A stretch of DNA of 64,000 nt from an uncultured Eubacteriales bacterium. Lineage in GTDB: Bacteria; Bacillota; Clostridia; Christensenellales; UBA1242. Position numbers and translations under genes: made by a program. Under the pieces are notes generated by a model. It worked only from the letters and a program-made list of their open reading frames with translations. It did not search any database and had not been told where the DNA came from. Positions 1 to 64,000 of the stretch are shown here, piece by piece (positions within the stretch are counted from its first letter, which is position 1; every line of letters begins with the position of its first letter). The stretch covers positions 468 to 64,467 of the forward strand of contig CARNVA010000004.1 of the NCBI GenBank assembly GCA_949031345.1, read 5' to 3'.

Positions 1-210
1 ATTATTTAATTTACACTCAATTAGAGTAGTTCCACCGCCAACAAATTGATCTAAAACTAAATCATTTGGCTCCGAATAGCGAAGTATAATATTTTTTGCA
101 ACATACGGTGAAAAGTTTCCTCGGTATTTTGCATCATGAGTTGCCCATTTGCCACGGTTAGGAAAACTCCAAACAGTATTGGTTTCAAGCTCAAATTTTT
201 CTTCTTTCAT
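1..210 (-). CDS. DNA methyltransferase, N-terminal fragment (gene runs off the window start)
   Basis: The ATG at 208-210 overlaps the stop of the upstream endonuclease gene (TAATG). My translation is MKEEKFELETNTVWSFPNRGKWATHDAKYRGNFSPYVAKNIILRYSEPNDLVLDQFVGGGTTLIECKLNN. It contains an AdoMet-binding FxGxG-type motif (DQFVGGGTT). Confidence 0.5.
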   Translation of the reverse strand, partial: MKEEKFELETNTVWSFPNRGKWATHDAKYRGNFSPYVAKNIILRYSEPNDLVLDQFVGGGTTLIECKLNN

Positions 211-1073
211 TATTTGAGTAATTCCTTTAGTTTACCATTTTCTAATTCTTTGAGATTATAGATGTCATCCATAATATCAAAGGTTTCTTCCAAATTATGT
301 CTGGCACTTCTCCAAGCAGTTCCATCAGTTATCCAAACAAATTTAAATTTAGGAATACTTTTTGATTCTTCACTTAGCATTTTATAACTTCTTGCTGTTT
401 CGTTGAGTTTAGATCCTCCACCAAATCCGCCATAAAAGTTTGTTTCAATTGCATAAATACAATTATTTGTTTTTACAACAAAATCAAATCGCTTTTTTGC
501 TTTGCCATTATTAGAAAGAGCAGATAAATTAATATTCCATCTTTTTTCAATATCTGCCAAATACATTTCTTTAAAATAAGAAACATCCTTTTTTAGCCCA
601 ACATTAATAAGATGCTTTTCTACCATATCTTCCATAAGGTGTCCGCCACGATTTTTTCTTCCATTAGAATCCAACCCTACTTCAACACCAAGAACATAAT
701 CAACTAAGTTATTTATTATTCTATTTGAAATTAGTTCAAATAAACCTGATTTTTCCATAAACTCTGACAAAACATTAATATCCAAACTTTTATTAAATAC
801 AAAGTTTATATCCTGATTGTTATCATTAACCCTTATTTCATTACCTCTAACCGCAAGAAGAATAGGGATGCATTTAATGGTTTCGGGATACTTTTTTAAT
901 AAGTCCACAAAATCAGTTTTAATATTTTTTGATCCAACAAGTGAGTTTAAAATATTCAATTCAACTTTTATATTATCAACGTTGTTGTACACTTTTACAA
1001 AATCAACATAATAGGTATAATTTGAAATGCTCACTCTAAATTGGTTTAACCATTCTTTAAAATCTCTTTTCAT
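210..1073 (-). CDS. DpnII-family type II restriction endonuclease (GATC-type)
   Basis: 287-aa ORF. The N-terminus (FKEWLNQFRVSISNYTYYVDFVKVYNNVDNIKVELNILNSLVGSKNIKTDF) closely parallels my recollection of the pneumococcal DpnII endonuclease. It shares an operon with a Dam-type methylase. Confidence 0.7.
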   Translation of the reverse strand: MKRDFKEWLNQFRVSISNYTYYVDFVKVYNNVDNIKVELNILNSLVGSKNIKTDFVDLLKKYPETIKCIPILLAVRGNEIRVNDNNQDINFVFNKSLDINVLSEFMEKSGLFELISNRIINNLVDYVLGVEVGLDSNGRKNRGGHLMEDMVEKHLINVGLKKDVSYFKEMYLADIEKRWNINLSALSNNGKAKKRFDFVVKTNNCIYAIETNFYGGFGGGSKLNETARSYKMLSEESKSIPKFKFVWITDGTAWRSARHNLEETFDIMDDIYNLKELENGKLKELLK

Positions 1074-1076
1074 GTG

Positions 1077-1913
1077 TTATTCTCCTTTAATCTCTACGAG
1101 TGTTTTGTCCTTAGAATAATGCCAAAGGGCAATTTTAGGAATAAAAATATTGTTTTCAGAGATCAAGCCTTCTTCTTTAAAAATTTTAGTTACGCCACCT
1201 AAATATGTGCGTTCAGCATTTATATTTAATGAGTATTGCTTATCATTAATAATCAGGCTTAATTTTGCTGAATCTTTAGGTAATTCTTTCTCAATTTCTG
1301 ATGGTATCCTTAAAATTCTAGCACGAATATCGTTTAAACTAATCTTTTTGCTGACAACAATATCATAAGTATCGGCTTTTTGCTTATCTATCGCATGTTC
1401 GATTGACTTTTTCTTTAATGTTAAGTTCTCCAAAGCATTTGCATCAAAAACGGGTTTTAAGTTAAATCCCAACCCTATTGAAATACATTGTTGCACTAGA
1501 GTTCTACCATCTATTAAAATAATCTGTCTTGATTTATCTTCTTCCGCAAATTCTTTTGCTCCAGCAGGGAATTTTGCCGTTGTAATAAATATCCCTTTAT
1601 AATTCAACGGCATTACACCTCTTAACTCTCTTAAATCTTTTATGGATATTGTAGAAGATGGCTTATAACGTTTTGCTTGAATATAATATTTTACTTCATC
1701 TAAGTTAGACAAACCGTTAATTCCTGATTTTATACATGTCAAATCTATACCACCATCTCTTGATCTCTGTGTTACAGCAACTTCTTCGAGCCCGATTTTT
1801 TCTAAAAAGTATTTCAAGAACTCTTCAAATTCATAGCCATTATCAAATGAACTATAAAGTTTTTCCACACTTTCTTTTAATTCATTATCCGATAATTCTA
1901 TAATATTACTCAT
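1077..1913 (-). CDS. Mrr_cat (PD-(D/E)xK) nuclease-domain protein with an uncharacterised, possibly B3-like, C-terminal domain
   Basis: 278-aa ORF. The N-terminal half shows the Mrr_cat pattern (GYEFEEFLKYFLEKIG...RDGGIDL...YYIQAKRY). The C-terminal ~110 aa (KKISLNDIRARILRIPSEIEKELP...LIINDKQYSLNI...GGVTKIFKEEGL) resembles a B3/EcoRII-N pseudobarrel by eye. The start overlaps the Dam stop by 8 nt. Confidence 0.6.
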   Translation of the reverse strand: MSNIIELSDNELKESVEKLYSSFDNGYEFEEFLKYFLEKIGLEEVAVTQRSRDGGIDLTCIKSGINGLSNLDEVKYYIQAKRYKPSSTISIKDLRELRGVMPLNYKGIFITTAKFPAGAKEFAEEDKSRQIILIDGRTLVQQCISIGLGFNLKPVFDANALENLTLKKKSIEHAIDKQKADTYDIVVSKKISLNDIRARILRIPSEIEKELPKDSAKLSLIINDKQYSLNINAERTYLGGVTKIFKEEGLISENNIFIPKIALWHYSKDKTLVEIKGE

Positions 1914-2817
1914 CAGTTTTTCTCCTTTTGTAATTCAATACAACAATTTCAGTTATATCTCCTCGCCTGCTAGCTTGGCAATTTATCATTCTTTTTGCAA
2001 AAACTCTTTCAATTTCAAATCCTTCATATATATCATCAAAGAAATTATCTTCTTCATTAGTGTTCTTTGGATCAGAGTTTGAAAGCATTAACAAACAACC
2101 TTTTTTATTGAGTTCTTTATAATTATCTGCAAGTTTAATTTGATCGTTATCATCAAAACCTGATTTATCATAGCTCACAAAAGAATTCTTTTCTATAAGT
2201 GGTCTATATGGTGGGTCAAAATATATAAATGCATTTTTATCTGCTTTGTCTAAAACTTGTTCATAACCCCCAAAATTAATTTCTACTCTTTGCAATAATT
2301 TAGAGCATAATCTCAAATTGTCTTGGTCGCAAATTAATGGATTTTTATATCTACCATGTGGCACATTAAATTTGCCATCCCTATTAACACGATAAAGTCC
2401 ATTAAAACAAGTTCTATTTAAGAATATAAAGTCAGCACATTTTTCAAAGTCCAGATGTCCGTTTAAGTGAATTTCATTATATCTGTTTCTTACTTCGTAG
2501 AAATAACTGTTTCTATCTACACAAGATAAATATTCATTTTCTAATGCTTTTAATTGCTTTATAACTTCTTCAATATCTGCCTTAATGCAACGATAACAAT
2601 TTATAAGTTCTTTATTGATGTCATTAATATATGCTTTTTTTATTTCATAATTTTGCAACACATTGAAAAGCACAGCACCACCACCAACAAACGGCTCAAT
2701 ATATGTTTCAATTTTTCCATCAATTAATGCTTGCGGATACAGTTCTTCAAACTTGTTTAGAAGTTGACCTTTTCCACCAGCCCACTTTAAAAAAGGTTTA
2801 GCAACTCCTTTACACAT
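1906..2817 (-). CDS. Dam-family N6-adenine DNA methyltransferase (GATC-type)
   Basis: 303-aa ORF with KPFLKWAGGKGQLL, EPFVGGGAVLFN (FxGxG) and FIYFDPPY (DPPY) motifs typical of the Dam/DpnM D12 class. Confidence 0.85.
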   Translation of the reverse strand: MCKGVAKPFLKWAGGKGQLLNKFEELYPQALIDGKIETYIEPFVGGGAVLFNVLQNYEIKKAYINDINKELINCYRCIKADIEEVIKQLKALENEYLSCVDRNSYFYEVRNRYNEIHLNGHLDFEKCADFIFLNRTCFNGLYRVNRDGKFNVPHGRYKNPLICDQDNLRLCSKLLQRVEINFGGYEQVLDKADKNAFIYFDPPYRPLIEKNSFVSYDKSGFDDNDQIKLADNYKELNKKGCLLMLSNSDPKNTNEEDNFFDDIYEGFEIERVFAKRMINCQASRRGDITEIVVLNYKRRKTDE

Positions 2818-3034
2818 TTTGATTCTCCTTAATAATTTCCATTACATCTGAAATATCACAACTAAGAACTTTACATATCCTTAAGAGTACATCTAAACTC
2901 ACTTGCTCATTTTTACCCATCTTTGCTAGAGTTGAAGTTCCAATATCTGCTTTCATTCTTAAATCTGTTTTTGTCATGTTTTTATCAATTAGTTGTTTCC
3001 ATAGTTTATTATATGAAATACTCATTTTAAACAC
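2810..3034 (-). CDS. XRE-family helix-turn-helix protein, candidate R-M controller
   Basis: 74-aa ORF. The HTH signature is MTKTDLRMKADIGTSTLAKMGKNEQVSLDVLLRICKVL. It is the first gene of the R-M operon and overlaps the methylase start by 8 nt. Confidence 0.7.
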   Translation of the reverse strand: MFKMSISYNKLWKQLIDKNMTKTDLRMKADIGTSTLAKMGKNEQVSLDVLLRICKVLSCDISDVMEIIKENQNV

Positions 3035-3141
3035 CTCAAAATTTTATACAATCATAGTATACATAAAAAATATTAAAAACACAACAAAATATTCGCCTTT
3101 TGAAATAATTTATTTTATTTTTAATATTTTGATTGTAAATA

Positions 3142-3178
3142 AAAAGATACTTTATCAAAAAATGATAAAGTATCTTTT
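3142..3178. repeat. Perfect palindrome (16-bp arms, 5-nt centre) between divergent HTH genes
   Basis: AAAAGATACTTTATCA-AAAAA-TGATAAAGTATCTTTT, read directly from the sequence. Confidence 0.8.
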
Positions 3179-3355
3179 AAACATTTCGCTAGTTTCAAAA
3201 TTTACAGCCTATCGCAGTTTTTTATTTTCTCACTAATGAGACTAAAAATAAACAAAAGAAGATTTATGTATTATAGTACTCATTTTGAGCGGCATTGAAA
3301 ATTTTTATGTATTTTGCTTTCATAGTAAAATATATTTTTAATTTATAATTAAATC

Positions 3356-3667
3356 ATGATATTTGAAATGGATATGAAAGAAATTTTGACAAGATTAGGC
3401 TATGTCAGAAATCAAGCAAATTTATCAGCCAGACAATTAAGTTTACAATTAGGAAAAAGTCCTCAATACATAGCGCAAATAGAAAATGGCCGAATAGCAT
3501 TAACGATTGAAAGACTTTTGCAAATACTTGAAATTTGCAATTTTTCTGTTGAAAGATTTTTCAGCCCCAATATTCAAAGCCATTATGAAGACAAAGAGCT
3601 CGTAAATCTTATTATGGAATTATCGCAAGACAAAAAGAAAAATATTATTGAGTTTATAAGAAAATAA
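3356..3667 (+). CDS. XRE-family helix-turn-helix transcriptional regulator
   Basis: 103-aa ORF. The HTH signature is LSARQLSLQLGKSPQYIAQIENGRIALTIERLLQILEI. Confidence 0.7.
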   Translation: MIFEMDMKEILTRLGYVRNQANLSARQLSLQLGKSPQYIAQIENGRIALTIERLLQILEICNFSVERFFSPNIQSHYEDKELVNLIMELSQDKKKNIIEFIRK

Positions 3668-3689
3668 CCTGTACAGATAAGGTTTTCAA

Positions 3690-4271
3690 ATGGCAAGTTG
3701 TAGTATAATCGGACATAGAGAATTTAAAACAAATTAAGATGAAAATAAAAAGCTTAAAAAGTTGATTGCAGACTTAATTTTAAATAAAAATGTGGATATC
3801 TTTCTTTTCAGCAGCAAAAGCGAGTTTGTAGATGAAGTTTGGGAAATTGTAAGCTCATTGCAATCAACTGATTTTACTTCAATCAAAATGGTGGCATTTG
3901 ATTGCAGAAATGAAAGCTCAATTTTAAAAACGGAAAAAGAAACAGTTGAAAAAAGAATTTCAAAAATTCTCAATAAAGAAATAAAATTTCAATATTTCGA
4001 TGAAATAGTAAAATGTGAAAAGTCTTATAATGATGGCAAGAATGCTTACATAATTCGCAACCAACAAATAATTGATGAAAGCGACATTTGCCTTTTTTAT
4101 TACGATCCCAATTATACACCACCTCATAATGAAAAACATTTTCAAACAAAAAAAAGTGGCACCATGCAGGCTTATCAATATGCGTTGCGCAGGAAAAGAC
4201 CAATAATAAATTTCTTTGAGTTAAGTGAAATACCCTCTGCGTCAAACCAAACTTTTCTCAACAAACAATAA
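3690..4271 (+). pseudogene. SLOG/DUF1273-like protein interrupted by an in-frame TAA
   Basis: ATG at 3690 gives MASCSIIGHREFKTN, then TAA at 3735-3737. The same frame continues DENKKLKKLIADLILNKNVDIFLFSSKSEFVDEVWEIV... The CxxxGHR start followed by a Rossmann-like segment matches my recollection of clostridial DUF1273 proteins. The tracked ORF at 3762 starts at a TTG. Confidence 0.45.
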
Positions 4272-4316
4272 AAAAATAAAAAATTAAAGCCAAAAATCAC
4301 TTAATAAACAAAGTCG

Positions 4317-4351
4317 CAAAAAAACTCTTCTAATTTAAGAAGAGTTTTTGT
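4317..4351. terminator. Bidirectional Rho-independent terminator
   Basis: 8-bp stem ACTCTTCT/AGAAGAGT with a 6-nt loop, flanked by an A run and a T run, between convergent genes. Confidence 0.7.
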
Positions 4352-4363
4352 TTTAACGATTTT

Positions 4364-7300
4364 TTACAATGCTGTATACCCAAGCTCTGCAAGTTTTTCC
4401 ATTGTTAAGTTTCCTCCGCTGCTGCTTATCCATGAAAACCCTTTTGGCAATGGTTGATCGTTTACTGCCAGTGTCCAGTTTGCAAATGGGTTTGTTTCGC
4501 TGCTATGGGTCACATACTTCTTTACTATGTTGTCGTTATCCTTGTTCTGTATATACAAGCTGCTCTTGATTGTTCCGCTTCCCTTTGTAATGGCATAGTT
4601 TGTTGTAGAGTTTGCAAAGCAGTCAATTACGCTTCCGCCGTTTAAGTTGCCTGTAAGAAGGCCTGTATTACTTCCTCCTGTTACGCTTCCAATAAAACCA
4701 CATGATTGCAAGGTTATTCCGCTTGTTGTTGTTTGGCCGAGTATTCCTCCACAGTCTGCATTTGATGCCGACGCTGTTACGCTGCCCTTCATATAGCAGT
4801 TTTCAAGGCGTGTACCTGTTCCGCCATTACGCCCAAGGATTCCTCCTACATAGTCATTTCCGTTTACGCTTCCATAGTTATAGCTTGACAAAATTGATGT
4901 GCTTACTCCATAGCCTATCATTCCTACATTGTTGTGTCCTGTCACTGTTGCTCCGCTTCGGCAGTTTTCTATGCTTCCGTTGTTGAGGTTGCCGACTATC
5001 GAGCCAACATTATCATAGCCTCGGATAGTACCCGATATGATATTCACATTCTTTATCGTTGCATTTCTTGTATAACCAAACAGACCTACATTTGAATAGA
5101 GATAATAGCCAGATTCACTCTCAACTCTCGCACTTGAGGTGGTAAGATTTGTTATCAAATAACCATTGCCATCATAATTGCCTTGAAAAGCTGTCTTCTC
5201 ACTGCCTATCGGCAACCACAATCTTCCACTTAAATCTATACTTTCAGTCTGCTTAAAATACTTTCCTGCAAAAGTTATACCATTTGCCACCGCTTTTGAA
5301 ATGTACGCAAGGTCTTCCTTGCATGAAATAAAATATGGATCGTTTATTGTTCCACTTCCAGTTAGACCGCTTGAAGCATAAGTGTTCCATGTTTCATCCC
5401 ACTGCGCAAATAAGGTAATATTATTTGTAAAATTTGAAACATATTGTCTTTCATAAAATTTTGTACCACTGCCATTAGCACTTGTGTTCCAACCTTTAAA
5501 TAAATAATCATTTCTAGAAAACGCATTGCTTGTCAACTGTTTAGCAGCACTGTTGTAAGTCAATTGCATACTTTCCATGTTGCCAACTCCGCCATTTGAA
5601 TTAAAGCAAATGTTTATTGTTTTAGGCGTCCAGTGTGCATATAATGTATGATTACCCACAATCGTCACCGTTGCATTGCTTTCGATCTTACTTCCACCAC
5701 TTAAATCTGTATACCAGCCATCAAAGTCATAGCCTATTCTGTCATTAACAAGAGGCAGATGTCCATAACTCGAATTAAATTTTACATTTTTTTCGACATT
5801 ATTTCCATTCATCACCCAATCTTTCAATTCGTAAATGTAAAAACTTCCTCCGTTTGCATTGGCCGTGACTTTATAAGTGTTTGCCTCCCACACTGCATAC
5901 AAATCAACGGTAGAAGCACCAGCAGTCGTCAATTTGCTTACACTTGCTCCATCAGAATAGATTACTCCACCGTTTGCGCTTGTAGCCCATCCTTTAAATG
6001 TATATCCCGGCCGGACAAAAGTATTCCTTTGTAAAGCATGAGGTGTGCCATATGTAAACCCGCCTTGTGATGTTGTTGTATACGGAGAAAAGTTGGAATT
6101 AAACCGGACTGAATATGATATCCCTGTCCAGTGCGCGTAAATAGTGTGATCGCATGCCGTTGTCATTTTTGTAGAAGAGCTTACCACTGTTCCACCAATT
6201 GCTTCTGTATACCATCCTGTAAAATTATAGCCCGTTCTTGTAGGTGTTGGAAGTGTGTCATAAGTTGAATCATAATTGATACTTTTAGTTGCTATAGACC
6301 CACTGCCAGTCCATCCAGTTGTATATGGAATGCTTCCGTATTCGCCATTTACATCTGCAGTCACCGTGTATGAATTTGATACCCAATGTGCATATATTGT
6401 GCGGTTGCCTAAAGTTGTCACTTTTGTAGAAGATGAAACATATGTCCCGCCACTTGCTGAGGTATACCAACCTAAAAAACTATCTCCCGTTCTTGTAGGT
6501 GTTGGAAGGTGGCCATATTTGCTGTCATAATAAACCGTCTTTTTTGAAGTTAAAACACTTCCGCCATTGGGATCAAAGAGCAAATCATATTCATTTGCAG
6601 GACAATACGCATAAAAATAAGGGTTTATAGTGTAGGCTACACAATCGGCATTATTCTGATATGTCGAAAGTTTTACATTGTTTGAGTCTCTCCATTCTTG
6701 AAAATGATAACCCGTCTTAACAGAAGTTGCAGGCAAACGGTATTTCTTACCATATTCTGTTGTCACCGAACCTATATAACTGGTTGTAGTACCGACATCA
6801 GGAGAGTAATATTTGTGATAGTGCTTGGCATCTACAGATTTTGCTGACACATAAAAATCCACCTTGAATGAAACATTTCCCCAGATTCCAACAGCAAGTT
6901 GAGCATTTTTGCTACTATCGTAGTTAGCATCTGCATAACTATCAAAATTGGTTACTTTCTTCTCAAACTTCTCAAAATCACCATCCGCATATATATTTGC
7001 ATAAACATCATAATAATATGACCTAAACCCTTCAAGGTATAAGTTTACAGCACAGTCTTTATTACTGATGGCTGAGCCTGAAGTTGAGCTTGAGTTTGAT
7101 GTTGATGAAGAGTTTATGAAGGCGTGCCCCCAGTCAAAGTCTGGGTCTGGGCCATCTATGCCCTGTTTAACATTATAAGAAGCACCGGGCCCGTAAATTG
7201 AGTATGTATGTCCGTCAGAGGTGACTGATAAAGTATTCTTAGTTGCATCCAAATTGCTTTTCAACGCGCCACCACTTGCATAAAGATATATGGTCGTTCT

Positions 7301-7426
7301 TATCGTCTTTGCGTCAGTCTGTATATTTTTAAGCTGTGGCGTAAAAAGAATAAGCAATCCACATGCCAAACAAATCAAACATATAAATGAAAGTGAAAAA
7401 TATTTAAAATTTCTTTTCATTTTCAT
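4364..7426 (-). CDS. Large surface protein A: Listeria-Bacteroides (Flg_new) repeats plus a C-terminal GLUG-repeat module
   Basis: 1020-aa ORF with an N-terminal hydrophobic signal/anchor (FSLSFICLICLACGLLILF). About 5 repeats carry the G(Y/F)xFxGW(Y/N)T...(T/L)(I/L)YA(H/V)W signature. The C-terminal ~330 aa has GLUG-like units (NVGLFGY, VGSIVGN, VGGILGR, CGGILGQ). It is paralogous to 37270-40659, 49856-53407 and 58570-61593. Confidence 0.8.
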   Translation of the reverse strand: MKMKRNFKYFSLSFICLICLACGLLILFTPQLKNIQTDAKTIRTTIYLYASGGALKSNLDATKNTLSVTSDGHTYSIYGPGASYNVKQGIDGPDPDFDWGHAFINSSSTSNSSSTSGSAISNKDCAVNLYLEGFRSYYYDVYANIYADGDFEKFEKKVTNFDSYADANYDSSKNAQLAVGIWGNVSFKVDFYVSAKSVDAKHYHKYYSPDVGTTTSYIGSVTTEYGKKYRLPATSVKTGYHFQEWRDSNNVKLSTYQNNADCVAYTINPYFYAYCPANEYDLLFDPNGGSVLTSKKTVYYDSKYGHLPTPTRTGDSFLGWYTSASGGTYVSSSTKVTTLGNRTIYAHWVSNSYTVTADVNGEYGSIPYTTGWTGSGSIATKSINYDSTYDTLPTPTRTGYNFTGWYTEAIGGTVVSSSTKMTTACDHTIYAHWTGISYSVRFNSNFSPYTTTSQGGFTYGTPHALQRNTFVRPGYTFKGWATSANGGVIYSDGASVSKLTTAGASTVDLYAVWEANTYKVTANANGGSFYIYELKDWVMNGNNVEKNVKFNSSYGHLPLVNDRIGYDFDGWYTDLSGGSKIESNATVTIVGNHTLYAHWTPKTINICFNSNGGVGNMESMQLTYNSAAKQLTSNAFSRNDYLFKGWNTSANGSGTKFYERQYVSNFTNNITLFAQWDETWNTYASSGLTGSGTINDPYFISCKEDLAYISKAVANGITFAGKYFKQTESIDLSGRLWLPIGSEKTAFQGNYDGNGYLITNLTTSSARVESESGYYLYSNVGLFGYTRNATIKNVNIISGTIRGYDNVGSIVGNLNNGSIENCRSGATVTGHNNVGMIGYGVSTSILSSYNYGSVNGNDYVGGILGRNGGTGTRLENCYMKGSVTASASNADCGGILGQTTTSGITLQSCGFIGSVTGGSNTGLLTGNLNGGSVIDCFANSTTNYAITKGSGTIKSSLYIQNKDNDNIVKKYVTHSSETNPFANWTLAVNDQPLPKGFSWISSSGGNLTMEKLAELGYTAL

Positions 7427-7521
7427 AGGCTCCTATATTTAGTTTAACAAATTTTTTATAATATAAACTATATAAAGCTTTTCAATAACATTTATTATAA
7501 AATAATAAATAATATAATTTA

Positions 7522-7549
7522 ATTTTACCCCCCCCCGATTTATTGTCAA
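7522..7549 (-). promoter_or_regulatory. Sigma-A-type promoter with a G9 tract in the spacer (surface gene A)
   Basis: Minus strand 7549->7522 reads TTGACA ATAAATC GGGGGGGGG TAAAAT. The plus-strand C9 is at 7528-7536 and the spacer is 16 nt. The promoter lies ~95 nt upstream of the ATG at 7426. Confidence 0.7.
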
Positions 7550-7649
7550 ATGTTTTACCGTATTTTTTTTTACTTTAGTAATTTTTCTTAAAAATCGTTT
7601 TCTAAAAATCAACATCAACATAATAATTTAAATATGATTTTAGACAATA

Positions 7650-7685
7650 AAAAACCCTTCTTAATAATAAGAAGAGCCTTTTTAT
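7650..7685 (-). terminator. Rho-independent terminator of the 7688-7921 gene
   Basis: The minus strand reads GGCTCTTCTTATTATTAAGAAGGGTTTTTT: a stem-loop followed by a T run. Confidence 0.6.
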
Positions 7686-7687
7686 AA

Positions 7688-7921
7688 TTAGTCAATCCAC
7701 CAAACATGACCAATGATGAGTATACAAAGCATATCAATCAACCATAAGAATGGAATGCCAATGATGATGAAAATGACAGCAATAAGCACACCAACCCAGT
7801 TTTGTTTATCTACAGATCTGATTATTCTATAAACAACCCAAACGATGTCAAGAAATGGAAGTGCAAGCAACACCTTTACAAGCAAAGGCAATTTTTCCAT
7901 TGCAACGATAAAGCTTTTCAT
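7688..7921 (-). CDS. Small integral membrane protein (hypothetical)
   Basis: 77-aa ORF with two clear hydrophobic segments (LLVKVLLALPFLDIVWVVY; VGVLIAVIFIIIGIPFLWLIDMLCILII). Confidence 0.5.
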   Translation of the reverse strand: MKSFIVAMEKLPLLVKVLLALPFLDIVWVVYRIIRSVDKQNWVGVLIAVIFIIIGIPFLWLIDMLCILIIGHVWWID

Positions 7922-8020
7922 GATTTTCCTCCTTTATATTCTATATATATTTTACTACACCTTTTCTTTTTGTCAATCATAAAGTTATCAAAAATTTAAA
8001 ACTTTTCATCTCAAATATTG

Positions 8021-8506
8021 TCACCTTACAATTATGCCTTCAATATGAATTGGCATAACTTCAAAAAAAGAATAATTTTGAAGAGGTTTGTCTTTGGCAT
8101 CATTTGAATGGGCACACACTATGATTTGTCTGCCTATAATATTTGTCACAATCACACTATGGTTAAAATGCGTGGGGTTTTGGCGCAGCTGCAATATATC
8201 ACCAATCATAACTTGATTCAATTGAACAACCCTTCCATAAGGCCCAACACTTTTATCCTTTCTCAACAGAAATTTCATTAAAGCATCAACTGATGTCCAG
8301 CTTGGCGAACGCGACGCTTGAGAGTTATAAAACCAGCCATTATGCCGGTCATAATTCATCACGCCGCCACCTGAGAGAAGACATTGCGAAACAAAGTTTG
8401 TACAATCTCCGCCAATGCCTCCAAAATGATAATATTCTGGATTGGCAGAAAGCGCCCATCTTCTAGCATAAGCCGCCGCTTTAGCCCTATCGTAATTTTT
8501 AACCAT
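8021..8506 (-). CDS. Putative amidase-domain protein (Amidase_6-like)
   Basis: 161-aa ORF. YDRAKAAAYARRWALSANPEYY...GGDCTNFVSQCLLSGG matches the remembered signature of the putative amidase domain family. Confidence 0.5.
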   Translation of the reverse strand: MVKNYDRAKAAAYARRWALSANPEYYHFGGIGGDCTNFVSQCLLSGGGVMNYDRHNGWFYNSQASRSPSWTSVDALMKFLLRKDKSVGPYGRVVQLNQVMIGDILQLRQNPTHFNHSVIVTNIIGRQIIVCAHSNDAKDKPLQNYSFFEVMPIHIEGIIVR

Positions 8507-8583
8507 AGTTTGTTATATGATAATTTTTCAGTATTTGACAATAGATTATTTAAAAAAGCCAGGTTTCAAACCTGACCATTTAA

Positions 8584-9387
8584 TTATATTTCAATTTCGT
8601 CATCAATATTTTGATCAACCTTTTGCGTAGAAGCAAAATTATTTTCCAGCACATCAAGCGAGCAAAAACCTCTGCATTCGTTACAATTTTGAAGTTGCTC
8701 TTTTTCCGCTTTTCTAAGCCTGCTGTAGCTTATTTTGTTATCAACAGTAGGATTTACATTCATCACCTTTGCAACAGCATCAGAATGAATAACATACAAG
8801 TTTGTGCGGCTGCTGACCAAGTTTTGCTCTTCTGCAGCAACGACAGACGAAAGAATGCTGTTTACAGTACCACCAATTATGTAAATACAATCATATGCAC
8901 TTTTGATTTTATCATTCAAAATATCTTTGTTTGGATGACTGTTGAAAAGAAAATAATTTTCGTCGTAAACGCTTGTCAAATTTAAATGAGAATCAATGCT
9001 TGTCCATTGAGAAGCACAGTTTCCATACTCTTGCACCAGTTTGATATTTTCTAAAACAGCACTTATTCTGCTGTAACCACCACTTATAGAAAAATATTTA
9101 TTATTGACCTGCCCAACGCATTTGATATTCATTGGCACATATTGATCTTTTTCACCTATTGCATAAAGAAAAACAATAAGACCAGTATTTTCATTTACAA
9201 AAAGATGATTAAAATGGTTTTTGCCCATGGTCTTATCAGTATATGAAAAATCTGCATCTTTTTTAAAACCCAAAGCCTCAAGTTTTTCGACAACACCATC
9301 AAATCTTTCACTTTCATGCTTCTTCATGATTTTTTTCTTATTTTTGATTGAAGTTTCAAAAGCTTGAATTACCCAACTTTTTGCCAT
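8584..9387 (-). CDS. Hypothetical protein
   Basis: 267-aa ORF with a G-rich RBS (AGGGGGGA) 4 nt upstream of the ATG. I recognise no family. Confidence 0.5.
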   Translation of the reverse strand: MAKSWVIQAFETSIKNKKKIMKKHESERFDGVVEKLEALGFKKDADFSYTDKTMGKNHFNHLFVNENTGLIVFLYAIGEKDQYVPMNIKCVGQVNNKYFSISGGYSRISAVLENIKLVQEYGNCASQWTSIDSHLNLTSVYDENYFLFNSHPNKDILNDKIKSAYDCIYIIGGTVNSILSSVVAAEEQNLVSSRTNLYVIHSDAVAKVMNVNPTVDNKISYSRLRKAEKEQLQNCNECRGFCSLDVLENNFASTQKVDQNIDDEIEI

Positions 9388-9442
9388 ATATCCCCCCTAT
9401 ATAAACGAAAAACACCTTTGCTATAAAGGCGCTTTTTCTTAA

Positions 9443-9610
9443 TTAAAACATTTCAATATCGTCAAATAAATCTTCTTTAACTTTTTTGTTTGCATTTACG
9501 CTGAAGAATTTTACTTGGTTTGTATTTATATCAGCTTTTCGAGCGATTGTGCAATTTTTAAGATATTCTTTGTTTATTCTGTATTTTAAAGTCTGCTTAT
9601 TTTCTGCCAT
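9443..9610 (-). CDS. Small hypothetical protein with an acidic C-terminal tail
   Basis: The internal ATG at 9610 is preceded by GGAGG (GATATGGAGGATATTATG). The product is MAENKQTLKYRINKEY...EDLFDDIEMF. The longer tracked ORF start has no RBS. Confidence 0.4.
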   Translation of the reverse strand: MAENKQTLKYRINKEYLKNCTIARKADINTNQVKFFSVNANKKVKEDLFDDIEMF

Positions 9611-9681
9611 AATATCCTCCATATCTTGTCTATATGATAACATACTTTTTGGCAAATGTAAATACCTTTTTTGAAAATATT

Positions 9682-11442
9682 TTACATTTTTTTAGGCACT
9701 TCAACTGCCAAAATATCCAGCGCTTGAAGCATCTTTTTCCTTACAATTTTAAGAAGTGAAATTTGACTGTTTTGCCTATTTTCATCCTTCTGACCAAGCA
9801 CATTATGATTGTTATAAAATCCAGAAAATGCACTTGCAAGGTCATAAAGCGCACTGCAAAGTGCATTTAATGACCTGTCTTTATAACATATACCAAAAGC
9901 CGAGTTGAGCTTGATAATATTCCTCAAAATCTCGCGTTCTTCCTCGCAGTAAATAGAAATCTCTCCGCCCTCTCTGCCTTCAAGTTTGCTTAAGATTGAA
10001 TTTATTCTCACAACCATATATTGAAGATATGGGCCAGTCTTGCCTTCAAATGACATAAACTTATCAATGTCGAAAACATAATCTTTGCTTACCGTATTTG
10101 AAAGGTCGCCAAACTTCATGGCAGCCACACCAATCATAAGCGCTGTCTCATCATCGGCCTCAGCACCATTTGACTTAAGCTTCTCTTTTGCCTTATCCCT
10201 CAGCATCGCAATAATATCTTCAAGCTTTATCGTATCCCCCGAGCGTGTCTTGAAAGGCTTGCCATCTGCGCCATTCATTGTGCCATTTATGATATGAACA
10301 AGCTCTTGCCCCTCTGGTGAAATTCCGCTTTTTTTACACACTCTAAACACCTGTGTAAAGTGCATTTTTTGTCTGCCATCCGTGACATACTCAATACGGT
10401 CAAGCTTGTATTGCTTATTTCTCATAAGAATGGTCGCAATGTCTGTTGTCGCATAAAGGTCAGCTCCATTACTCTTTTGAATTAAACATGGAGGCATTGG
10501 ATTAAGATATCTCTGAACGCCATCTTCCTTGACTGGAGCTGGTACATTCTCGCCTTCCTCAGCCACATCAACAACAAGCGCCCCCTCACTTTCATAAGCA
10601 AGCCCCTTGCTTTTGATAAAATCAACAGCTTCCTTGCAATAATCACTTGCATCACTTTCGCCTTTCCATAGGTCAAATGTGGCACCCAGCCTTGAATAAT
10701 TGGTTGAAATTTCTTTTACCGAAAGTTGCCTAATATCTTTATAAACCTCATAATATGGCTCTTCTTTTCTTTGAATTTTAAGAGTCCACTCTTCCGCCTT
10801 TCTCTTAAAGTCTTCTTCTTGCCCTTTTCGCTTGTTGGCAGCTGGATATGCCTCATTCAAATCTTCAATAGTAAGTATTCTCTTCTCGCCGCCTTTGCCA
10901 AAATAATAGTCAAGCTTTCCCTCTTCAAAAAGCTGAAGCTCGGTAAGCCCCATTTGAAGCCCCCAGTCTCCAAGATGAACATCACTGATGACCTCATCAC
11001 CAAGCAAACGATAAAGCCTTTTCAAACTTTCACCAATGATTGCAGGCCTAAGATGCCCAATATGTAAAGCTTTTGCAACATTTGCACCACCATAATCAAG
11101 CAATACTTTTTGTGAGACTTCATTTTTTTCAAGACCACCGCGCTCGTCTTCCAAAATAAAATTTGCAAACTTTGCAAAGGCCTTGTCGCTTATTTTAATG
11201 TTGATAAAAGCAGGCTTCGCAACTTCAAAAACAAAGTCCTCGTTGCCCTGCAAATAAGAAATTATGTCTGATGCAATGTCAAAAGGATTTTTGCCATACT
11301 TTTTCGATAAAGCAAAACAACCATTGCATTGCAAATCACAAATTCCCTTTTGAGCAGAAAAGCTGACCGATAAATTTTCTTTATAGCCAGCCTTATCTGC
11401 AGCATCCATCAATAACTTTTCAATTTCTTTGATTAAATTCAT
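9682..11442 (-). CDS. argS: Arginine--tRNA ligase
   Basis: Class I HIGH motif (ALHIGHLRPAIIGESL) and overall ArgRS-like layout. I chose the start MNLIKEIEKL at 11442, which has a GGAGAAAAAATG RBS. The tracked ORF is over-extended to 11562. Confidence 0.85.
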   Translation of the reverse strand: MNLIKEIEKLLMDAADKAGYKENLSVSFSAQKGICDLQCNGCFALSKKYGKNPFDIASDIISYLQGNEDFVFEVAKPAFINIKISDKAFAKFANFILEDERGGLEKNEVSQKVLLDYGGANVAKALHIGHLRPAIIGESLKRLYRLLGDEVISDVHLGDWGLQMGLTELQLFEEGKLDYYFGKGGEKRILTIEDLNEAYPAANKRKGQEEDFKRKAEEWTLKIQRKEEPYYEVYKDIRQLSVKEISTNYSRLGATFDLWKGESDASDYCKEAVDFIKSKGLAYESEGALVVDVAEEGENVPAPVKEDGVQRYLNPMPPCLIQKSNGADLYATTDIATILMRNKQYKLDRIEYVTDGRQKMHFTQVFRVCKKSGISPEGQELVHIINGTMNGADGKPFKTRSGDTIKLEDIIAMLRDKAKEKLKSNGAEADDETALMIGVAAMKFGDLSNTVSKDYVFDIDKFMSFEGKTGPYLQYMVVRINSILSKLEGREGGEISIYCEEEREILRNIIKLNSAFGICYKDRSLNALCSALYDLASAFSGFYNNHNVLGQKDENRQNSQISLLKIVRKKMLQALDILAVEVPKKM

Positions 11443-11556
11443 TTTTTCTCCGATAATACTATATTTAGTAAGATTTCTCTTATACATAATACAATATCTG
11501 TTATGCCTTAGGCACATTTTAATAGTAATTTTTAACATTCTCGCACTTAGCAAATA

Positions 11557-11747
11557 AAGCATTACGCCAATTTGTATCTCTAAGCACTTTGCTCCCAGCA
11601 GCCTACTCGCTTCCTGCTTCAGAACGCAATTATAAACAAGTAAGGCAAGGCTCGAATGCAGCTCTCAAGCATGAGTTTAAAGGGTAAATGAGTGTTTGAG
11701 ACTGCTTTCAGTAAACGAAGCATTACGCAGTTTATAATTGCGTTCTG
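11557..11747 (-). other. Structured intergenic element (nested hairpins, direct repeat) of unknown function
   Basis: A perfect 18-bp inverted repeat joins 11620-11637 and 11730-11747, and the right arm covers the last recR codons and stop. An inner 10-bp stem joins 11658-11668 and 11696-11705. The 11-nt direct repeat aagcattacgc occurs at 11557 and 11717. Confidence 0.4.
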
Positions 11748-12319
11748 GCTTCGAGAGCTTTCGACAATGTCACCTCATCCGCATACTCAAGATCACTGCC
11801 CATGGCAACACCCTGAGCAAGTCGAGTAACTTTCACACCAAGGGGCGAAAGAAGTTTGGCAATATACATGGCTGTTGCATCCCCTTCAACATCTGGGTTT
11901 GTCGCCATGATGACCTCTTCAACTTTGTCTTCTTGAATGCGAGCAAGAAGCTCTTTAATTTTAATATCGTTTGGCCCTCTGTGTTCAAGTGGACTTATTG
12001 TTCCAAACAAAACATGATAAACGCCTTGATAAGATTTTACCTTTTCCATAGCAAGCACATCTTTAGGGTCTTTTACTACACAAATAATTTTTCTGTTGCG
12101 ATGAGTGCAAATCGGACAAACTTCTCTGTCCGTAAAATTTCCACAAACTTTGCAAAAACCTATTTTTGATTTAGCCTCTAAAATTGCCTCGCTAAACCTC
12201 TTTGCACGATCTTCTTTGCCTTCAATAATAGAAAAAGCATAGCGCTGAGCAGTTTTATAACCAACGCCAGGCAAGGTGCGAAACTGCTCTATCAACTTTT
12301 CAATTGTATCTTCATTCAT
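11732..12319 (-). CDS. recR: Recombination protein RecR
   Basis: [14 protein letters not shown] helix-hairpin-helix, C4 zinc finger ([16 protein letters not shown]) and a Toprim-like C-terminus. I chose the start at the ATG at 12319 (MNEDTIEKL). Confidence 0.9.
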
Positions 12320-12330
12320 AACAAAACCTA

Positions 12331-12654
12331 TTAAAAGAGTCCTGGCACTGATGGCATGGTTGACTGCTCTTTGCGAGTAATTTGTTCGAGACAATCATTG
12401 ACAGCAGAAATAACAAGGTCTTCAAGCATTTCTTTATCATCAGGGTCAACAACCTCATCTTCAATATTGATTGATTTCATAACTCTTGCACCAGTCATTT
12501 TTACTTCAACCATTCCACCACCCACAGAAGAAGTGAAAACCGTGTTTTCAAGCTCTTCCTTAGCTTTTGCCATATCCTCTTGCATTTTTTGTGCCTGACG
12601 CATAAGTTGATTCATGTTTGCGCCACCAAATCCTCCAAAATTTCCGTATCCCAT
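12331..12654 (-). CDS. ybaB: YbaB/EbfC-family nucleoid-associated protein
   Basis: 107-aa ORF with [23 protein letters not shown]...[11 protein letters not shown]. It sits in the conserved dnaX-ybaB-recR position. Confidence 0.85.
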
Positions 12655-12658
12655 ATTA

Positions 12659-13027
12659 TTACCTCCAATTTATAATATTCTTTTTCTTTTCGATTTTTAC
12701 ATCTTCAAAGATGCCTTTAAGTTTTTTGATATCTTTTTCCGCTTTGCTACTTTCAACTTCTTTCAGCCGCACTTCGACCTCAAGCTCAAGCCCCTGCCAG
12801 CGCAGTGCCCTTTCAATCTTACCTTTTCCCTCTTCAAGCAAGCTTACAATGACCCGCTCGATAACATTGATGATAAGTTTGCCATTTGAAAGCTCTACAT
12901 CAGTTATATCTCCACATGCAACATGAAGTGCAACTTCGTGATGGTCCTTTAAATAAAGCACCACCTTGCCCCAAATAGTTTTGACTGACAAATTACCTTG
13001 ACTGGCCTGCGTTTTCAGTTTTTTTTT
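12659..13027 (-). CDS. dnaX: DnaX C-terminal (tau-specific) extension, in the -1 frame relative to the upstream dnaX ORF
   Basis: The -1 frame is open from the A9 run onward: KKKLKTQASQGNLSVKTIWGKVVLYLKDHH...WR*. There is no RBS or ATG of its own, and the tracked ORF begins at a TTG. The W..vl..lk / l.i.f pattern resembles Firmicute DnaX C-termini. Confidence 0.55.
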   Translation of the reverse strand, partial: KKKLKTQASQGNLSVKTIWGKVVLYLKDHHEVALHVACGDITDVELSNGKLIINVIERVIVSLLEEGKGKIERALRWQGLELEVEVRLKEVESSKAEKDIKKLKGIFEDVKIEKKKNIINWR

Positions 13028-14127
13028 ACCTCATCCGCACTAAGCCCTGTCATAACTGACAAGGATAAAGTCTCCAGCAAAAGCCGTGGTGACATTGTAT
13101 AACGCAATTCATTTTCTGCCCCGCCGAAGCTTTGCATATAGCCAATAAGAGTTTTTTCATCAAACCCTTCAGCTTGCGCTTTAAGTTTGCCAAAACTTTC
13201 TTCCGACATATTGAGAATGTCGTTTGGATTTTGACAAGACTTGCAAATTAAAAGATTTCTTGCATGCTTAGAAAGGTCTTTTACAAGAATTGACATATTT
13301 TTCCCGCCCTCATCAATTCGATTGACAAGTTGCAAAAGTCCACCGACATCTTTTTTAGAAAGTTTATCAAAATATTCCACCATAAGACTTTCATCTGTCG
13401 AGCCAAGCACCCTTTGAACGCCCTCAAGAGTGACTTTACCTATTGAGTAAGCAATCACGCAGTCGGCAATGGAAAGTGTATCTCTCACACTGCCCTCACC
13501 AGCAACAGCTATTGCTTTAAGCGCCTCATCATCATATTCAATGTTTTCACTGTCGAATACATTTTTGAGAAGCCCTGTCAAATCATCAAGCCCAACAAGC
13601 CTAAAGTCAAATCTTATACACCTTGAAAGAATAGTTGCAGGAAGCTTATGCGCTTCAGTCGTTGCCAAGATAAAAATCACATAACTTGGTGGCTCTTCCA
13701 ATGTCTTCAACAGTGCATTGAAAGCTGAGTCAGTCAGCATGTGCACTTCGTCAATAATGTAAACCTTATATTTTGCATCAACTGGAGTAAACTTAACCTT
13801 CTCTCGCAGCTCTCTTACATCATCAACCCTATTGTTTGATGCGGCGTCAATTTCAATAACATTTATATCCGCCTGATTTTCAAGCTTTCTGCAACTTTCG
13901 CACTTTCCGCAAGGTGATCCATTCTGATTGTCCAAACAATTGACAGCTTTAGCCAGTATTCTTGCAATAGAGGTCTTCCCTATTCCTCTAGAGCCAGTAA
14001 AAAGATAAGCATGTCCAATGCTTCCAGTTGCAATTTGATTTTTAAGCGCCCGCGTAATATGCTCTTGCCCAACAACTTCATCAAAGGTTGCAGGTCTGTA
14101 TTTGCGATATAGAGCAAGATGTTCCAT
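13015..14127 (-). CDS. dnaX: DNA polymerase III subunit gamma/tau, zero-frame product (370 aa, domains I-III)
   Basis: Walker A (GSRGIGKTS), zinc module (CGKCESC), DEVHML and the SRC motif (LSRCIRFDF). The ORF ends at TGA one codon after an A9 run (13019-13027). Confidence 0.9.
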   Translation of the reverse strand: MEHLALYRKYRPATFDEVVGQEHITRALKNQIATGSIGHAYLFTGSRGIGKTSIARILAKAVNCLDNQNGSPCGKCESCRKLENQADINVIEIDAASNNRVDDVRELREKVKFTPVDAKYKVYIIDEVHMLTDSAFNALLKTLEEPPSYVIFILATTEAHKLPATILSRCIRFDFRLVGLDDLTGLLKNVFDSENIEYDDEALKAIAVAGEGSVRDTLSIADCVIAYSIGKVTLEGVQRVLGSTDESLMVEYFDKLSKKDVGGLLQLVNRIDEGGKNMSILVKDLSKHARNLLICKSCQNPNDILNMSEESFGKLKAQAEGFDEKTLIGYMQSFGGAENELRYTMSPRLLLETLSLSVMTGLSADEVKKN

Positions 14128-14252
14128 ATATCTCCTTTTTATACCCTTCTAGTATAACTGCAAATAAAAATAAAATCAATCAAAATTGATTAAAAATAAT
14201 CAATCAAAAATAAACGGTTTTATTTTTTAACAAATCTCACCTTCATTTTAAA

Positions 14253-14286
14253 GTCGAATTTTGTAAAATATTTTACAAATATCGAC
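14253..14286. promoter_or_regulatory. Palindromic operator-like site 1
   Basis: GTCGAATTTTGTAAAATATTTTACAAATATCGAC: near-perfect dyad, related to the sites at 14391 and 14701. Confidence 0.5.
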
Positions 14287-14390
14287 ATATTAAATTAAAC
14301 TTGACCTTATAAAATTAAATTTTTATTCACAAACTTGCAATGGTTTTGTCATTATTTTATTAAATAAGAGCGCTCCGAATTTTAGCATGC

Positions 14391-14424
14391 GTCGAATTTT
14401 GTAAATATTTTTACAAAATTCGAC
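14391..14424. promoter_or_regulatory. Palindromic operator-like site 2 (perfect 15-bp arms)
   Basis: GTCGAATTTTGTAAA-TATT-TTTACAAAATTCGAC, immediately downstream of the HTH gene stop. Confidence 0.5.
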
Positions 14425-14428
14425 CTTT

Positions 14429-14632
14429 TCAATATTCAAGCCCTGCAATATAATCAAGCGTAACTTTAAAATACCTTGCCAAAATAATCACCGCTTGCAA
14501 ATTTGGCACTCTTTCATTTCGCTCCCAATGACCAATTGCGGCATGCGTAAGCCCCACCTTTTGTGCAAGTTTCAATTGACTTAACCCCTCATCTATTCTC
14601 ATTTCTTTCAATCTTTCTCCAAAGTTTCCCAT
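14429..14632 (-). CDS. XRE-family helix-turn-helix protein (67 aa)
   Basis: The ATG at 14632 is preceded by GGAGGCAAAAAATG. The product is MGNFGERLKEMRIDEGLSQLKLAQKVGLTHAAIGHWERNERVPNLQAVIILARYF. The tracked ORF to 14809 is over-extended. Confidence 0.7.
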   Translation of the reverse strand: MGNFGERLKEMRIDEGLSQLKLAQKVGLTHAAIGHWERNERVPNLQAVIILARYFKVTLDYIAGLEY

Positions 14633-14700
14633 TTTTTGCCTCCATGCAGATATATTACAATAATTTTCATCAAAACTCTTAAAAGCTGAATGTTGATATT

Positions 14701-14734
14701 TGACGATTTTTGTAAATATTTTTACAAAATTCGA
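14701..14734. promoter_or_regulatory. Palindromic operator-like site 3 (in the HTH gene upstream region)
   Basis: GACGATTTTTGTAAATATTTTTACAAAATTCGAC has the same core, TTTGTAAA-N4-TTTACAAA. Confidence 0.5.
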
Positions 14735-14864
14735 CACCATTTGGAGTTTTTTGATTTTTTCTAAAAAATTTGTATTACACTTGTGAAAGATAGTTAAGAG
14801 AATAAGCAAAATTTTAAGATAAAACTTGTTCTGCTTATCAAAATTTACTTGAAAGGAGGGAAAA

Positions 14865-15095
14865 ATGGAAGAGATTGCAAAATTGTTTTACAAAAGTTAT
14901 ATTAAAGAAAATCATAAACAGCATTATCAAACAAGTCAAGAATTGCAAGAATGCGAGAAAGAGTTTATGGAAAAACTTGATGAGCCGCTGAAAAATAATT
15001 ACTTTGCATTAAACATGCTTTACACCGACCACATGGAAGAGCGAGAGCTCAAACTTATCATTTATATTTTAGAGCTTCTTCAGCCAGAAATTTAA
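14865..15095 (+). CDS. Hypothetical small protein
   Basis: 76-aa ORF with a GGAGGGAAAAATG RBS. It is divergent from the HTH gene. I recognise no family. Confidence 0.45.
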   Translation: MEEIAKLFYKSYIKENHKQHYQTSQELQECEKEFMEKLDEPLKNNYFALNMLYTDHMEERELKLIIYILELLQPEI

Positions 15096-17368
15096 AAGAT
15101 TTTTACCACTAGCACAGTCATATCATCAACTGCAAAACCGCTGTTTGCCGCCAGTGCCCTTTCAAGAATTTGGTCTGCATATTCTTGAGGATTTTGACCT
15201 TTGACAGAAAGCAGAAAATCTTTAAATTCCCCGTCACTGCCAAAGGCGTCATTTATGCCATCAGAGCAGAGAATTATGTAGTCTTGATTATTTAAGACCA
15301 GCTTTTTTGTGACCGCCTTTGCATTGTCTAAAATACCAATAGGAAGAGAATTGCACTCCACGATTTCGCAGCCTTCCTCGCCACGAATATATGAGCTTGC
15401 TGCACCCATTTTTATAAAATCACCTATTCCATCTTTTAAATCAACAATGCAAATATCCATGCTCGAAAAAATATCATTACCTTCCAAATTCATAAGTTTA
15501 TTGACAGAAGAAAGAATGATTTCACTTTCAAATCCTGCCTTATAAAAATTTTCAATCAATCCAATTGCCGTCTCAGCCTTCTTTCCAGCAACCTCACCAC
15601 TGCCCATTCCGTCGCAAATGGCAAAGATAAATCTGTCTCCGTCAAGCCTCTCAATCGAGTGCCGATCACCTGAAACTGAGCCGCCGCTCTTGGTCATGCT
15701 TGCCAATCCAAATATACAATCAAAGCGTGGCGCCGTTTTTAAGTTGACCGCAACAAGCCCAGCCTTTTCGGTTGGATAAACATCATTTATCACCATTTTG
15801 TTGCCACAAATTTTTGAGGTAATGCCCTGAAGTTTAAGTTTATTGACATCTTCCTCCCTTACCACAAGAGTTGCCATAAAGGTGCGCGCATCTCTTTCAT
15901 AAACTACCGCATCACTGCAGATAATGTTATTTGATGAAAGCTCATCTATAAGCCGCTGTTCTCTAGCACCGTCAAGACTTATCATGGTGTCAACTTCACC
16001 CGCAAGCGACTTCATTAAAAGAGAAATCCCCTCAAGCTGGTCTGAAATAAGAAGTTTGCTGGTATCAATGTTTCCGACAAGTTGACTGTAATTTTTATAT
16101 TGACTGGTCAGCGTGTTGACCTCTGAAATAAGCCGCCCCGCCTGAGAACACCTTGATGAAAGATAGCTTGGAAGATCTAGTAAAGTTATCTTCCCTCTCG
16201 CAAACGCAATCGAAACAAGATTGATAAAAATCTTGCGTGTATCTTCACTGAAGGTGCGGTGACAATGCTTGTGTTCTGGACAATTCTTGCAAATAGAGCT
16301 TTTAAGCTCTTCATAAAGCATTTCTTTAATTTCGTCCTCACTTGCCTCTTTTTTGATGAGACTGCGAAAGACAGCATTCATATCATAAAACACTTCACCC
16401 AGCCTGTTAAGCCGCCTTTGCATAAGGTCACGATTTCGATTTAACAGACATTTAACGCCACTTCGTTCGCTGCCAGTTGACAATAGAAGAGATAGTGACT
16501 GATAAAAGTTTTTAGGGATGGCCAAAAATATAATTGCAGCAATTGGCACTGGTAAAAAGGAAGCAACGCTGAAGCCATAATATAGGTCGAAATAAAAAAT
16601 TATCAACACCTCGCTTAAAAGAAGAGCCATTGCTGAAAAAATTCTATTTGAAAACTTAAAAGCTATTATAGCCAACGCCCAAATGATAAAAGGCGTCATA
16701 AAAATTGGATTATTTCCACTTATAAGAGAGCCAAGCCCCATCAAAGCAGCAAAAATCATCGTTCTTCCACTGCTCGTCACCTGTGAAATGGCAAGCAAAC
16801 AAAACGCAACAAAGAGTTTAAGAAAAGAAAAGCCAAAAAAGTTGCAACTTGTCAGCCCACTTGCCACACTCATGAGAATTATCCCCCCTGCGATAACCTC
16901 AGGAAGTGTCATCTTATAAGAAAATCCCCGCCTTAAAAGAGACTCAAACACAAAAACTGACAGATAAAGATAGACAAGCCCTACCACTATTGAAAGGACT
17001 ATATAATATATTTGCATTCCGCTTAAGGCAGAAAATACAACAAAAGAGAGCTGACTTAACCCTGCAAAAATAAAAAGCTCCCATTTAAACATCGGCTTTT
17101 TGATGGCGATATGCACATAATAAGGCAATACTAAAAGCAACACTGTCACCACAGTCGAGATTATGCCTTCAAAGGAATAATTGTTTGCAATGCAACCTAT
17201 TAAATATGCCGGAGCAAGCAACCACACTTTTTGATTTGCCCAAGCAAGCGCAAAAAGCATAGCAAAAGCAAAAGGATAAATTTCGCCGTTCACACCAGCC
17301 CTTGACAAAACAAAGAAAAGCAGCATAAATGCCAAGAATTTTATTACATAGTTTAATTTGGATTTCAT
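15092..17368 (-). CDS. spoIIE: Stage II sporulation protein E (membrane PP2C phosphatase)
   Basis: About 10 N-terminal transmembrane segments and a C-terminal PP2C-like domain (SGDRHSIERL...FAICDGMGSG...ILCSDGINDAF...DDMTVLV). The start is uncertain: ATG at 17368 versus GTG at 17386. Confidence 0.85.
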   Translation of the reverse strand: MKSKLNYVIKFLAFMLLFFVLSRAGVNGEIYPFAFAMLFALAWANQKVWLLAPAYLIGCIANNYSFEGIISTVVTVLLLVLPYYVHIAIKKPMFKWELFIFAGLSQLSFVVFSALSGMQIYYIVLSIVVGLVYLYLSVFVFESLLRRGFSYKMTLPEVIAGGIILMSVASGLTSCNFFGFSFLKLFVAFCLLAISQVTSSGRTMIFAALMGLGSLISGNNPIFMTPFIIWALAIIAFKFSNRIFSAMALLLSEVLIIFYFDLYYGFSVASFLPVPIAAIIFLAIPKNFYQSLSLLLSTGSERSGVKCLLNRNRDLMQRRLNRLGEVFYDMNAVFRSLIKKEASEDEIKEMLYEELKSSICKNCPEHKHCHRTFSEDTRKIFINLVSIAFARGKITLLDLPSYLSSRCSQAGRLISEVNTLTSQYKNYSQLVGNIDTSKLLISDQLEGISLLMKSLAGEVDTMISLDGAREQRLIDELSSNNIICSDAVVYERDARTFMATLVVREEDVNKLKLQGITSKICGNKMVINDVYPTEKAGLVAVNLKTAPRFDCIFGLASMTKSGGSVSGDRHSIERLDGDRFIFAICDGMGSGEVAGKKAETAIGLIENFYKAGFESEIILSSVNKLMNLEGNDIFSSMDICIVDLKDGIGDFIKMGAASSYIRGEEGCEIVECNSLPIGILDNAKAVTKKLVLNNQDYIILCSDGINDAFGSDGEFKDFLLSVKGQNPQEYADQILERALAANSGFAVDDMTVLVVKIF

Positions 17369-17388
17369 AAAAAAATTATAAAACACAT

Positions 17389-17402
17389 GTCGTCATTCGT
17401 CA
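17389..17402 (-). promoter_or_regulatory. Two tandem Spo0A-box-like motifs upstream of spoIIE
   Basis: The minus strand reads TGACGAA TGACGAC, against the 0A-box consensus TGNCGAA. spoIIE is a known Spo0A target in Bacillus. Confidence 0.3.
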
Positions 17403-17599
17403 TTATATATTCTTGTCAATATTTGCCGAAAAAGGTTTTTTAAAATGTTTTTAAGTTGAAATTCGCTTGTCTTTTTCATTTCTGCACTTTTCAAACGATT
17501 TTTAAACTTAAAACCCCTTCAAAAAGTTTTTAAGCAGTTTTTATTGACTTTTTTGCCTTTTTGGGTTAAACTAACTATGAAAGAATGGAGGGCAAACTA

Positions 17600-18127
17600 A
17601 TGGAAATTAAACACTATGCCAGCATAACAACAAACAAAAATGTTGTACCCCAAAATAAGACAAAACAAGTTGATACAACAAATATACTCGACATAAAAAT
17701 TCCAAAGTCTGCCTATCGCGTAGTTTTGTTTGACAGAATTGTAAGTGAAATAGAATTTGGTGGCAAAAAAATGCCTGTTGCAACTAAAAGAATAAATCAA
17801 AAAATATATCATATTGGCAGATTTGAAACTCTTGAAAGTCTGACAAGAAAAGACCCTCTTTTTGTCACAATAGCCAAAGCTGACGGCTGCATTGGAATGG
17901 TGACTTCATACAATGGTGTTGAGACCTTGGTTTTTGAGGGTGAAGGAATAATCGACCCATTAAATAACGAGGATAAAATTACAAAAGAATGCAAAGTTAT
18001 CGCAAACAAAGTCGATGCTGTTGCAAAAGCCTCAACCACCACCCCAAAACATATAACATCTATGAAAAAGACAGCAAAACAAACTCAAGCTGCCGCTGAA
18101 AAAGAAAACAAAAATATTCAAGCTTAA
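17600..18127 (+). CDS. Hypothetical protein
   Basis: The ATG at 17600 is preceded by GGAGGGCAAACTAATG, and the tracked start at 17585 lies inside that RBS. I recognise no family. The C-terminus is Lys/Ala-rich. Confidence 0.5.
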   Translation: MEIKHYASITTNKNVVPQNKTKQVDTTNILDIKIPKSAYRVVLFDRIVSEIEFGGKKMPVATKRINQKIYHIGRFETLESLTRKDPLFVTIAKADGCIGMVTSYNGVETLVFEGEGIIDPLNNEDKITKECKVIANKVDAVAKASTTTPKHITSMKKTAKQTQAAAEKENKNIQA

Positions 18128-18144
18128 TCAGACAAAAATTGAAT

Positions 18145-18175
18145 TAAAAAAAGACTGCATTATGCAGTCTTTTTG
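18145..18175. terminator. Bidirectional Rho-independent terminator
   Basis: AAAAAAAGACTGCA-TTA-TGCAGTCTTTTT lies between convergent genes. Confidence 0.75.
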
Positions 18176-18176
18176 T

Positions 18177-18740
18177 TTAAACTCTTTTGACCTTATCAAT
18201 AAATGCAGATATGGTCGCAACAGTCTTATCAAGGTCAATGTTTTCAACTACAAGGTCATAGCGATCTTTATAAGAACGCTCCATCTCACTTCTTGAAAGC
18301 CTTATCTCAATGTCTTCAGGGCTGTCTCCTCTTTTTAAAAGTCGCTCTCTTAAAACATCGTTTGGTGCATCTAAAAATATCGAAATAAGCCCACATTTGT
18401 CAGCGAAAAATTTTTTCAAATTGACAACGCCCTTGACATCAATATCACGAATATAGTCATTCTTAACATCCTCTGCCGCAAACTGAAGTCTTTCTAAATT
18501 TGTGCCATAAAAATGCCCATGCACATCTTCATACTCAAAAAATAAACCGTCCTCAATGCCCTTTTTAAACTCCTCGTCAGAATAATAAATATATGTATTA
18601 AACTGACTGTCACTCTCTCTTGGCGGACGCGTCGTGCAAGAAGAGCGCTCCAAAACTTTTAAATTTTCTCTTTTTTTGACAAGCTCGTTGATAACAGTGT
18701 TTTTTCCGCTCGATGAAACACCACTAAAAGCAATAAACAT
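18177..18740 (-). CDS. gmk: Guanylate kinase-like protein
   Basis: P-loop (FSGVSSSGKNT), then SCTTRPPRESD...FFEYEDVHGHFYGT, collinear with guanylate kinase. Confidence 0.7.
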   Translation of the reverse strand: MFIAFSGVSSSGKNTVINELVKKRENLKVLERSSCTTRPPRESDSQFNTYIYYSDEEFKKGIEDGLFFEYEDVHGHFYGTNLERLQFAAEDVKNDYIRDIDVKGVVNLKKFFADKCGLISIFLDAPNDVLRERLLKRGDSPEDIEIRLSRSEMERSYKDRYDLVVENIDLDKTVATISAFIDKVKRV

Positions 18741-18891
18741 ACTTTCTCTCCATGAAAGTATAGTACAATTAAATCAAAAAAAAGTCAAACAAAATTTGTC
18801 TTAATAAAAACTTAAAAGAAGGCAGCTGCCTCCTTTTTATCTAATAAGAACACCTTATACTAAAATTTTAAAAAAATCCCTATAAAAAGAA

Positions 18892-19587
18892 TCACATTTC
18901 AAAATAAGAGATTATCCCAGCCAAAATGCTGTAACAAAACTTTTCACAATATTTTTCGCTTACAAGCAACTTTTCTTCTTTAGGACTTGACAAAAAGCCA
19001 CACTCAATAAGTATTGCTGGCATCTTAGCCGTATTGATGACATAATAGTCCCCCACGCTTACATAATCTCTTGCACTCGAGAAAGATTTGCATATATTCA
19101 ATTGCACACTTTTGGCAAGGTCAAACCCACTTTCACTGCCCTTCGCATAAAAGACAGCTGCACCCTCACAAGAAGGTAGCGGAAAAGAATTCATGTGAAT
19201 GCTGACCATTAAATCGGCACCACTTCCATTGATAATTTGCTTTCGTCTCTCCATTTCACTCTTTTTCTTGTTTGAAGCGTTTTCATCATAAAGCCCTTTC
19301 ATGTCATTGCGAGTGAGAGTAGCTTTTATTCCAAAATCGCCAGCAAGCTCGGCAAGCTTTTTAGCATAAGTAAGATTAAGCTCACTTTCAGTCACCCCAG
19401 TGCTAACCCCAATCGCTCCGCCATCCCTGCCACCATGCCCGACATCAATAACAATGCTGTGCTTATACTTAGGAATTGCAGCCGCTTTGACAGAATAAAA
19501 AGCTCCGCAAAAAACACCAACGCATAAAAAACACAAGAAAATAGCAATAATAGTCTTCTTTTTTATAGTCAAAAATTTAAGTTTCAT
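18892..19587 (-). CDS. cwlD: N-acetylmuramoyl-L-alanine amidase, CwlD-like (Amidase_3)
   Basis: Signal/anchor, then IVIDVGHGGRDGGA...LTRND...DLMVSIHMNS. I chose the start at the ATG at 19587 (MKLKFLTIKKK). Confidence 0.75.
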   Translation of the reverse strand: MKLKFLTIKKKTIIAIFLCFLCVGVFCGAFYSVKAAAIPKYKHSIVIDVGHGGRDGGAIGVSTGVTESELNLTYAKKLAELAGDFGIKATLTRNDMKGLYDENASNKKKSEMERRKQIINGSGADLMVSIHMNSFPLPSCEGAAVFYAKGSESGFDLAKSVQLNICKSFSSARDYVSVGDYYVINTAKMPAILIECGFLSSPKEEKLLVSEKYCEKFCYSILAGIISYFEM

Positions 19588-19710
19588 CAAGATATTGTAT
19601 TTGACAAATTTTGCAATTATCACAAATTTTGTCAGTAAGACTTGAAAAAATAAAATTTCGCATGTTAACATCTTCGCATAATCAACATTTAAAAATATGA
19701 GGAGAATAAA

Positions 19711-20448
19711 ATGATTAAAAACGAACAACTAAGTTTGCTATTTTCTACTTTAGATAATGAAACAGATTACGAAGAAGAAAAGCGAAAAAAGAAACAAAAA
19801 CTTGTGCGAAATGAGTTTGAAAAAATTGGTAAATATGGAATGCCACTTATTAAAAAACAAAACATTGATTTAGATAAAATTGAACTTCTAAGTTTTTTAA
19901 AAACAAAGCCTAATGATTTAAATAACAAGCAAAAAACTATACACTTTTTTACTTATGATTGGAATTTTGAATCTGTATATGAAAAAGCAGAGCAAAGTCT
20001 AGAAAAATTGGATCAATACTATGCCCTGCTAACACCTGAATTTAGCACATATAAAGATATGCCACTTGCAAGACAGATTGATAGTGTATTTAAAAATCGC
20101 TGGTGTGGTGCATTTTGGCAAAAACAAGGAATGCTTGTAATCCCAACAATTTCTTGGGGCTCTTATGATTGCTTTGATTTCTTCTGTGATGGCGTTGAAA
20201 AAGGCTCTGTAGTAGCAGTTTCAACTTATACAAGAGAAGATAATAAAAAAGGATTTATGGAAGGTTATGAAATAATGATGAAAAAAATAAATCCAAGCGC
20301 AATAATCTGTTATGGCACCCCTTTTGAAGAAATGACAGGTAATATTAAAGCAATTGACCCATTCAATAGTGAAGAACTTATTAAAAAAATAGGATTTGAA
20401 GAATTTACAAGAAAATATCTCGCTGGACAGTTATATCCAGAAATTTAG
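19711..20448 (+). CDS. DUF4417-like protein
   Basis: 245-aa ORF. IHFFTYDWNFESVY...LLTPEFSTYKDMPLARQIDSVFKNRWCGAFWQKQGMLVIPTISW matches my recollection of the DUF4417 signature. Confidence 0.5.
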   Translation: MIKNEQLSLLFSTLDNETDYEEEKRKKKQKLVRNEFEKIGKYGMPLIKKQNIDLDKIELLSFLKTKPNDLNNKQKTIHFFTYDWNFESVYEKAEQSLEKLDQYYALLTPEFSTYKDMPLARQIDSVFKNRWCGAFWQKQGMLVIPTISWGSYDCFDFFCDGVEKGSVVAVSTYTREDNKKGFMEGYEIMMKKINPSAIICYGTPFEEMTGNIKAIDPFNSEELIKKIGFEEFTRKYLAGQLYPEI

Positions 20449-20457
20449 GAGCTGACT

Positions 20458-21276
20458 ATGGAAGAATTAAAACTAACAATAAATATGCTACCAAAAGGTG
20501 CTTGGAATAATGACTTTAGCAAAACTTTATCAAAAAAGGATTGGGACAAACTTCGCGAGTTTGCATTAACAAGGGCAAATAACCAGTGTGAAATTTGCGG
20601 ATATAAAACTGACGACCTTGATGTACATGAAGAATGGGAATTTGATGTTAAAAAGAAAACACAAACATTGAAAAAAATTATTGCAATTTGCAGCCGATGC
20701 CACGGTGTCAAACATTTCAAAAATTCAGTACGACTTGGCTTTGGCGAAGAAGCACAAAAGCATTTTTTGAAAGTAAACAACTGCTCTGAAATGCAATTTG
20801 CTTCACATCTAAACAAAGCTTTACTTGAATATGAAGAAAGAAACAAAATTTTTAGGTGGAAAATTATCGCAGATTTAGAAAATTTTGGTGGCAAAGATAT
20901 TCAATTTAAACAAAACAACATTCCCCTAATTAAAAACCCTTATGAAAATGTGGAATGGGACATGCTCTCGTTCGAAGAAACGAAGAGCTTATTCGAAATA
21001 AAAAGAAATGACAACTTAATAGGCGCGCCGAAAATTCTAAATGTTTATGTCGACAATTATCAAGGAATGATTTGTGTAAAATCATTATTCGCTGACAAAA
21101 TTGAATGGTTTCTAGACGGAGAAAAAATAAAAACCAAATATAATGTTATTGGATTGTTTACGACTCAAATTAAAATTAAAGACTTCACTGGAGCACGATT
21201 AAAATTTAAACTTACAGGCATAGGCGGAGAAGTAGTTTCAAAAACATTTGAAATCTTGCCTCTGGAGGTGCTATAA
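20458..21276 (+). CDS. HNH-like endonuclease-domain protein with an unknown C-terminal domain
   Basis: CEICGYKTDDLDVHEEWEFD...IAICSRCHGVKHF gives CxxC...HE...CxxCH..H. An AGGAG RBS is present. Its stop overlaps the next start (TAATG). Confidence 0.55.
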   Translation: MEELKLTINMLPKGAWNNDFSKTLSKKDWDKLREFALTRANNQCEICGYKTDDLDVHEEWEFDVKKKTQTLKKIIAICSRCHGVKHFKNSVRLGFGEEAQKHFLKVNNCSEMQFASHLNKALLEYEERNKIFRWKIIADLENFGGKDIQFKQNNIPLIKNPYENVEWDMLSFEETKSLFEIKRNDNLIGAPKILNVYVDNYQGMICVKSLFADKIEWFLDGEKIKTKYNVIGLFTTQIKIKDFTGARLKFKLTGIGGEVVSKTFEILPLEVL

Positions 21277-21569
21277 TGGGAATGTGTAAACCAAGCGGTG
21301 GAATAAGCAATCAAACAGGAAGAGTTGGCTCTTTACCCAGAATATGGTTACCAAATAAAAGAATTGACCTTTATGACAAAAATGGTAATCTTCTCCAACA
21401 GGGATGGTATGGTCCAGATGGTAAAATAATATGGTATCGTGATTGGGCTCATGGCAGTGGAGAACATGAATGGCCTCATGACCATTCTGTTGATTGGGGA
21501 AACAACAAAAAACCAAGACCACCGTATGAAGGCCCTAATGGAGAAAAAACAAACCCTAGTTTTTGCTAA
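21276..21569 (+). CDS. Small His-rich hypothetical protein (possible toxin-tip-like module)
   Basis: 97-aa ORF, translationally coupled to the HNH-like gene. It contains ...DLYDKNGNLLQQGWYGPDGKIIWYRDWAHGSGEHEWPHDHSVDW... A decayed second copy lies at 22066-22223. Confidence 0.45.
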   Translation: MGMCKPSGGISNQTGRVGSLPRIWLPNKRIDLYDKNGNLLQQGWYGPDGKIIWYRDWAHGSGEHEWPHDHSVDWGNNKKPRPPYEGPNGEKTNPSFC

Positions 21570-21581
21570 AAGGAGAATAAT

Positions 21582-22037
21582 ATGAATATAGAAAAAAGCT
21601 ACAAAAAATCATGTGAAGTATGTAAAAAAACAATAAATGTTGATATTTACAAACAAGGAGAATGTCCTTATTGCGGATGGTGGAATTGTTTCTTAAACGA
21701 AGAAAACCCTGACAATATAGCAATGCCCAATTTAATTTCCCTAAATAAAGCTCGTCAACTTTATAGTGAAGGTAAACCTTTCGAACCAAACCTCGATGAA
21801 TTTATTGAAGCATTGTTTAGTTATAGTGAAATGCAGTTTGAATATAAAGGGACATATTATGCAGTTGAATTGTTATTTGATAAAAATAAAGAAACTAAAA
21901 TAAGTTTGTTTAATTCACAAACAAAAAAAGAAGACATCTTTAATGATGACGAAGACTTTAAAAACAATGCAAATATTGATGGTAAACTTTTAAAAGATAT
22001 TTGGGATGATACTACTGACAGATATTGGTTGCAATAA
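21582..22037 (+). CDS. Zinc-ribbon (CxxC-x14-CPxC) protein, paralog 1
   Basis: 151-aa ORF with an AAGGAG RBS. The four Cys are in CEVCKK...ECPYCGW. It is highly similar to 22236-22703 (shared ...KPFEPNLDEFIEALF.YSE.QFEYKGTY.AVEL...DGKLLKDIWDDTTDRYWLQ). Confidence 0.6.
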   Translation: MNIEKSYKKSCEVCKKTINVDIYKQGECPYCGWWNCFLNEENPDNIAMPNLISLNKARQLYSEGKPFEPNLDEFIEALFSYSEMQFEYKGTYYAVELLFDKNKETKISLFNSQTKKEDIFNDDEDFKNNANIDGKLLKDIWDDTTDRYWLQ

Positions 22038-22065
22038 TTATATAAAAACCAACTAAAAATAACAC

Positions 22066-22223
22066 CCTGATGGTAAAGCCATTTGGAATAGAGATTGGTG
22101 ACACTCCAATAAAGATGGAGTGACAAGTTTCCGCATGATCACCCTTGGGATTGGAACAAACCTCCATACAGATTTGCTTATGATGGGACAAATGGCACAA
22201 AAACAAATACAAATATTTGTTAA
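22066..22223 (+). pseudogene. Decayed copy of the 21276-21569 small ORF (3' part only)
   Basis: One frame reads PDGKAIWNRDW, then TGA at 22099. After a frame change it reads FPHDHPWDWNKPPYRFAYDGTNGTKTNTNIC*. The intact copy reads GPDGKIIWYRDWAHGSGEHEWPHDHSVDWGNNKKPRPPYEGPNGEKTNPSFC*. Confidence 0.7.
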
Positions 22224-22235
22224 AAGGAGTAAATT

Positions 22236-22703
22236 ATGGAAAATAAAAATATATACGATGAAATTTTTGACAAGTCTTGTTCAGTTTGTGGAAGAAAAAT
22301 TAAAAAAGATGTTTATGATCAAGGAGATTGTCCATTTTGTAAATGGAAAAATAATCATTTTGCGGATATCAATCCAAATACAGTTTTTTATCCAAACTTA
22401 ATTTCTTTAAACAAAGCAAAGCAACTCTACAAAGCAGGTAAACCTTTTGAGCCCAACCTTGATGAATTTATTGAAGCTCTGTTTTTTTATAGTGAAACGC
22501 AGTTTGAATACAAAGGCACTTATTTTGCGGTTGAACTTGTTGGCAAAAATAAAGATGAGTTAAATATTCAACTTTACAATTCAAAAACAAAAGAAAGTCA
22601 AATATTTAAAACAAAAGATGACTTTAAAAACAATGCAAAAGTTGATGGTAAACTTTTGAAAGATATTTGGGATGACACTACTGACAGATATTGGCTGCAA
22701 TAA
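22236..22703 (+). CDS. Zinc-ribbon (CxxC-x14-CPxC) protein, paralog 2
   Basis: 155-aa ORF with an AAGGAG RBS. The Cys are in CSVCGR...DCPFCKW. It is a tandem paralog of 21582-22037. Confidence 0.6.
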   Translation: MENKNIYDEIFDKSCSVCGRKIKKDVYDQGDCPFCKWKNNHFADINPNTVFYPNLISLNKAKQLYKAGKPFEPNLDEFIEALFFYSETQFEYKGTYFAVELVGKNKDELNIQLYNSKTKESQIFKTKDDFKNNAKVDGKLLKDIWDDTTDRYWLQ

Positions 22704-22945
22704 ATTTAATTTAAAAAAATATCATTGCTAGAATAATATACAAAAAATTGTAATATAAAAGATAACTCATAAAAAATCCAACAACATGTTTAAAAACTGC
22801 AATTGCCAAGATGCAACAATGGTTTAGAAATTCACACTCAGATAAAAAATGTTTATAAATATATTAAAGCCTATCACAAAGGATGGGCTTTTTTTATTTG
22901 ACTATTTTTCAAAATTATTTTAAACTCAATTGTAGGAGGAATTTT

Positions 22946-24127
22946 ATGTTTCCATTAAATATTTTTAAATTTGACAAAACTGAAGAGCATGTTTTTGACA
23001 AATATTTTGCTGAAGAAAATGGTGAATTTTACTTTGAAGGAATGTGGTTTCGCAATCAAAGACCTGAAAACAAAAATCAATCTGGATATATAGACGAGTC
23101 CACTCAAAGAAGAAGATATATTCATTTCTATAATACATATACAAATGTAAGCAGTCACCTTTCATTGAAATATGCTTATTTGATTGTTTCAAACACCCTA
23201 CCAAAAGAGGAAAATGAAAGCTATTTAAACAAAATTTTGACCGCAATTAAAGAAAATGACTTTAATCAAGTTGACCAGCGAATTTGGGAGAAGGAAAATC
23301 TTCAGATAATTATTGATTGTTATGACAACCACCCTAAAAATGAGTCGTGCAATGACACCTTCCCAGGCAACTACAACTCTGTTGATGTCATTGCTGTGAC
23401 AAAAGGCTTTGACTATGAGCATCATTATCACAGAATGTGGAGGCATTCGACAAAGCTTTTCAGAATCCCAGAAACACGCGAAAACCCAACCTATCTCACA
23501 AATGTTGATGAGCTTGAAAAATATCTTCCAGCCCAAATTGAAATGGGATGCGGCCCATCAATCTCAACTGGCATTGACCCATTATATGAAATGCATGAAA
23601 CCTACAGAGTGCAAAATCACCTCACCAAAAAATTCTATTTTGCAGAAGATGACGACCTTATTTTAAGTTTAATCAAAGACCCTGTTTCTACTTACATCAA
23701 TTTTTCACAGACGCCTAAAAAGTGCATTCAAGCCAAGCACTCAGAAGCGTATAAGATTTTTAATCAGCTCTATAAAAAAGGCTTGTTTGTCGGAACAGTT
23801 TACAACAACAATTTTGACAGGCTTGTAAAAAGATTTGATATTCCAGAAATTATTCTCAGGACTTACGAGCTTGAGACCTATATACAAAAAATTGACTTTG
23901 ACCCACGCGCAAAATCTCTGATTTGCATGGGCGCACATGCAGACAGACGCCAAGTTGAAAGACAGGCTCGTGCGGCTGGCAAGAAAGTCATCTTTATCGA
24001 CCCAGAAGGCTTTTATACAAAAGATGGCTTTGAAGCTTATCCAATTGAAGGCCCAAAAGATGATGACTTGATTTTGAAAATGACCTTTGAAGAAGCTATG
24101 GAAAAACTTAAAGACAAATATCTATAA
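22946..24127 (+). CDS. SIR2-like (sirtuin-fold) domain protein with an unknown N-terminal domain
   Basis: The ATG at 22946 follows GGAGGAATTTT. The C-terminal half has GCGPSISTGIDPL (compare GAGIS.S.GIPDF) and VYNNNFDRL (compare TQNID.L), then LICMGAHADR and KVIFIDPEG. No zinc-ribbon Cys are present, and the usual catalytic His position reads R. Confidence 0.45.
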   Translation: MFPLNIFKFDKTEEHVFDKYFAEENGEFYFEGMWFRNQRPENKNQSGYIDESTQRRRYIHFYNTYTNVSSHLSLKYAYLIVSNTLPKEENESYLNKILTAIKENDFNQVDQRIWEKENLQIIIDCYDNHPKNESCNDTFPGNYNSVDVIAVTKGFDYEHHYHRMWRHSTKLFRIPETRENPTYLTNVDELEKYLPAQIEMGCGPSISTGIDPLYEMHETYRVQNHLTKKFYFAEDDDLILSLIKDPVSTYINFSQTPKKCIQAKHSEAYKIFNQLYKKGLFVGTVYNNNFDRLVKRFDIPEIILRTYELETYIQKIDFDPRAKSLICMGAHADRRQVERQARAAGKKVIFIDPEGFYTKDGFEAYPIEGPKDDDLILKMTFEEAMEKLKDKYL

Positions 24128-24135
24128 AAAGCACA

Positions 24136-24166
24136 AAAGTCCACTTAAGACAGTGGACTTTTTTTA
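24136..24166 (+). terminator. Rho-independent terminator closing the plus-strand island
   Basis: AAAGTCCACT-TAAGAC-AGTGGACTTTTTTT. Confidence 0.75.
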
Positions 24167-24200
24167 TAAAAAAGACAGCTCATTTAAAGCCATCTTTCAA

Positions 24201-24395
24201 TTATTTTGATGTTTTTACTTTGCCAGTTGCAACCTCTTCACAAGCAATGCTGATTGCCTTTTTATCTTGGTCAGCAAGCTCAAGCCTGCGCACACTTTCA
24301 ATTTCCTTTGCCCTCTTTGAAACCACATTGCAAAGAATGTATTTATTTCCTTTTGTCTGACTTAAAAGTTTGTCAATTGATGGTTCAATCATCAT
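24201..24395 (-). CDS. rpoZ: DNA-directed RNA polymerase subunit omega
   Basis: 64-aa ORF. PSIDKLLSQTKGNKYILCNVVSKRAKEI is the typical RpoZ N-terminus. Confidence 0.8.
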   Translation of the reverse strand: MMIEPSIDKLLSQTKGNKYILCNVVSKRAKEIESVRRLELADQDKKAISIACEEVATGKVKTSK

Positions 24396-24588
24396 GATAA
24401 TTCACCTCTTTATTTAATTTGCAAGTTTATTCTAACATAAAATTTGAAAAAAGTAAACAACTTATATTGTTTTTTGTGAAAAATATAGACTAAAAATAAA
24501 AGATATGCTACAATTAAATTGAAATTGATTTTTATAAAGAGCTTTTATGAAAATTTTAGATTATATTCAAACAAACCCAAACTAATAG

Positions 24589-25230
24589 TTATTTTAAGCT
24601 TTCCATAATTTTAGCATAAAGCATGTTTGCAAGTTTTTGATGAGCGCCTTCTGTGAAATGCACCCCATCTATGCCTGTCTCAAGCATAAGCGCCGAGAGA
24701 AACATGCAATCGTTTTTTCTTGATAACTCCTTATAAATTCCTTCAAGCAGAAGGCTTTTTTCTTCAGAGCTCTCATCATATTTGCCTTCTTTTCCTGCAT
24801 TAGCAAGTTTGCTGTTTACTTTTGGTGGTGAAATAACTATGACTTTTGGCACATTGCCATTATAATACTTTCTCGTCAAAATAGGCTTAACAATAAATTC
24901 TTCAAAGTCTCTGCCTATCTCTTCGGGCGATTTGTTAAAAGCAATCTTCAACTCATTTGTGCCAAGCATGACAATCACATAATCGAGTGGGTCATGGCTG
25001 TCAAGGCAAGGCAAAAGATAATCAAAGCCGCATCGCCCCTCTTTTCCCTTTCTTAAATCTTTTGAAATAATGGTGCGAGAGTTAAGCCCCTCTTCAATAA
25101 TTTTAAATTGAAGCCCTAAAAGTTTTTGCAACACACCTGTCCAGCGCTTGTTCTCATCATAACGCCTATGTTCGGAGCCAGAAATATAGCCGAAAGTATT
25201 GCTGTCACCAAAACATAAAATTCTTTTCAT
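24589..25230 (-). CDS. SGNH/GDSL-family hydrolase
   Basis: ILCFGDSNTFGY (block I GDS), LGTNE, and DGVHFT (DxxH). Confidence 0.75.
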   Translation of the reverse strand: MKRILCFGDSNTFGYISGSEHRRYDENKRWTGVLQKLLGLQFKIIEEGLNSRTIISKDLRKGKEGRCGFDYLLPCLDSHDPLDYVIVMLGTNELKIAFNKSPEEIGRDFEEFIVKPILTRKYYNGNVPKVIVISPPKVNSKLANAGKEGKYDESSEEKSLLLEGIYKELSRKNDCMFLSALMLETGIDGVHFTEGAHQKLANMLYAKIMESLK

Positions 25231-25318
25231 AATACACCTTTTATAACTATTCCTATCAACCTAAAAAATCGAGCACACAAATAATTGTCGCCTCTATTTA
25301 ATCAAGAATACTTTTTAA

Positions 25319-26131
25319 TTAAAATTCTGGAGGCAACTCTTTATTTCTGTTTGAAGGCACCGAGCCCGTTGAATTTTGTGGGCCTTCTCTTCTGTTGTCT
25401 CTTAAAAGGTCAACAATATCTTCATATTTATCGTTTCTGTTGAAATATCTCACAATGCACTTATTGCTCATGCTGTAAATTCCATCTTCACCAATGATGA
25501 AATCATCCCGCAAAGTGCAACCAGCAAATTCAAATTTTCTTTCAAGGTCAACATGCGCCTCCACATCCTGTTCTGAAGCCTTACAGCTTCCACCTGGATG
25601 ATTGTGTGCAATGCTTATGTATGGCACTTTGAATGTATTGACAAAATTGCTTATCTCTCGCATTTCAATGCCAACCATTTTAAGCGTTCCGCGCGCCAGA
25701 CATCTATCAGCAACAAAATCATTCATGCTGTTGAAACCAAATACATACAATTCTTCTTCAGTTTTATATCTCAATAAATTTTCAGCGTAATCATAAATAT
25801 CACCAAAGGTGCTTAAGCCATCTTCATGCTTTGCTTTTGAAGAGGTGTAAAGATAAAAAACATCCAAAAGTGCCTTAAGCTTTTTAGAAGAAATTTCTCC
25901 CATACCCTTCACTGTCATTAAATCGTCAACTGAAGCATCCATAATAGTAGAAACATTTTTAAACTTATCAAGCAACCTATGTGCCAGCGGATTTACATCA
26001 CCTCTTGGAAAGATGTAAAAAAGGATAAACTCAACAGCTTGTACCTTGCTTAAACCCTGAAGACCAACATTATGCACCGTCTCTAAAAGTCGTTCTCTAT
26101 GTCCAGAATGAATGTTTTCATCTTTTGCCAT
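25319..26131 (-). CDS. radC: RadC-like JAB-domain protein
   Basis: HSGHRERL N-terminus, HhH (VKGMGEISSKKL) and JAMM motif (SIAHNHPGGSCKASEQD). Confidence 0.8.
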   Translation of the reverse strand: MAKDENIHSGHRERLLETVHNVGLQGLSKVQAVEFILFYIFPRGDVNPLAHRLLDKFKNVSTIMDASVDDLMTVKGMGEISSKKLKALLDVFYLYTSSKAKHEDGLSTFGDIYDYAENLLRYKTEEELYVFGFNSMNDFVADRCLARGTLKMVGIEMREISNFVNTFKVPYISIAHNHPGGSCKASEQDVEAHVDLERKFEFAGCTLRDDFIIGEDGIYSMSNKCIVRYFNRNDKYEDIVDLLRDNRREGPQNSTGSVPSNRNKELPPEF

Positions 26132-26281
26132 AACGCCCTCCTTGGCGTAAAATATTGTTATAATTTGCTAAAAAACAAGCAAAATGATTAAAATTTATTA
26201 AAAAATTGCAATTTTTGCTAAATTTAACCTTTTTTTATTTAAATTTTTGGTTATTATCAAAATAAAGTAAAATTAAACAAT

Positions 26282-27172
26282 CTACCTTTTCATTCTTCTT
26301 GTCGCCTTTTTCTTTTTATCCAAAATGGCTGTAGCAATAATTACGACCACCATTACACAAAGCGGAATGACAAGCGCAATAAAATACCACCAACCGCCAT
26401 TTACTATTCTTAGTCTTAGTTTAAGCGTATCTGCAGAAGATAGTTTATCAAGTTTCCATGAATGGTGAAACAGGTTATCTTCGCCATAATATACATTTTG
26501 ACAGTTTGAATAAGCATGGGCGTTTCCTGTGATAACCTCAAACAACAAAATTGGCTTATAATCACTTATCAATTTGCTTTCAAATTCAAGACCTTGACAA
26601 GCGGTGAAAATGGCATTCAAATATGCCGATTTTCTGCTTACTGGAAACACCTCTCGCGAATAAAAGCAATCTGCCGAAATGTCCAGTTTTGCCATTGAAA
26701 CAAATGCCTTTTCGTCTATTTGATAATTTATATCTTTATAATATTTTCTGTAAGTCTCAAACGAATTAAAGGTCAGTCCATAGCTTATTTTATTCTCAGC
26801 AAAATCAACTTTCAGCTCAGAAAACTTGACATTTTCTTCTGTCAAATCTTGCTCAGTTGAAAGGTCTGTAATAAATTGTTTTTCTTGGTCTAAAACTTTC
26901 TTAAACTCTTCATTGAGTGCATTTTCAAAAACTTTAACCTGAGCTTGGTCGTTTGTATAAGTATAAAGGTCAATACTAATTATATAACCCACTTCAAACT
27001 TATCATCCTCTTTAAAACGGGCATAAGAAACAAAATAATTGAATTTGTTTTCCCTTATTAAATTTTCACCATCTGAGACAAAAGAATTTCCTGCAAAGGC
27101 AAAAAGAGAAACTAAAAGAAAAAGCAGTGCAACAAGTATTCCTCTTTTAACATAAGTTTTGCTCATCTTCAT
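26282..27172 (-). CDS. Hypothetical membrane-anchored protein
   Basis: 296-aa ORF with an N-terminal signal/anchor and a C-terminal TM followed by a basic tail (KKKKATRRMKR). Confidence 0.5.
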   Translation of the reverse strand: MKMSKTYVKRGILVALLFLLVSLFAFAGNSFVSDGENLIRENKFNYFVSYARFKEDDKFEVGYIISIDLYTYTNDQAQVKVFENALNEEFKKVLDQEKQFITDLSTEQDLTEENVKFSELKVDFAENKISYGLTFNSFETYRKYYKDINYQIDEKAFVSMAKLDISADCFYSREVFPVSRKSAYLNAIFTACQGLEFESKLISDYKPILLFEVITGNAHAYSNCQNVYYGEDNLFHHSWKLDKLSSADTLKLRLRIVNGGWWYFIALVIPLCVMVVVIIATAILDKKKKATRRMKR

Positions 27173-27182
27173 CTCCTAAATA

Positions 27183-27932
27183 TCAATTTTTAACATCTTT
27201 CACAAGTTGGCTGAAATTTATAGGGTCAAGACAAGCCCCTCCTACAAGCAAGCCGCTAAGCTCTTTTATCTTTGAAATTGAAGCGCAGTTTTTATTATCA
27301 ACGCTTCCGCCATAGACAATTTCAATCTTCTCAGCTGCCTTTTTAGAGAAATCATTTTCAACAACTTTTCTTATTATTTTTGCGCACCCTTCAATCTCTT
27401 TAACTGTTGGCACCTTTCCACTGCCAATCGCCCAAATAGGCTCATAGGCAATGATAATGTTGTCAAGCTCATTTTCATAAAGCCCTTTCAGCCCATCTTC
27501 AAGTTGGACTTTCAAAACTTCAGCCGTCTTTTGAAGATTTTTTTCTGTCAAACTTTCACCAATGCAAAAGATGACTTTCAGTCTGTTTTTGAGGGCAATT
27601 TTAATTTTTTTGTTGATACATTTGCCATTTTCTTTAAATTTCGCTCTTCTTTCACTGTGCCCTAAAATGACATAGTCAGCACCGCAGTCTTTCAACATAA
27701 CGCCACTGATTTCGCCAGTATTTTTACCAGCTTCCTCATCAGAGACATTTTGACCACCAAGCTTGACAGCGCTTCCCTCTAAAAGATACTTCGCCATAAA
27801 GAGCGAAACTGAAGGCAGACATAATACAATTTCCGCCTTTCCTTCATCAACACGGGAAAGAAACTTCATGATATAATCTTTTGTCTCGGTGACAGTTTTG
27901 TTCATTTTGAAATTTCCAATTACTTTTTTCAT
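27183..27932 (-). CDS. tpiA: Triosephosphate isomerase
   Basis: GNFKMNK, ILGHSERR, YEPIWAIGSG and GGSV motifs. It lies downstream of pgk. Confidence 0.9.
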   Translation of the reverse strand: MKKVIGNFKMNKTVTETKDYIMKFLSRVDEGKAEIVLCLPSVSLFMAKYLLEGSAVKLGGQNVSDEEAGKNTGEISGVMLKDCGADYVILGHSERRAKFKENGKCINKKIKIALKNRLKVIFCIGESLTEKNLQKTAEVLKVQLEDGLKGLYENELDNIIIAYEPIWAIGSGKVPTVKEIEGCAKIIRKVVENDFSKKAAEKIEIVYGGSVDNKNCASISKIKELSGLLVGGACLDPINFSQLVKDVKN

Positions 27933-27967
27933 TCAAAACTCCTTATTTTGAGGCTTTTAGCGCCTAA

Positions 27968-29149
27968 TTATCTTATTTTTTCCTGTATTACTTCAATGCA
28001 AGGCAGAGTGCCATTCTCGAGAAATTCCATGCTCGCCCCACCGCCAGTAGATATAAAGTTGATTTTATCAGCAACTCCAAAAGAATTTACAGCACTCACT
28101 GTATCTCCGCCACCAACAATACTGTAAGCATTTGATGACGCTATTGCATCAGCAACGCCCTTTGTTCCGGCAGCAAACTGAGGCTTTTCGAACATTCCCA
28201 TTGGGCCATTCCAGAAAATCTGGCTGGCATTTTCAATTTCTTCTTTAAACAGTTTTACAGTTTCCTCACCGATATCATAGCCCATCAAATCACCCTTCAA
28301 TGTCTGCACCTTAACAACGGCCGCCTTTCTGTCACTTACACTTACGCCCACATGGTCAATTGGAAGAAGAATTTTCTTGCCTCGCTCTTCAGCTTTGGCA
28401 AGCACCTCTTTTGCGTAGTCAATACAGTCATTTTGAACAAGGCTCATTCCCACCATATCCCCCTTTGCAAGAAGGAAGGTGTAAGCCATAGCACCGCCGA
28501 TAATGATGGTATCAGCAATTTCAAGGAATTTTTCAATAATTTTAATTTTTGTATCCACTTTTGCTCCGCCAAGCACAGCAACAAAAGGTCTTTTTGGCTC
28601 AAGCATTGCATCAGATAAATTTTCGATTTCCTTTTCCATTAAAAGCCCAATAGCATTTGGAAGTATTCTTGCAAGTGCATAAGTAGAAGCGTTTTTGCGG
28701 TGTGCAGTGCCAAATGCGTCGTTTACAAAAATGTCACCATAGGAAGCCAACTCTTTTGCAAAGTCCATATCGCATGCGTCTTCACCCTTATAGAAACGAA
28801 TATTTTCAAGAAGCAACACATTTCCTTCTTTCAGATAAGAAATGCGTTCCTTGACCTCCTCACCAATTGCTGCATTGCAAAAATCAACATTGCAAGGCAG
28901 TTTTCTCATAAGAGACATTGCAATAGGCCAAAGTGACTTATGAATTTCAAACCCCTTTGGTCTGCCAAGATGAGAAAGCACAACCACCCTTGCTTTCTGT
29001 TCTATCAGATATTTAATCGTAGGAATTGCATTGACAATTCTTGTCTCATCCAAAATTCTTCCTGTTTCATCCATAGGCACATTGAAGTCAACTCTAAGCA
29101 GCACAACCTTTCCTTTAAGTCCAACCAAATCTTTAATCGTTCTTTTCAT
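27968..29149 (-). CDS. pgk: Phosphoglycerate kinase
   Basis: RVDFNVP, SHLGRPKG, FVNDAFGTAHR, WNGPMGMFE and STGGGASMEF motifs. Confidence 0.92.
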   Translation of the reverse strand: MKRTIKDLVGLKGKVVLLRVDFNVPMDETGRILDETRIVNAIPTIKYLIEQKARVVVLSHLGRPKGFEIHKSLWPIAMSLMRKLPCNVDFCNAAIGEEVKERISYLKEGNVLLLENIRFYKGEDACDMDFAKELASYGDIFVNDAFGTAHRKNASTYALARILPNAIGLLMEKEIENLSDAMLEPKRPFVAVLGGAKVDTKIKIIEKFLEIADTIIIGGAMAYTFLLAKGDMVGMSLVQNDCIDYAKEVLAKAEERGKKILLPIDHVGVSVSDRKAAVVKVQTLKGDLMGYDIGEETVKLFKEEIENASQIFWNGPMGMFEKPQFAAGTKGVADAIASSNAYSIVGGGDTVSAVNSFGVADKINFISTGGGASMEFLENGTLPCIEVIQEKIR

Positions 29150-29253
29150 AATAAACTCCTTTTTTTCTTTTATTATTTTGATTTTGATTTTTATTATTTA
29201 ATTTAATTTCTATTTAGATTGAATTAACAAAATCACTTTACACTTATTAAAAC

Positions 29254-30183
29254 TCACCTTGCATTCAATGATTTCAAACTGTTTTCAATAATCTTTATTG
29301 ACTTGTCAATCGAAGGGCTTGTCGCCACCTCGATTCGCTCATCACTTTTTAAAAATGAGCCATACCACAAAAGATGTTTTCGCATGTATTTAACAATGAA
29401 GTCTTCATCATAATATTTTCTCAACAACTCAATATGTCGCCTTATCACCCACATTAAGTCACAACAAACATCAAGTTTCTTAAGCTGACTGAAAATGAAT
29501 GGATTGCCTTGCGCGCCTCTGCCAATCATCACACCGTCAACACCAGTTTCAAGCATTTTTTGATAGCTTTTTTCATCTCGAACATCACCATTTCCAACAA
29601 CTGGTATTTTTAGCGCACTTTTAAGCCTTGCGATTGCTTCATAATCTGCCTGACCGCTGTATCCCTGCTCAGCTGTTCGAGCATGAAGAGTGACAAATCT
29701 CGCCCCACTTTCTTCACACATTCTCCCTATTTCAAGACTGTTGTCACTGCTTGTGCCCAGTCTGATTTTAACTGAAACTGGCTTTTTGCTTGCCTTTACA
29801 CACTCTGAAATAATTTTGCTTGCAAGCGGAAGGTCTTTAAGAAGCGCTGACCCCTCTCCATTTTTGACTATTTTAGGAGCAGGACACCCCATGTTGATAT
29901 CTATTATTTGATAATGGTCAAGCAAAGGATTCTGAATAGCCTCTGCCATAACCTCTGGCTCATGCCCAAAAATTTGTCCAATTTTCACCTTCTCATTTGG
30001 TGAATATATCGTCATAAACGCGGTTTTCTTTGGGTTGTGTTTCATAGCCCTTGCTGACAACATTTCACTGTAAGTTGCATCCGCTCCTAAAACCGAGCAA
30101 ACATCCCTAAAGCCAACATCACTTACACCGGCCATAGGCGCAAGAATTAAGTTTCCACCAAAATCAATATCTTCAATTTTCAT
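29254..30183 (-). CDS. tRNA-dihydrouridine synthase
   Basis: LAPMAGVSDVGFR, DINMGCP and VKIRLG motifs of the Dus family. Confidence 0.8.
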   Translation of the reverse strand: MKIEDIDFGGNLILAPMAGVSDVGFRDVCSVLGADATYSEMLSARAMKHNPKKTAFMTIYSPNEKVKIGQIFGHEPEVMAEAIQNPLLDHYQIIDINMGCPAPKIVKNGEGSALLKDLPLASKIISECVKASKKPVSVKIRLGTSSDNSLEIGRMCEESGARFVTLHARTAEQGYSGQADYEAIARLKSALKIPVVGNGDVRDEKSYQKMLETGVDGVMIGRGAQGNPFIFSQLKKLDVCCDLMWVIRRHIELLRKYYDEDFIVKYMRKHLLWYGSFLKSDERIEVATSPSIDKSIKIIENSLKSLNAR

Positions 30184-30343
30184 GGTTATATTTTAACATT
30201 TCCCTCTCAAATAAGCAAATTTTTAAAAGCACTTTTTTGTAATTTGACACCTCTTTTTTTCATCACATTTATAAGCCGACAATTTAATTCAAATAAGCAC
30301 AAATAATTTTATCTGAAACAAATGCCTAGGGCGCCATTTAAAG

Positions 30344-30372
30344 TTGACAAAATAAGGCTTAAATAATATACT
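30344..30372 (+). promoter_or_regulatory. Candidate sigma-A promoter of fhs
   Basis: TTGACA-N17-TATACT, ~30 nt upstream of GAGGTGAAAATG. Confidence 0.45.
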
Positions 30373-30401
30373 TAAATTACAAAAAAACTTAAGTTTGCGA
30401 G

Positions 30402-32006
30402 GTGAAAATGCATAAAATAATCGATATAGCAAGAAAAATTGGCTTAAATGAAGATGATATTGAATTATATGGCAAATATATAGCAAAAATTGACAGAGCC
30501 GACCTTTACAAACAAAACTCAAAAGGCAAACTAATTTTGGTAAGCGCAATGACACCGACCACCTCAGGAGAAGGCAAAACCACCGTTTCCATCGGACTTT
30601 GCGACGCTTTAAACTTGCTTGAAAGCAAAGCTGTGCTTTCATTAAGAGAGCCATCTCTTGGCCCAGTATTTGGCATGAAAGGAGGCGCAACAGGGGGCGG
30701 AAAGGCAGTAATTGAGCCAAGCAACGAAATAAACCTGCATTTTACTGGCGATATGCATGCAATAACAAGTGCGAACAACTTGCTCTGCGCCATGCTGGAC
30801 AACTCCATCTTTCATGGCAACCCGTTGAATATCGACCAAAATCAAATATTTTTCAAACGCTGCATGGACATGAATGACCGCAGCCTACGCGAAATTGAAA
30901 TTTCTCTTGAGCCTCTCAAAAATCAAACTCCTCGCAAAGATGGTTTTGTTATCACCGCAGCAAGCGAAATCATGGCGCTACTTTGCCTTGCTAAAGACTT
31001 TCAAGATTTAAAAGACAGACTGGGAAAAATTATCGTTGCACTTTCAAAAGATGGGAAGCCTGTTTACGCAAAAGACTTAAACGCAACCGACTCAATGGCA
31101 GCCCTTCTTGTACAAGCTATCAAGCCGAATCTCGTTCAGACTGGCGAAGGCAACCCAGCAATTGTTCATGGTGGTCCTTTTGCAAATATTGCACATGGCT
31201 GCAGCTCTGTCATAGCCACCAAAACAGCCCTTTCTTTAGGCGACTTTGTCATAACTGAAGGCGGCTTTGGTGCCGACCTTGGCGGTGAAAAATTTATGGA
31301 TATCGTATGCCGACAAAACCAGCTTAACCCTGCCCTTGTTGTGCTTGTCGCAACAGTAAAAGCAATCAAAGCCCACTCTGAAAAGGGCGAGCTTGAAGAT
31401 GGTATTGAAAATCTTAAAAAACATATTGAAAATTTTCAAACTGTGTTCAATCAACGAGTACTTGTTGCAATCAATCGCTTCAATGATGACAGCGAAGACG
31501 ATTTAAATAAAGTGAAAATGTTATGTCAACAAATGGGAGTAGACGCCGAAATTTGCAATCAGTTTGCTGAAGGCGGCAAAGGTGCTTTGAAACTGGCAAA
31601 AAAAGCAAAAGAGCTGGCCTCTCTTCCAATAAAAAAGCCAAACTTTCCTTATGCGCTTAATGAAAATCTGACCCAAAAAATTGAAAAGCTGGCACAAAAA
31701 ATCTATGGTGCAGACAAAGTGGAATATTCAAGTTTCGCAAACGAGGAAATAAAAAATATCGAAAAACTTTGCCAAAATATGCCAATTGTGGTGGCAAAAA
31801 CACAATATTCTCTTTCAGACGACCCAAAACTTATCGGAGCACCTCAAAATACCACCCTTCATGTCAGCGGTGTAGAGCTTAAAAACGGAAGCGGCTTTGT
31901 CGTTGTCAAAACAGGCAAAATGACACTTATGCCAGGGCTTAACAAAGAGCCAAACGCTTTCAAAATCAAAGTGGATGAAGATATGAAAATATACAATCTT
32001 AAATAA
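30402..32006 (+). CDS. fhs: Formate--tetrahydrofolate ligase
   Basis: IARKIGLNEDDIELYGKY, TPTTSGEGKTTVSIGL and EPSLGPVFGMKGGATGGG are typical of FTHFS. Confidence 0.9.
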   Translation: MKMHKIIDIARKIGLNEDDIELYGKYIAKIDRADLYKQNSKGKLILVSAMTPTTSGEGKTTVSIGLCDALNLLESKAVLSLREPSLGPVFGMKGGATGGGKAVIEPSNEINLHFTGDMHAITSANNLLCAMLDNSIFHGNPLNIDQNQIFFKRCMDMNDRSLREIEISLEPLKNQTPRKDGFVITAASEIMALLCLAKDFQDLKDRLGKIIVALSKDGKPVYAKDLNATDSMAALLVQAIKPNLVQTGEGNPAIVHGGPFANIAHGCSSVIATKTALSLGDFVITEGGFGADLGGEKFMDIVCRQNQLNPALVVLVATVKAIKAHSEKGELEDGIENLKKHIENFQTVFNQRVLVAINRFNDDSEDDLNKVKMLCQQMGVDAEICNQFAEGGKGALKLAKKAKELASLPIKKPNFPYALNENLTQKIEKLAQKIYGADKVEYSSFANEEIKNIEKLCQNMPIVVAKTQYSLSDDPKLIGAPQNTTLHVSGVELKNGSGFVVVKTGKMTLMPGLNKEPNAFKIKVDEDMKIYNLK

Positions 32007-32040
32007 AAATTGTTCATAAAACGATAATTTTTATAACTCG

Positions 32041-33066
32041 CTATTGACCAAGCAAATATTTCAATTTCTTCAAAACATAATATCCTTTGATCATTCCGCC
32101 ATAGGTGTAATCTCCTGACTTCCATTCAACAAACATATACTTTTGATTTTCAATTTCTTTTATTTCATATTCGCTTGCAGTTGAAATATTTTTATCTATT
32201 ACAACACCTTTTGACCAACAGCATTTGCAAATATCTTCAAAAGCATGATATGAAGCAAGAAGGGTTCCATCTGGCTCAAAGGTATATCGTTTTAAAAACA
32301 TATCCTCTTGCCAGTAAGTTTTTTGCGGCTCAAACTGCTCTTTCTTTTCAACGAAATCAACAACATCCCAAAAACCAACCGCTTCTTCATCTAAAATAAA
32401 AGGTATATCGGTGTTGTCTTTTATTCTGATTTCATTTTTTGTATAAATCTTATCATCCACTTTTTCATAGACTGCAAAATTGTCAATCTCGTTTGTCAAA
32501 TAGTCAACAACTCCAACAAACAGCTTTCCGTCAATTATTTCATAAGGCATTTGTCTATCATTGACATAAAGCACCCCTTTAGACCAACTAAGCACCCAGT
32601 ATTGCTGTCCATTTGGCAGAAAATATAACTCTTCAAAAGGAAAATAAACCTCTTTTTCAAATTTATTTTTTGCAAAATCTTCTTTTGTTTTGACAACAGC
32701 CACCTTCTTCCATTTTCCTATAACTGCATCGTCATTTATAAAACTTTTCATTTTTACTCCTCCATTCTCTGCGTGAATAGAAGAAAGTTTATGAATATTT
32801 TCTTTAAGCTTTTTAATCGTCTCTTTTGACTGGACAATCTTCTCTTGTATGCTTTTTTCATTTAAGTCTTTTATTTCATTCAAAGAAAACCCCAATTCTT
32901 TCAGTCTGGCAATTTCGCTCAGTCTCCCCAAACTATTTTCATCATAATAACGATAATTTGTCCAACGGTCGACCATTGCAGGACAAATCAATCCCTTTTC
33001 TTCATAAAATCGAATGGTTTGAATTGAAACGCCAGAAAGTTTTGAAAGCTCGCCAATTTTTATCAT
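32041..33066 (-). CDS. MerR-family transcriptional regulator with a large C-terminal domain
   Basis: MIKIGELSKLSGVSIQTIRFYEEKGLI is a MerR HTH. I chose the start at the ATG at 33066, after AAGGAG. Confidence 0.75.
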   Translation of the reverse strand: MIKIGELSKLSGVSIQTIRFYEEKGLICPAMVDRWTNYRYYDENSLGRLSEIARLKELGFSLNEIKDLNEKSIQEKIVQSKETIKKLKENIHKLSSIHAENGGVKMKSFINDDAVIGKWKKVAVVKTKEDFAKNKFEKEVYFPFEELYFLPNGQQYWVLSWSKGVLYVNDRQMPYEIIDGKLFVGVVDYLTNEIDNFAVYEKVDDKIYTKNEIRIKDNTDIPFILDEEAVGFWDVVDFVEKKEQFEPQKTYWQEDMFLKRYTFEPDGTLLASYHAFEDICKCCWSKGVVIDKNISTASEYEIKEIENQKYMFVEWKSGDYTYGGMIKGYYVLKKLKYLLGQ

Positions 33067-33305
33067 AATTTCTCCTTTCACAACCTTACTTTAACACTAA
33101 AGCAAACTATAGAGTCAATAGTTTTTTTAAAAAAGTTTTATTTTTTTAGCAAAATTATTATATCACAATTTTTTATCATTCAAAAGAGTTTATTTGTCAT
33201 CAAGTGTTTTTCTATAATAAAACAACCCCAAGTATTTAATTTTTCCTTAGGGTTGTTTTTATTAAATATAGAAAATGCAAAATTTTCAAGCCGCTTTGTT
33301 ATTAA

Positions 33306-33956
33306 CTATTTTTTTCTTTTAAAAAAGTTCTTCCAACCTTTTTTAGTAATTTCAATAGCACTTTCTGCCTGCTCTTCCTTCTCATCGTCTTCTTGATTTA
33401 TTTTTATATTTTCAATTGCCAACTGAACAATTTGACTGTTATCTTTTTCCTTTCTTGAAAACATTTCTTTAAATTCAAGCAAAAACCAAGCTAGCCAAAT
33501 TAAAAGCATAGCAACAACATTAGAAATGCCTATGGTCAAAAACTGTTGGAATAATTCATAGTTTACGTTTGAAAATGCATCTGGATAATATTCATTGAAT
33601 GAAGGTATAGTTGCCCTCAATTCTGTCACCAAAACAATAAAAACTACCACAGCTGCTACACATACCAAAGTAAGTACACTAAATCCAACAACTTTTTTCT
33701 TTTTAAACAGCATAGCAAACACAAATGCAGCAACAAAAACAAAAGCAACCACAGTTATTCCAACTATATAACTTGCACTTTTATCAATATAATTTTGACC
33801 ATAATACACAGTACCAATATAATCAGCTCTTATCAAGCCTATATCTTTATAAAGTGTAGCAGCTGCTGAAATTCCTGCAATGATTTGGGTAAAAAGTGAT
33901 ACAAATGCAACAGCAAGTATAGCCAATAAGAATATTCTAATTTCTTTCCTTGTCAT
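33306..33956 (-). CDS. Hypothetical multi-pass membrane protein
   Basis: 216-aa ORF with ~4 hydrophobic segments and an acidic/basic C-terminal tail. Confidence 0.5.
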   Translation of the reverse strand: MTRKEIRIFLLAILAVAFVSLFTQIIAGISAAATLYKDIGLIRADYIGTVYYGQNYIDKSASYIVGITVVAFVFVAAFVFAMLFKKKKVVGFSVLTLVCVAAVVVFIVLVTELRATIPSFNEYYPDAFSNVNYELFQQFLTIGISNVVAMLLIWLAWFLLEFKEMFSRKEKDNSQIVQLAIENIKINQEDDEKEEQAESAIEITKKGWKNFFKRKK

Positions 33957-34016
33957 ATAAGAACCTCCTTTTAAAAATCAAACCGTGTAAGGAATTCCAA
34001 ACACGGCTTTGAATTT

Positions 34017-36641
34017 TTATCTTCTTGGATTTTTAATATTAGCTTGAGCAGCAGCAAGTCTTGCAATAGGCACTCTAAATGGAGAGCAAGATACATAAGT
34101 GAGCCCTGCATTATGGCAGAATTCAACACTTGATGGGTCTCCACCATGTTCACCACAGATTCCAAGTTTGATATCTGGGCGAGCTTTTCTTCCAAGTTCG
34201 CAAGCCATTTTTACAAGTTTACCAACACCATTTTGGTCAAGTCTTGCAAATGGGTCGCTCTCAAAAATCTTCTTAGCATAGTAAACATCAAGGAATTTAC
34301 CAGCATCATCACGGCTGAAACCATAAGACATTTGAGTAAGGTCGTTTGTACCAAATGAGAAGAATTCAGCATATTTTGCCACTTCATCAGCAGTAACAGC
34401 AGCACGAGGAATTTCAATCATTGTACCAATTTTGTAAGAAAGTTCTACACCATTTTCTGCAATAACTTCGTCAGCTTTTGCAGCAACAATATCGCGAACA
34501 TACTTAAACTCTTTTGAGTCACAAGTAAGCGGAATCATGATTTCAGGAACAATCTTGAAGCCCATTTCTTTATTTACATCAATTGCAGCTTCAATGACTG
34601 CTTGAGTTTGCATTTCAGCAATTTCAGGATAAGTTACGGCAAGTCTAAGACCACGGTGACCCATCATTGGGTTGAATTCGTGAAGGTCAGCAACAGTTTG
34701 CTTAAGCTTATCAAATGTGATGCCCATTTCTTCAGCAAGTTCTCTTATCTCAGTGTTTTCATGAGGAAGGAATTCATGAAGAGGTGGATCAAGGAAACGA
34801 ATAGTCACAGGAAGACCTTGCATTGCCTTGTAAATTCCAATAAAGTCTTTTCTTTGCATAGGAAGAAGTTTCGCAAGAGCTTTCTTTCTCTCTTCAACAG
34901 TTGTTGAAACAATCATTTCTCTCACTGCAGGAATTCTGTCAGCTTCAAAGAACATGTGTTCTGTTCTGCAAAGACCAACACCTTGAGCGCCAAAGTTGAA
35001 CGCATTTTTAGCGTCTTTTGGATTGTCGGCGTTTGTTCTTACTTGCATAGCGCGATATTTATCAGCCCATTCCATGATAGTGGCAAATTCGCCAGAAATC
35101 TTAGCAGGCTCAGTAGTGATAAGACCATCATAAACTTTTCCAGTAGAGCCGTCAAATGAGAGTTCATCACCTTCATGATAAACTTTTCCACCAAGAGTGA
35201 AAGAGCTTTCATCTTCAGCAAATTTGATTGCACTGCAACCAGCAACGCAGGCAGTACCCATACCACGAGCAACAACGGCAGCGTGAGAAGTCATACCACC
35301 TCTTGCAGTGAGAACGCCTTGGCTGACAGCCATACCTTCGATATCTTCAGGAGAAGTTTCAAGTCTTACAAGTACAACTTTGTCAGTTTGAGCCATTTCT
35401 TTTGCTCTTTCAGCTGTGAAAGCAATTTTTCCACAAGCAGCACCAGGAGAAGCAGGTAAAGCTTCAGCAATTGGAGTAGCAGCCTTTAAAGCTTTTTCTT
35501 CAAATTGTGGGTGCAAGAGAGCATCAAGCTGTTTTGGATCAAGCATCATAAGAGCTTCTTTTTCAGTAATCATGCCCTCGCTTACGAGGTCAACAGCAAC
35601 TTTTAAAGCAGCTTTTGCAGTACGCTTTCCATTTCTTGTTTGAAGCATATAGAGTTTGCCATTTTCGATTGTAAACTCCATATCTTGCATATCTTTGTTA
35701 TGCTCTTCAAGTTTCTTTGCAATATTTGCAAATTCTTTATATACTTTTGGATTTTGTTTTTCAAGGGTTGAAATAGGCAGTGGTGTTCTAATTCCGGCAA
35801 CAACATCTTCGCCTTGAGCATTCATAAGATATTCTCCGTAAAGAACATTTTCACCAGTTGCAGGGTTTCTAGAGAACGCAACACCTGTACCAGAAGTTTC
35901 GCCCATGTTTCCGAATACCATTGATTGAACATTGACAGCAGTGCCCCATTCGTATGGAATGTCATGCATTCTTCTGTAAACATTAGCTCTGTCATTATCC
36001 CAAGAACGGAATACCGCTCTTACCGCCTCAATAAGTTGCACTCTTGGCTCTTGAGGGAAGTCCTCGCCTTGAGATTGCTTATAAAGGTCTTTAAACATAG
36101 CTACGATTTCTTTAAGGTCGTCAGCTGTGAGGTCTTTGTCAAACTCAACACCCTTTTCTTCCTTAACTTTGTCAAGTATTCTTTCATACTTAGACTTTTC
36201 TTGTTGCATAACAACATCACTGAACATTTGGATAAATCTTCTGTAAGAGTCATAAGCAAATCTAGGATTGTTTGTAAGTTTTGCAAGCCCTTCAACAACT
36301 TCATCATTAAGACCAAGGTTGAGAATAGTATCCATCATACCAGGCATTGAAACTCTTGCACCAGAACGAACAGAAACAAGAAGAGGATTTTTCTTATCTC
36401 CGAAATTTTTTCCAGTCATTTTTTCAAGCTCAGAAAGCTTGTATTCAATTTGTGACATGATAAGGTCATTTATCTTTCTGCCATCCTTGTAATACTGAGT
36501 GCAGGCCTCAGTTGTAATGGTAAAACCCTGTGGAACAGGCATACCAAGATTTGTCATTTCAGCGAGGTTTGCGCCCTTGCCACCAAAGAGAGCCTTATCT
36601 TTTCCATTGGCTTCTTTGAACAGATAAACAAATTGTTTCAT
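34017..36641 (-). CDS. ppdK: Pyruvate, phosphate dikinase
   Basis: 874 aa, with GGKGANLAEM, the phospho-His region GGMTSHAAVVARGMG, and the PEP-utilising C-terminus (FFSFGTNDLTQ). Confidence 0.92.
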   Translation of the reverse strand: MKQFVYLFKEANGKDKALFGGKGANLAEMTNLGMPVPQGFTITTEACTQYYKDGRKINDLIMSQIEYKLSELEKMTGKNFGDKKNPLLVSVRSGARVSMPGMMDTILNLGLNDEVVEGLAKLTNNPRFAYDSYRRFIQMFSDVVMQQEKSKYERILDKVKEEKGVEFDKDLTADDLKEIVAMFKDLYKQSQGEDFPQEPRVQLIEAVRAVFRSWDNDRANVYRRMHDIPYEWGTAVNVQSMVFGNMGETSGTGVAFSRNPATGENVLYGEYLMNAQGEDVVAGIRTPLPISTLEKQNPKVYKEFANIAKKLEEHNKDMQDMEFTIENGKLYMLQTRNGKRTAKAALKVAVDLVSEGMITEKEALMMLDPKQLDALLHPQFEEKALKAATPIAEALPASPGAACGKIAFTAERAKEMAQTDKVVLVRLETSPEDIEGMAVSQGVLTARGGMTSHAAVVARGMGTACVAGCSAIKFAEDESSFTLGGKVYHEGDELSFDGSTGKVYDGLITTEPAKISGEFATIMEWADKYRAMQVRTNADNPKDAKNAFNFGAQGVGLCRTEHMFFEADRIPAVREMIVSTTVEERKKALAKLLPMQRKDFIGIYKAMQGLPVTIRFLDPPLHEFLPHENTEIRELAEEMGITFDKLKQTVADLHEFNPMMGHRGLRLAVTYPEIAEMQTQAVIEAAIDVNKEMGFKIVPEIMIPLTCDSKEFKYVRDIVAAKADEVIAENGVELSYKIGTMIEIPRAAVTADEVAKYAEFFSFGTNDLTQMSYGFSRDDAGKFLDVYYAKKIFESDPFARLDQNGVGKLVKMACELGRKARPDIKLGICGEHGGDPSSVEFCHNAGLTYVSCSPFRVPIARLAAAQANIKNPRR

Positions 36642-36761
36642 ATAGTCTCCTTTTATAATTTCCTCTTAAAGTATAGCTCATTTAAAAAAAATCTCCAAAT
36701 AATTTGGAGCAATTTTTATAATTTTTTATCTTATGTAAAATTTAATCTTCATCAAAAACTT

Positions 36762-37028
36762 TTATGAGCAAGCAGAAACTATCAACCCAATAAACATCAA
36801 AAATACAACAAGCCCAATCATAACGCCAAGCCCGATAAGCCAGCCTTTAATAAAAGTCTTTCGTTCATACTCATATTGTGGCAATGGATATAAAAGCAGG
36901 CCGACAATAAGCCCGATTATTCCAAGCAGAAATAAAAGTATCCCAATTCCAAGTTTTGATTGTCTTTTGAAAGAAAGACCTTTAAAATCTTCCCCATTTT
37001 GCCCATTCTTATCTTCAAAATGTTCCAA
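36762..37028 (-). CDS. Small membrane protein (paralog of 42600-42895)
   Basis: The in-frame TTG at 37026-37028 is preceded by AAGGTGGGAGAAT. The product is (M)EHFEDKNGQNGEDFKGLSFKRQSKLGIGILLFLLGIIGLIVGLLLYP...ERKTFIKGWL... The tracked ORF start (TTG at 37076) is actually the -35 hexamer. Confidence 0.55.
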   Translation of the reverse strand: MEHFEDKNGQNGEDFKGLSFKRQSKLGIGILLFLLGIIGLIVGLLLYPLPQYEYERKTFIKGWLIGLGVMIGLVVFLMFIGLIVSACS

Positions 37029-37049
37029 ATTCTCCCACCTTCCACTTTC

Positions 37050-37076
37050 ATTATACCCCCCCCCGAAATATGTCAA
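37050..37076 (-). promoter_or_regulatory. Sigma-A-type promoter with a G9 tract in the spacer (small membrane-protein gene)
   Basis: Minus strand 37076->37050 reads TTGACA TATTTC GGGGGGGGG TATAAT. The plus-strand C9 is at 37056-37064 and the spacer is 15 nt. Confidence 0.65.
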
Positions 37077-37084
37077 GTAATTTT

Positions 37085-37119
37085 AAAAAAAATCTCCAAT
37101 TTTTGGAGATTTCTTTTTT
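37085..37119. terminator. Hairpin terminator (A-run / T-run flanked)
   Basis: AAAAAAAATCTCCAA-TTT-TTGGAGATTTCTTTTTT. It is homologous to the hairpin at 40851-40876. Confidence 0.65.
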
Positions 37120-37129
37120 ATTTTAATTT

Positions 37130-37259
37130 TTTCATCTATTACTCATGCTAAAATAGTCGTCTTGCTAAATACTCTTATTTTGACAAGACCAGTGACGCTG
37201 CGACAACAACACTTCCTTTTTTATCTGTTTACAACCAATAAAACAAAGAATTTTTGTCA
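37130..37259 (-). pseudogene. Degenerate relic of the 3' end of the FAD-dependent oxidoreductase gene
   Basis: gacaagaccagtgacgctgcgacaacaacacttcc...ccaataaaacaaagaatttttgtca aligns with 40931-41010 (gacaagaccggtggctgccgcgacaacaatgtttcc...ccaatgaaataaagattttttgtca). There are indels and no open frame. Confidence 0.7.
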
Positions 37260-37269
37260 TGGCACAATT

Positions 37270-40200
37270 TTAATATTGCTCAAATCCCCATTTTACAAGG
37301 TCTTCTGTTGTTATGCCTTTATTCCCTCTTGCAAGCCACGAAAGTCCATCTGGCAGCGGTTGCCCAGTATCAGTAATAATCCAAGCCGAAAAGTCACTTC
37401 CTATAAAATGCTTTTGTATGCCCTCGATTTCATAAATTGAGTTGTTTACCACAACATTTTCTATATCCATCGCACTCCAAACAGAAGATTTTGCAAAGCA
37501 GTTGTTGACAGAGCTTTTGATATCACTGTTTACTTGACCGACAATAAGCCCTAAAAAGTCGCCGCCAACAATATCACCCATATAGCCACAAGCTGCAATT
37601 CTTATTACGCTTGCGTTTGCACAACCCAAGATGCCGCCGATGTACATTTCACCAGAAATATTACTTTTTGAAAAACTATTTTCAATTGCGATGAAGTTTT
37701 CAGTTGTAATGGTGCCATTGTAAAAGCCAATTATTCCACCCAAATTATATTCGCCAGTAATATTGCCATAGTTGAAACACCCAACAACTTTAACATCCTC
37801 GCCTCTGCCTATCATTCCACAAGAGTCATAACCAACGATTTTTACTCCACTTCGGCAATTTTCAATCAAGCCTGTGTACGCAACTCCGACTAACGAGCCC
37901 ACATTTTCATAACCATAAACATTTCCAGAAACAATATTTATATTTTTAAGTATTGCACTGTTGCAAAAGCCAAACAAACCGACATTTGAATAAATTTGAT
38001 TTCCATAAGCATCAACCACATCAATAGTTTTTAAATTGCTTATTAAAAAACCTTGCCCGTCATAAACGCCCTTAAAAGCACGCTGACTATTATCTGTCCC
38101 AATTGGAAGCCAAATATTGTCTAAAAGGTCAATTGGTCTTGTTTGCTTAAAGTATTTATCACCGAAAGTTTCACCATGTTTAACTCGATATGATAAATAT
38201 GCCAAATCTTCAGCACTTGAAATTAAATATGGTGAGCTTTCATCGCCATTACCTTGAAAAGCCTCTGTTCTATTTAAAATCGGCAAATGCCAAGTTGTAT
38301 CCCATTGTGCATAAAGTGTCAAATTTGCAGTAAGATTGCTTATTGCACTGTTTTCAAGATAAATCTCACCACCATATTGCGAAGTTGACCAATGTTTAAA
38401 AGTATATCCCTCTTTAACAAAAGCATTATCTGCAAGCCTCACAAAGCCTGCATCATAGGTCACCGATTGAGAAGGCATGCTTCCACTGCCACCATTGCCA
38501 TAAAAAATTATTGAATATGTTTTTGGCCTCCAATGAGCGTAGAGAATGCTGTCTCCTGCGATATTGTATTTTCCTGTTGTATCAACTTTTGTTCCGCCAG
38601 TCGCACTTGTCCACCAACCCTCAAAGATATATTCTCCATCTTTTGTTGGCGTTGGAATATCACCATAGACTTCATCATAAGTGACCTCTTTGGTAATTTC
38701 TTCTGCAACTTCGTTTGACGAGCTTATCAAATCAAAAGCGATTTCATAATCTATATTATTACCAATAAACTTAGCACTGATTGGTGCAAAGAAATAGAAA
38801 TAAAAGACATGGCTTCCAGCACTGATATCTGAAAATATAACACGAGTGCTTCCGCTTAAATTTTTCGTGGTCCAATATGGCTTATCGTATGAAAAGCTGT
38901 CTAATTGAGTAACTCCGAAGTCCACAGCGTAAAGGTCTTTACCCGTTTTTTGTTTAATATCAAAGCTTATAGACAAACTTATCCTAGCATCTTTGATGGC
39001 AACAAAACTTACCGAATATAAAGCGTCCCCTGCCCAAAATCCACCTTTTATCTTTCCGCCAGTTTCAGTCTTTGCTATTCCAGGGCCATAAGTCAAATTA
39101 CTTATTATTTCGTTGCTTTTGAAATCAAAGTATCCGCTATTTGCGTTTAGCGTCAATTCATAATTATTTGGTTTCCAAATTGCCTTGAAAGTTTTCGTCC
39201 CATTGGCTCCTAAATAAGGGACTTTGTCTATTCTGCAAGTTCCATCAGCGTTTGCATTATAAAAATAGTTTGTATAACCAGGTTGTGTGCATTGCCAACC
39301 AACAAGACTATAGCCTCTTTTTACAGGCACAGGGAAGCTGTATGGTCTCCTTTCTATGACGCCACTTTGACTTGAAGATGAGCTATCATTATATATGCCA
39401 CCATTATAATCAAGACAGAATGTATATTCTTGGAAAAGTGTTGAGATGGCTTTTGAAAGATTGAAGTGAAGCGCTGGTCGAACAGCAAGTGACTGATTTA
39501 CATATTCGCCGTCCCCTTGTGCTCCATTTGGAAAAAGAAGCATGCCATACAAAGAGCTGTCAAGAAATGCCGACCTGGTCCACGAGTATGTATAAACTCC
39601 ACTATTGTTTCTAGTGCCAACTGTTCCTAACAAGTCAGTTGTGCTGCCGTTGAAATTTTTTCGTTGGTTATTTGACAAACCCCACATACCAGGATGAGAG
39701 CTGCTATCACCAGTTTCTGAAATGCTAGGCAGCCATATAAAATCATTGCTCCAGGCACTATTTAATGATTTATTTGCATAATTGTAATAGCTTCTCTTGG
39801 AAGAATTATAATAAAAACGATAAGACGTTCCATTATAAGAGCCCGAATTTGGAATGCTTGATGACCAATTTTCATTCGAAGCAGAATATGCTACACCTAT
39901 ATAAGTCCTAGTATTTTGACCATACTCCTGCCATTGAACATTTGCCGGTTTAACTAAGTATTCGGTAACATTTCCGCTCACACTCGACATAGTAAACTTT
40001 GCAAAAGGGCTGTCAGTACTTTGAGAGCCTGGATTCAAAGCATTGCTTCGTGCAGCATAAGACCCACCATTATTTAAAGTAGCCGACCTTATATAACTTA
40101 GCCCATACATGTTTGATGGATTATGACTACTTGGTGCATCCTCTCTCCAATTTGCAGACCAATCTGAATATAACCCGCCATTCAACAGCCCATGATAATT

Positions 40201-40659
40201 ACCTAAATTTTTGGTTGTAGAGCCCCAAGCTTCCTGCTTGCAGTTTGTAAGCCATAAAGTAATAATGGTATTGCCCGAGGTGTCTTTTGAAAGATAAACC
40301 ACCTGCCAATCAAGTCCACCAAAACGAACAACAACATCTTGCGAAGAGGTCTTATTGTATGTCTTTGACCTTATAATTGAAGCTTTTGTTTTGGATGAGG
40401 CCATACCATCAATAGTTGCCTTATTTGAAATAGTGGTGTCGGCGCTTCCAGAAATATATTTAAGAAGGGTATTTAAATTTGTTTCTGAAAAACTGCTTCC
40501 ATTATAAAGCTCATCAACCTTAACATAGGATGTTGTATCAGTTGAGGTAATAGCCTCCGTTTGCTTGATAATTCCACTATATTGAAGCCCCATAAGAAAA
40601 CTGCATAAAGCAAAAAGGAGACAAGACATTGTTACTGAAATCCTCCTCAATAATCTCAT
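37270..40659 (-). CDS. Large surface protein B: distinct N-terminal region, Flg_new repeats and a GLUG-repeat C-terminal module
   Basis: 1129-aa ORF with a GGAGGTGAGATATG RBS and a signal/anchor. The N-terminal ~400 aa (VVVRFGGLDWQVVYLSKD...IWLPSISETG...YSWTRSA) is possibly DUF6273-like. Flg_new units are present (GYSLVGWQC, FEGWWTSATGGT...LYAHW, GYTFKHWST...LYAQW). The conserved C-terminal module is SPYLISSAEDLAYLSYRV...GLFGF...LGGIIGF...IGGILGC...QPLPDGLSW. Confidence 0.8.
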   Translation of the reverse strand: MRLLRRISVTMSCLLFALCSFLMGLQYSGIIKQTEAITSTDTTSYVKVDELYNGSSFSETNLNTLLKYISGSADTTISNKATIDGMASSKTKASIIRSKTYNKTSSQDVVVRFGGLDWQVVYLSKDTSGNTIITLWLTNCKQEAWGSTTKNLGNYHGLLNGGLYSDWSANWREDAPSSHNPSNMYGLSYIRSATLNNGGSYAARSNALNPGSQSTDSPFAKFTMSSVSGNVTEYLVKPANVQWQEYGQNTRTYIGVAYSASNENWSSSIPNSGSYNGTSYRFYYNSSKRSYYNYANKSLNSAWSNDFIWLPSISETGDSSSHPGMWGLSNNQRKNFNGSTTDLLGTVGTRNNSGVYTYSWTRSAFLDSSLYGMLLFPNGAQGDGEYVNQSLAVRPALHFNLSKAISTLFQEYTFCLDYNGGIYNDSSSSSQSGVIERRPYSFPVPVKRGYSLVGWQCTQPGYTNYFYNANADGTCRIDKVPYLGANGTKTFKAIWKPNNYELTLNANSGYFDFKSNEIISNLTYGPGIAKTETGGKIKGGFWAGDALYSVSFVAIKDARISLSISFDIKQKTGKDLYAVDFGVTQLDSFSYDKPYWTTKNLSGSTRVIFSDISAGSHVFYFYFFAPISAKFIGNNIDYEIAFDLISSSNEVAEEITKEVTYDEVYGDIPTPTKDGEYIFEGWWTSATGGTKVDTTGKYNIAGDSILYAHWRPKTYSIIFYGNGGSGSMPSQSVTYDAGFVRLADNAFVKEGYTFKHWSTSQYGGEIYLENSAISNLTANLTLYAQWDTTWHLPILNRTEAFQGNGDESSPYLISSAEDLAYLSYRVKHGETFGDKYFKQTRPIDLLDNIWLPIGTDNSQRAFKGVYDGQGFLISNLKTIDVVDAYGNQIYSNVGLFGFCNSAILKNINIVSGNVYGYENVGSLVGVAYTGLIENCRSGVKIVGYDSCGMIGRGEDVKVVGCFNYGNITGEYNLGGIIGFYNGTITTENFIAIENSFSKSNISGEMYIGGILGCANASVIRIAACGYMGDIVGGDFLGLIVGQVNSDIKSSVNNCFAKSSVWSAMDIENVVVNNSIYEIEGIQKHFIGSDFSAWIITDTGQPLPDGLSWLARGNKGITTEDLVKWGFEQY

Positions 40660-40810
40660 ATCTCACCTCCTTCTATTATTATGCGCATAAAGTAATATTA
40701 CATTTACACAACATCTTTTTTATCAACTAATAGAATAAAAATAAAACATAATGCTAATCCTCTTGTAAATTTTCTTTATTCATATTTTTTCGTTTAATAT
40801 TTATGTCATA

Positions 40811-40839
40811 ATTTTACCCCCCCCGGTAAATTTTGTCAA
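40811..40839 (-). promoter_or_regulatory. Sigma-A-type promoter with a G8 tract in the spacer (surface gene B)
   Basis: Minus strand 40839->40811 reads TTGACA AAATTTACC GGGGGGGG TAAAAT. The plus-strand C8 is at 40817-40824 and the spacer is 17 nt. Confidence 0.7.
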
Positions 40840-40850
40840 GTAAAATACAA

Positions 40851-40876
40851 GAAATCTTCAAATTTTTGAAGATTTC
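40851..40876 (-). terminator. Hairpin terminator after the oxidoreductase gene
   Basis: Perfect 12-bp-arm palindrome GAAATCTTCAAA-TT-TTTGAAGATTTC. Confidence 0.55.
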
Positions 40877-40891
40877 TTATATATTATTTTA

Positions 40892-42292
40892 TTATATTGA
40901 TTTTACTCTTTCTAAAATATCTCTTGCTGAGACAAGACCGGTGGCTGCCGCGACAACAATGTTTCCTGCCTTACCAGCACCATCTCCAATGAAATAAAGA
41001 TTTTTTGTCAAACACTTAAACTTATTATCTGTTTCAATTTCATTGCTGAAGAATTTAATTTCTGGACCATACAACAGTGTCTCATCATTATTCACACCTG
41101 GGATAATCTTATCAAGTTCTTCCAGTCCCTCTAAAATATTTTTTATAATTCTATATGGAAGCACCAGCGCAAGGTCTCCAGCAACGCAATCTTTAAGTGT
41201 TGGCTCAATGAAACCTTTGTTAAGCCTGTGCCATTCACTTCTTCTTCCACATCTTAAATCTCTCAGACACTGAATAATAGGCTTTTTGTCACCAAGAACA
41301 TTGGCTATTCTTGCAATTGACTCACCAAATTGCCTTGTATTTGTCACCGGCTGAGTAAGATTAACCTTGCAAATGAAAGCGAAGTTTGAATTGTTTGATT
41401 TTACATCTTTCAATGCGTGACCGTTGACGCAAATATAACCATAGTAATTTTCTTTTGTAACATATCCGCCAGGATTTGTGCAGAATGTCCTTATCTCATC
41501 ACCATAAGTTTTTGTCTTTATAAATATAGTTGGGTCATATATGACATCAGTGATTTTTTTCAAGACTTCCTTTCTTGTCTCCACCCTAACGCCAATCTCT
41601 ATGCTTTGAGAATTGTAAGGGATGTTATGCTTGTCCAAAAAGCCTTGCATCCAGCCAGCACCCGTTCTTCCAGGGGCAATTGTCACAAACTTTGCCAAAA
41701 AACTGTCATCTTTGCCAGCAAGCTTGAAGATGACTTTATTGTCATTTCCTTCATCTTCAATATCAATTACATCACAGTCTTCAAGAATTGTCACGCCTTT
41801 ATTTTCTAAATATTCAGTAAAATTTTCAATGTATGACGGAAGTTTGTCTGAGCCTAAATGTTTTTGCTTAATTAAAAGAAGTCTTGCACCTTTAAGTGTA
41901 ACATTTTCTTTAATTCTTTCGCTTTCTTCGCTGCTTTTTGGATAAACTTCGGCATCCATTCCAAACTTATTAAAGATTTCTTCCGTTTCATCAATAAGTT
42001 TATAAGCCTCTTCCTGCCCCATATACTTAAACAAATCGCTTTTTCCAAGCTTTGGAATAAAATTTAATTTACCATCTGAAAAAGTACCTGCACCGCCATA
42101 ACCAGATAAAATTTGACAAGGATTGCAATTAAAACATTTGCCTGTCTTTTTCATAGGACAAACTCTGTTTCTTGCCCTTTTTCCCTTGTCAAGAAGACAA
42201 ATCTTCAAAGCGGGATTATTTTCAATCAATTCATAAGCACAAAACAGACCTGCAGGCCCTGCGCCAACTATTACAACATCAAATTTTTCCAT
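40892..42292 (-). CDS. FAD-dependent oxidoreductase (COG2509-like)
   Basis: FDVVIVGAGPAGLFCAYEL dinucleotide-binding motif. 466 aa, with a C-terminal GDGAGKAGNIVVAAATG. Confidence 0.75.
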   Translation of the reverse strand: MEKFDVVIVGAGPAGLFCAYELIENNPALKICLLDKGKRARNRVCPMKKTGKCFNCNPCQILSGYGGAGTFSDGKLNFIPKLGKSDLFKYMGQEEAYKLIDETEEIFNKFGMDAEVYPKSSEESERIKENVTLKGARLLLIKQKHLGSDKLPSYIENFTEYLENKGVTILEDCDVIDIEDEGNDNKVIFKLAGKDDSFLAKFVTIAPGRTGAGWMQGFLDKHNIPYNSQSIEIGVRVETRKEVLKKITDVIYDPTIFIKTKTYGDEIRTFCTNPGGYVTKENYYGYICVNGHALKDVKSNNSNFAFICKVNLTQPVTNTRQFGESIARIANVLGDKKPIIQCLRDLRCGRRSEWHRLNKGFIEPTLKDCVAGDLALVLPYRIIKNILEGLEELDKIIPGVNNDETLLYGPEIKFFSNEIETDNKFKCLTKNLYFIGDGAGKAGNIVVAAATGLVSARDILERVKSI

Positions 42293-42599
42293 AACATCCT
42301 CAATTTAAATTGTATTTAAAACAACATTATTTATTATATAACATAATCAAAAATTATCAAACTAAATTCCCACTTTAAAAAATATTATTAAAAATTGATT
42401 TTAATTTTTATTTTAAAAACATTATACAAGTATAAAAAGTCAGTTTTGAAAGAAATTTTTTACAAAATAAATTTAAACCAACTCTTAAGATAAGTCAAGA
42501 TATTTTTTAAAAATTTAAAAACAAAAACCAATAACATTATTAGTTTATTAAAAATAAAAAAGTTGCCTTAAAAAGCAACTTTTTTAAATACATTTATCC

Positions 42600-42895
42600 T
42601 TAACAAATAAACATTAAGCTTGCAGCCGCACTAAGCACTGTAGCATAAAGAATAATAACGATAACTACATACACAGCGAGTGAAACGAAGAAGCACCAAA
42701 GCCATCCTTTAAGGAAAGTCTTGCGTTCTAAAGAGCCGTCTTTATAAAGCAAAAGACCAATAATAAGCCCAATAAGCCCAATAAAGCCACACAAAACACC
42801 AATACCAACTTTAGAGGCCCCCCATTAGTGTTGCCTTGGTTTTGAACATTGTTTGTGTTGTTGTCACTGTATTGATTGTTGTTTTGTTCTTCCAT
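42600..42895 (-). pseudogene. Small membrane protein (paralog of 36762-37028) with its frame broken at a G6 run
   Basis: ATG at 42895 after AAGGAGG gives MEEQNNNQYSDNNTNNVQNQGNTNGG, then runs out of frame at C6 (42818-42823). G7 would fuse it to ...ASKVGIGVLCGFIGLIGLIIGLLLYKDGSLERKTFLKGWL... (tracked ORF 42600-42794). Confidence 0.65.
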
Positions 42896-43019
42896 GCCTT
42901 CCTCCTTTTAAAAAGATTTAATTTTATTTCATCATTTGCTTTATTGCAAATGCCAAAATATAAAACTAATTTTATTTTACAATATAATATGCAAAAGTCA
43001 AGAATTTAATAATAATTTT

Positions 43020-43682
43020 TTATTTTTTCAACTTGTTTATCGCATCCAATCTGTCATGTGCTTTGAAAACATAATTTCCGCTGACAAGAATGTCCGCCCC
43101 AGAGTCAATAATGTCTTCCGCATTGTCAAGACCTACACCACCGTCCACTTCAATTTTAAACTTAAAATTGTTTTGCTGCCTTAAATCATCAAGCAACTTA
43201 ATTTTTTGCATAGTCTCTGGTATAAACTTTTGTCCACTTGCCCCCGGCTCTACACCAAGCACTAAGATGACATCAAAATCATGCAAGAACATTTTTATTT
43301 CTTTAATTTCCGTTTCAGGTCTTATTGCAAGCCCTGCAAGCGCCTTATAATCTTTAATTTTTTCTAATGCCAAAACAATGTCATTTTTATTTTCAAAAGC
43401 TTCATAATGTATTGTGACAATGTTTGCCCCCGCTTTTAAATATTCATCAACAAGCTTAAGCGGCTCACTGCACATAAGATGAACATCAAGCATAGTAAGG
43501 CAATTTTGATTTATGTTGTTTGCAAGTGCACTGTCAAAATTTTTGCTTGAAACAAATATTCCATCTTTGACATCACAATGAATAAAGTCGGCAATGCCTT
43601 GCAGGCTTTTTGCATACTCAACTGTCTTTTGATATTCTTTAATAGGGTCAGTCGATACTGACACATAAATATTTTTTTTCAT
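43020..43682 (-). CDS. rpe: Ribulose-phosphate 3-epimerase
   Basis: HCDVKDGIFV, LDVHLM, and a GVEPGASGQKF-type C-terminal half. 220 aa. Confidence 0.85.
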   Translation of the reverse strand: MKKNIYVSVSTDPIKEYQKTVEYAKSLQGIADFIHCDVKDGIFVSSKNFDSALANNINQNCLTMLDVHLMCSEPLKLVDEYLKAGANIVTIHYEAFENKNDIVLALEKIKDYKALAGLAIRPETEIKEIKMFLHDFDVILVLGVEPGASGQKFIPETMQKIKLLDDLRQQNNFKFKIEVDGGVGLDNAEDIIDSGADILVSGNYVFKAHDRLDAINKLKK

Positions 43683-43904
43683 TTTTTCTCCTAATCGTTT
43701 AAATAAACCTATCTTATCCTCAATACGCCTTTCATCTAGTTTTAGTTTAACATATTTTTCAGCTTTATTTCAAATATTTTCAATTCTCTTTGAATTATTA
43801 TTTTTAAAACTTTTATTTTAAACTGCAAAAAACAATAATTGATAAAAGATTAGAAAACAAAGTCGTTAAACCTTAATCAAGCCTCAATCACTAGGCAATT
43901 AAAA

Positions 43905-44741
43905 TCAAAATCGCCTGTTGTTTTTAAGCTCATCCAAAATCTTTAAATAGTTTTCATATCTTCTTTTGCTTATCTTTCCACTCTGCAAATCTTCAACCAC
44001 ACCACACTCTTTGCCACCTTCATGAAGACAAGAGCGATATTTGCACCTTGCCCTGCCATCGAGAAATTCTGGATAATAAGAAGAAAGCTCTCTCACTTCA
44101 AGCTTTGAAACATAACCAAGGTCCAAAAGTGAAAAACCTGCCGTGTCAGCAAGATAACTTTGCCCCAGCTTAAAAAGTTTTACTATTCTTGTGGTCTGTT
44201 TTCCACGCTCGATTTTCTTTGACAGACTTCCAATCTTCTCATCACTGTCTAAAAGAGCATTGATAAGTGAAGATTTCCCAACCGCACTCTGTCCTGCAAG
44301 CACACAAAGCCCTTTAATCTCTTTGGCAAGCGGCTGGACATTTTTTGTCTTGGCACAAACCTCAACTATTTTAAAACTATGCCCATAATCTTGATAGACA
44401 TCCTTTACAAATTCACCTTTTGCGAGGTCAATTTTATTTAAAACAATTATTGGCTCAATGTCATTAAGCACACAATAAATAATCAGTTTATCAACAAGGG
44501 CAAAATCAGGTCTAGGCGAAGGTGAAAGCACAATAAAAATGCGGTCAATGTTTGCAACAGGCGGTCTGATTAAAAGATTTTTTCTTGGCAATACTTTGGT
44601 AATATTTTCACCAAACTCCACCCTGTCACCAACAAAAATGCCACCCTCTTTAGTCTTCCCACTGGGCTTTATATTATATATTTCGTTGCCACTTTCCACT
44701 GAAAACAGGTCAGCATTTTTGGTAATTACAAGTCCTTGCAC
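43905..44741 (-). CDS. rsgA: Ribosome small subunit-dependent GTPase A
   Basis: Circularly permuted GTPase motifs (NKIDL, then GQSAVGKSSLINAL) and a C-terminal zinc knuckle (CKYRSCLHEGGKECGV). Confidence 0.85.
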   Translation of the reverse strand: MQGLVITKNADLFSVESGNEIYNIKPSGKTKEGGIFVGDRVEFGENITKVLPRKNLLIRPPVANIDRIFIVLSPSPRPDFALVDKLIIYCVLNDIEPIIVLNKIDLAKGEFVKDVYQDYGHSFKIVEVCAKTKNVQPLAKEIKGLCVLAGQSAVGKSSLINALLDSDEKIGSLSKKIERGKQTTRIVKLFKLGQSYLADTAGFSLLDLGYVSKLEVRELSSYYPEFLDGRARCKYRSCLHEGGKECGVVEDLQSGKISKRRYENYLKILDELKNNRRF

Positions 44742-44910
44742 CCTTCCTCCATGTTATACTTTTTTTAGTAATATTGTTTATATTTATAAAAAATTGTTTA
44801 AAAACAGCGAAATTATTTAAAAAAAATGCTATTTTTTCGTTTTTTTAATGAAATTTTCCTATATTTCTGTTTGTTTTTGCAAATATAAAAAAATTATCAT
44901 ATTGCAATTT

Positions 44911-45948
44911 TTAATTGCCCTGTTTTTTCTCTTTGATAATCTTGTTTCGCAGTTGGCCACAAGCGCCCTCTATATCTTCACCCATAGTCCGCCTAACAGT
45001 CGCACTTGTCTTGAAGTTTTTGAGAAGGTCGGCAAACTTATAGGCTTCCAGCCTGCTTGTTCCTTTCAAAGTGCGTTCTTTGACCTCATTGAGCGGAATA
45101 ATATTGACATGTGCATTTAAGCCTCTAAGCAGCCCGCTCAATCTTTTTGCATCCTCTTCGCAGTCATTAACCCCTTTAATCAAGGTGTATTCAATATAAA
45201 TCTTTCTGCCAGTTTTATCATAATAGCGTCTGCACGCGTCAATAATCTCTTTTATCGAAAAGCGGTTTGCAATAGGCATAACCTCTCTTCTTTTCTCATC
45301 CAGCGTCGCATGAAGAGAAATGGTAAGAGAAATATTGTAATCTTTTTCAGCCAACAGATCAATCTTATCCACCAGCCCACAGGTTGAAAGCGAAATGTTT
45401 CGCTGGCTTATATTAAGTCCGCGCGAAGAGGAAACCAAATCAATAAATTTGCAAACATTTTCAAAATTATCAAGCGGCTCGCCACTTCCCATTAGTACAA
45501 GATTGGTGATTTTTCGGTCTTTCTCACTGCCTCCCAAATGCCTGTTGATGAGAAGCACTTGCCCCAAGATTTCTCCACTTGAAAGATTTCGCACCAGTCC
45601 ATTTAAAGTCGAAGCGCAAAACTTGCAACCCATTCGACACCCAACCTGAGTTGACAGGCAAAGTGTATAACCATATTTATATTTCATAAGCACGCATTCG
45701 ACAATGTTTCCGTCGCCAAATTCAACTATATATTTTCGCGTGCCATCCTTGCTTTCCAAAAATCTGTCGATTTTATAACTTGGATAATCTACGGCAATAA
45801 TTTCCTTAATCGCTTTAGGCAGATTTGAAATCTCATCCAAATTTTTTCCGCTGTGGATTGCATTAAAAATTTGTTCTGCCCTAAACTTTGGCAGACCAAT
45901 CTTTGTCACATATTCGCCCATTTCGGCAAAATTTAAGTCGCTAAGCAT
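44911..45948 (-). CDS. rlmN: 23S rRNA/tRNA adenine-C2 methyltransferase RlmN (radical SAM)
   Basis: The CRMGCKFCAS radical-SAM cluster, GSGEPLDN and GACGQL. I chose the start at the ATG at 45948, after AGAGGG. Confidence 0.85.
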   Translation of the reverse strand: MLSDLNFAEMGEYVTKIGLPKFRAEQIFNAIHSGKNLDEISNLPKAIKEIIAVDYPSYKIDRFLESKDGTRKYIVEFGDGNIVECVLMKYKYGYTLCLSTQVGCRMGCKFCASTLNGLVRNLSSGEILGQVLLINRHLGGSEKDRKITNLVLMGSGEPLDNFENVCKFIDLVSSSRGLNISQRNISLSTCGLVDKIDLLAEKDYNISLTISLHATLDEKRREVMPIANRFSIKEIIDACRRYYDKTGRKIYIEYTLIKGVNDCEEDAKRLSGLLRGLNAHVNIIPLNEVKERTLKGTSRLEAYKFADLLKNFKTSATVRRTMGEDIEGACGQLRNKIIKEKKQGN

Positions 45949-46858
45949 TTTCAACCCTCTTTCCAAGCAGGTCATTATGACCGTTTAAGAAATCTCTTCC
46001 GCTTACACTCTTGCCAGATGGTGCTTTGCAGCTTACAATCTCTACAGCACCATTCTTGCACCCTATAACAAAATGCTTTTTATTATTCAACACCTTTCCT
46101 TGCTCAACCTGAAACTCGTCACTTACATTTTCAAGTTTTTCCACCTTGATATTAAGCTGATTTAACACAAAATATGTGCCCACCTCTTCCGATAAAGCTC
46201 TGACTTTGCAAACAAGTTCATCTGCCTTGAGCGAAAAATCTAAAAGGCCGTCTTCTTTGGAAAATTTGCCCACCTTGACAGCCTTTTCATGCTGCTGAGG
46301 GGTAAATGTAATTTGCCCTTTTTGATAATTTTTCACCACCTCTGCCACCATTTCGCCGCCAAGCTTTGCCAGCTTATCTTCAAGTTGAAGATAATATTCA
46401 TTTTCGACCGCCACCTGTTTTTGCAATATTATATCCCCTGCGTCAACTTCTTGTGCCACCTTCATGATTGAAACGCCACTTTGCTTATCTCCATTTAAAA
46501 TGGCACTTTGAATAGGCGAAGCGCCTCTATACTTTGGCAGCAATGACGGATGAACATTTATGCAAAGTCTATGCTCTAAAAACTCGTTTGGCAAAATTTG
46601 TCCAAAAGAAGCAACCACTGACAAATCAAAGTCAATGGCCTTAACTTCATCCATATGCAAACGAAGTTTGTCAAAGGTTTTAACTTCAATTCCTCTTTCA
46701 AGAGCAAAAGTTTTCACCTCGGTCGGCGTCAACTTATGCCCTCTTCCAGAAGGTCTATCTGGCTGAGTAATCACTGTGCCAACCTCAATCCCCTCTTCAA
46801 GCATTTTTTGCAGAACAATTAAAGAAAAACGCGAGCTGCCCAAAAATAATATCTTCAT
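45941..46858 (-). CDS. fmt: Methionyl-tRNA formyltransferase
   Basis: MKILFLGSS...QPDRPSGRG..., HPSLLPKYRGASPIQ. It lies in the def-fmt context. Confidence 0.9.
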   Translation of the reverse strand: MKILFLGSSRFSLIVLQKMLEEGIEVGTVITQPDRPSGRGHKLTPTEVKTFALERGIEVKTFDKLRLHMDEVKAIDFDLSVVASFGQILPNEFLEHRLCINVHPSLLPKYRGASPIQSAILNGDKQSGVSIMKVAQEVDAGDIILQKQVAVENEYYLQLEDKLAKLGGEMVAEVVKNYQKGQITFTPQQHEKAVKVGKFSKEDGLLDFSLKADELVCKVRALSEEVGTYFVLNQLNIKVEKLENVSDEFQVEQGKVLNNKKHFVIGCKNGAVEIVSCKAPSGKSVSGRDFLNGHNDLLGKRVENA

Positions 46859-47005
46859 AAAACTCCTATAAAACCAAAACTTTTTTTCGGTCTTGATTTA
46901 AATTAAAATAGATTAAATTCAATCAAAAAGCCTAAATCAAGCTTTCAAAATTAAAATTCAACAAAAGCAATTCAACAAGCAGACAAATTATCCACCATAA
47001 GCAGA

Positions 47006-47479
47006 TTAAAGCTGACCGCCATTTTTGACATACTTATCTTTGTCAATGCTTTTGTCAACAAACAATACACCATCCAAATGGTCAAGCTCATGACAAATGC
47101 ATCTTGCAAGCCACTTTTCACCAGTCAAAGTGAATGGATATCCAAAGCGGTCAAAAGCCTTAACAGTCACTTCGTATGGCCTTTCAACTCTGCCGCGAAA
47201 TCTTCCCACAGAAAGACAACCTTCCTCTTCAACATCTTTGCCTTTTGATTTGATTATCTCTGGGTTGACAAGCTCAAAAAATGCGTTGTTGACATCCATT
47301 ACAACAACCCTTCTAAGCACTCCCACCTGTGGCGCAGCCAAACCCATTCCGTCATTTTTATACATAGTGTCTTTCATATCATCAAGAAGCTGCCAAAGGT
47401 CTTCGTCGAAATCTTTGACTGGTTTTGACTTCTTTCTAAGTGACGCCTCTCCAATTTTTACAACATCTCTTAATGCCAT
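47006..47479 (-). CDS. def: Peptide deformylase
   Basis: GLAAPQVG, EGCLSV and HELDH motifs. I chose the start at the ATG at 47479, after GGAGG. Confidence 0.9.
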   Translation of the reverse strand: MALRDVVKIGEASLRKKSKPVKDFDEDLWQLLDDMKDTMYKNDGMGLAAPQVGVLRRVVVMDVNNAFFELVNPEIIKSKGKDVEEEGCLSVGRFRGRVERPYEVTVKAFDRFGYPFTLTGEKWLARCICHELDHLDGVLFVDKSIDKDKYVKNGGQL

Positions 47480-47523
47480 ATTATCCTCCGAATTTAAGAT
47501 TAAATTAAAACAAATTAACAAAA

Positions 47524-49695
47524 TCAAGAAAGGTTTTGCGGATTGACTTCAAAAAACACCGATGTTTTTGACGCCCTGTCAACAATCTTGAAAACTTCAT
47601 TTTCGATTTCATCTGCCTTGTTCAATTTTAATCTCATCATAATTTGATATCGATATTTATCTTGAATGCGTTTGATTGGTGACTTCATTGCGTCAAGATA
47701 TAAAATATCATCTCCATAAACGCCCTTCAATTTTTCTATTTCAGTATAACATATTTTTAATAATTCTCGCACATAATTTTCGTCAAAATCACTAAAAAGC
47801 ACTCTTAAAATGCGAGTAAAAGGTGGAAATTGTGCTGTTTGCCTCATATTTATCTCTTTTTTAAAGAAACCCTTATAGTCATAATTTGCGGCAAACTTAT
47901 AAACATAGTGTCTTGGGCTGTATGTTTGAAGCACAACCTTTCCTTCCGCTTCGCTGCGTCCCGCACGCCCCGCAACCTGAGTAATAAGTGCGAAGGTACG
48001 CTCGGTAGAACGATAATCAGTGTGATATAAACTTTGATCGGCATCAACAATTCCCACCAAAGTCACATCTTCAAAGTCATGCCCCTTTGCAATCATCTGC
48101 GTGCCAACAAGTATGCCTGGCTTTGAAACTTTAAACTCACTCAAAATCTTCTGGTGAGCATTTTTAGTGGATGTCGTGTCATTATCCATTCTTAATATCT
48201 TCACATCTGGGAAATATTCCTGCAGTTTATGAACAATCTGTTCTGTGCCAACCGCGCCATGCTTGATATTTTCACTCTTGCAATTTGGACAACGATTAAG
48301 CACCTTATATTGCTTGCCACAGTAATGACATTTAAGCCTGTTATCCTCTCTATGATAGACCAAACTTACATCACAATCGCTACATTTCGCAACATAGCCG
48401 CAATCACGGCATCTCATAAAAGAAGAGAAGCCCCTGCGATTTATGAAAATCATAGCCTGCTTTTTGTTGTTGATAACATTTGCAAGGTCTGCAAGCAGTT
48501 GATTTGAAAAAATTCCACTATTGCCACTGCGAATTTCCCCCATCATGTCGATTATTTGAACGGGCGGAAGAGGTCTGCCATTTGCCCTGACCGGCAATTC
48601 AATCAATTGGTAAACACCCTCTTTTGCCCTTTGATAACTTTCTGTTGAAGGAGTCGCACTGCCAAGAACAAGCGGACAACCATTAAATCTTGCCCTAAAC
48701 TCAGCCACATCGTGTGTGTCATAACGGGGATTTGATTCTGATATATAGCTTGCTTCATGCTCTTCATCAATAATCACCATTCCAAGATTTTCAAGCGGTG
48801 CAAAAATGGCTGACCTTGCCCCAATAGCAATTCTCGCCTCACCCGAAAAGAGCCTCTTCCATTCGTCAAAGCGTTCACCTGCCGACAACCCACTGTGAAG
48901 CAAAGCCACCGACTCACCAAAGCGTCCCTTAAAATTTGACATTATCTGTGGCGTAAGCGAAATTTCAGGCACAAGCATAATGGCATTTTTCCCTTCTTGT
49001 AAAGTACGCTCAATCAAATTCATATAAATTTCCGTCTTACCACTGCCTGTGACGCCATGCAAAAGATAGGTCTTATTTTCACAAATGGTCTTAATTGCCT
49101 CTCTCTGCCCTTCGTTTAAATTGACACGCCTGTCCTCTTGCATGACAACAAAAGGTGAGCGTTTAATCTCTTCACTCTCTTTTTTGATATACCCCTTTTC
49201 CAGCAACGCTTTTAAAGCTGAATAACCAAACTTATCACCAAGCTGGGCTGCCGAAACCCTTCCATTTTGCAATTCATCCAAAATTTCCTGCTGTTTTTTT
49301 GCACTCTTTGAAAGCTTAACCTCAATGCCATCCACTAAAGAATAATAAGTTTTAAAAAGCTCTTTTACCCTGCCCTCTCTCATTTCAGCAGGCAAGAACA
49401 GCCTCAATATTGACGCCAGTTTCAAATGATTTTTGTCTGCCATAAATTTCATAAGTTGCAACATTTCGCCCTTAATTGCCGGAGTTTCTTCAATTTTAGA
49501 GCGGATTTCTTTTATCTTTGACTCTTCATAGTTGCAAGTTTCCTTTATGCCGACAACAAATCCCTGCACCATGCGACTTGAAAAAGGGATGTAGACACGC
49601 ATGCCTACACAAATGGTCATATCCTCTGGAATTTTGTATTCAAAAACGCGGTCAAGCGCCTTTGCATCTTGGTCAATTATTATCTCAGCAAACAA
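47524..49695 (-). CDS. priA: Primosomal protein N' (replication restart helicase PriA)
   Basis: Walker A (GVTGSGKTE), DEEH, a Cys-rich zinc region (CRDCGYVAKCSDCD...CHYCGK...CPNC) and a helicase C-domain. I prefer the TTG start at 49695 (GGAG 7 nt upstream; product (M)FAEIIIDQ). The alternative is the ATG at 49728. Confidence 0.88.
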   Translation of the reverse strand: MFAEIIIDQDAKALDRVFEYKIPEDMTICVGMRVYIPFSSRMVQGFVVGIKETCNYEESKIKEIRSKIEETPAIKGEMLQLMKFMADKNHLKLASILRLFLPAEMREGRVKELFKTYYSLVDGIEVKLSKSAKKQQEILDELQNGRVSAAQLGDKFGYSALKALLEKGYIKKESEEIKRSPFVVMQEDRRVNLNEGQREAIKTICENKTYLLHGVTGSGKTEIYMNLIERTLQEGKNAIMLVPEISLTPQIMSNFKGRFGESVALLHSGLSAGERFDEWKRLFSGEARIAIGARSAIFAPLENLGMVIIDEEHEASYISESNPRYDTHDVAEFRARFNGCPLVLGSATPSTESYQRAKEGVYQLIELPVRANGRPLPPVQIIDMMGEIRSGNSGIFSNQLLADLANVINNKKQAMIFINRRGFSSFMRCRDCGYVAKCSDCDVSLVYHREDNRLKCHYCGKQYKVLNRCPNCKSENIKHGAVGTEQIVHKLQEYFPDVKILRMDNDTTSTKNAHQKILSEFKVSKPGILVGTQMIAKGHDFEDVTLVGIVDADQSLYHTDYRSTERTFALITQVAGRAGRSEAEGKVVLQTYSPRHYVYKFAANYDYKGFFKKEINMRQTAQFPPFTRILRVLFSDFDENYVRELLKICYTEIEKLKGVYGDDILYLDAMKSPIKRIQDKYRYQIMMRLKLNKADEIENEVFKIVDRASKTSVFFEVNPQNLS

Positions 49696-49730
49696 TTTTT
49701 TACTCCACAGCCATTTTATCACAACCATAT

Positions 49731-49766
49731 TAAAAAAGCAACCAACATAACGCGGTTGCTTTTCTT
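49731..49766 (-). terminator. Rho-independent terminator after surface gene C
   Basis: The minus strand reads AAAGCAACC-GCGTTATGTT-GGTTGCTTTTTT. Confidence 0.65.
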
Positions 49767-49769
49767 GAC

Positions 49770-49855
49770 AATATTTTTACTATTCTTAAATTCTGCTTGC
49801 CACAATATTGACGCTTAAGGCTGTTGTCATTTCTGCGATAAACTAAGCTTACATC
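49770..49855 (-). pseudogene. Relic fragment homologous to an internal segment of priA (zinc-finger region)
   Basis: 49786-49855 aligns at roughly 75-80% identity with priA 48305-48372. The relic translates DVSLVYRRNDNSLKRQYCGKQ versus the priA sequence DVSLVYHREDNRLKCHYCGKQ. Confidence 0.65.
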
Positions 49856-52800
49856 TTACATTTGATTAAATCCAAGCTCAGTCAATTTTTCAATGGTAAG
49901 TTTTTCTCCGCCTTCGCCAAGCCAAGCTAAGCCTTTTGGAAGAGGTTGACCATTCTCTAAAATAGACCAATTTTCAAAAGGATTTTCCAAAGTGCTTATT
50001 TTGTAATATTTTTTCTCTGAGGATCCCCCTTTATTTTCTATAATTAAAGTGCTTTTTATAGAAAATGAAGATCGAGAAAATGGCAGAAAAGCTGAAGCAA
50101 AAGCAAAGCAATCCACAACTTCACCATCCATTCTTCCACAGAATTGACCTGCCCCGCTTCCTCCTTGCACTGTTCCCAGCACACCACAACTTCTAATAAT
50201 ATTGCCAGTTGTATTGTCAGCATTACCAAGAATGCCTCCACTATTAGAATAATTTGCGGCAGCTTTAATAAACGCATCAACAAAACAATTTTCAATTACA
50301 GATTTCTCTTTTGAAATTGCGCCAGCTATTCCCCCAACACTATTCAAACCTGTCAAATTTCCATAATTTAAACAAGAAGATACTGTAAAGCCTGAAACTG
50401 CGCCAAACATTCCACAATATGCATATCCATTTACATTCACACTGCTTTTGCAATTTATCGCAGCTCCTGTATCAGAATATCCTGTTATCGCCCCTGAATA
50501 ATACTGCCCAAAGACATTTCCTTTTACAAGGTTGATATTTTTTAACACTGCACCTTTGCTGAAACCAAAAAGACCAACATAGTTGTAAAGATAGATTTCA
50601 CCCAAAGCCATATAATAAGTCTGAACAAGTCTCATATTTAAAATCGGAAAGCCCTGCCCATCATAAATTCCTTGAAAGCTGTTTCCAGTATTCGTCGCGC
50701 TGACAGTCGAGCCGCCAATTGGTCGCCATAAATTGTATCCAAGCTCAATAGGTGCGGTCTGCTTAAAATATTTGCCAGCAAAAGTCACTCCTTCTTCAAC
50801 TCTCTTTGAAATATAAGCCAAATCCTCAGCACTTGCAATCAAGTATGGATTTTCTGCGCTGCCTTGATTTTCAGTCTGGCTTGCTTGAAGTGTATTTGAC
50901 GCAAAAATGTTCCAAGTCTCCTGCCACTCTGCCCTCAATTCAAACAATCGGTCACTGCTGTCAACAACGCTGCTTGGCAGTGTGCTTATTGTCGCTCCGT
51001 CATAATAAGCTTTGCCATTGTTTGTCCAATTTCTAAACAAATATCCTGTTTTTAAATATGAAATGGTTGGCAAAGTCAAACTTGTGCCATAGGTGTAAAC
51101 CCTGTCTTGCATCTGTCCTGAGGTATGCCCATTGCCATTAAATCTGATGGTATATTGTTTTGGCGTCCACTTAGCATACAAGGTAAATGATGACAAATAG
51201 CTTGTATATGGGCTGCTTGAAATGCTATTCAAAACCTTTCTTTCTGAAAGCGGCGCCCCTTCATTATCTTGCAAACTTTCACCATTTTCAAATTCGACTC
51301 CGCCTCCTAAAGACTTTGCCCAGCCTACAAAATCATAACCCGTGCGAGTAAACTCATTGTTTTTAATCTCTTGGCCGTTGCCATAAACGCAACTTTGACT
51401 GGTCATGCTTCCATTTCCGCCATTTGCATTAAAATTTATTGTATAAGGCCTTCCACTCCAAACTGCATACAAATCGAATACTTCATTCTCATTCGACCTC
51501 AAGTTTGAAACGCTTTGCCCTGGATTATAGACCTTGGTTTGTCCAGCACTGCTTGTATCCCATCCAAGCAAGGTAAACCCATGCCGGACAAACTCATTCG
51601 CTTTAAGGTTTTGCGACTGATTGTATGTAAATTGCTGTGATATGGATTTTTTCCCGTCACCCGTGAGAATGTCTCCACCAGCACTGTTTTTTCCGCCATG
51701 AAAGGTTACACTATATTTAATAGGCGTCCAATGCGCATAAATTGTGTGATTATTAGCTATATTCAAAATCGTAGAAGTAGAAATCTTTGTTCCGCCCGTC
51801 TGCGCTGTAAACCATCCGTCAAATTTATATCCTGTTCTGCTTACAGAAGGAAGATATTGATAGGTTTCTCCAAAGATTACATTTCTTATGCAACCTTCAC
51901 CAGAAATTACCCAGCCGGTAGTGGAAGTAAAACTTCCGCCATTTGCATCCGCTGTAGCCAGATATGTCATTGGTGCCCATTGCGCATAAAGCGTCACATT
52001 GCCAATTATATCATACTTTTTTATTGCTTGACCGTTCTCATTATAATATTGGGTCCCGCCCCTTCCAGAACTAGTATAATAACCTTTGAATCTATATCCA
52101 GTTTTTACAGGAATTTTCACAGTGTTCATTTCCTTGCCAAGCCAAACATTGCAAGAACTATCACTTGAGTTTTGAAAACTGCCACCATCCGCATTAAAAC
52201 TTGCAGTATATTTTATTTCATCAAGCTCACCATTTGTATAGTAATCTCTATATCTTCCAGAAACATAAGATACATCAGAATAAAGCGTGCCTCTGCCACC
52301 CTTACTTCCTGTTGCGCCACCAATTCCACCGGTGGCTTGACTTAATACATCATTGCAATAAGTATCATAGTAGGCAGATTCTCCACTAGAACCACCAATT
52401 AACCCGGTACCACCGGAGCCACCAGCTCCACCGCTATATTTATATCCCTTTCTAGAAGTATAGGTGCCACCAGCACCTCCGCCGCCTCCGCCGCCTCCGG
52501 CACCTGCGCCACCACCAATTGCATCAGCATTAACAGAACCTGCGCCACCACCGCCGCCTGCTCCGCCTCCGCCAGAGGCGTAATAATTTTTCCAACCAGA
52601 ACCAGCATCATTTGCTGTTCCTCCAGCGCTGCCACCACTGCCACCTTTAAAATTTTGTTCTCTTCCACCAGCAGTTGCAATTACTGTAACTCCACCAAAG
52701 ACATACAGGTCACCCATTGCAGAGCCGTCACCGCCTTTATATCCATTTTTTCCGAAACCGCCCTGCGCGTCATATTGATCACCATATTCACATTCTTTTG

Positions 52801-53407
52801 TCGCACATACACCACCAGAGCCACCATAACCGCCAGAGCCGCCATAGCCACCAATTCCTGCGCCAGCACCTGAGCCTCCTCTGCCTCCGTCGCCACCAGT
52901 ACCACCTCTGTACTTGTTGTCACTAATTGAAAGATAACCATTATATCCACTATCTCCATTACCGCCGCTTCCCGCATTTCCACCAGTGGCTTTTAAAGAT
53001 CCTTCACCTACGACTATCAGTCTCTTTCCATAATGCAATGAAATTCCTGCCTCGCCAACACTAGCGGTTACGGTCACTGTAATATTTTTTGGTATATATA
53101 AAACAACAGTGCCGCTCACACTTGCTCCATAAGACATAGTCACATTACTAATTGCTTTATAGACAGTATCTGAATAAAAGTATTGCTTATTACTAAAAGT
53201 GCCATTCATTGTAATACACTTTGTAAAACCACTACTCGCATTAGCGACTTTTTCTTCTTCCAAATTTTTATACGAGGTCACAACTGAAAAATAAAATATA
53301 AAAAACGCAAGGCAAATAAAAAGACAAGAAAGATAAATCTTTCTCATTTCAGAGTTATTCTTTTTATGACTTATTTCATTCTTTAAACTTTTATTAAACT
53401 TTGCCAA
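49856..53407 (-). CDS. Large surface protein C: Gly-rich N-terminal region, Flg_new repeats and a GLUG-repeat C-terminal module
   Basis: 1183-aa ORF with a TTG start after GGAGG and a TM anchor (IYLSCLFICLAFFIFYFSVV). A ~230-aa glycine-rich region is followed by Flg_new units (GYRFKGYYTS, GYKFDGWFTAQTGGT...IYAHW, GFTLLGWDT, GYDFVGWAK, GYLFRNWT). The conserved C-terminal module is NPYLIASAEDLAYISKRV...GLFGF...VGGIAGA...SGGILGN...QPLPKGLAW. Confidence 0.8.
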   Translation of the reverse strand: MAKFNKSLKNEISHKKNNSEMRKIYLSCLFICLAFFIFYFSVVTSYKNLEEEKVANASSGFTKCITMNGTFSNKQYFYSDTVYKAISNVTMSYGASVSGTVVLYIPKNITVTVTASVGEAGISLHYGKRLIVVGEGSLKATGGNAGSGGNGDSGYNGYLSISDNKYRGGTGGDGGRGGSGAGAGIGGYGGSGGYGGSGGVCATKECEYGDQYDAQGGFGKNGYKGGDGSAMGDLYVFGGVTVIATAGGREQNFKGGSGGSAGGTANDAGSGWKNYYASGGGGAGGGGGAGSVNADAIGGGAGAGGGGGGGGAGGTYTSRKGYKYSGGAGGSGGTGLIGGSSGESAYYDTYCNDVLSQATGGIGGATGSKGGRGTLYSDVSYVSGRYRDYYTNGELDEIKYTASFNADGGSFQNSSDSSCNVWLGKEMNTVKIPVKTGYRFKGYYTSSGRGGTQYYNENGQAIKKYDIIGNVTLYAQWAPMTYLATADANGGSFTSTTGWVISGEGCIRNVIFGETYQYLPSVSRTGYKFDGWFTAQTGGTKISTSTILNIANNHTIYAHWTPIKYSVTFHGGKNSAGGDILTGDGKKSISQQFTYNQSQNLKANEFVRHGFTLLGWDTSSAGQTKVYNPGQSVSNLRSNENEVFDLYAVWSGRPYTINFNANGGNGSMTSQSCVYGNGQEIKNNEFTRTGYDFVGWAKSLGGGVEFENGESLQDNEGAPLSERKVLNSISSSPYTSYLSSFTLYAKWTPKQYTIRFNGNGHTSGQMQDRVYTYGTSLTLPTISYLKTGYLFRNWTNNGKAYYDGATISTLPSSVVDSSDRLFELRAEWQETWNIFASNTLQASQTENQGSAENPYLIASAEDLAYISKRVEEGVTFAGKYFKQTAPIELGYNLWRPIGGSTVSATNTGNSFQGIYDGQGFPILNMRLVQTYYMALGEIYLYNYVGLFGFSKGAVLKNINLVKGNVFGQYYSGAITGYSDTGAAINCKSSVNVNGYAYCGMFGAVSGFTVSSCLNYGNLTGLNSVGGIAGAISKEKSVIENCFVDAFIKAAANYSNSGGILGNADNTTGNIIRSCGVLGTVQGGSGAGQFCGRMDGEVVDCFAFASAFLPFSRSSFSIKSTLIIENKGGSSEKKYYKISTLENPFENWSILENGQPLPKGLAWLGEGGEKLTIEKLTELGFNQM
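52300..52990 (-). repeat. Low-complexity GGN-rich coding region (glycine-rich domain of protein C)
   Basis: The plus strand is dominated by imperfect ccacc/gccgcc/accagc units and encodes GGTGGDGGRGGSGAGAGIGGYGGSGGYGGSGG...GGGGAGGGGGAGS...GGGAGAGGGGGGGGAGG. GC content here is locally much higher than in the rest of the window. Confidence 0.8.
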
Positions 53408-53506
53408 AAAGCCTCCATTTCAGTCAAGCTTTAAATTGTCTTTATATTTGCAAGCTTATTATTTTCATCATTTATATGCTTATTTATATCTCAAATTACA
53501 CTTTTA

Positions 53507-53534
53507 ATTTTACCCCCCCCCGACACATTGTCAA
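53507..53534 (-). promoter_or_regulatory. Sigma-A-type promoter with a G9 tract in the spacer (surface gene C)
   Basis: Minus strand 53534->53507 reads TTGACA ATGTGTC GGGGGGGGG TAAAAT. The plus-strand C9 is at 53513-53521 and the spacer is 16 nt. Confidence 0.7.
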
Positions 53535-53698
53535 GCAAATCAAAGTGACTTCATAAATAAAGCTATAAATTTATAAAATATATATTTAAAATAAAACGTC
53601 TTTTTTCAAAAATCTTACGGAATTTACAATTTTTAAAGTCTTTTTAATGATAATTGAAAAAAAGCTTCTCCATAAAAGAGAGGCTTTTTCATTTTTAA

Positions 53699-55099
53699 TT
53701 ACATTAAAAGATTGCCGTCTTCAGTTTCAATCACTTTAAGTACATTTTCAAGATTTCCATTTGCAGCATTGAAATAGAAGTAATAAGTGCCATCATCGTT
53801 GTCTGCTTCAACTTCAATACAAACAACCTCTCGATTATAATCAAGCGGTGAAAGCACCACTCTGCTTTGCACAATCTCAAATGTTGAAGGCACCTTTCCT
53901 CTTGCATCAGATTGAGACAATGTTCCGCTTGAAAGGTTTCGTTTTGTATGATTTGTAAAATAGGTTGTTGCATCATAACCTACAACAGTCCCGCTTGTAA
54001 GATTGATTTTTACTTTAACAAGGTCTGGATAAAGAATTATGCCGCTTGACTTAGGTGCTATATTAAGATAAACATCATTTTCAATGCTGTCACTCCAAAC
54101 AACCTCAGGGTTTTCAACACCGTTATCCTTGGCAAAATTCTTTGCGATATCTTTTGCAGCATCCATATCAATGCTGTTTTGTCCATCTCTGCCAGCACCA
54201 CTCACTGTCAAGATATGCCCGCCAATCTTAGTGACTTGAACATAAAGTTTTTCATTGTCAGCGTTTCTTATTCTAAAGTTGTAAGTCTCAAACCTGCCCT
54301 TAGTCTCGCCTTCAAACTCAATATCAGCAACACTTTTGAAATGTTTCTTGATATTTTCGCCAGCCTCAGATTTTGTTACAACTTCACCATAAAGACCTTT
54401 GACCTTGCTGTTTGTCACCGAGTCAGAGAAAGGTCCATCATAAATCATAGTTGGATATTCAACATCATTGTTCTTAAGAGAGGTAAGCGATCTTGTAAAG
54501 CTGTTGACATCATTATCAACATTCATTCTTCCATCTAAAATTGAATATCCGCCATTAAGCCTCTTTTCAAAATCATTGAGTTGCAATTTCAAATTGATTA
54601 CACTTTGATGAATGTTTTCAAGCGTTGTTCTCTCTTCGTCAGTAAGCGTTCCACCATTGACCATCTTTTCAGCAAGGGTTGAGGTATAACCAGAAATTTG
54701 GTTGACAAGCTTGATTGTCTCTTGAATTTCAGACTGTGAAAGAGGAAGTTGAGACACAGATATCTCTGCCTCACTTGCATTCTTTGACGCCTCTAAAAGC
54801 ATTTTTCTTTGATAAGTTGTTCCACTTCCTGACGAAATAGTTTTCGAAAGTTTGTTTTCAAGATTGTTTACGCTGTCAAGCAGATTGTAAAAATTTTGAT
54901 TATAGACATTTTCAAGGTCTGTGCGATAACTCATTGCTGCATGTTGAGAAAATCCGAGACCAACTCCAAGGCCGATAGTCGAAAGTGCAAGCACCGAGGT
55001 TGCAATTGCAAGACCAACTATCACGCCATTTTTCTTTTTGTTTTCTTTCTTTTCACTCTTCAAGGCACTTCTGCCTTCATTATTTTTTACTTCACTCAT
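53699..55099 (-). CDS. ypeB: Germination protein YpeB
   Basis: It follows sleB directly, with an N-terminal TM and then the YRTDLENVYNQNFYNLLDSVNNLENKLSK region. The C-terminus has PepSY-like repeats. I chose the start at the ATG at 55099, after AAGGGGG. Confidence 0.75.
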   Translation of the reverse strand: MSEVKNNEGRSALKSEKKENKKKNGVIVGLAIATSVLALSTIGLGVGLGFSQHAAMSYRTDLENVYNQNFYNLLDSVNNLENKLSKTISSGSGTTYQRKMLLEASKNASEAEISVSQLPLSQSEIQETIKLVNQISGYTSTLAEKMVNGGTLTDEERTTLENIHQSVINLKLQLNDFEKRLNGGYSILDGRMNVDNDVNSFTRSLTSLKNNDVEYPTMIYDGPFSDSVTNSKVKGLYGEVVTKSEAGENIKKHFKSVADIEFEGETKGRFETYNFRIRNADNEKLYVQVTKIGGHILTVSGAGRDGQNSIDMDAAKDIAKNFAKDNGVENPEVVWSDSIENDVYLNIAPKSSGIILYPDLVKVKINLTSGTVVGYDATTYFTNHTKRNLSSGTLSQSDARGKVPSTFEIVQSRVVLSPLDYNREVVCIEVEADNDDGTYYFYFNAANGNLENVLKVIETEDGNLLM

Positions 55100-55110
55100 G
55101 ATTGCCCCCT

Positions 55111-55815
55111 TTATAATGCGAAGATATGGTTGCCAATTGTCACCACTGTCTGTCTTGACCATATCCAAGAACTTGTTGCTGTTCTAGGGTTGTAATAATA
55201 CAAACAACCATAAGTTGGGTCCCAACCATTTAAAGCATCTTGCGCTGCTTTATAAGCGGTTGAATTTGGTGAAAGATTGATTTGACCGTCATTTACAGCA
55301 GTAAAGGCATATGGCTGATAGATAACACCAGCAATAGTGTTTGGGAATGAAGAACTCTTCACTCTGTTTAAGATAACCGCAGCCACAGCCACCTGTCCAG
55401 TGTAAGGCTCACCTCTTGCTTCGGCATGAACACACTTTGCAAGGAGATGCAAATCATTTGATGACTGAGAAGTAGTTGAAGAGCCTCCCTTAATGCTCAT
55501 TCCAAGTGCTGCAGCCGTTTTTGGCCCTACAATGCCGTCGACAGCAAGCCCATTCTTGCTTTGAAAGCTTTTAACAGCCGCCTTTGTCTTAGCCCCATAA
55601 ATTCCATCAACAGAGCCTTTGTAATAACCCCATCTTTTAAGTTTGGTTTGCACTGTTTTATTTTCAGCAGTCGTCAAAGCATCAATTGCCATCTCTTGCT
55701 TGCTGCTGGCAGCATCACCCTCATTTAAAAGGTTTTTTCCTGTTATGCCCGCCCCCGTGAAAGCAATTGCAAACACGAAAATCAGAGACATAATAATTAA
55801 AAGTCTTTTCTTCAT
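55111..55815 (-). CDS. sleB: Spore cortex-lytic enzyme SleB
   Basis: Signal peptide, PG_binding_1 (LKRWGYYKGSVDGIYGAKTKAAVKSFQSKNGLAVDGIVG) and a Hydrolase_2 domain (AEARGEPYTGQVAVAAVILNRV...YQPYAFT). Confidence 0.85.
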   Translation of the reverse strand: MKKRLLIIMSLIFVFAIAFTGAGITGKNLLNEGDAASSKQEMAIDALTTAENKTVQTKLKRWGYYKGSVDGIYGAKTKAAVKSFQSKNGLAVDGIVGPKTAAALGMSIKGGSSTTSQSSNDLHLLAKCVHAEARGEPYTGQVAVAAVILNRVKSSSFPNTIAGVIYQPYAFTAVNDGQINLSPNSTAYKAAQDALNGWDPTYGCLYYYNPRTATSSWIWSRQTVVTIGNHIFAL

Positions 55816-56351
55816 TATTTCCTCCTAGAATACACTTTTAATTTTTCCCAAATTTTCGAAATATATACAATATTGTCGGTTTTTTGCGAATTTGTGAAGC
55901 AAAATGCCGGATAAACCAAACACCACCAATTATCACCCTCTCCACTTCCAAGCCTTAAAATCAACGCATCATAATAGCCCTCTTCAAGAGTCAAACTGTC
56001 ATAAATGCGGGTTGGAAAATATTCGTTGTCAATTGACGCACGACAACCATAATAGAAACCTTCTTTATTTAAAGTCTCATTTGCCACCCTTTCAATGAAG
56101 TCAAAATTTTCACTCATAACCACTTTAGCCTCTTCAAACTCATCAATATCAGCAAGAAGTGGAATAAGCGCATCAACAACCGCTTCTTTAACCTTATATT
56201 TAACACGCTGGTCTTCTTGCGAATTGGAGTTTGCACGGATATGTATTCTGAGATATTCATTTTCAACTCTTCCACCTAAAATATTCATAGGACAAAACAC
56301 CAAAATTAAAACTATTCCAACAACCGCAATACCAGCTAAAATATATTTCAT
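55815..56351 (-). CDS. spoIIR: Stage II sporulation protein R
   Basis: LRIHIRANSNSQEDQRVKYKVKEAVVDAL and GEGDNWWCLVYP are typical of SpoIIR. The stop overlaps the sleB start by 1 nt. Confidence 0.8.
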   Translation of the reverse strand: MKYILAGIAVVGIVLILVFCPMNILGGRVENEYLRIHIRANSNSQEDQRVKYKVKEAVVDALIPLLADIDEFEEAKVVMSENFDFIERVANETLNKEGFYYGCRASIDNEYFPTRIYDSLTLEEGYYDALILRLGSGEGDNWWCLVYPAFCFTNSQKTDNIVYISKIWEKLKVYSRRK

Positions 56352-56396
56352 ATAAACCTCGCTTAAACTTTATTGACATTAAAAAATGTATAGAAT

Positions 56397-56432
56397 AAAA
56401 AAAAATAGGCGAAAAATCACCTATTTTATATT
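56397..56432 (-). terminator. Rho-independent terminator after the DUF3794 gene
   Basis: The minus strand reads AATAGGTG-ATTTTT-CGCCTATTTTTTTTT. Confidence 0.7.
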
Positions 56433-56511
56433 TTTTAAATGAAATTTAGCTTTTAAGCCATATTTTTAAACACTATTTCGGCCATATCATAAAATTATGA
56501 AATTTCTGCTT

Positions 56512-58029
56512 TTATTGCATTCTTTGATAAAATAGCACAAGTGGAGTATTGTTTTCTGTAGGGAAAGACACCTCTGGATTTTGCATGAGAATTTGCTCTT
56601 CTTTCACTCTTGCACTCTTTGCCACGCTCCAAAGCTCGCTTCCGCTTGGTGCAAAAATGACCTCCATTGCATAATCTTTATTGCCGTATTCTTCCATAAC
56701 ACTTGCCTCAGAAATCACACCAGCTGAAAGCTGACAAGAATAGTTTACACAAGCTTTAATCTTTGCGTCATAATAAATTTCTCTACCCTTCTTCACAACC
56801 ACATCAACATCAGTTGCAACAGCATCAACGCTAAGCACGCCCCCTTCGTTTTCTGCATTAAATTTGTCAGAAATGATGAAAGGCACATCAATTTGCACAC
56901 TGTGAAGAGAAGAGTCCTCATCATTCAAATACACCGCCGTTGACCTTGCAATGCCTTCCACAAAAACCTCATTGTCTTTAAGGTAATAATTTGTAACAAC
57001 AACTCCATTGCCACCATTAAATAAAAGTTTGTCAACTCTTGGCATGTTTTCTTCAAGAGTAAGCGAGCCTTCAATCTTACCTTCAGCAACTCCCATTGGA
57101 TAGATTGAAGTCATGCTGAAAGATGAAGTTGTCACATTAAGCTCATTTTTCACGCTGTATAGGTCATTTATTACACTGATTTTTCCCTCTTGGAAAGCTC
57201 TGACCTTAAGCACAAGTGGCACTTTGACAATAATCTTGCCACCTTTTTCATCCTGAACAATTTCTGTCTCAATCCCGTCATGCTTAACAAAGGCATCACC
57301 TTCGACAAAACTTTCTCGCGTAACGCCGCTAAGCTCCACTTCTTCTTTAAAGGTGTCATTGATATAGCCACTTTCAAACTTATCATTTTCATTCACATAC
57401 AAAATTCTTGTGACCACATCACCGCTTATAGTGACAAAGTCAGCACCAGCATCAACATTCTTGACAACAGCTCTGCTTTCAACAAGCAAAATCTTTTTGA
57501 TGTTTTCGCGAAGATTTATTTCACTTGACAAAGACACCTCACTTGAAGCTGAGCCTACATATTTAACAACTGAAATATCATCCTTCTTAAAGCAGATATC
57601 GTCATCATGGCAATCAATAGTGCCAATCTCCTGATTGCCCACAACAAATCCATTTTGCTCAAGCACAACAGCAAGTTTGACCATTTCGCCACCCACGCTT
57701 TCAATATTATAATCAACAACTTTGACTTTTACAAAAGCGTCTTGCCCATTTTCAATTTCTTCACTTTCAAAACGAGAAGAAAAAGGACAACTATTGCAAA
57801 CGGTGTTAATTTGCCCGTCTTCTGCCATAATCACAAGTTTGGCATCAACCGCACCTGAATAGTTTACCACCCCGTTCAACGCTTCAACATTTTGACCATA
57901 ACCTTCAACGGAAACTGCCAAGACTTTTGAAACATTCACGCCAGCGGAAATATTGCACTCAACAGTGACTTCTCCTTTCGCAAGAGTAGTTTTTCTTGCA
58001 ACATTAAAATTTTCTCTTTCAAATGCCAT
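56512..58029 (-). CDS. DUF3794/SPOCS-domain protein (SipL-like, sporulation-associated)
   Basis: The ATG at 58029 follows GGAGGG. The protein has repeated beta-rich DUF3794-like modules and a C-terminal LysM-like segment (SELWSVAKSARVKEEQILMQNPEV). It neighbours spoIIR, as in clostridia. Confidence 0.55.
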   Translation of the reverse strand: MAFERENFNVARKTTLAKGEVTVECNISAGVNVSKVLAVSVEGYGQNVEALNGVVNYSGAVDAKLVIMAEDGQINTVCNSCPFSSRFESEEIENGQDAFVKVKVVDYNIESVGGEMVKLAVVLEQNGFVVGNQEIGTIDCHDDDICFKKDDISVVKYVGSASSEVSLSSEINLRENIKKILLVESRAVVKNVDAGADFVTISGDVVTRILYVNENDKFESGYINDTFKEEVELSGVTRESFVEGDAFVKHDGIETEIVQDEKGGKIIVKVPLVLKVRAFQEGKISVINDLYSVKNELNVTTSSFSMTSIYPMGVAEGKIEGSLTLEENMPRVDKLLFNGGNGVVVTNYYLKDNEVFVEGIARSTAVYLNDEDSSLHSVQIDVPFIISDKFNAENEGGVLSVDAVATDVDVVVKKGREIYYDAKIKACVNYSCQLSAGVISEASVMEEYGNKDYAMEVIFAPSGSELWSVAKSARVKEEQILMQNPEVSFPTENNTPLVLFYQRMQ

Positions 58030-58283
58030 TTTACCCTCCAAACATTTTACATGGTATCTTACGAGCCCCAACTGACAAATATTACAAAAATGTTTAAAAT
58101 CTTTATTTTTTGTCAACAATCCTTTGAAATAAACTTGCATTTTTTTAAAAAAAAGGTCAAATTTTGAAGATTTTTTGCAAAATAAGCCCAGTATTTTCAA
58201 AAAAAATATTAAATTGAAAATATTTCAACTAAAAAATCTTTAAGCAAGCATTTATTTAAATATATTAAAATTGGGAGGAAAAT

Positions 58284-58520
58284 ATGAGAAAAGCTGGAAT
58301 GGGAATAAACGATATAAAAGCAAAAATACTCACTCTTAAAGGACGAGAAGTTGAGATGAATGTCAATCGCGGCAGAAAGAAATATGACACATTAAACGGG
58401 ACAATTAAGGATTGCTATCCAAGCGTGTTTACCGTTGCCTTAACTGAAAATTCGTCACTGCAAACCTTTTCGTACTATGATGTGCTATGCGGCAATGTCG
58501 TTTTTATAGAAGAGGAATAA
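58284..58520 (+). CDS. veg: Veg family protein
   Basis: 78-aa ORF. IKAKILTLKGREVEMNVNRGRKKYDTLNGTIKDCYPSVFTV...FSYYDVLCGNV is collinear with Veg. Confidence 0.8.
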   Translation: MRKAGMGINDIKAKILTLKGREVEMNVNRGRKKYDTLNGTIKDCYPSVFTVALTENSSLQTFSYYDVLCGNVVFIEEE

Positions 58521-58539
58521 ACTTTTTTATATTGCAAAC

Positions 58540-58568
58540 AAAAAAAAGAGGTCTTATCCTCTTTTTTT
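58540..58568. terminator. Bidirectional terminator between veg and surface gene D
   Basis: AAAAAAAGAGG-TCTTAT-CCTCTTTTTTT. Confidence 0.7.
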
Positions 58569-58569
58569 G

Positions 58570-61500
58570 TTATGCTTTTGAAAAGCCACTTTCACTTAAA
58601 TCAAATTCAACTTCAGTGCTGCCACGCCATATAAGTGCTCTTGGTAAAGGCTTTCCGTCTTCTAGCATTATCCACTGTGAAAAATCTTCTCCAACATATT
58701 TTTTAACGCCATTAAACTCAAATAAGCAATTCAATACCGTCGCTTCCCCATAATATTGCAAAACGAAGCCATCGGCATTATTCAACAATTTTGAAAAGCA
58801 GTTTTCTATCGTTCCACTTAAAACAGAATAGCCAACAAACAAGCCTCGTTTGCCACTTGCTACTTCCATATTTTCCTCAAAACAACAAGCTGAAAGTATA
58901 AAGTTTTGAGCAGCATAGCCTATCAGCCCACCACAATAGTTTGAAGCAATCAAGCTCATTTTTGACATGCAGTTTTTCATTTCAAAATTTATTCCCGAAA
59001 CTTCACCAATCAGCCCTCCAACCTTATCACCTGTCGCTGAAATGCTTCCATAACAATAGCAGTTTTCAACAGAGACATTATCTTTTACTCGGCCAATAAC
59101 ACCTCCTACTTTTGCCGAAGCTTTAATTTCTACAGACGCGGAAGAGCCCACTATAACTGCATTTTCTGCTTTGCCAACTATCGCTGCCACCTCTTCATTT
59201 CCAGAGACTTTGCCAAATAATCTGACATTTTTAATAATGACTGGATTATCTATTTTCTCACCTTCAACACGACCGAATAGTCCTTGACAATTATCATAAT
59301 AGCCATTGATAACATTTATTCCTTCTATCTTAAAACCCTGTCCATCAAAACAGCCTTTAAAAGCAAAATCCTCACTGCCAATTGGCTTCCATATATTATC
59401 ACTTAAATCAATGTTTGCTGTTTGTTTAACTTGAAATCTGGAATTATTGATTTCACATTCACTTGCAAGCCAAGCAAGCTCTTGGGCATTTGAAATGAGA
59501 TAAATTCCACCTTCATTTTTAGGTTGTTTAATATTTGATAAATGGGCCCAACTGTCTTGCCATTCTGCAGTTAAAGTCACATCTTCTGCCTTGATTATCG
59601 TATTCTCACCTGCAATAAGCCCATTCACATCAAACCAGCCCAGAAAAATCTGTCCCCTCTTGGTCGGTTTTGGCAAATATCCAAAAGCAGAATTATATTC
59701 AATATCTTTAACAGCCATTCCATTCTCAATTTTCCATCCATTCATGTTGATGGGATAACTTCCACCTTTAATGTCAAGTTTCAGTTTATAATGATTTATT
59801 TCCCAAATAGCATGGAGATTTATGATTTCGCCCTCTTTTGAGGCCAAGTTTTTCACAATCTGCTCATCATAATATAGAGGCTCTTTCGCACTTGAGTCAG
59901 TATTCCAGCCCACAAATGAATAGCCCTCTTTTGTAAAGCTGTTTGAAGAAAGAGCATTGCCTTGCTCAGAAGCGCTTTTGTAAATAAAGTTTTGATTTGG
60001 CATGGAGCCTATTCCACTATTGCCATTAAAACAAACGCTATAACTATTTGCCCGCCACTGAGCAAAGAAGGTTGCAATGACTTCATTATTGCCAAGATTT
60101 GGCATAGTTAAATATAAACTTTGGTCGGAAGAATTGGTCTGATAAATTACATCGTCAAAACTGCATCGCCAGCCCGTCAAAGTGTAACCTTCCTTCTTAG
60201 GAATTGGGAAATAATACCCCTGCCCAAACTTTAGTTTGGTTGAAGAAGAGGAAGAATTATCAGAATTGAGTCCACCGTTGAAATCAAATACAACATTATA
60301 ATCATTTTCGAGCCACTGTGCATAAATCGAGTGTGCCGATCCCTTATTCATAACAGTGCTTGAAGTCACCTCTGTGCCTCCACTTGAAGCAAAATACCAG
60401 CCTTTTAAATGACAACCATCCCTTATAACCTGCGGAAAATTTCCATAATTGGTCAAATATGTAATATCTTTCTTCGCATTGTCGCCATTCTTAGTCCAAC
60501 CATTTAAGTTAGAGCCCAGCTTGCCTCCATTGACATTTGCAGTGACCGCATAACTACCTTTTTCCCATTGAGCATAAATGTAAGCAAGCGTTTCAAACCC
60601 AAAAGTTGTTGACACAGTAACCTCTGTACCTCCACTCGCTTCAGTAAACCAACCTTTCAAGACATAACCAGTCCTTGACACAATTGGAAAGCTTCCTAAA
60701 GGATTGCCATAGGCTATATTTTTTGTAATAGAACTTGCAATTTGATTCCAACCATTTGCAGAAACAAGAGTGCCTCCATTTGTATAAGCACTTACCGAAC
60801 AAGTTTGAGCTCTCCACTGTGCATAAAGAGTCATAGACGGCGGTGCAACTTTTAATGCAGCACCACTGCTGCTGAAATAATCATCGCCTCTGCCATCAGC
60901 TCGAGAGTTATAGCCCAAAAATGTATGTCCAGTTTTAGTAGGACAGGTTATTGATGACATGCTCATCCCATAACTTACTCGTTTGCTTGATGTTCCACCC
61001 GACCCGCCTTGCTTATCAAAGGTAAGCGTCACACCACTTGCCACCGAATAAAACAAAGGTGTTATAATTATTTCTTCGTCAAAAGAGGCCGAATTCGAAT
61101 AATTGTTTACATCTGTTTGCGACATTCTCCAATATGTTTCTGAGCTTATTTTAGTCCAACCATAATCGCTATTGTTTTCATACCAGCCTGCAAATTTAAC
61201 TACACTTGAAGATGAAAGATAAAAACTTAAGGCTATTGGATAATAATCTGTGGTAGAATTAAGAGACAGATTATGAGGCAAACTATAAACTATTTCATCA
61301 TAAGAATCGTCTGAATAGAGATACATGCTTGGTCGATTGATATACACTTTTTCTTGGTCGCTTGAAGATATATCTTTTACACTTATTCTATTTGACGATG
61401 GGGCACTTGTTGAAGCATATAGTCTTGGCCCTGCCACTTTTAAAGTGTAATTTGCAGCACTGACAGAATTTTCGCTTATTTTAGCAATCTTGTCATAAAA

Positions 61501-61593
61501 AAGCTTTCCCATTCCAGATATGGTGAATATCCCCATGAGGCACAAAAATATTGCAATGAAAGATAATACTATAAAGTTTAAATTCTTTTTCAT
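58570..61593 (-). CDS. Large surface protein D: Flg_new repeats and a divergent GLUG-repeat C-terminal module
   Basis: 1007-aa ORF with a signal/anchor (FIVLSFIAIFLCLMGIF). Flg_new units are present (GHTFLGYNS...LYAQW, GYVLKGWFTEASGGT...IYAQW, GCHLKGWYFASSGGT, GYTLTGWRC, GYSFVGWNT, GQIFLGWFD). The C-terminal module is IYLISNAQELAWLA...GLFGR...VGGVIGR...VGGLIGE...CGGLIGY...KPLPRALIW. Confidence 0.8.
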   Translation of the reverse strand: MKKNLNFIVLSFIAIFLCLMGIFTISGMGKLFYDKIAKISENSVSAANYTLKVAGPRLYASTSAPSSNRISVKDISSSDQEKVYINRPSMYLYSDDSYDEIVYSLPHNLSLNSTTDYYPIALSFYLSSSSVVKFAGWYENNSDYGWTKISSETYWRMSQTDVNNYSNSASFDEEIIITPLFYSVASGVTLTFDKQGGSGGTSSKRVSYGMSMSSITCPTKTGHTFLGYNSRADGRGDDYFSSSGAALKVAPPSMTLYAQWRAQTCSVSAYTNGGTLVSANGWNQIASSITKNIAYGNPLGSFPIVSRTGYVLKGWFTEASGGTEVTVSTTFGFETLAYIYAQWEKGSYAVTANVNGGKLGSNLNGWTKNGDNAKKDITYLTNYGNFPQVIRDGCHLKGWYFASSGGTEVTSSTVMNKGSAHSIYAQWLENDYNVVFDFNGGLNSDNSSSSSTKLKFGQGYYFPIPKKEGYTLTGWRCSFDDVIYQTNSSDQSLYLTMPNLGNNEVIATFFAQWRANSYSVCFNGNSGIGSMPNQNFIYKSASEQGNALSSNSFTKEGYSFVGWNTDSSAKEPLYYDEQIVKNLASKEGEIINLHAIWEINHYKLKLDIKGGSYPINMNGWKIENGMAVKDIEYNSAFGYLPKPTKRGQIFLGWFDVNGLIAGENTIIKAEDVTLTAEWQDSWAHLSNIKQPKNEGGIYLISNAQELAWLASECEINNSRFQVKQTANIDLSDNIWKPIGSEDFAFKGCFDGQGFKIEGINVINGYYDNCQGLFGRVEGEKIDNPVIIKNVRLFGKVSGNEEVAAIVGKAENAVIVGSSASVEIKASAKVGGVIGRVKDNVSVENCYCYGSISATGDKVGGLIGEVSGINFEMKNCMSKMSLIASNYCGGLIGYAAQNFILSACCFEENMEVASGKRGLFVGYSVLSGTIENCFSKLLNNADGFVLQYYGEATVLNCLFEFNGVKKYVGEDFSQWIMLEDGKPLPRALIWRGSTEVEFDLSESGFSKA

Positions 61594-61697
61594 AACCCCT
61601 CTAAACCTTACAAACTTTTAAAGAATAATTAAACTTTTAATCTTAAAATCTATATGTTTTTTAATTTATCCAATTTATCAAATTAGTTTATACTTTA

Positions 61698-61726
61698 ATT
61701 TTATAATTAAACAAGCGTTTCGTCAA
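61698..61726 (-). promoter_or_regulatory. Homologous promoter of surface gene D without a homopolymer tract
   Basis: Minus strand 61726->61698 reads TTGACG AAACGCTTGTTTAATTA TAAAAT, with a 17-nt spacer. It has the same TAAAATTAAA -10 context as genes A and C. Confidence 0.55.
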
Positions 61727-61819
61727 GTTTTAATTTAAAAAACCTTTTTAAACGGTCTTAATTTAAAATAAAAAACTAAATTAAAACAAAAAATCCACAT
61801 TGAATGTGGATTTTCTTAT

Positions 61820-63826
61820 TTAATCATCATATTGGTTTCTTGGCTTCATAACTATTGCGTTTCTTCTGTCAATATCATAGAAGATTTCATCAATATTAAG
61901 CTGTTTTGAAAGTGCCATTGGGTCTGGCTTTTTGAGTTTTTCCATACATTTTGTTTGGAAGAAAGGTGTCATAACATCTTTCATAATACTCTTTCTGAAT
62001 ATCTTTGCAATAATAGTCCATCTCTCAAGCTGACGAAGCTCTTGCTTATCAAGAAGAGGTTTTCTTGTACGCTGAGTAGATGTCGTAATATTTTCACCAC
62101 CAGTTGCGATATCTCTGTTTGTCTGACGAGAACGAGAAATCTCCTCGTGGAAAACAGTTGTTTCACCGCAGGCTTCTGAGAACGCTTGAATTGTCGATGG
62201 GTCTTCAGAGCCTAGGAACACTTCCATCTGGAAGTTTCCGCGAATGTTTTGTGCCTCATCCTGACCATATTTAATATCAAGCTGCTTATATGACTGCAAG
62301 ATAATTTCAAAGAAGATTTTTCTTGAACGCGATACGGTAACCATAGTACCAAAGTTTGGCACGGCTGGCATGTTTCCAAATTCATCAAGAATGAAATAAA
62401 CAGGGCGTTTCAATGTTCCGCCTGTCTTATTTGCAACATCGACAAGCACCTTATAAAGCTGACTGATACAAAGCACACCAAGAGGGTGTCTTTCTGTCTT
62501 ATGGTCAGGGATTCTGATAAAGAATGCAGTTGGCTCTTCAGGAATTTTTGTAAAGTCAATATCTGTTCCGCTTGTAAGGAACAAGATACCTTCATCACCA
62601 AGGGTCTTACCAATTGAAGAAGAAAGAGTTGAAAGGAAAGATCTTTGAGTTACACCACTGGCAAGGCAAACACCACTCATAAGCTGATAAACATTGCCTC
62701 TTACCTTATCTCTGCCGTCGGCGTAAGTTGTAAGTGTTTTAAGAGCACTTTCTCTGTCACCTGCTGGGTCACGCCTCATACAAATTTTGTAAAGGTTGAA
62801 GAAATTGAATTTGTCAATTGTCATGCCAAGACGAGGATCTCTTGAGTCTTCAAGCATGGCGTACATAATTCCTGTAATAAAGTCACGGCAACCATTAGAC
62901 CAAGTTGGGTCTTTGCTGTTTGGGTCATCTGGAATAAGAGAGAGACCAATGTTTTTAATGTCTGACTTTGCTTCATCTTCAAGCTGAATTCTTCTTGACT
63001 CAAGCTCTTGCTGCAAAAGCTCTTTAGTTGGGAAAGCTTTGCCTTCAAAGCCATACCAAACATTGCCATATTCCACACCTTGAAGCACATCTTGCCCAAA
63101 TCTCTTGTGCTTGACATCTTCAGGTTTTACATCTGTATATTTTTTTACCTCTTCGGTAAGTTTACCCGCTCTTTGATAGGTGCGGAAAGCAATTTCCATT
63201 GGATTCCACATAGAAGAAGCGTATGGGTCGTTTAAGTTGAGCACAATACACTTATACCCTTCTTTTTCAAGAACGGCAGCATTGTCGTTGTAAAGTTCGC
63301 CCTTAGGGTCTGTCATAACCATACTTGGCTTTTGACCAGAGTGAGCTAAAATTCTGATTGTAGGGTTTGCAAGAAGCTGTGTTTTACCTACACCGGTGGT
63401 ACCAAGCACCAATGCGTGAGTTTCTGGCTTCATGTTCACCTCAAAATGCCCACCTGTCTGCTTCATTCTGAAAACAAAACCTGTCTTTTTCATGTTTGGA
63501 AGGTTGTTCCAAGTCGAATAAAGAAGTTCGCTGTCCTTTTTCATCTGTTCTGGTGTGATAAACTTTGAGTCAAAGTTTACATCTGTTTCTTTGCCATCGG
63601 CAGTTGTACCAACATTGCTTCCAGCATTGATTTTTCGTCTGCTGAATAAGCCCATGCCTAGTCCAACAAGCCCGCCAACAATGGCACAAACAATGACAGC
63701 TGGGCTTTTAAGCGCGGCTGAAATGTCGTTGCTGTTCATAAAGTATCCAACAGCCAGACCAATTCCAAAACCTACTGCACCCAAAACCAGCATAAAGATT
63801 GCTGCAAGTTTTACTCTTCTTCCCAT
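61820..63826 (-). CDS. Type IV secretion coupling protein (VirD4/TraG/TraD-family ATPase)
   Basis: 668 aa. Two N-terminal TM segments, Walker A (LVLGTTGVGKTQ) and Walker B (VYFILDEFGNMP). An AAGGAG RBS is present. The terminator hairpin AATCCACATTGAATGTGGATT lies downstream. Confidence 0.7.
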   Translation of the reverse strand: MGRRVKLAAIFMLVLGAVGFGIGLAVGYFMNSNDISAALKSPAVIVCAIVGGLVGLGMGLFSRRKINAGSNVGTTADGKETDVNFDSKFITPEQMKKDSELLYSTWNNLPNMKKTGFVFRMKQTGGHFEVNMKPETHALVLGTTGVGKTQLLANPTIRILAHSGQKPSMVMTDPKGELYNDNAAVLEKEGYKCIVLNLNDPYASSMWNPMEIAFRTYQRAGKLTEEVKKYTDVKPEDVKHKRFGQDVLQGVEYGNVWYGFEGKAFPTKELLQQELESRRIQLEDEAKSDIKNIGLSLIPDDPNSKDPTWSNGCRDFITGIMYAMLEDSRDPRLGMTIDKFNFFNLYKICMRRDPAGDRESALKTLTTYADGRDKVRGNVYQLMSGVCLASGVTQRSFLSTLSSSIGKTLGDEGILFLTSGTDIDFTKIPEEPTAFFIRIPDHKTERHPLGVLCISQLYKVLVDVANKTGGTLKRPVYFILDEFGNMPAVPNFGTMVTVSRSRKIFFEIILQSYKQLDIKYGQDEAQNIRGNFQMEVFLGSEDPSTIQAFSEACGETTVFHEEISRSRQTNRDIATGGENITTSTQRTRKPLLDKQELRQLERWTIIAKIFRKSIMKDVMTPFFQTKCMEKLKKPDPMALSKQLNIDEIFYDIDRRNAIVMKPRNQYDD

Positions 63827-64000
63827 ATCTTCTCCTTTATTAAAATTAAATTATATAGGCAAATATTAAATAAGCCCTCTTACAACTTAATCTTAACATT
63901 TTTAAAAGAGTTATGTCAAACAAGTTGCAATAATTTACAAAAATATTTTTATGCAACAATTGCCAAACATTTTACACTTTTGTTTTCAAAAACAGTTTGT

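Follow-up and report, generated by a model that had tools for sequence, protein, structure and literature searches.

The promoter of gene D carries a run of nine G residues between its -35 and -10 hexamers, and we consider it probable that this run is a hypermutable homopolymer within a SigA-type promoter, forming a contingency locus of the porA/TP0126 type in which spacer length would tune transcription. Strain variation, retention of the tract across species and the dissimilar flanks of the paralogous promoters support what a preliminary description of this DNA had proposed, namely a length-variable spacer tract under selection. The position of the homopolymer, its enrichment and its variation in length between strains, the last observed at the level of assemblies, are those of the porA/TP0126 type. 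Throughout, the window refers to the whole stretch of 64,000 nucleotides that was analyzed.

A direct read of the minus strand from 53534 to 53507 gives TTGACA ATGTGTC GGGGGGGGG TAAAAT, and the coordinates, sequence and 16-nt spacer (7 + 9 nt) of the preliminary description proved exact. The elements of the locus are as follows.

53529..53534, minus strand: -35 hexamer TTGACA of the gene D promoter (direct read)
53522..53528, minus strand: non-repeat portion of the spacer, ATGTGTC (direct read)
53513..53521, minus strand: G9 homopolymer tract, the 3' portion of the spacer, adjoining the -10 hexamer (C9 on the plus strand)
53507..53512, minus strand: -10 hexamer TAAAAT (direct read and consensus scan)
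49856..53407, minus strand: gene D, 1183 aa, with a TTG start at 53407 preceded by GGAGG
53659..53689, minus strand: hairpin and T-run (TTTTTTT on the minus strand) that terminate the upstream ypeB gene (palindrome scan and direct read)

In a consensus scan of positions 53300-53800, this sigma-70-type promoter ranked first with 11 of 12 hexamer positions, against 9 of 12 for the other candidates on the minus strand, and it is the top promoter match between the ypeB terminator and gene D. The upstream gene, a 489-aa ORF with YPEB_N and PepSY domains, ends in a terminator that insulates gene D from read-through, and gene D therefore needs a promoter of its own. Rfam at gathering thresholds and ARAGORN returned zero RNA features in the whole window, which leaves the stretch from the promoter to gene D without a known leader RNA. 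Action of the tract at the RNA level, through reiterative transcription or an RNA G-quadruplex, was considered and rejected, because the tract lies upstream of the -10 hexamer of the sole strong promoter. A single G run is, in any case, incapable of forming an intramolecular quadruplex.

Some gene callers start gene D at an ATG located 20 codons downstream of the TTG at 53407. The protein begins with a hydrophobic anchor or signal, and contains a glycine-rich region (37% glycine), five Listeria-Bacteroides repeats (Flg_new/TIGR02543) and a conserved C-terminal portion with GGI(L/A)G-type motifs. This last portion may be GLUG-like, to judge from the recurrence of these motifs and from a faint PF07581 (Glug) hit in a paralog. 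A motif search in gene D and in the paralog at 37270..40659 found the LPXTG motif in neither protein, a domain search found no cytoplasmic enzyme domain in the gene D protein, Pfam found no LRR family in it, and a PDB sequence search returned no relative. Identification as an internalin was rejected, because the B-repeat part alone matches internalin models, with 47 bits against the InlA model (cut-off 1600) and 35 bits against the InlH model (cut-off 1050). The product is best described as a putative large exported repeat protein, presumably exposed at the surface; the word 'adhesin' used in the preliminary description is a guess from the repeat domains. As for the source of the DNA, SpoIIR, SleB and YpeB, together with a faint SipL hit, point to a sporulating, Clostridia-like organism.

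The gene D promoter has sisters in the window, as well as a paralog promoter that lacks a tract and serves as comparator.

7522..7549, minus strand: sister tract promoter TTGACA-ATAAATC-G9-TAAAAT, 16-nt spacer, before a 1020-aa paralog (4364..7426)
40811..40839, minus strand: sister tract promoter TTGACA-AAATTTACC-G8-TAAAAT, 17-nt spacer, before a 1129-aa paralog (37270..40659)
37050..37076, minus strand: fourth tract promoter TTGACA-TATTTC-G9-TATAAT, 15-nt spacer
61698..61726, minus strand: tract-less promoter TTGACG-17 nt-TAAAATTAAAG of the fourth paralog (58570..61593)

The three large proteins encoded behind tract promoters are paralogs with 30-37% identity, and the preliminary count of gene D as the third locus of its kind therefore holds, the term adhesin apart. 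The fourth tract promoter precedes not a large paralog but a gene for a small membrane protein of 88 aa (36762..37028), itself upstream of a pyruvate phosphate dikinase gene. Within the window (36% G+C), seven G/C runs of at least 6 nt are present on the plus strand; four runs reach at least 8 nt, and each of these is placed directly between a TTGACA and a TAWAAT of the minus strand. A search for TTGACA-N5-12-G7-TAWAAT matched the window 4 times, compared to a mean of 0.00 and a maximum of 0 in 100 dinucleotide-preserving shuffles. Tract promoters are thus over-represented, and chance does not produce them at this density. The tract-less paralog promoter has the same -10 context as the tract promoters, next to a 17-nt spacer. 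The preliminary description had also given TAAAATTAAA as a -10 context that the present promoter shares with those of the genes it called A and D, which was right in part only: contexts differ among the loci compared, with TAAAATTAAAT at 7522-7549, TAAAATTATG at 40811-40839, TATAATGAAA at 37050-37076 and TAAAATTAAAG at the tract-less 61698-61726.

Two observations concern the surroundings of these promoters. Upstream of the tract-less paralog, positions 61820-63826 (minus strand) encode a VirD4-like coupling protein of the CD1115 family (252 bits, cut-off 250), and the right end of the window may, given this gene, belong to a conjugative element. In contig 398 of SRR28005761 (1-838), the place directly upstream of the 37050-type tract promoter is taken by an rve-family transposase gene, and other strains have the 1129-aa surface-protein gene there; the tract of this contig is G8 instead of G9.

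Orthologs were sought at the protein level, with each species represented by one genome. The metagenome-assembled genome CASLXJ01 encodes an ortholog of gene D (73% protein identity) and two paralogs, and G9 occupies the equivalent promoter position at all three. Intergenic DNA of the window and of CASLXJ01 is essentially unalignable (approximately 52-54% identity), and despite this divergence the block CTTGACA-NNNN-TC-G9-TAAAAT is intact between the two. Two tandem genes on a 398-kb JGI contig have the promoters TTGACA-ATCTGTC-G9-TAAAAT and TTGACA-TTCAATC-G9-TAAAAT, and the homolog in GCA_949387285.1 has TTGACA-ATATATC-G9-TAAAAT. The spacer flank in orthologs is thus TTCAATC, ATCTGTC or ATATATC, of which the terminal TC alone is kept. 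The homolog in GCA_947624415.1 is built differently, as TTGACA-ATA-G11-CGATGC-TAAAAT, with a 20-nt spacer and the tract in mid-spacer rather than against the -10 hexamer; if 17 nt is optimal, this spacer would correspond to an off-length state. The tract promoter at 37050-37076 is also conserved in the related species. An artefact of two-colour sequencing chemistry, which yields poly-G, was rejected as the source of the runs, because unique sequence flanks them on both sides and because independent assemblies and species have them in one and the same position.

Homopolymers are also present on high-GC contigs of Eggerthellaceae metagenome-assembled genomes that encode distant homologs of the C-terminal domain. 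There, G7 (one contig) or G9 (another) lies within the gene, approximately 180 nt from its start, and a C9/C10 run begins in a TTGACC-like -35 element approximately 350 nt upstream of the gene's ATG.

Copies of the window loci in other strains were retrieved by exact-protein look-ups of neighboring genes, and the lengths given here are the consensus of short-read metagenome assemblies, some of low coverage.

Tract 53513-53521 (gene D): G9 in six other assemblies and G10 in GCA_948709035.1, with flanks otherwise identical
Tract 40817-40824: G8 in four strain copies, like the window, and G9 in six
Tract 37056-37064: G8 in one strain copy and G9 in eight
Tract 7528-7536: G9 in all eight strain copies spanning the tract

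The gene D tract is G9 in ERR4082856, GCA_949036025.1, GCA_948665775.1, GCA_948820505.1, ERR10610386 and ERR10610017. An alignment of 7.1 kb around gene D (8 sequences, 45 SNP columns) contains two indel events, one of 66 nt and the tract, which is the sole 1-nt indel. At 40817, lengths differ between contigs of one study that are 1-3 SNPs apart in 4.4 kb. Tract loci vary independently within a genome: in GCA_948709035.1, gene D has G10, and genes A and B have G9. Length heterogeneity among strains, which the preliminary description had singled out as the property to look for, is therefore present as G9/G10 at the gene D locus and as G8/G9 at sister loci, and the tract is not invariant among assemblies. 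Within this species, the length variants are of +/-1 alone.

Other homopolymers of the same genome vary as well. An A9 run (T9 on the plus strand, approximately 7563-7571), 14 nt upstream of the -35 hexamer at 7549, is A8 or A9, or longer still, depending on the strain. G runs are thus not the only homopolymers that vary in this organism, and, since nearby poly-A runs vary, length variation alone is no proof of function. A fifth variable G tract, C6 on the plus strand (G6 on the minus strand) at 42818-42823, lies within a small minus-strand ORF that starts at approximately 42895. Strain copies have G6, G7, G8 or G9+A at this place, and gene callers assign them a product of 99, 98 or 75 aa, or call no gene at all. 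Read in frame, the ORF encodes a small membrane protein resembling the 88-aa protein downstream of the 37050 promoter. This tract looks like a frameshift-type switch, of which the window copy (G6) appears to be out of frame. Finally, in an alignment of the window with nine strain copies, 2 of the 10 sequences have G5 in place of a G6 run (C6 on the plus strand, 9392-9397) in the ribosome-binding region just ahead of the ATG of the gene at 8584..9387 (minus strand).

It is conceivable, if unlikely, that the promoter contains the G run as a fixed element, and that slippage yields the rare variants of +/-1 as nearly neutral by-products, not as states of a selected switch. Such an element could act as a spacer of defined length and stiffness; alternatively, it could bind a regulator or, through its G at -14, form a partial extended -10. 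Indeed, G9 is the dominant length, with a 16-nt spacer, at nearly all loci with a 7-nt flank in four lineages, which looks like selection for one length and not like free switching. Moreover, the tract adjoins the -10 hexamer in 10 of the 11 loci of the clade, so that the G residues at -13 to -15 stay constant at any tract length. The G run is also always on the non-template strand: among the metagenome matches listed, described below, spacers outside the search pattern comprised 4 further G-type cases with other -10 variants and 0 of C-type, a count that hints at G on the non-template strand as a rule. A fixed element, however, has no need of an error-prone nine-base homopolymer, for which a mixed sequence would be a more stable solution. 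Furthermore, tract lengths differ between near-identical strains, orthologous promoters of the wider class span G7-G11 among the matches listed, and the downstream genes are of the kind usually under phase variation.

Sequencing or assembly errors at a homopolymer could also create apparent differences in a tract that is effectively invariant, and this we regard as quite improbable. It is true that every length was taken from metagenomes assembled from short reads, in some cases at low coverage, and that assemblers struggle at the tracts, where several contigs break: three metagenome contigs stop at, within or a few bases past the 7528 tract, and one begins 1 nt before the -35 hexamer of the 37050 promoter. 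Within-sample heterogeneity in length would break contigs at tracts just as well, and the breaks are suggestive either of such heterogeneity or of strain-variable downstream genes. Against errors, an identical G8 or G9 call is repeated in several independent samples of one study, and 1-nt indels are rare elsewhere, with zero besides the tract in the gene D alignment. The intragenic tract of the same genome, for its part, shows G6, G7, G8 and G9.

The 60-nt flanks of the gene D promoter resemble those of the other loci at the level of shuffled controls, and the tract adjoins the -10 hexamer at all four window loci; the preliminary observation that flanks differ while the position of the tract is conserved was therefore borne out. 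One exception involves the 37050 and 40811 promoters, which have an upstream terminator-like hairpin in common, with 72% identity compared to a shuffle maximum of 70%. The two similar hairpins read AAGAAATCTCCAAAAATTGGAGATTT and AAGAAATCTTCAAAAATTTGAAGATTTCTT (minus strand, 37077-37136 and 40840-40899), and their likeness suggests that these promoters share a terminator-promoter module. That all four promoters are recent copies of one cassette, spread with the paralogs and alike by common descent rather than selection, is scarcely credible: the downstream genes are paralogous and the two hairpins are indeed alike, but the gene D flanks are at shuffle level against all others, a duplication that left 30-37% protein identity is old enough for an unselected G9 to have decayed, and the tract is kept across species where intergenic DNA is down to approximately 52% identity. 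The same evidence, a tract kept between species at approximately 52-54% intergenic identity and dissimilar flanks between paralogs, upholds the earlier argument for selection on the tract rather than recent copying alone. Retention of the tract while its surroundings change is support for selection on the tract itself.

How a length-variable tract would act can be outlined from its place in the promoter. Slipped-strand mispairing during replication would add or remove one G, and each gain or loss would rotate the two hexamers relative to each other around the helix as well as shift the -35/-10 spacing (to 15, 16, 17 or 18 nt, for example). Altered spacing would alter the binding of RNA polymerase, and hence produce a heritable and reversible rise or fall in transcription. 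RNA polymerase with the primary sigma factor favors approximately 17 nt, so that tract length would set the level of transcription. With separate tracts at three paralog genes and at one small membrane-protein gene, cells would come to differ in the combination of proteins that they make. We infer that the promoter is used, that length sets expression, and that switching is fast and reversible. An optimum of 17 nt would be expected here from the tract-less paralog promoter and from the precedents of porA and TP0126. This spacing corresponds to G10 at the gene D locus and to G8 at the 40811 locus, and at the fourth locus (37050) spacers of 15 or 14 nt represent a shift away from the optimum. 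Assigning ON and OFF states from spacer length was tried and rejected, because consensus-like promoters without a tract in the window have spacers of 16 or 17 nt; G9, which gives 16 nt, may therefore be active already.

We also searched for this design in metagenomes. The gene D-type promoter itself (TTGACAATGTGTC-N5-15-TAAAATTAAAAG) had no match in the JGI/ENA metagenome collection. The generic pattern TTGACA-N5-12-G7+-TAAAAT was found in at least 120 metagenome contigs, many of them from the human gut, with a G+C content of 27% to 67% among the matches listed. These listed matches form at least 84 distinct promoter groups with tracts of G7 to G15, and more than one tract length was found in 8 of the 11 groups present in multiple copies; examples with the same flanks are G7/G9/G10 and G9/G10/G11. 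Among the same matches, a signal-peptide-like N-terminus was predicted for 37 of 62 first downstream ORFs, compared to 211 of 844 background ORFs (Fisher p = 3e-8), and a lipobox for 16 of 62 compared to 54 of 844 (p = 5e-6), where the downstream set is non-redundant, the background consists of ORFs of the same contigs, and a crude heuristic was applied equally to both sets. In one subset of listed matches, from environmental samples, the tract promoter precedes small acidic proteins without signal peptides.

These matches allow the tentative suggestion, which we put forward as possible rather than probable, of a widespread and undescribed promoter design in gut Firmicutes, consisting of TTGACA, a short flank, a non-template tract of G7-G15 and, directly adjoining it, TAAAAT as the -10 hexamer; through its length, the tract would tune and switch the expression of lipoproteins and large surface proteins. 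The density in the window is 4 promoter tracts and 1 intragenic tract per 64 kb. If the design holds true, commensal Clostridia would, much as Campylobacter or Neisseria do, possess large 'phasomes' of simple sequence repeats (SSR).

Phase variation by simple repeats is textbook knowledge for mucosal pathogens. To our knowledge, attention in gut commensals has gone almost wholly to invertible promoters and methylation. For Bifidobacterium, a G-tract switch inside a gene is described, and homopolymer switches in promoters are described for Neisseria, Treponema, Bordetella, Mycoplasma and others; among the open-access papers searched, none turned up that describes promoter switching by poly-G in gut Clostridia. 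In a 2025 review, Clostridioides appears solely in connection with inversions and invertible elements (PMC11868660). The proposed mechanism is thus of a known kind, and the host group, uncultured gut Clostridia as far as the sequence tells, appears to be new within the literature found.

If the tracts work as outlined above, an uncultured spore-former would vary several large surface proteins independently. This would affect the reading of strain-level variation in metagenomes, where homopolymer indels are usually filtered out as errors, and would bear both on the explanation of contig breaks in metagenome-assembled genomes and on the study of immune or phage pressure on commensal Firmicutes. 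The host group, the number of loci and the apparent breadth in gut metagenomes are grounds for interest despite an ordinary mechanism.

Several known systems resemble the one proposed here. In Mycoplasma hyorhinis, the vlp genes encode paralogous lipoproteins, each promoter spacer contains a poly-A tract, and ON/OFF states are combinatorial. As in the window, a family of paralogous surface proteins has a homopolymer in each promoter spacer, and the host lineage is related to Firmicutes; unlike in the window, the vlp tracts are poly-A, the hosts are wall-less pathogens and the products are lipoproteins with size variation of their own. The vlp system is listed in PMC11868660. In Bifidobacterium breve, another gut commensal, slippage in a G tract switches a surface structure, the sortase-dependent pilus (PMC9187656). 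That tract, unlike the one in the gene D promoter, is within coding sequence and acts by frameshift, and so resembles the intragenic tract at 42818-42823.

The closest precedents are promoters with poly-G between the -35 and -10 hexamers. In Treponema pallidum, transcription of TP0126, an OmpW homolog, is best at 17-nt spacing, as validated with reporters (Giacani et al. 2015, summarized in PMC7864442). As at gene D, the length of this tract varies between strains, for TP0126 also within strains, and it belongs, unlike the gene D locus, to a spirochaete pathogen. Other tpr genes of T. pallidum have poly-G elsewhere in the promoter, with other mechanisms (PMC7864442). In Neisseria meningitidis, the poly-G tract between the -35 and -10 of porA sets the level of transcription with an optimum of 17 nt (van der Ende et al. 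1995, summarized in PMC7864442), and here too the tract is inside a sigma-70-type spacer and belongs to a surface-protein gene. Whereas porA is one gene of a Gram-negative pathogen with expression levels that have been shown, the host of gene D is, from its sequence, an uncultured spore-former of Gram-positive type, in which several paralogous genes each have a tract of their own, always adjoining the -10 hexamer at the loci of the window.
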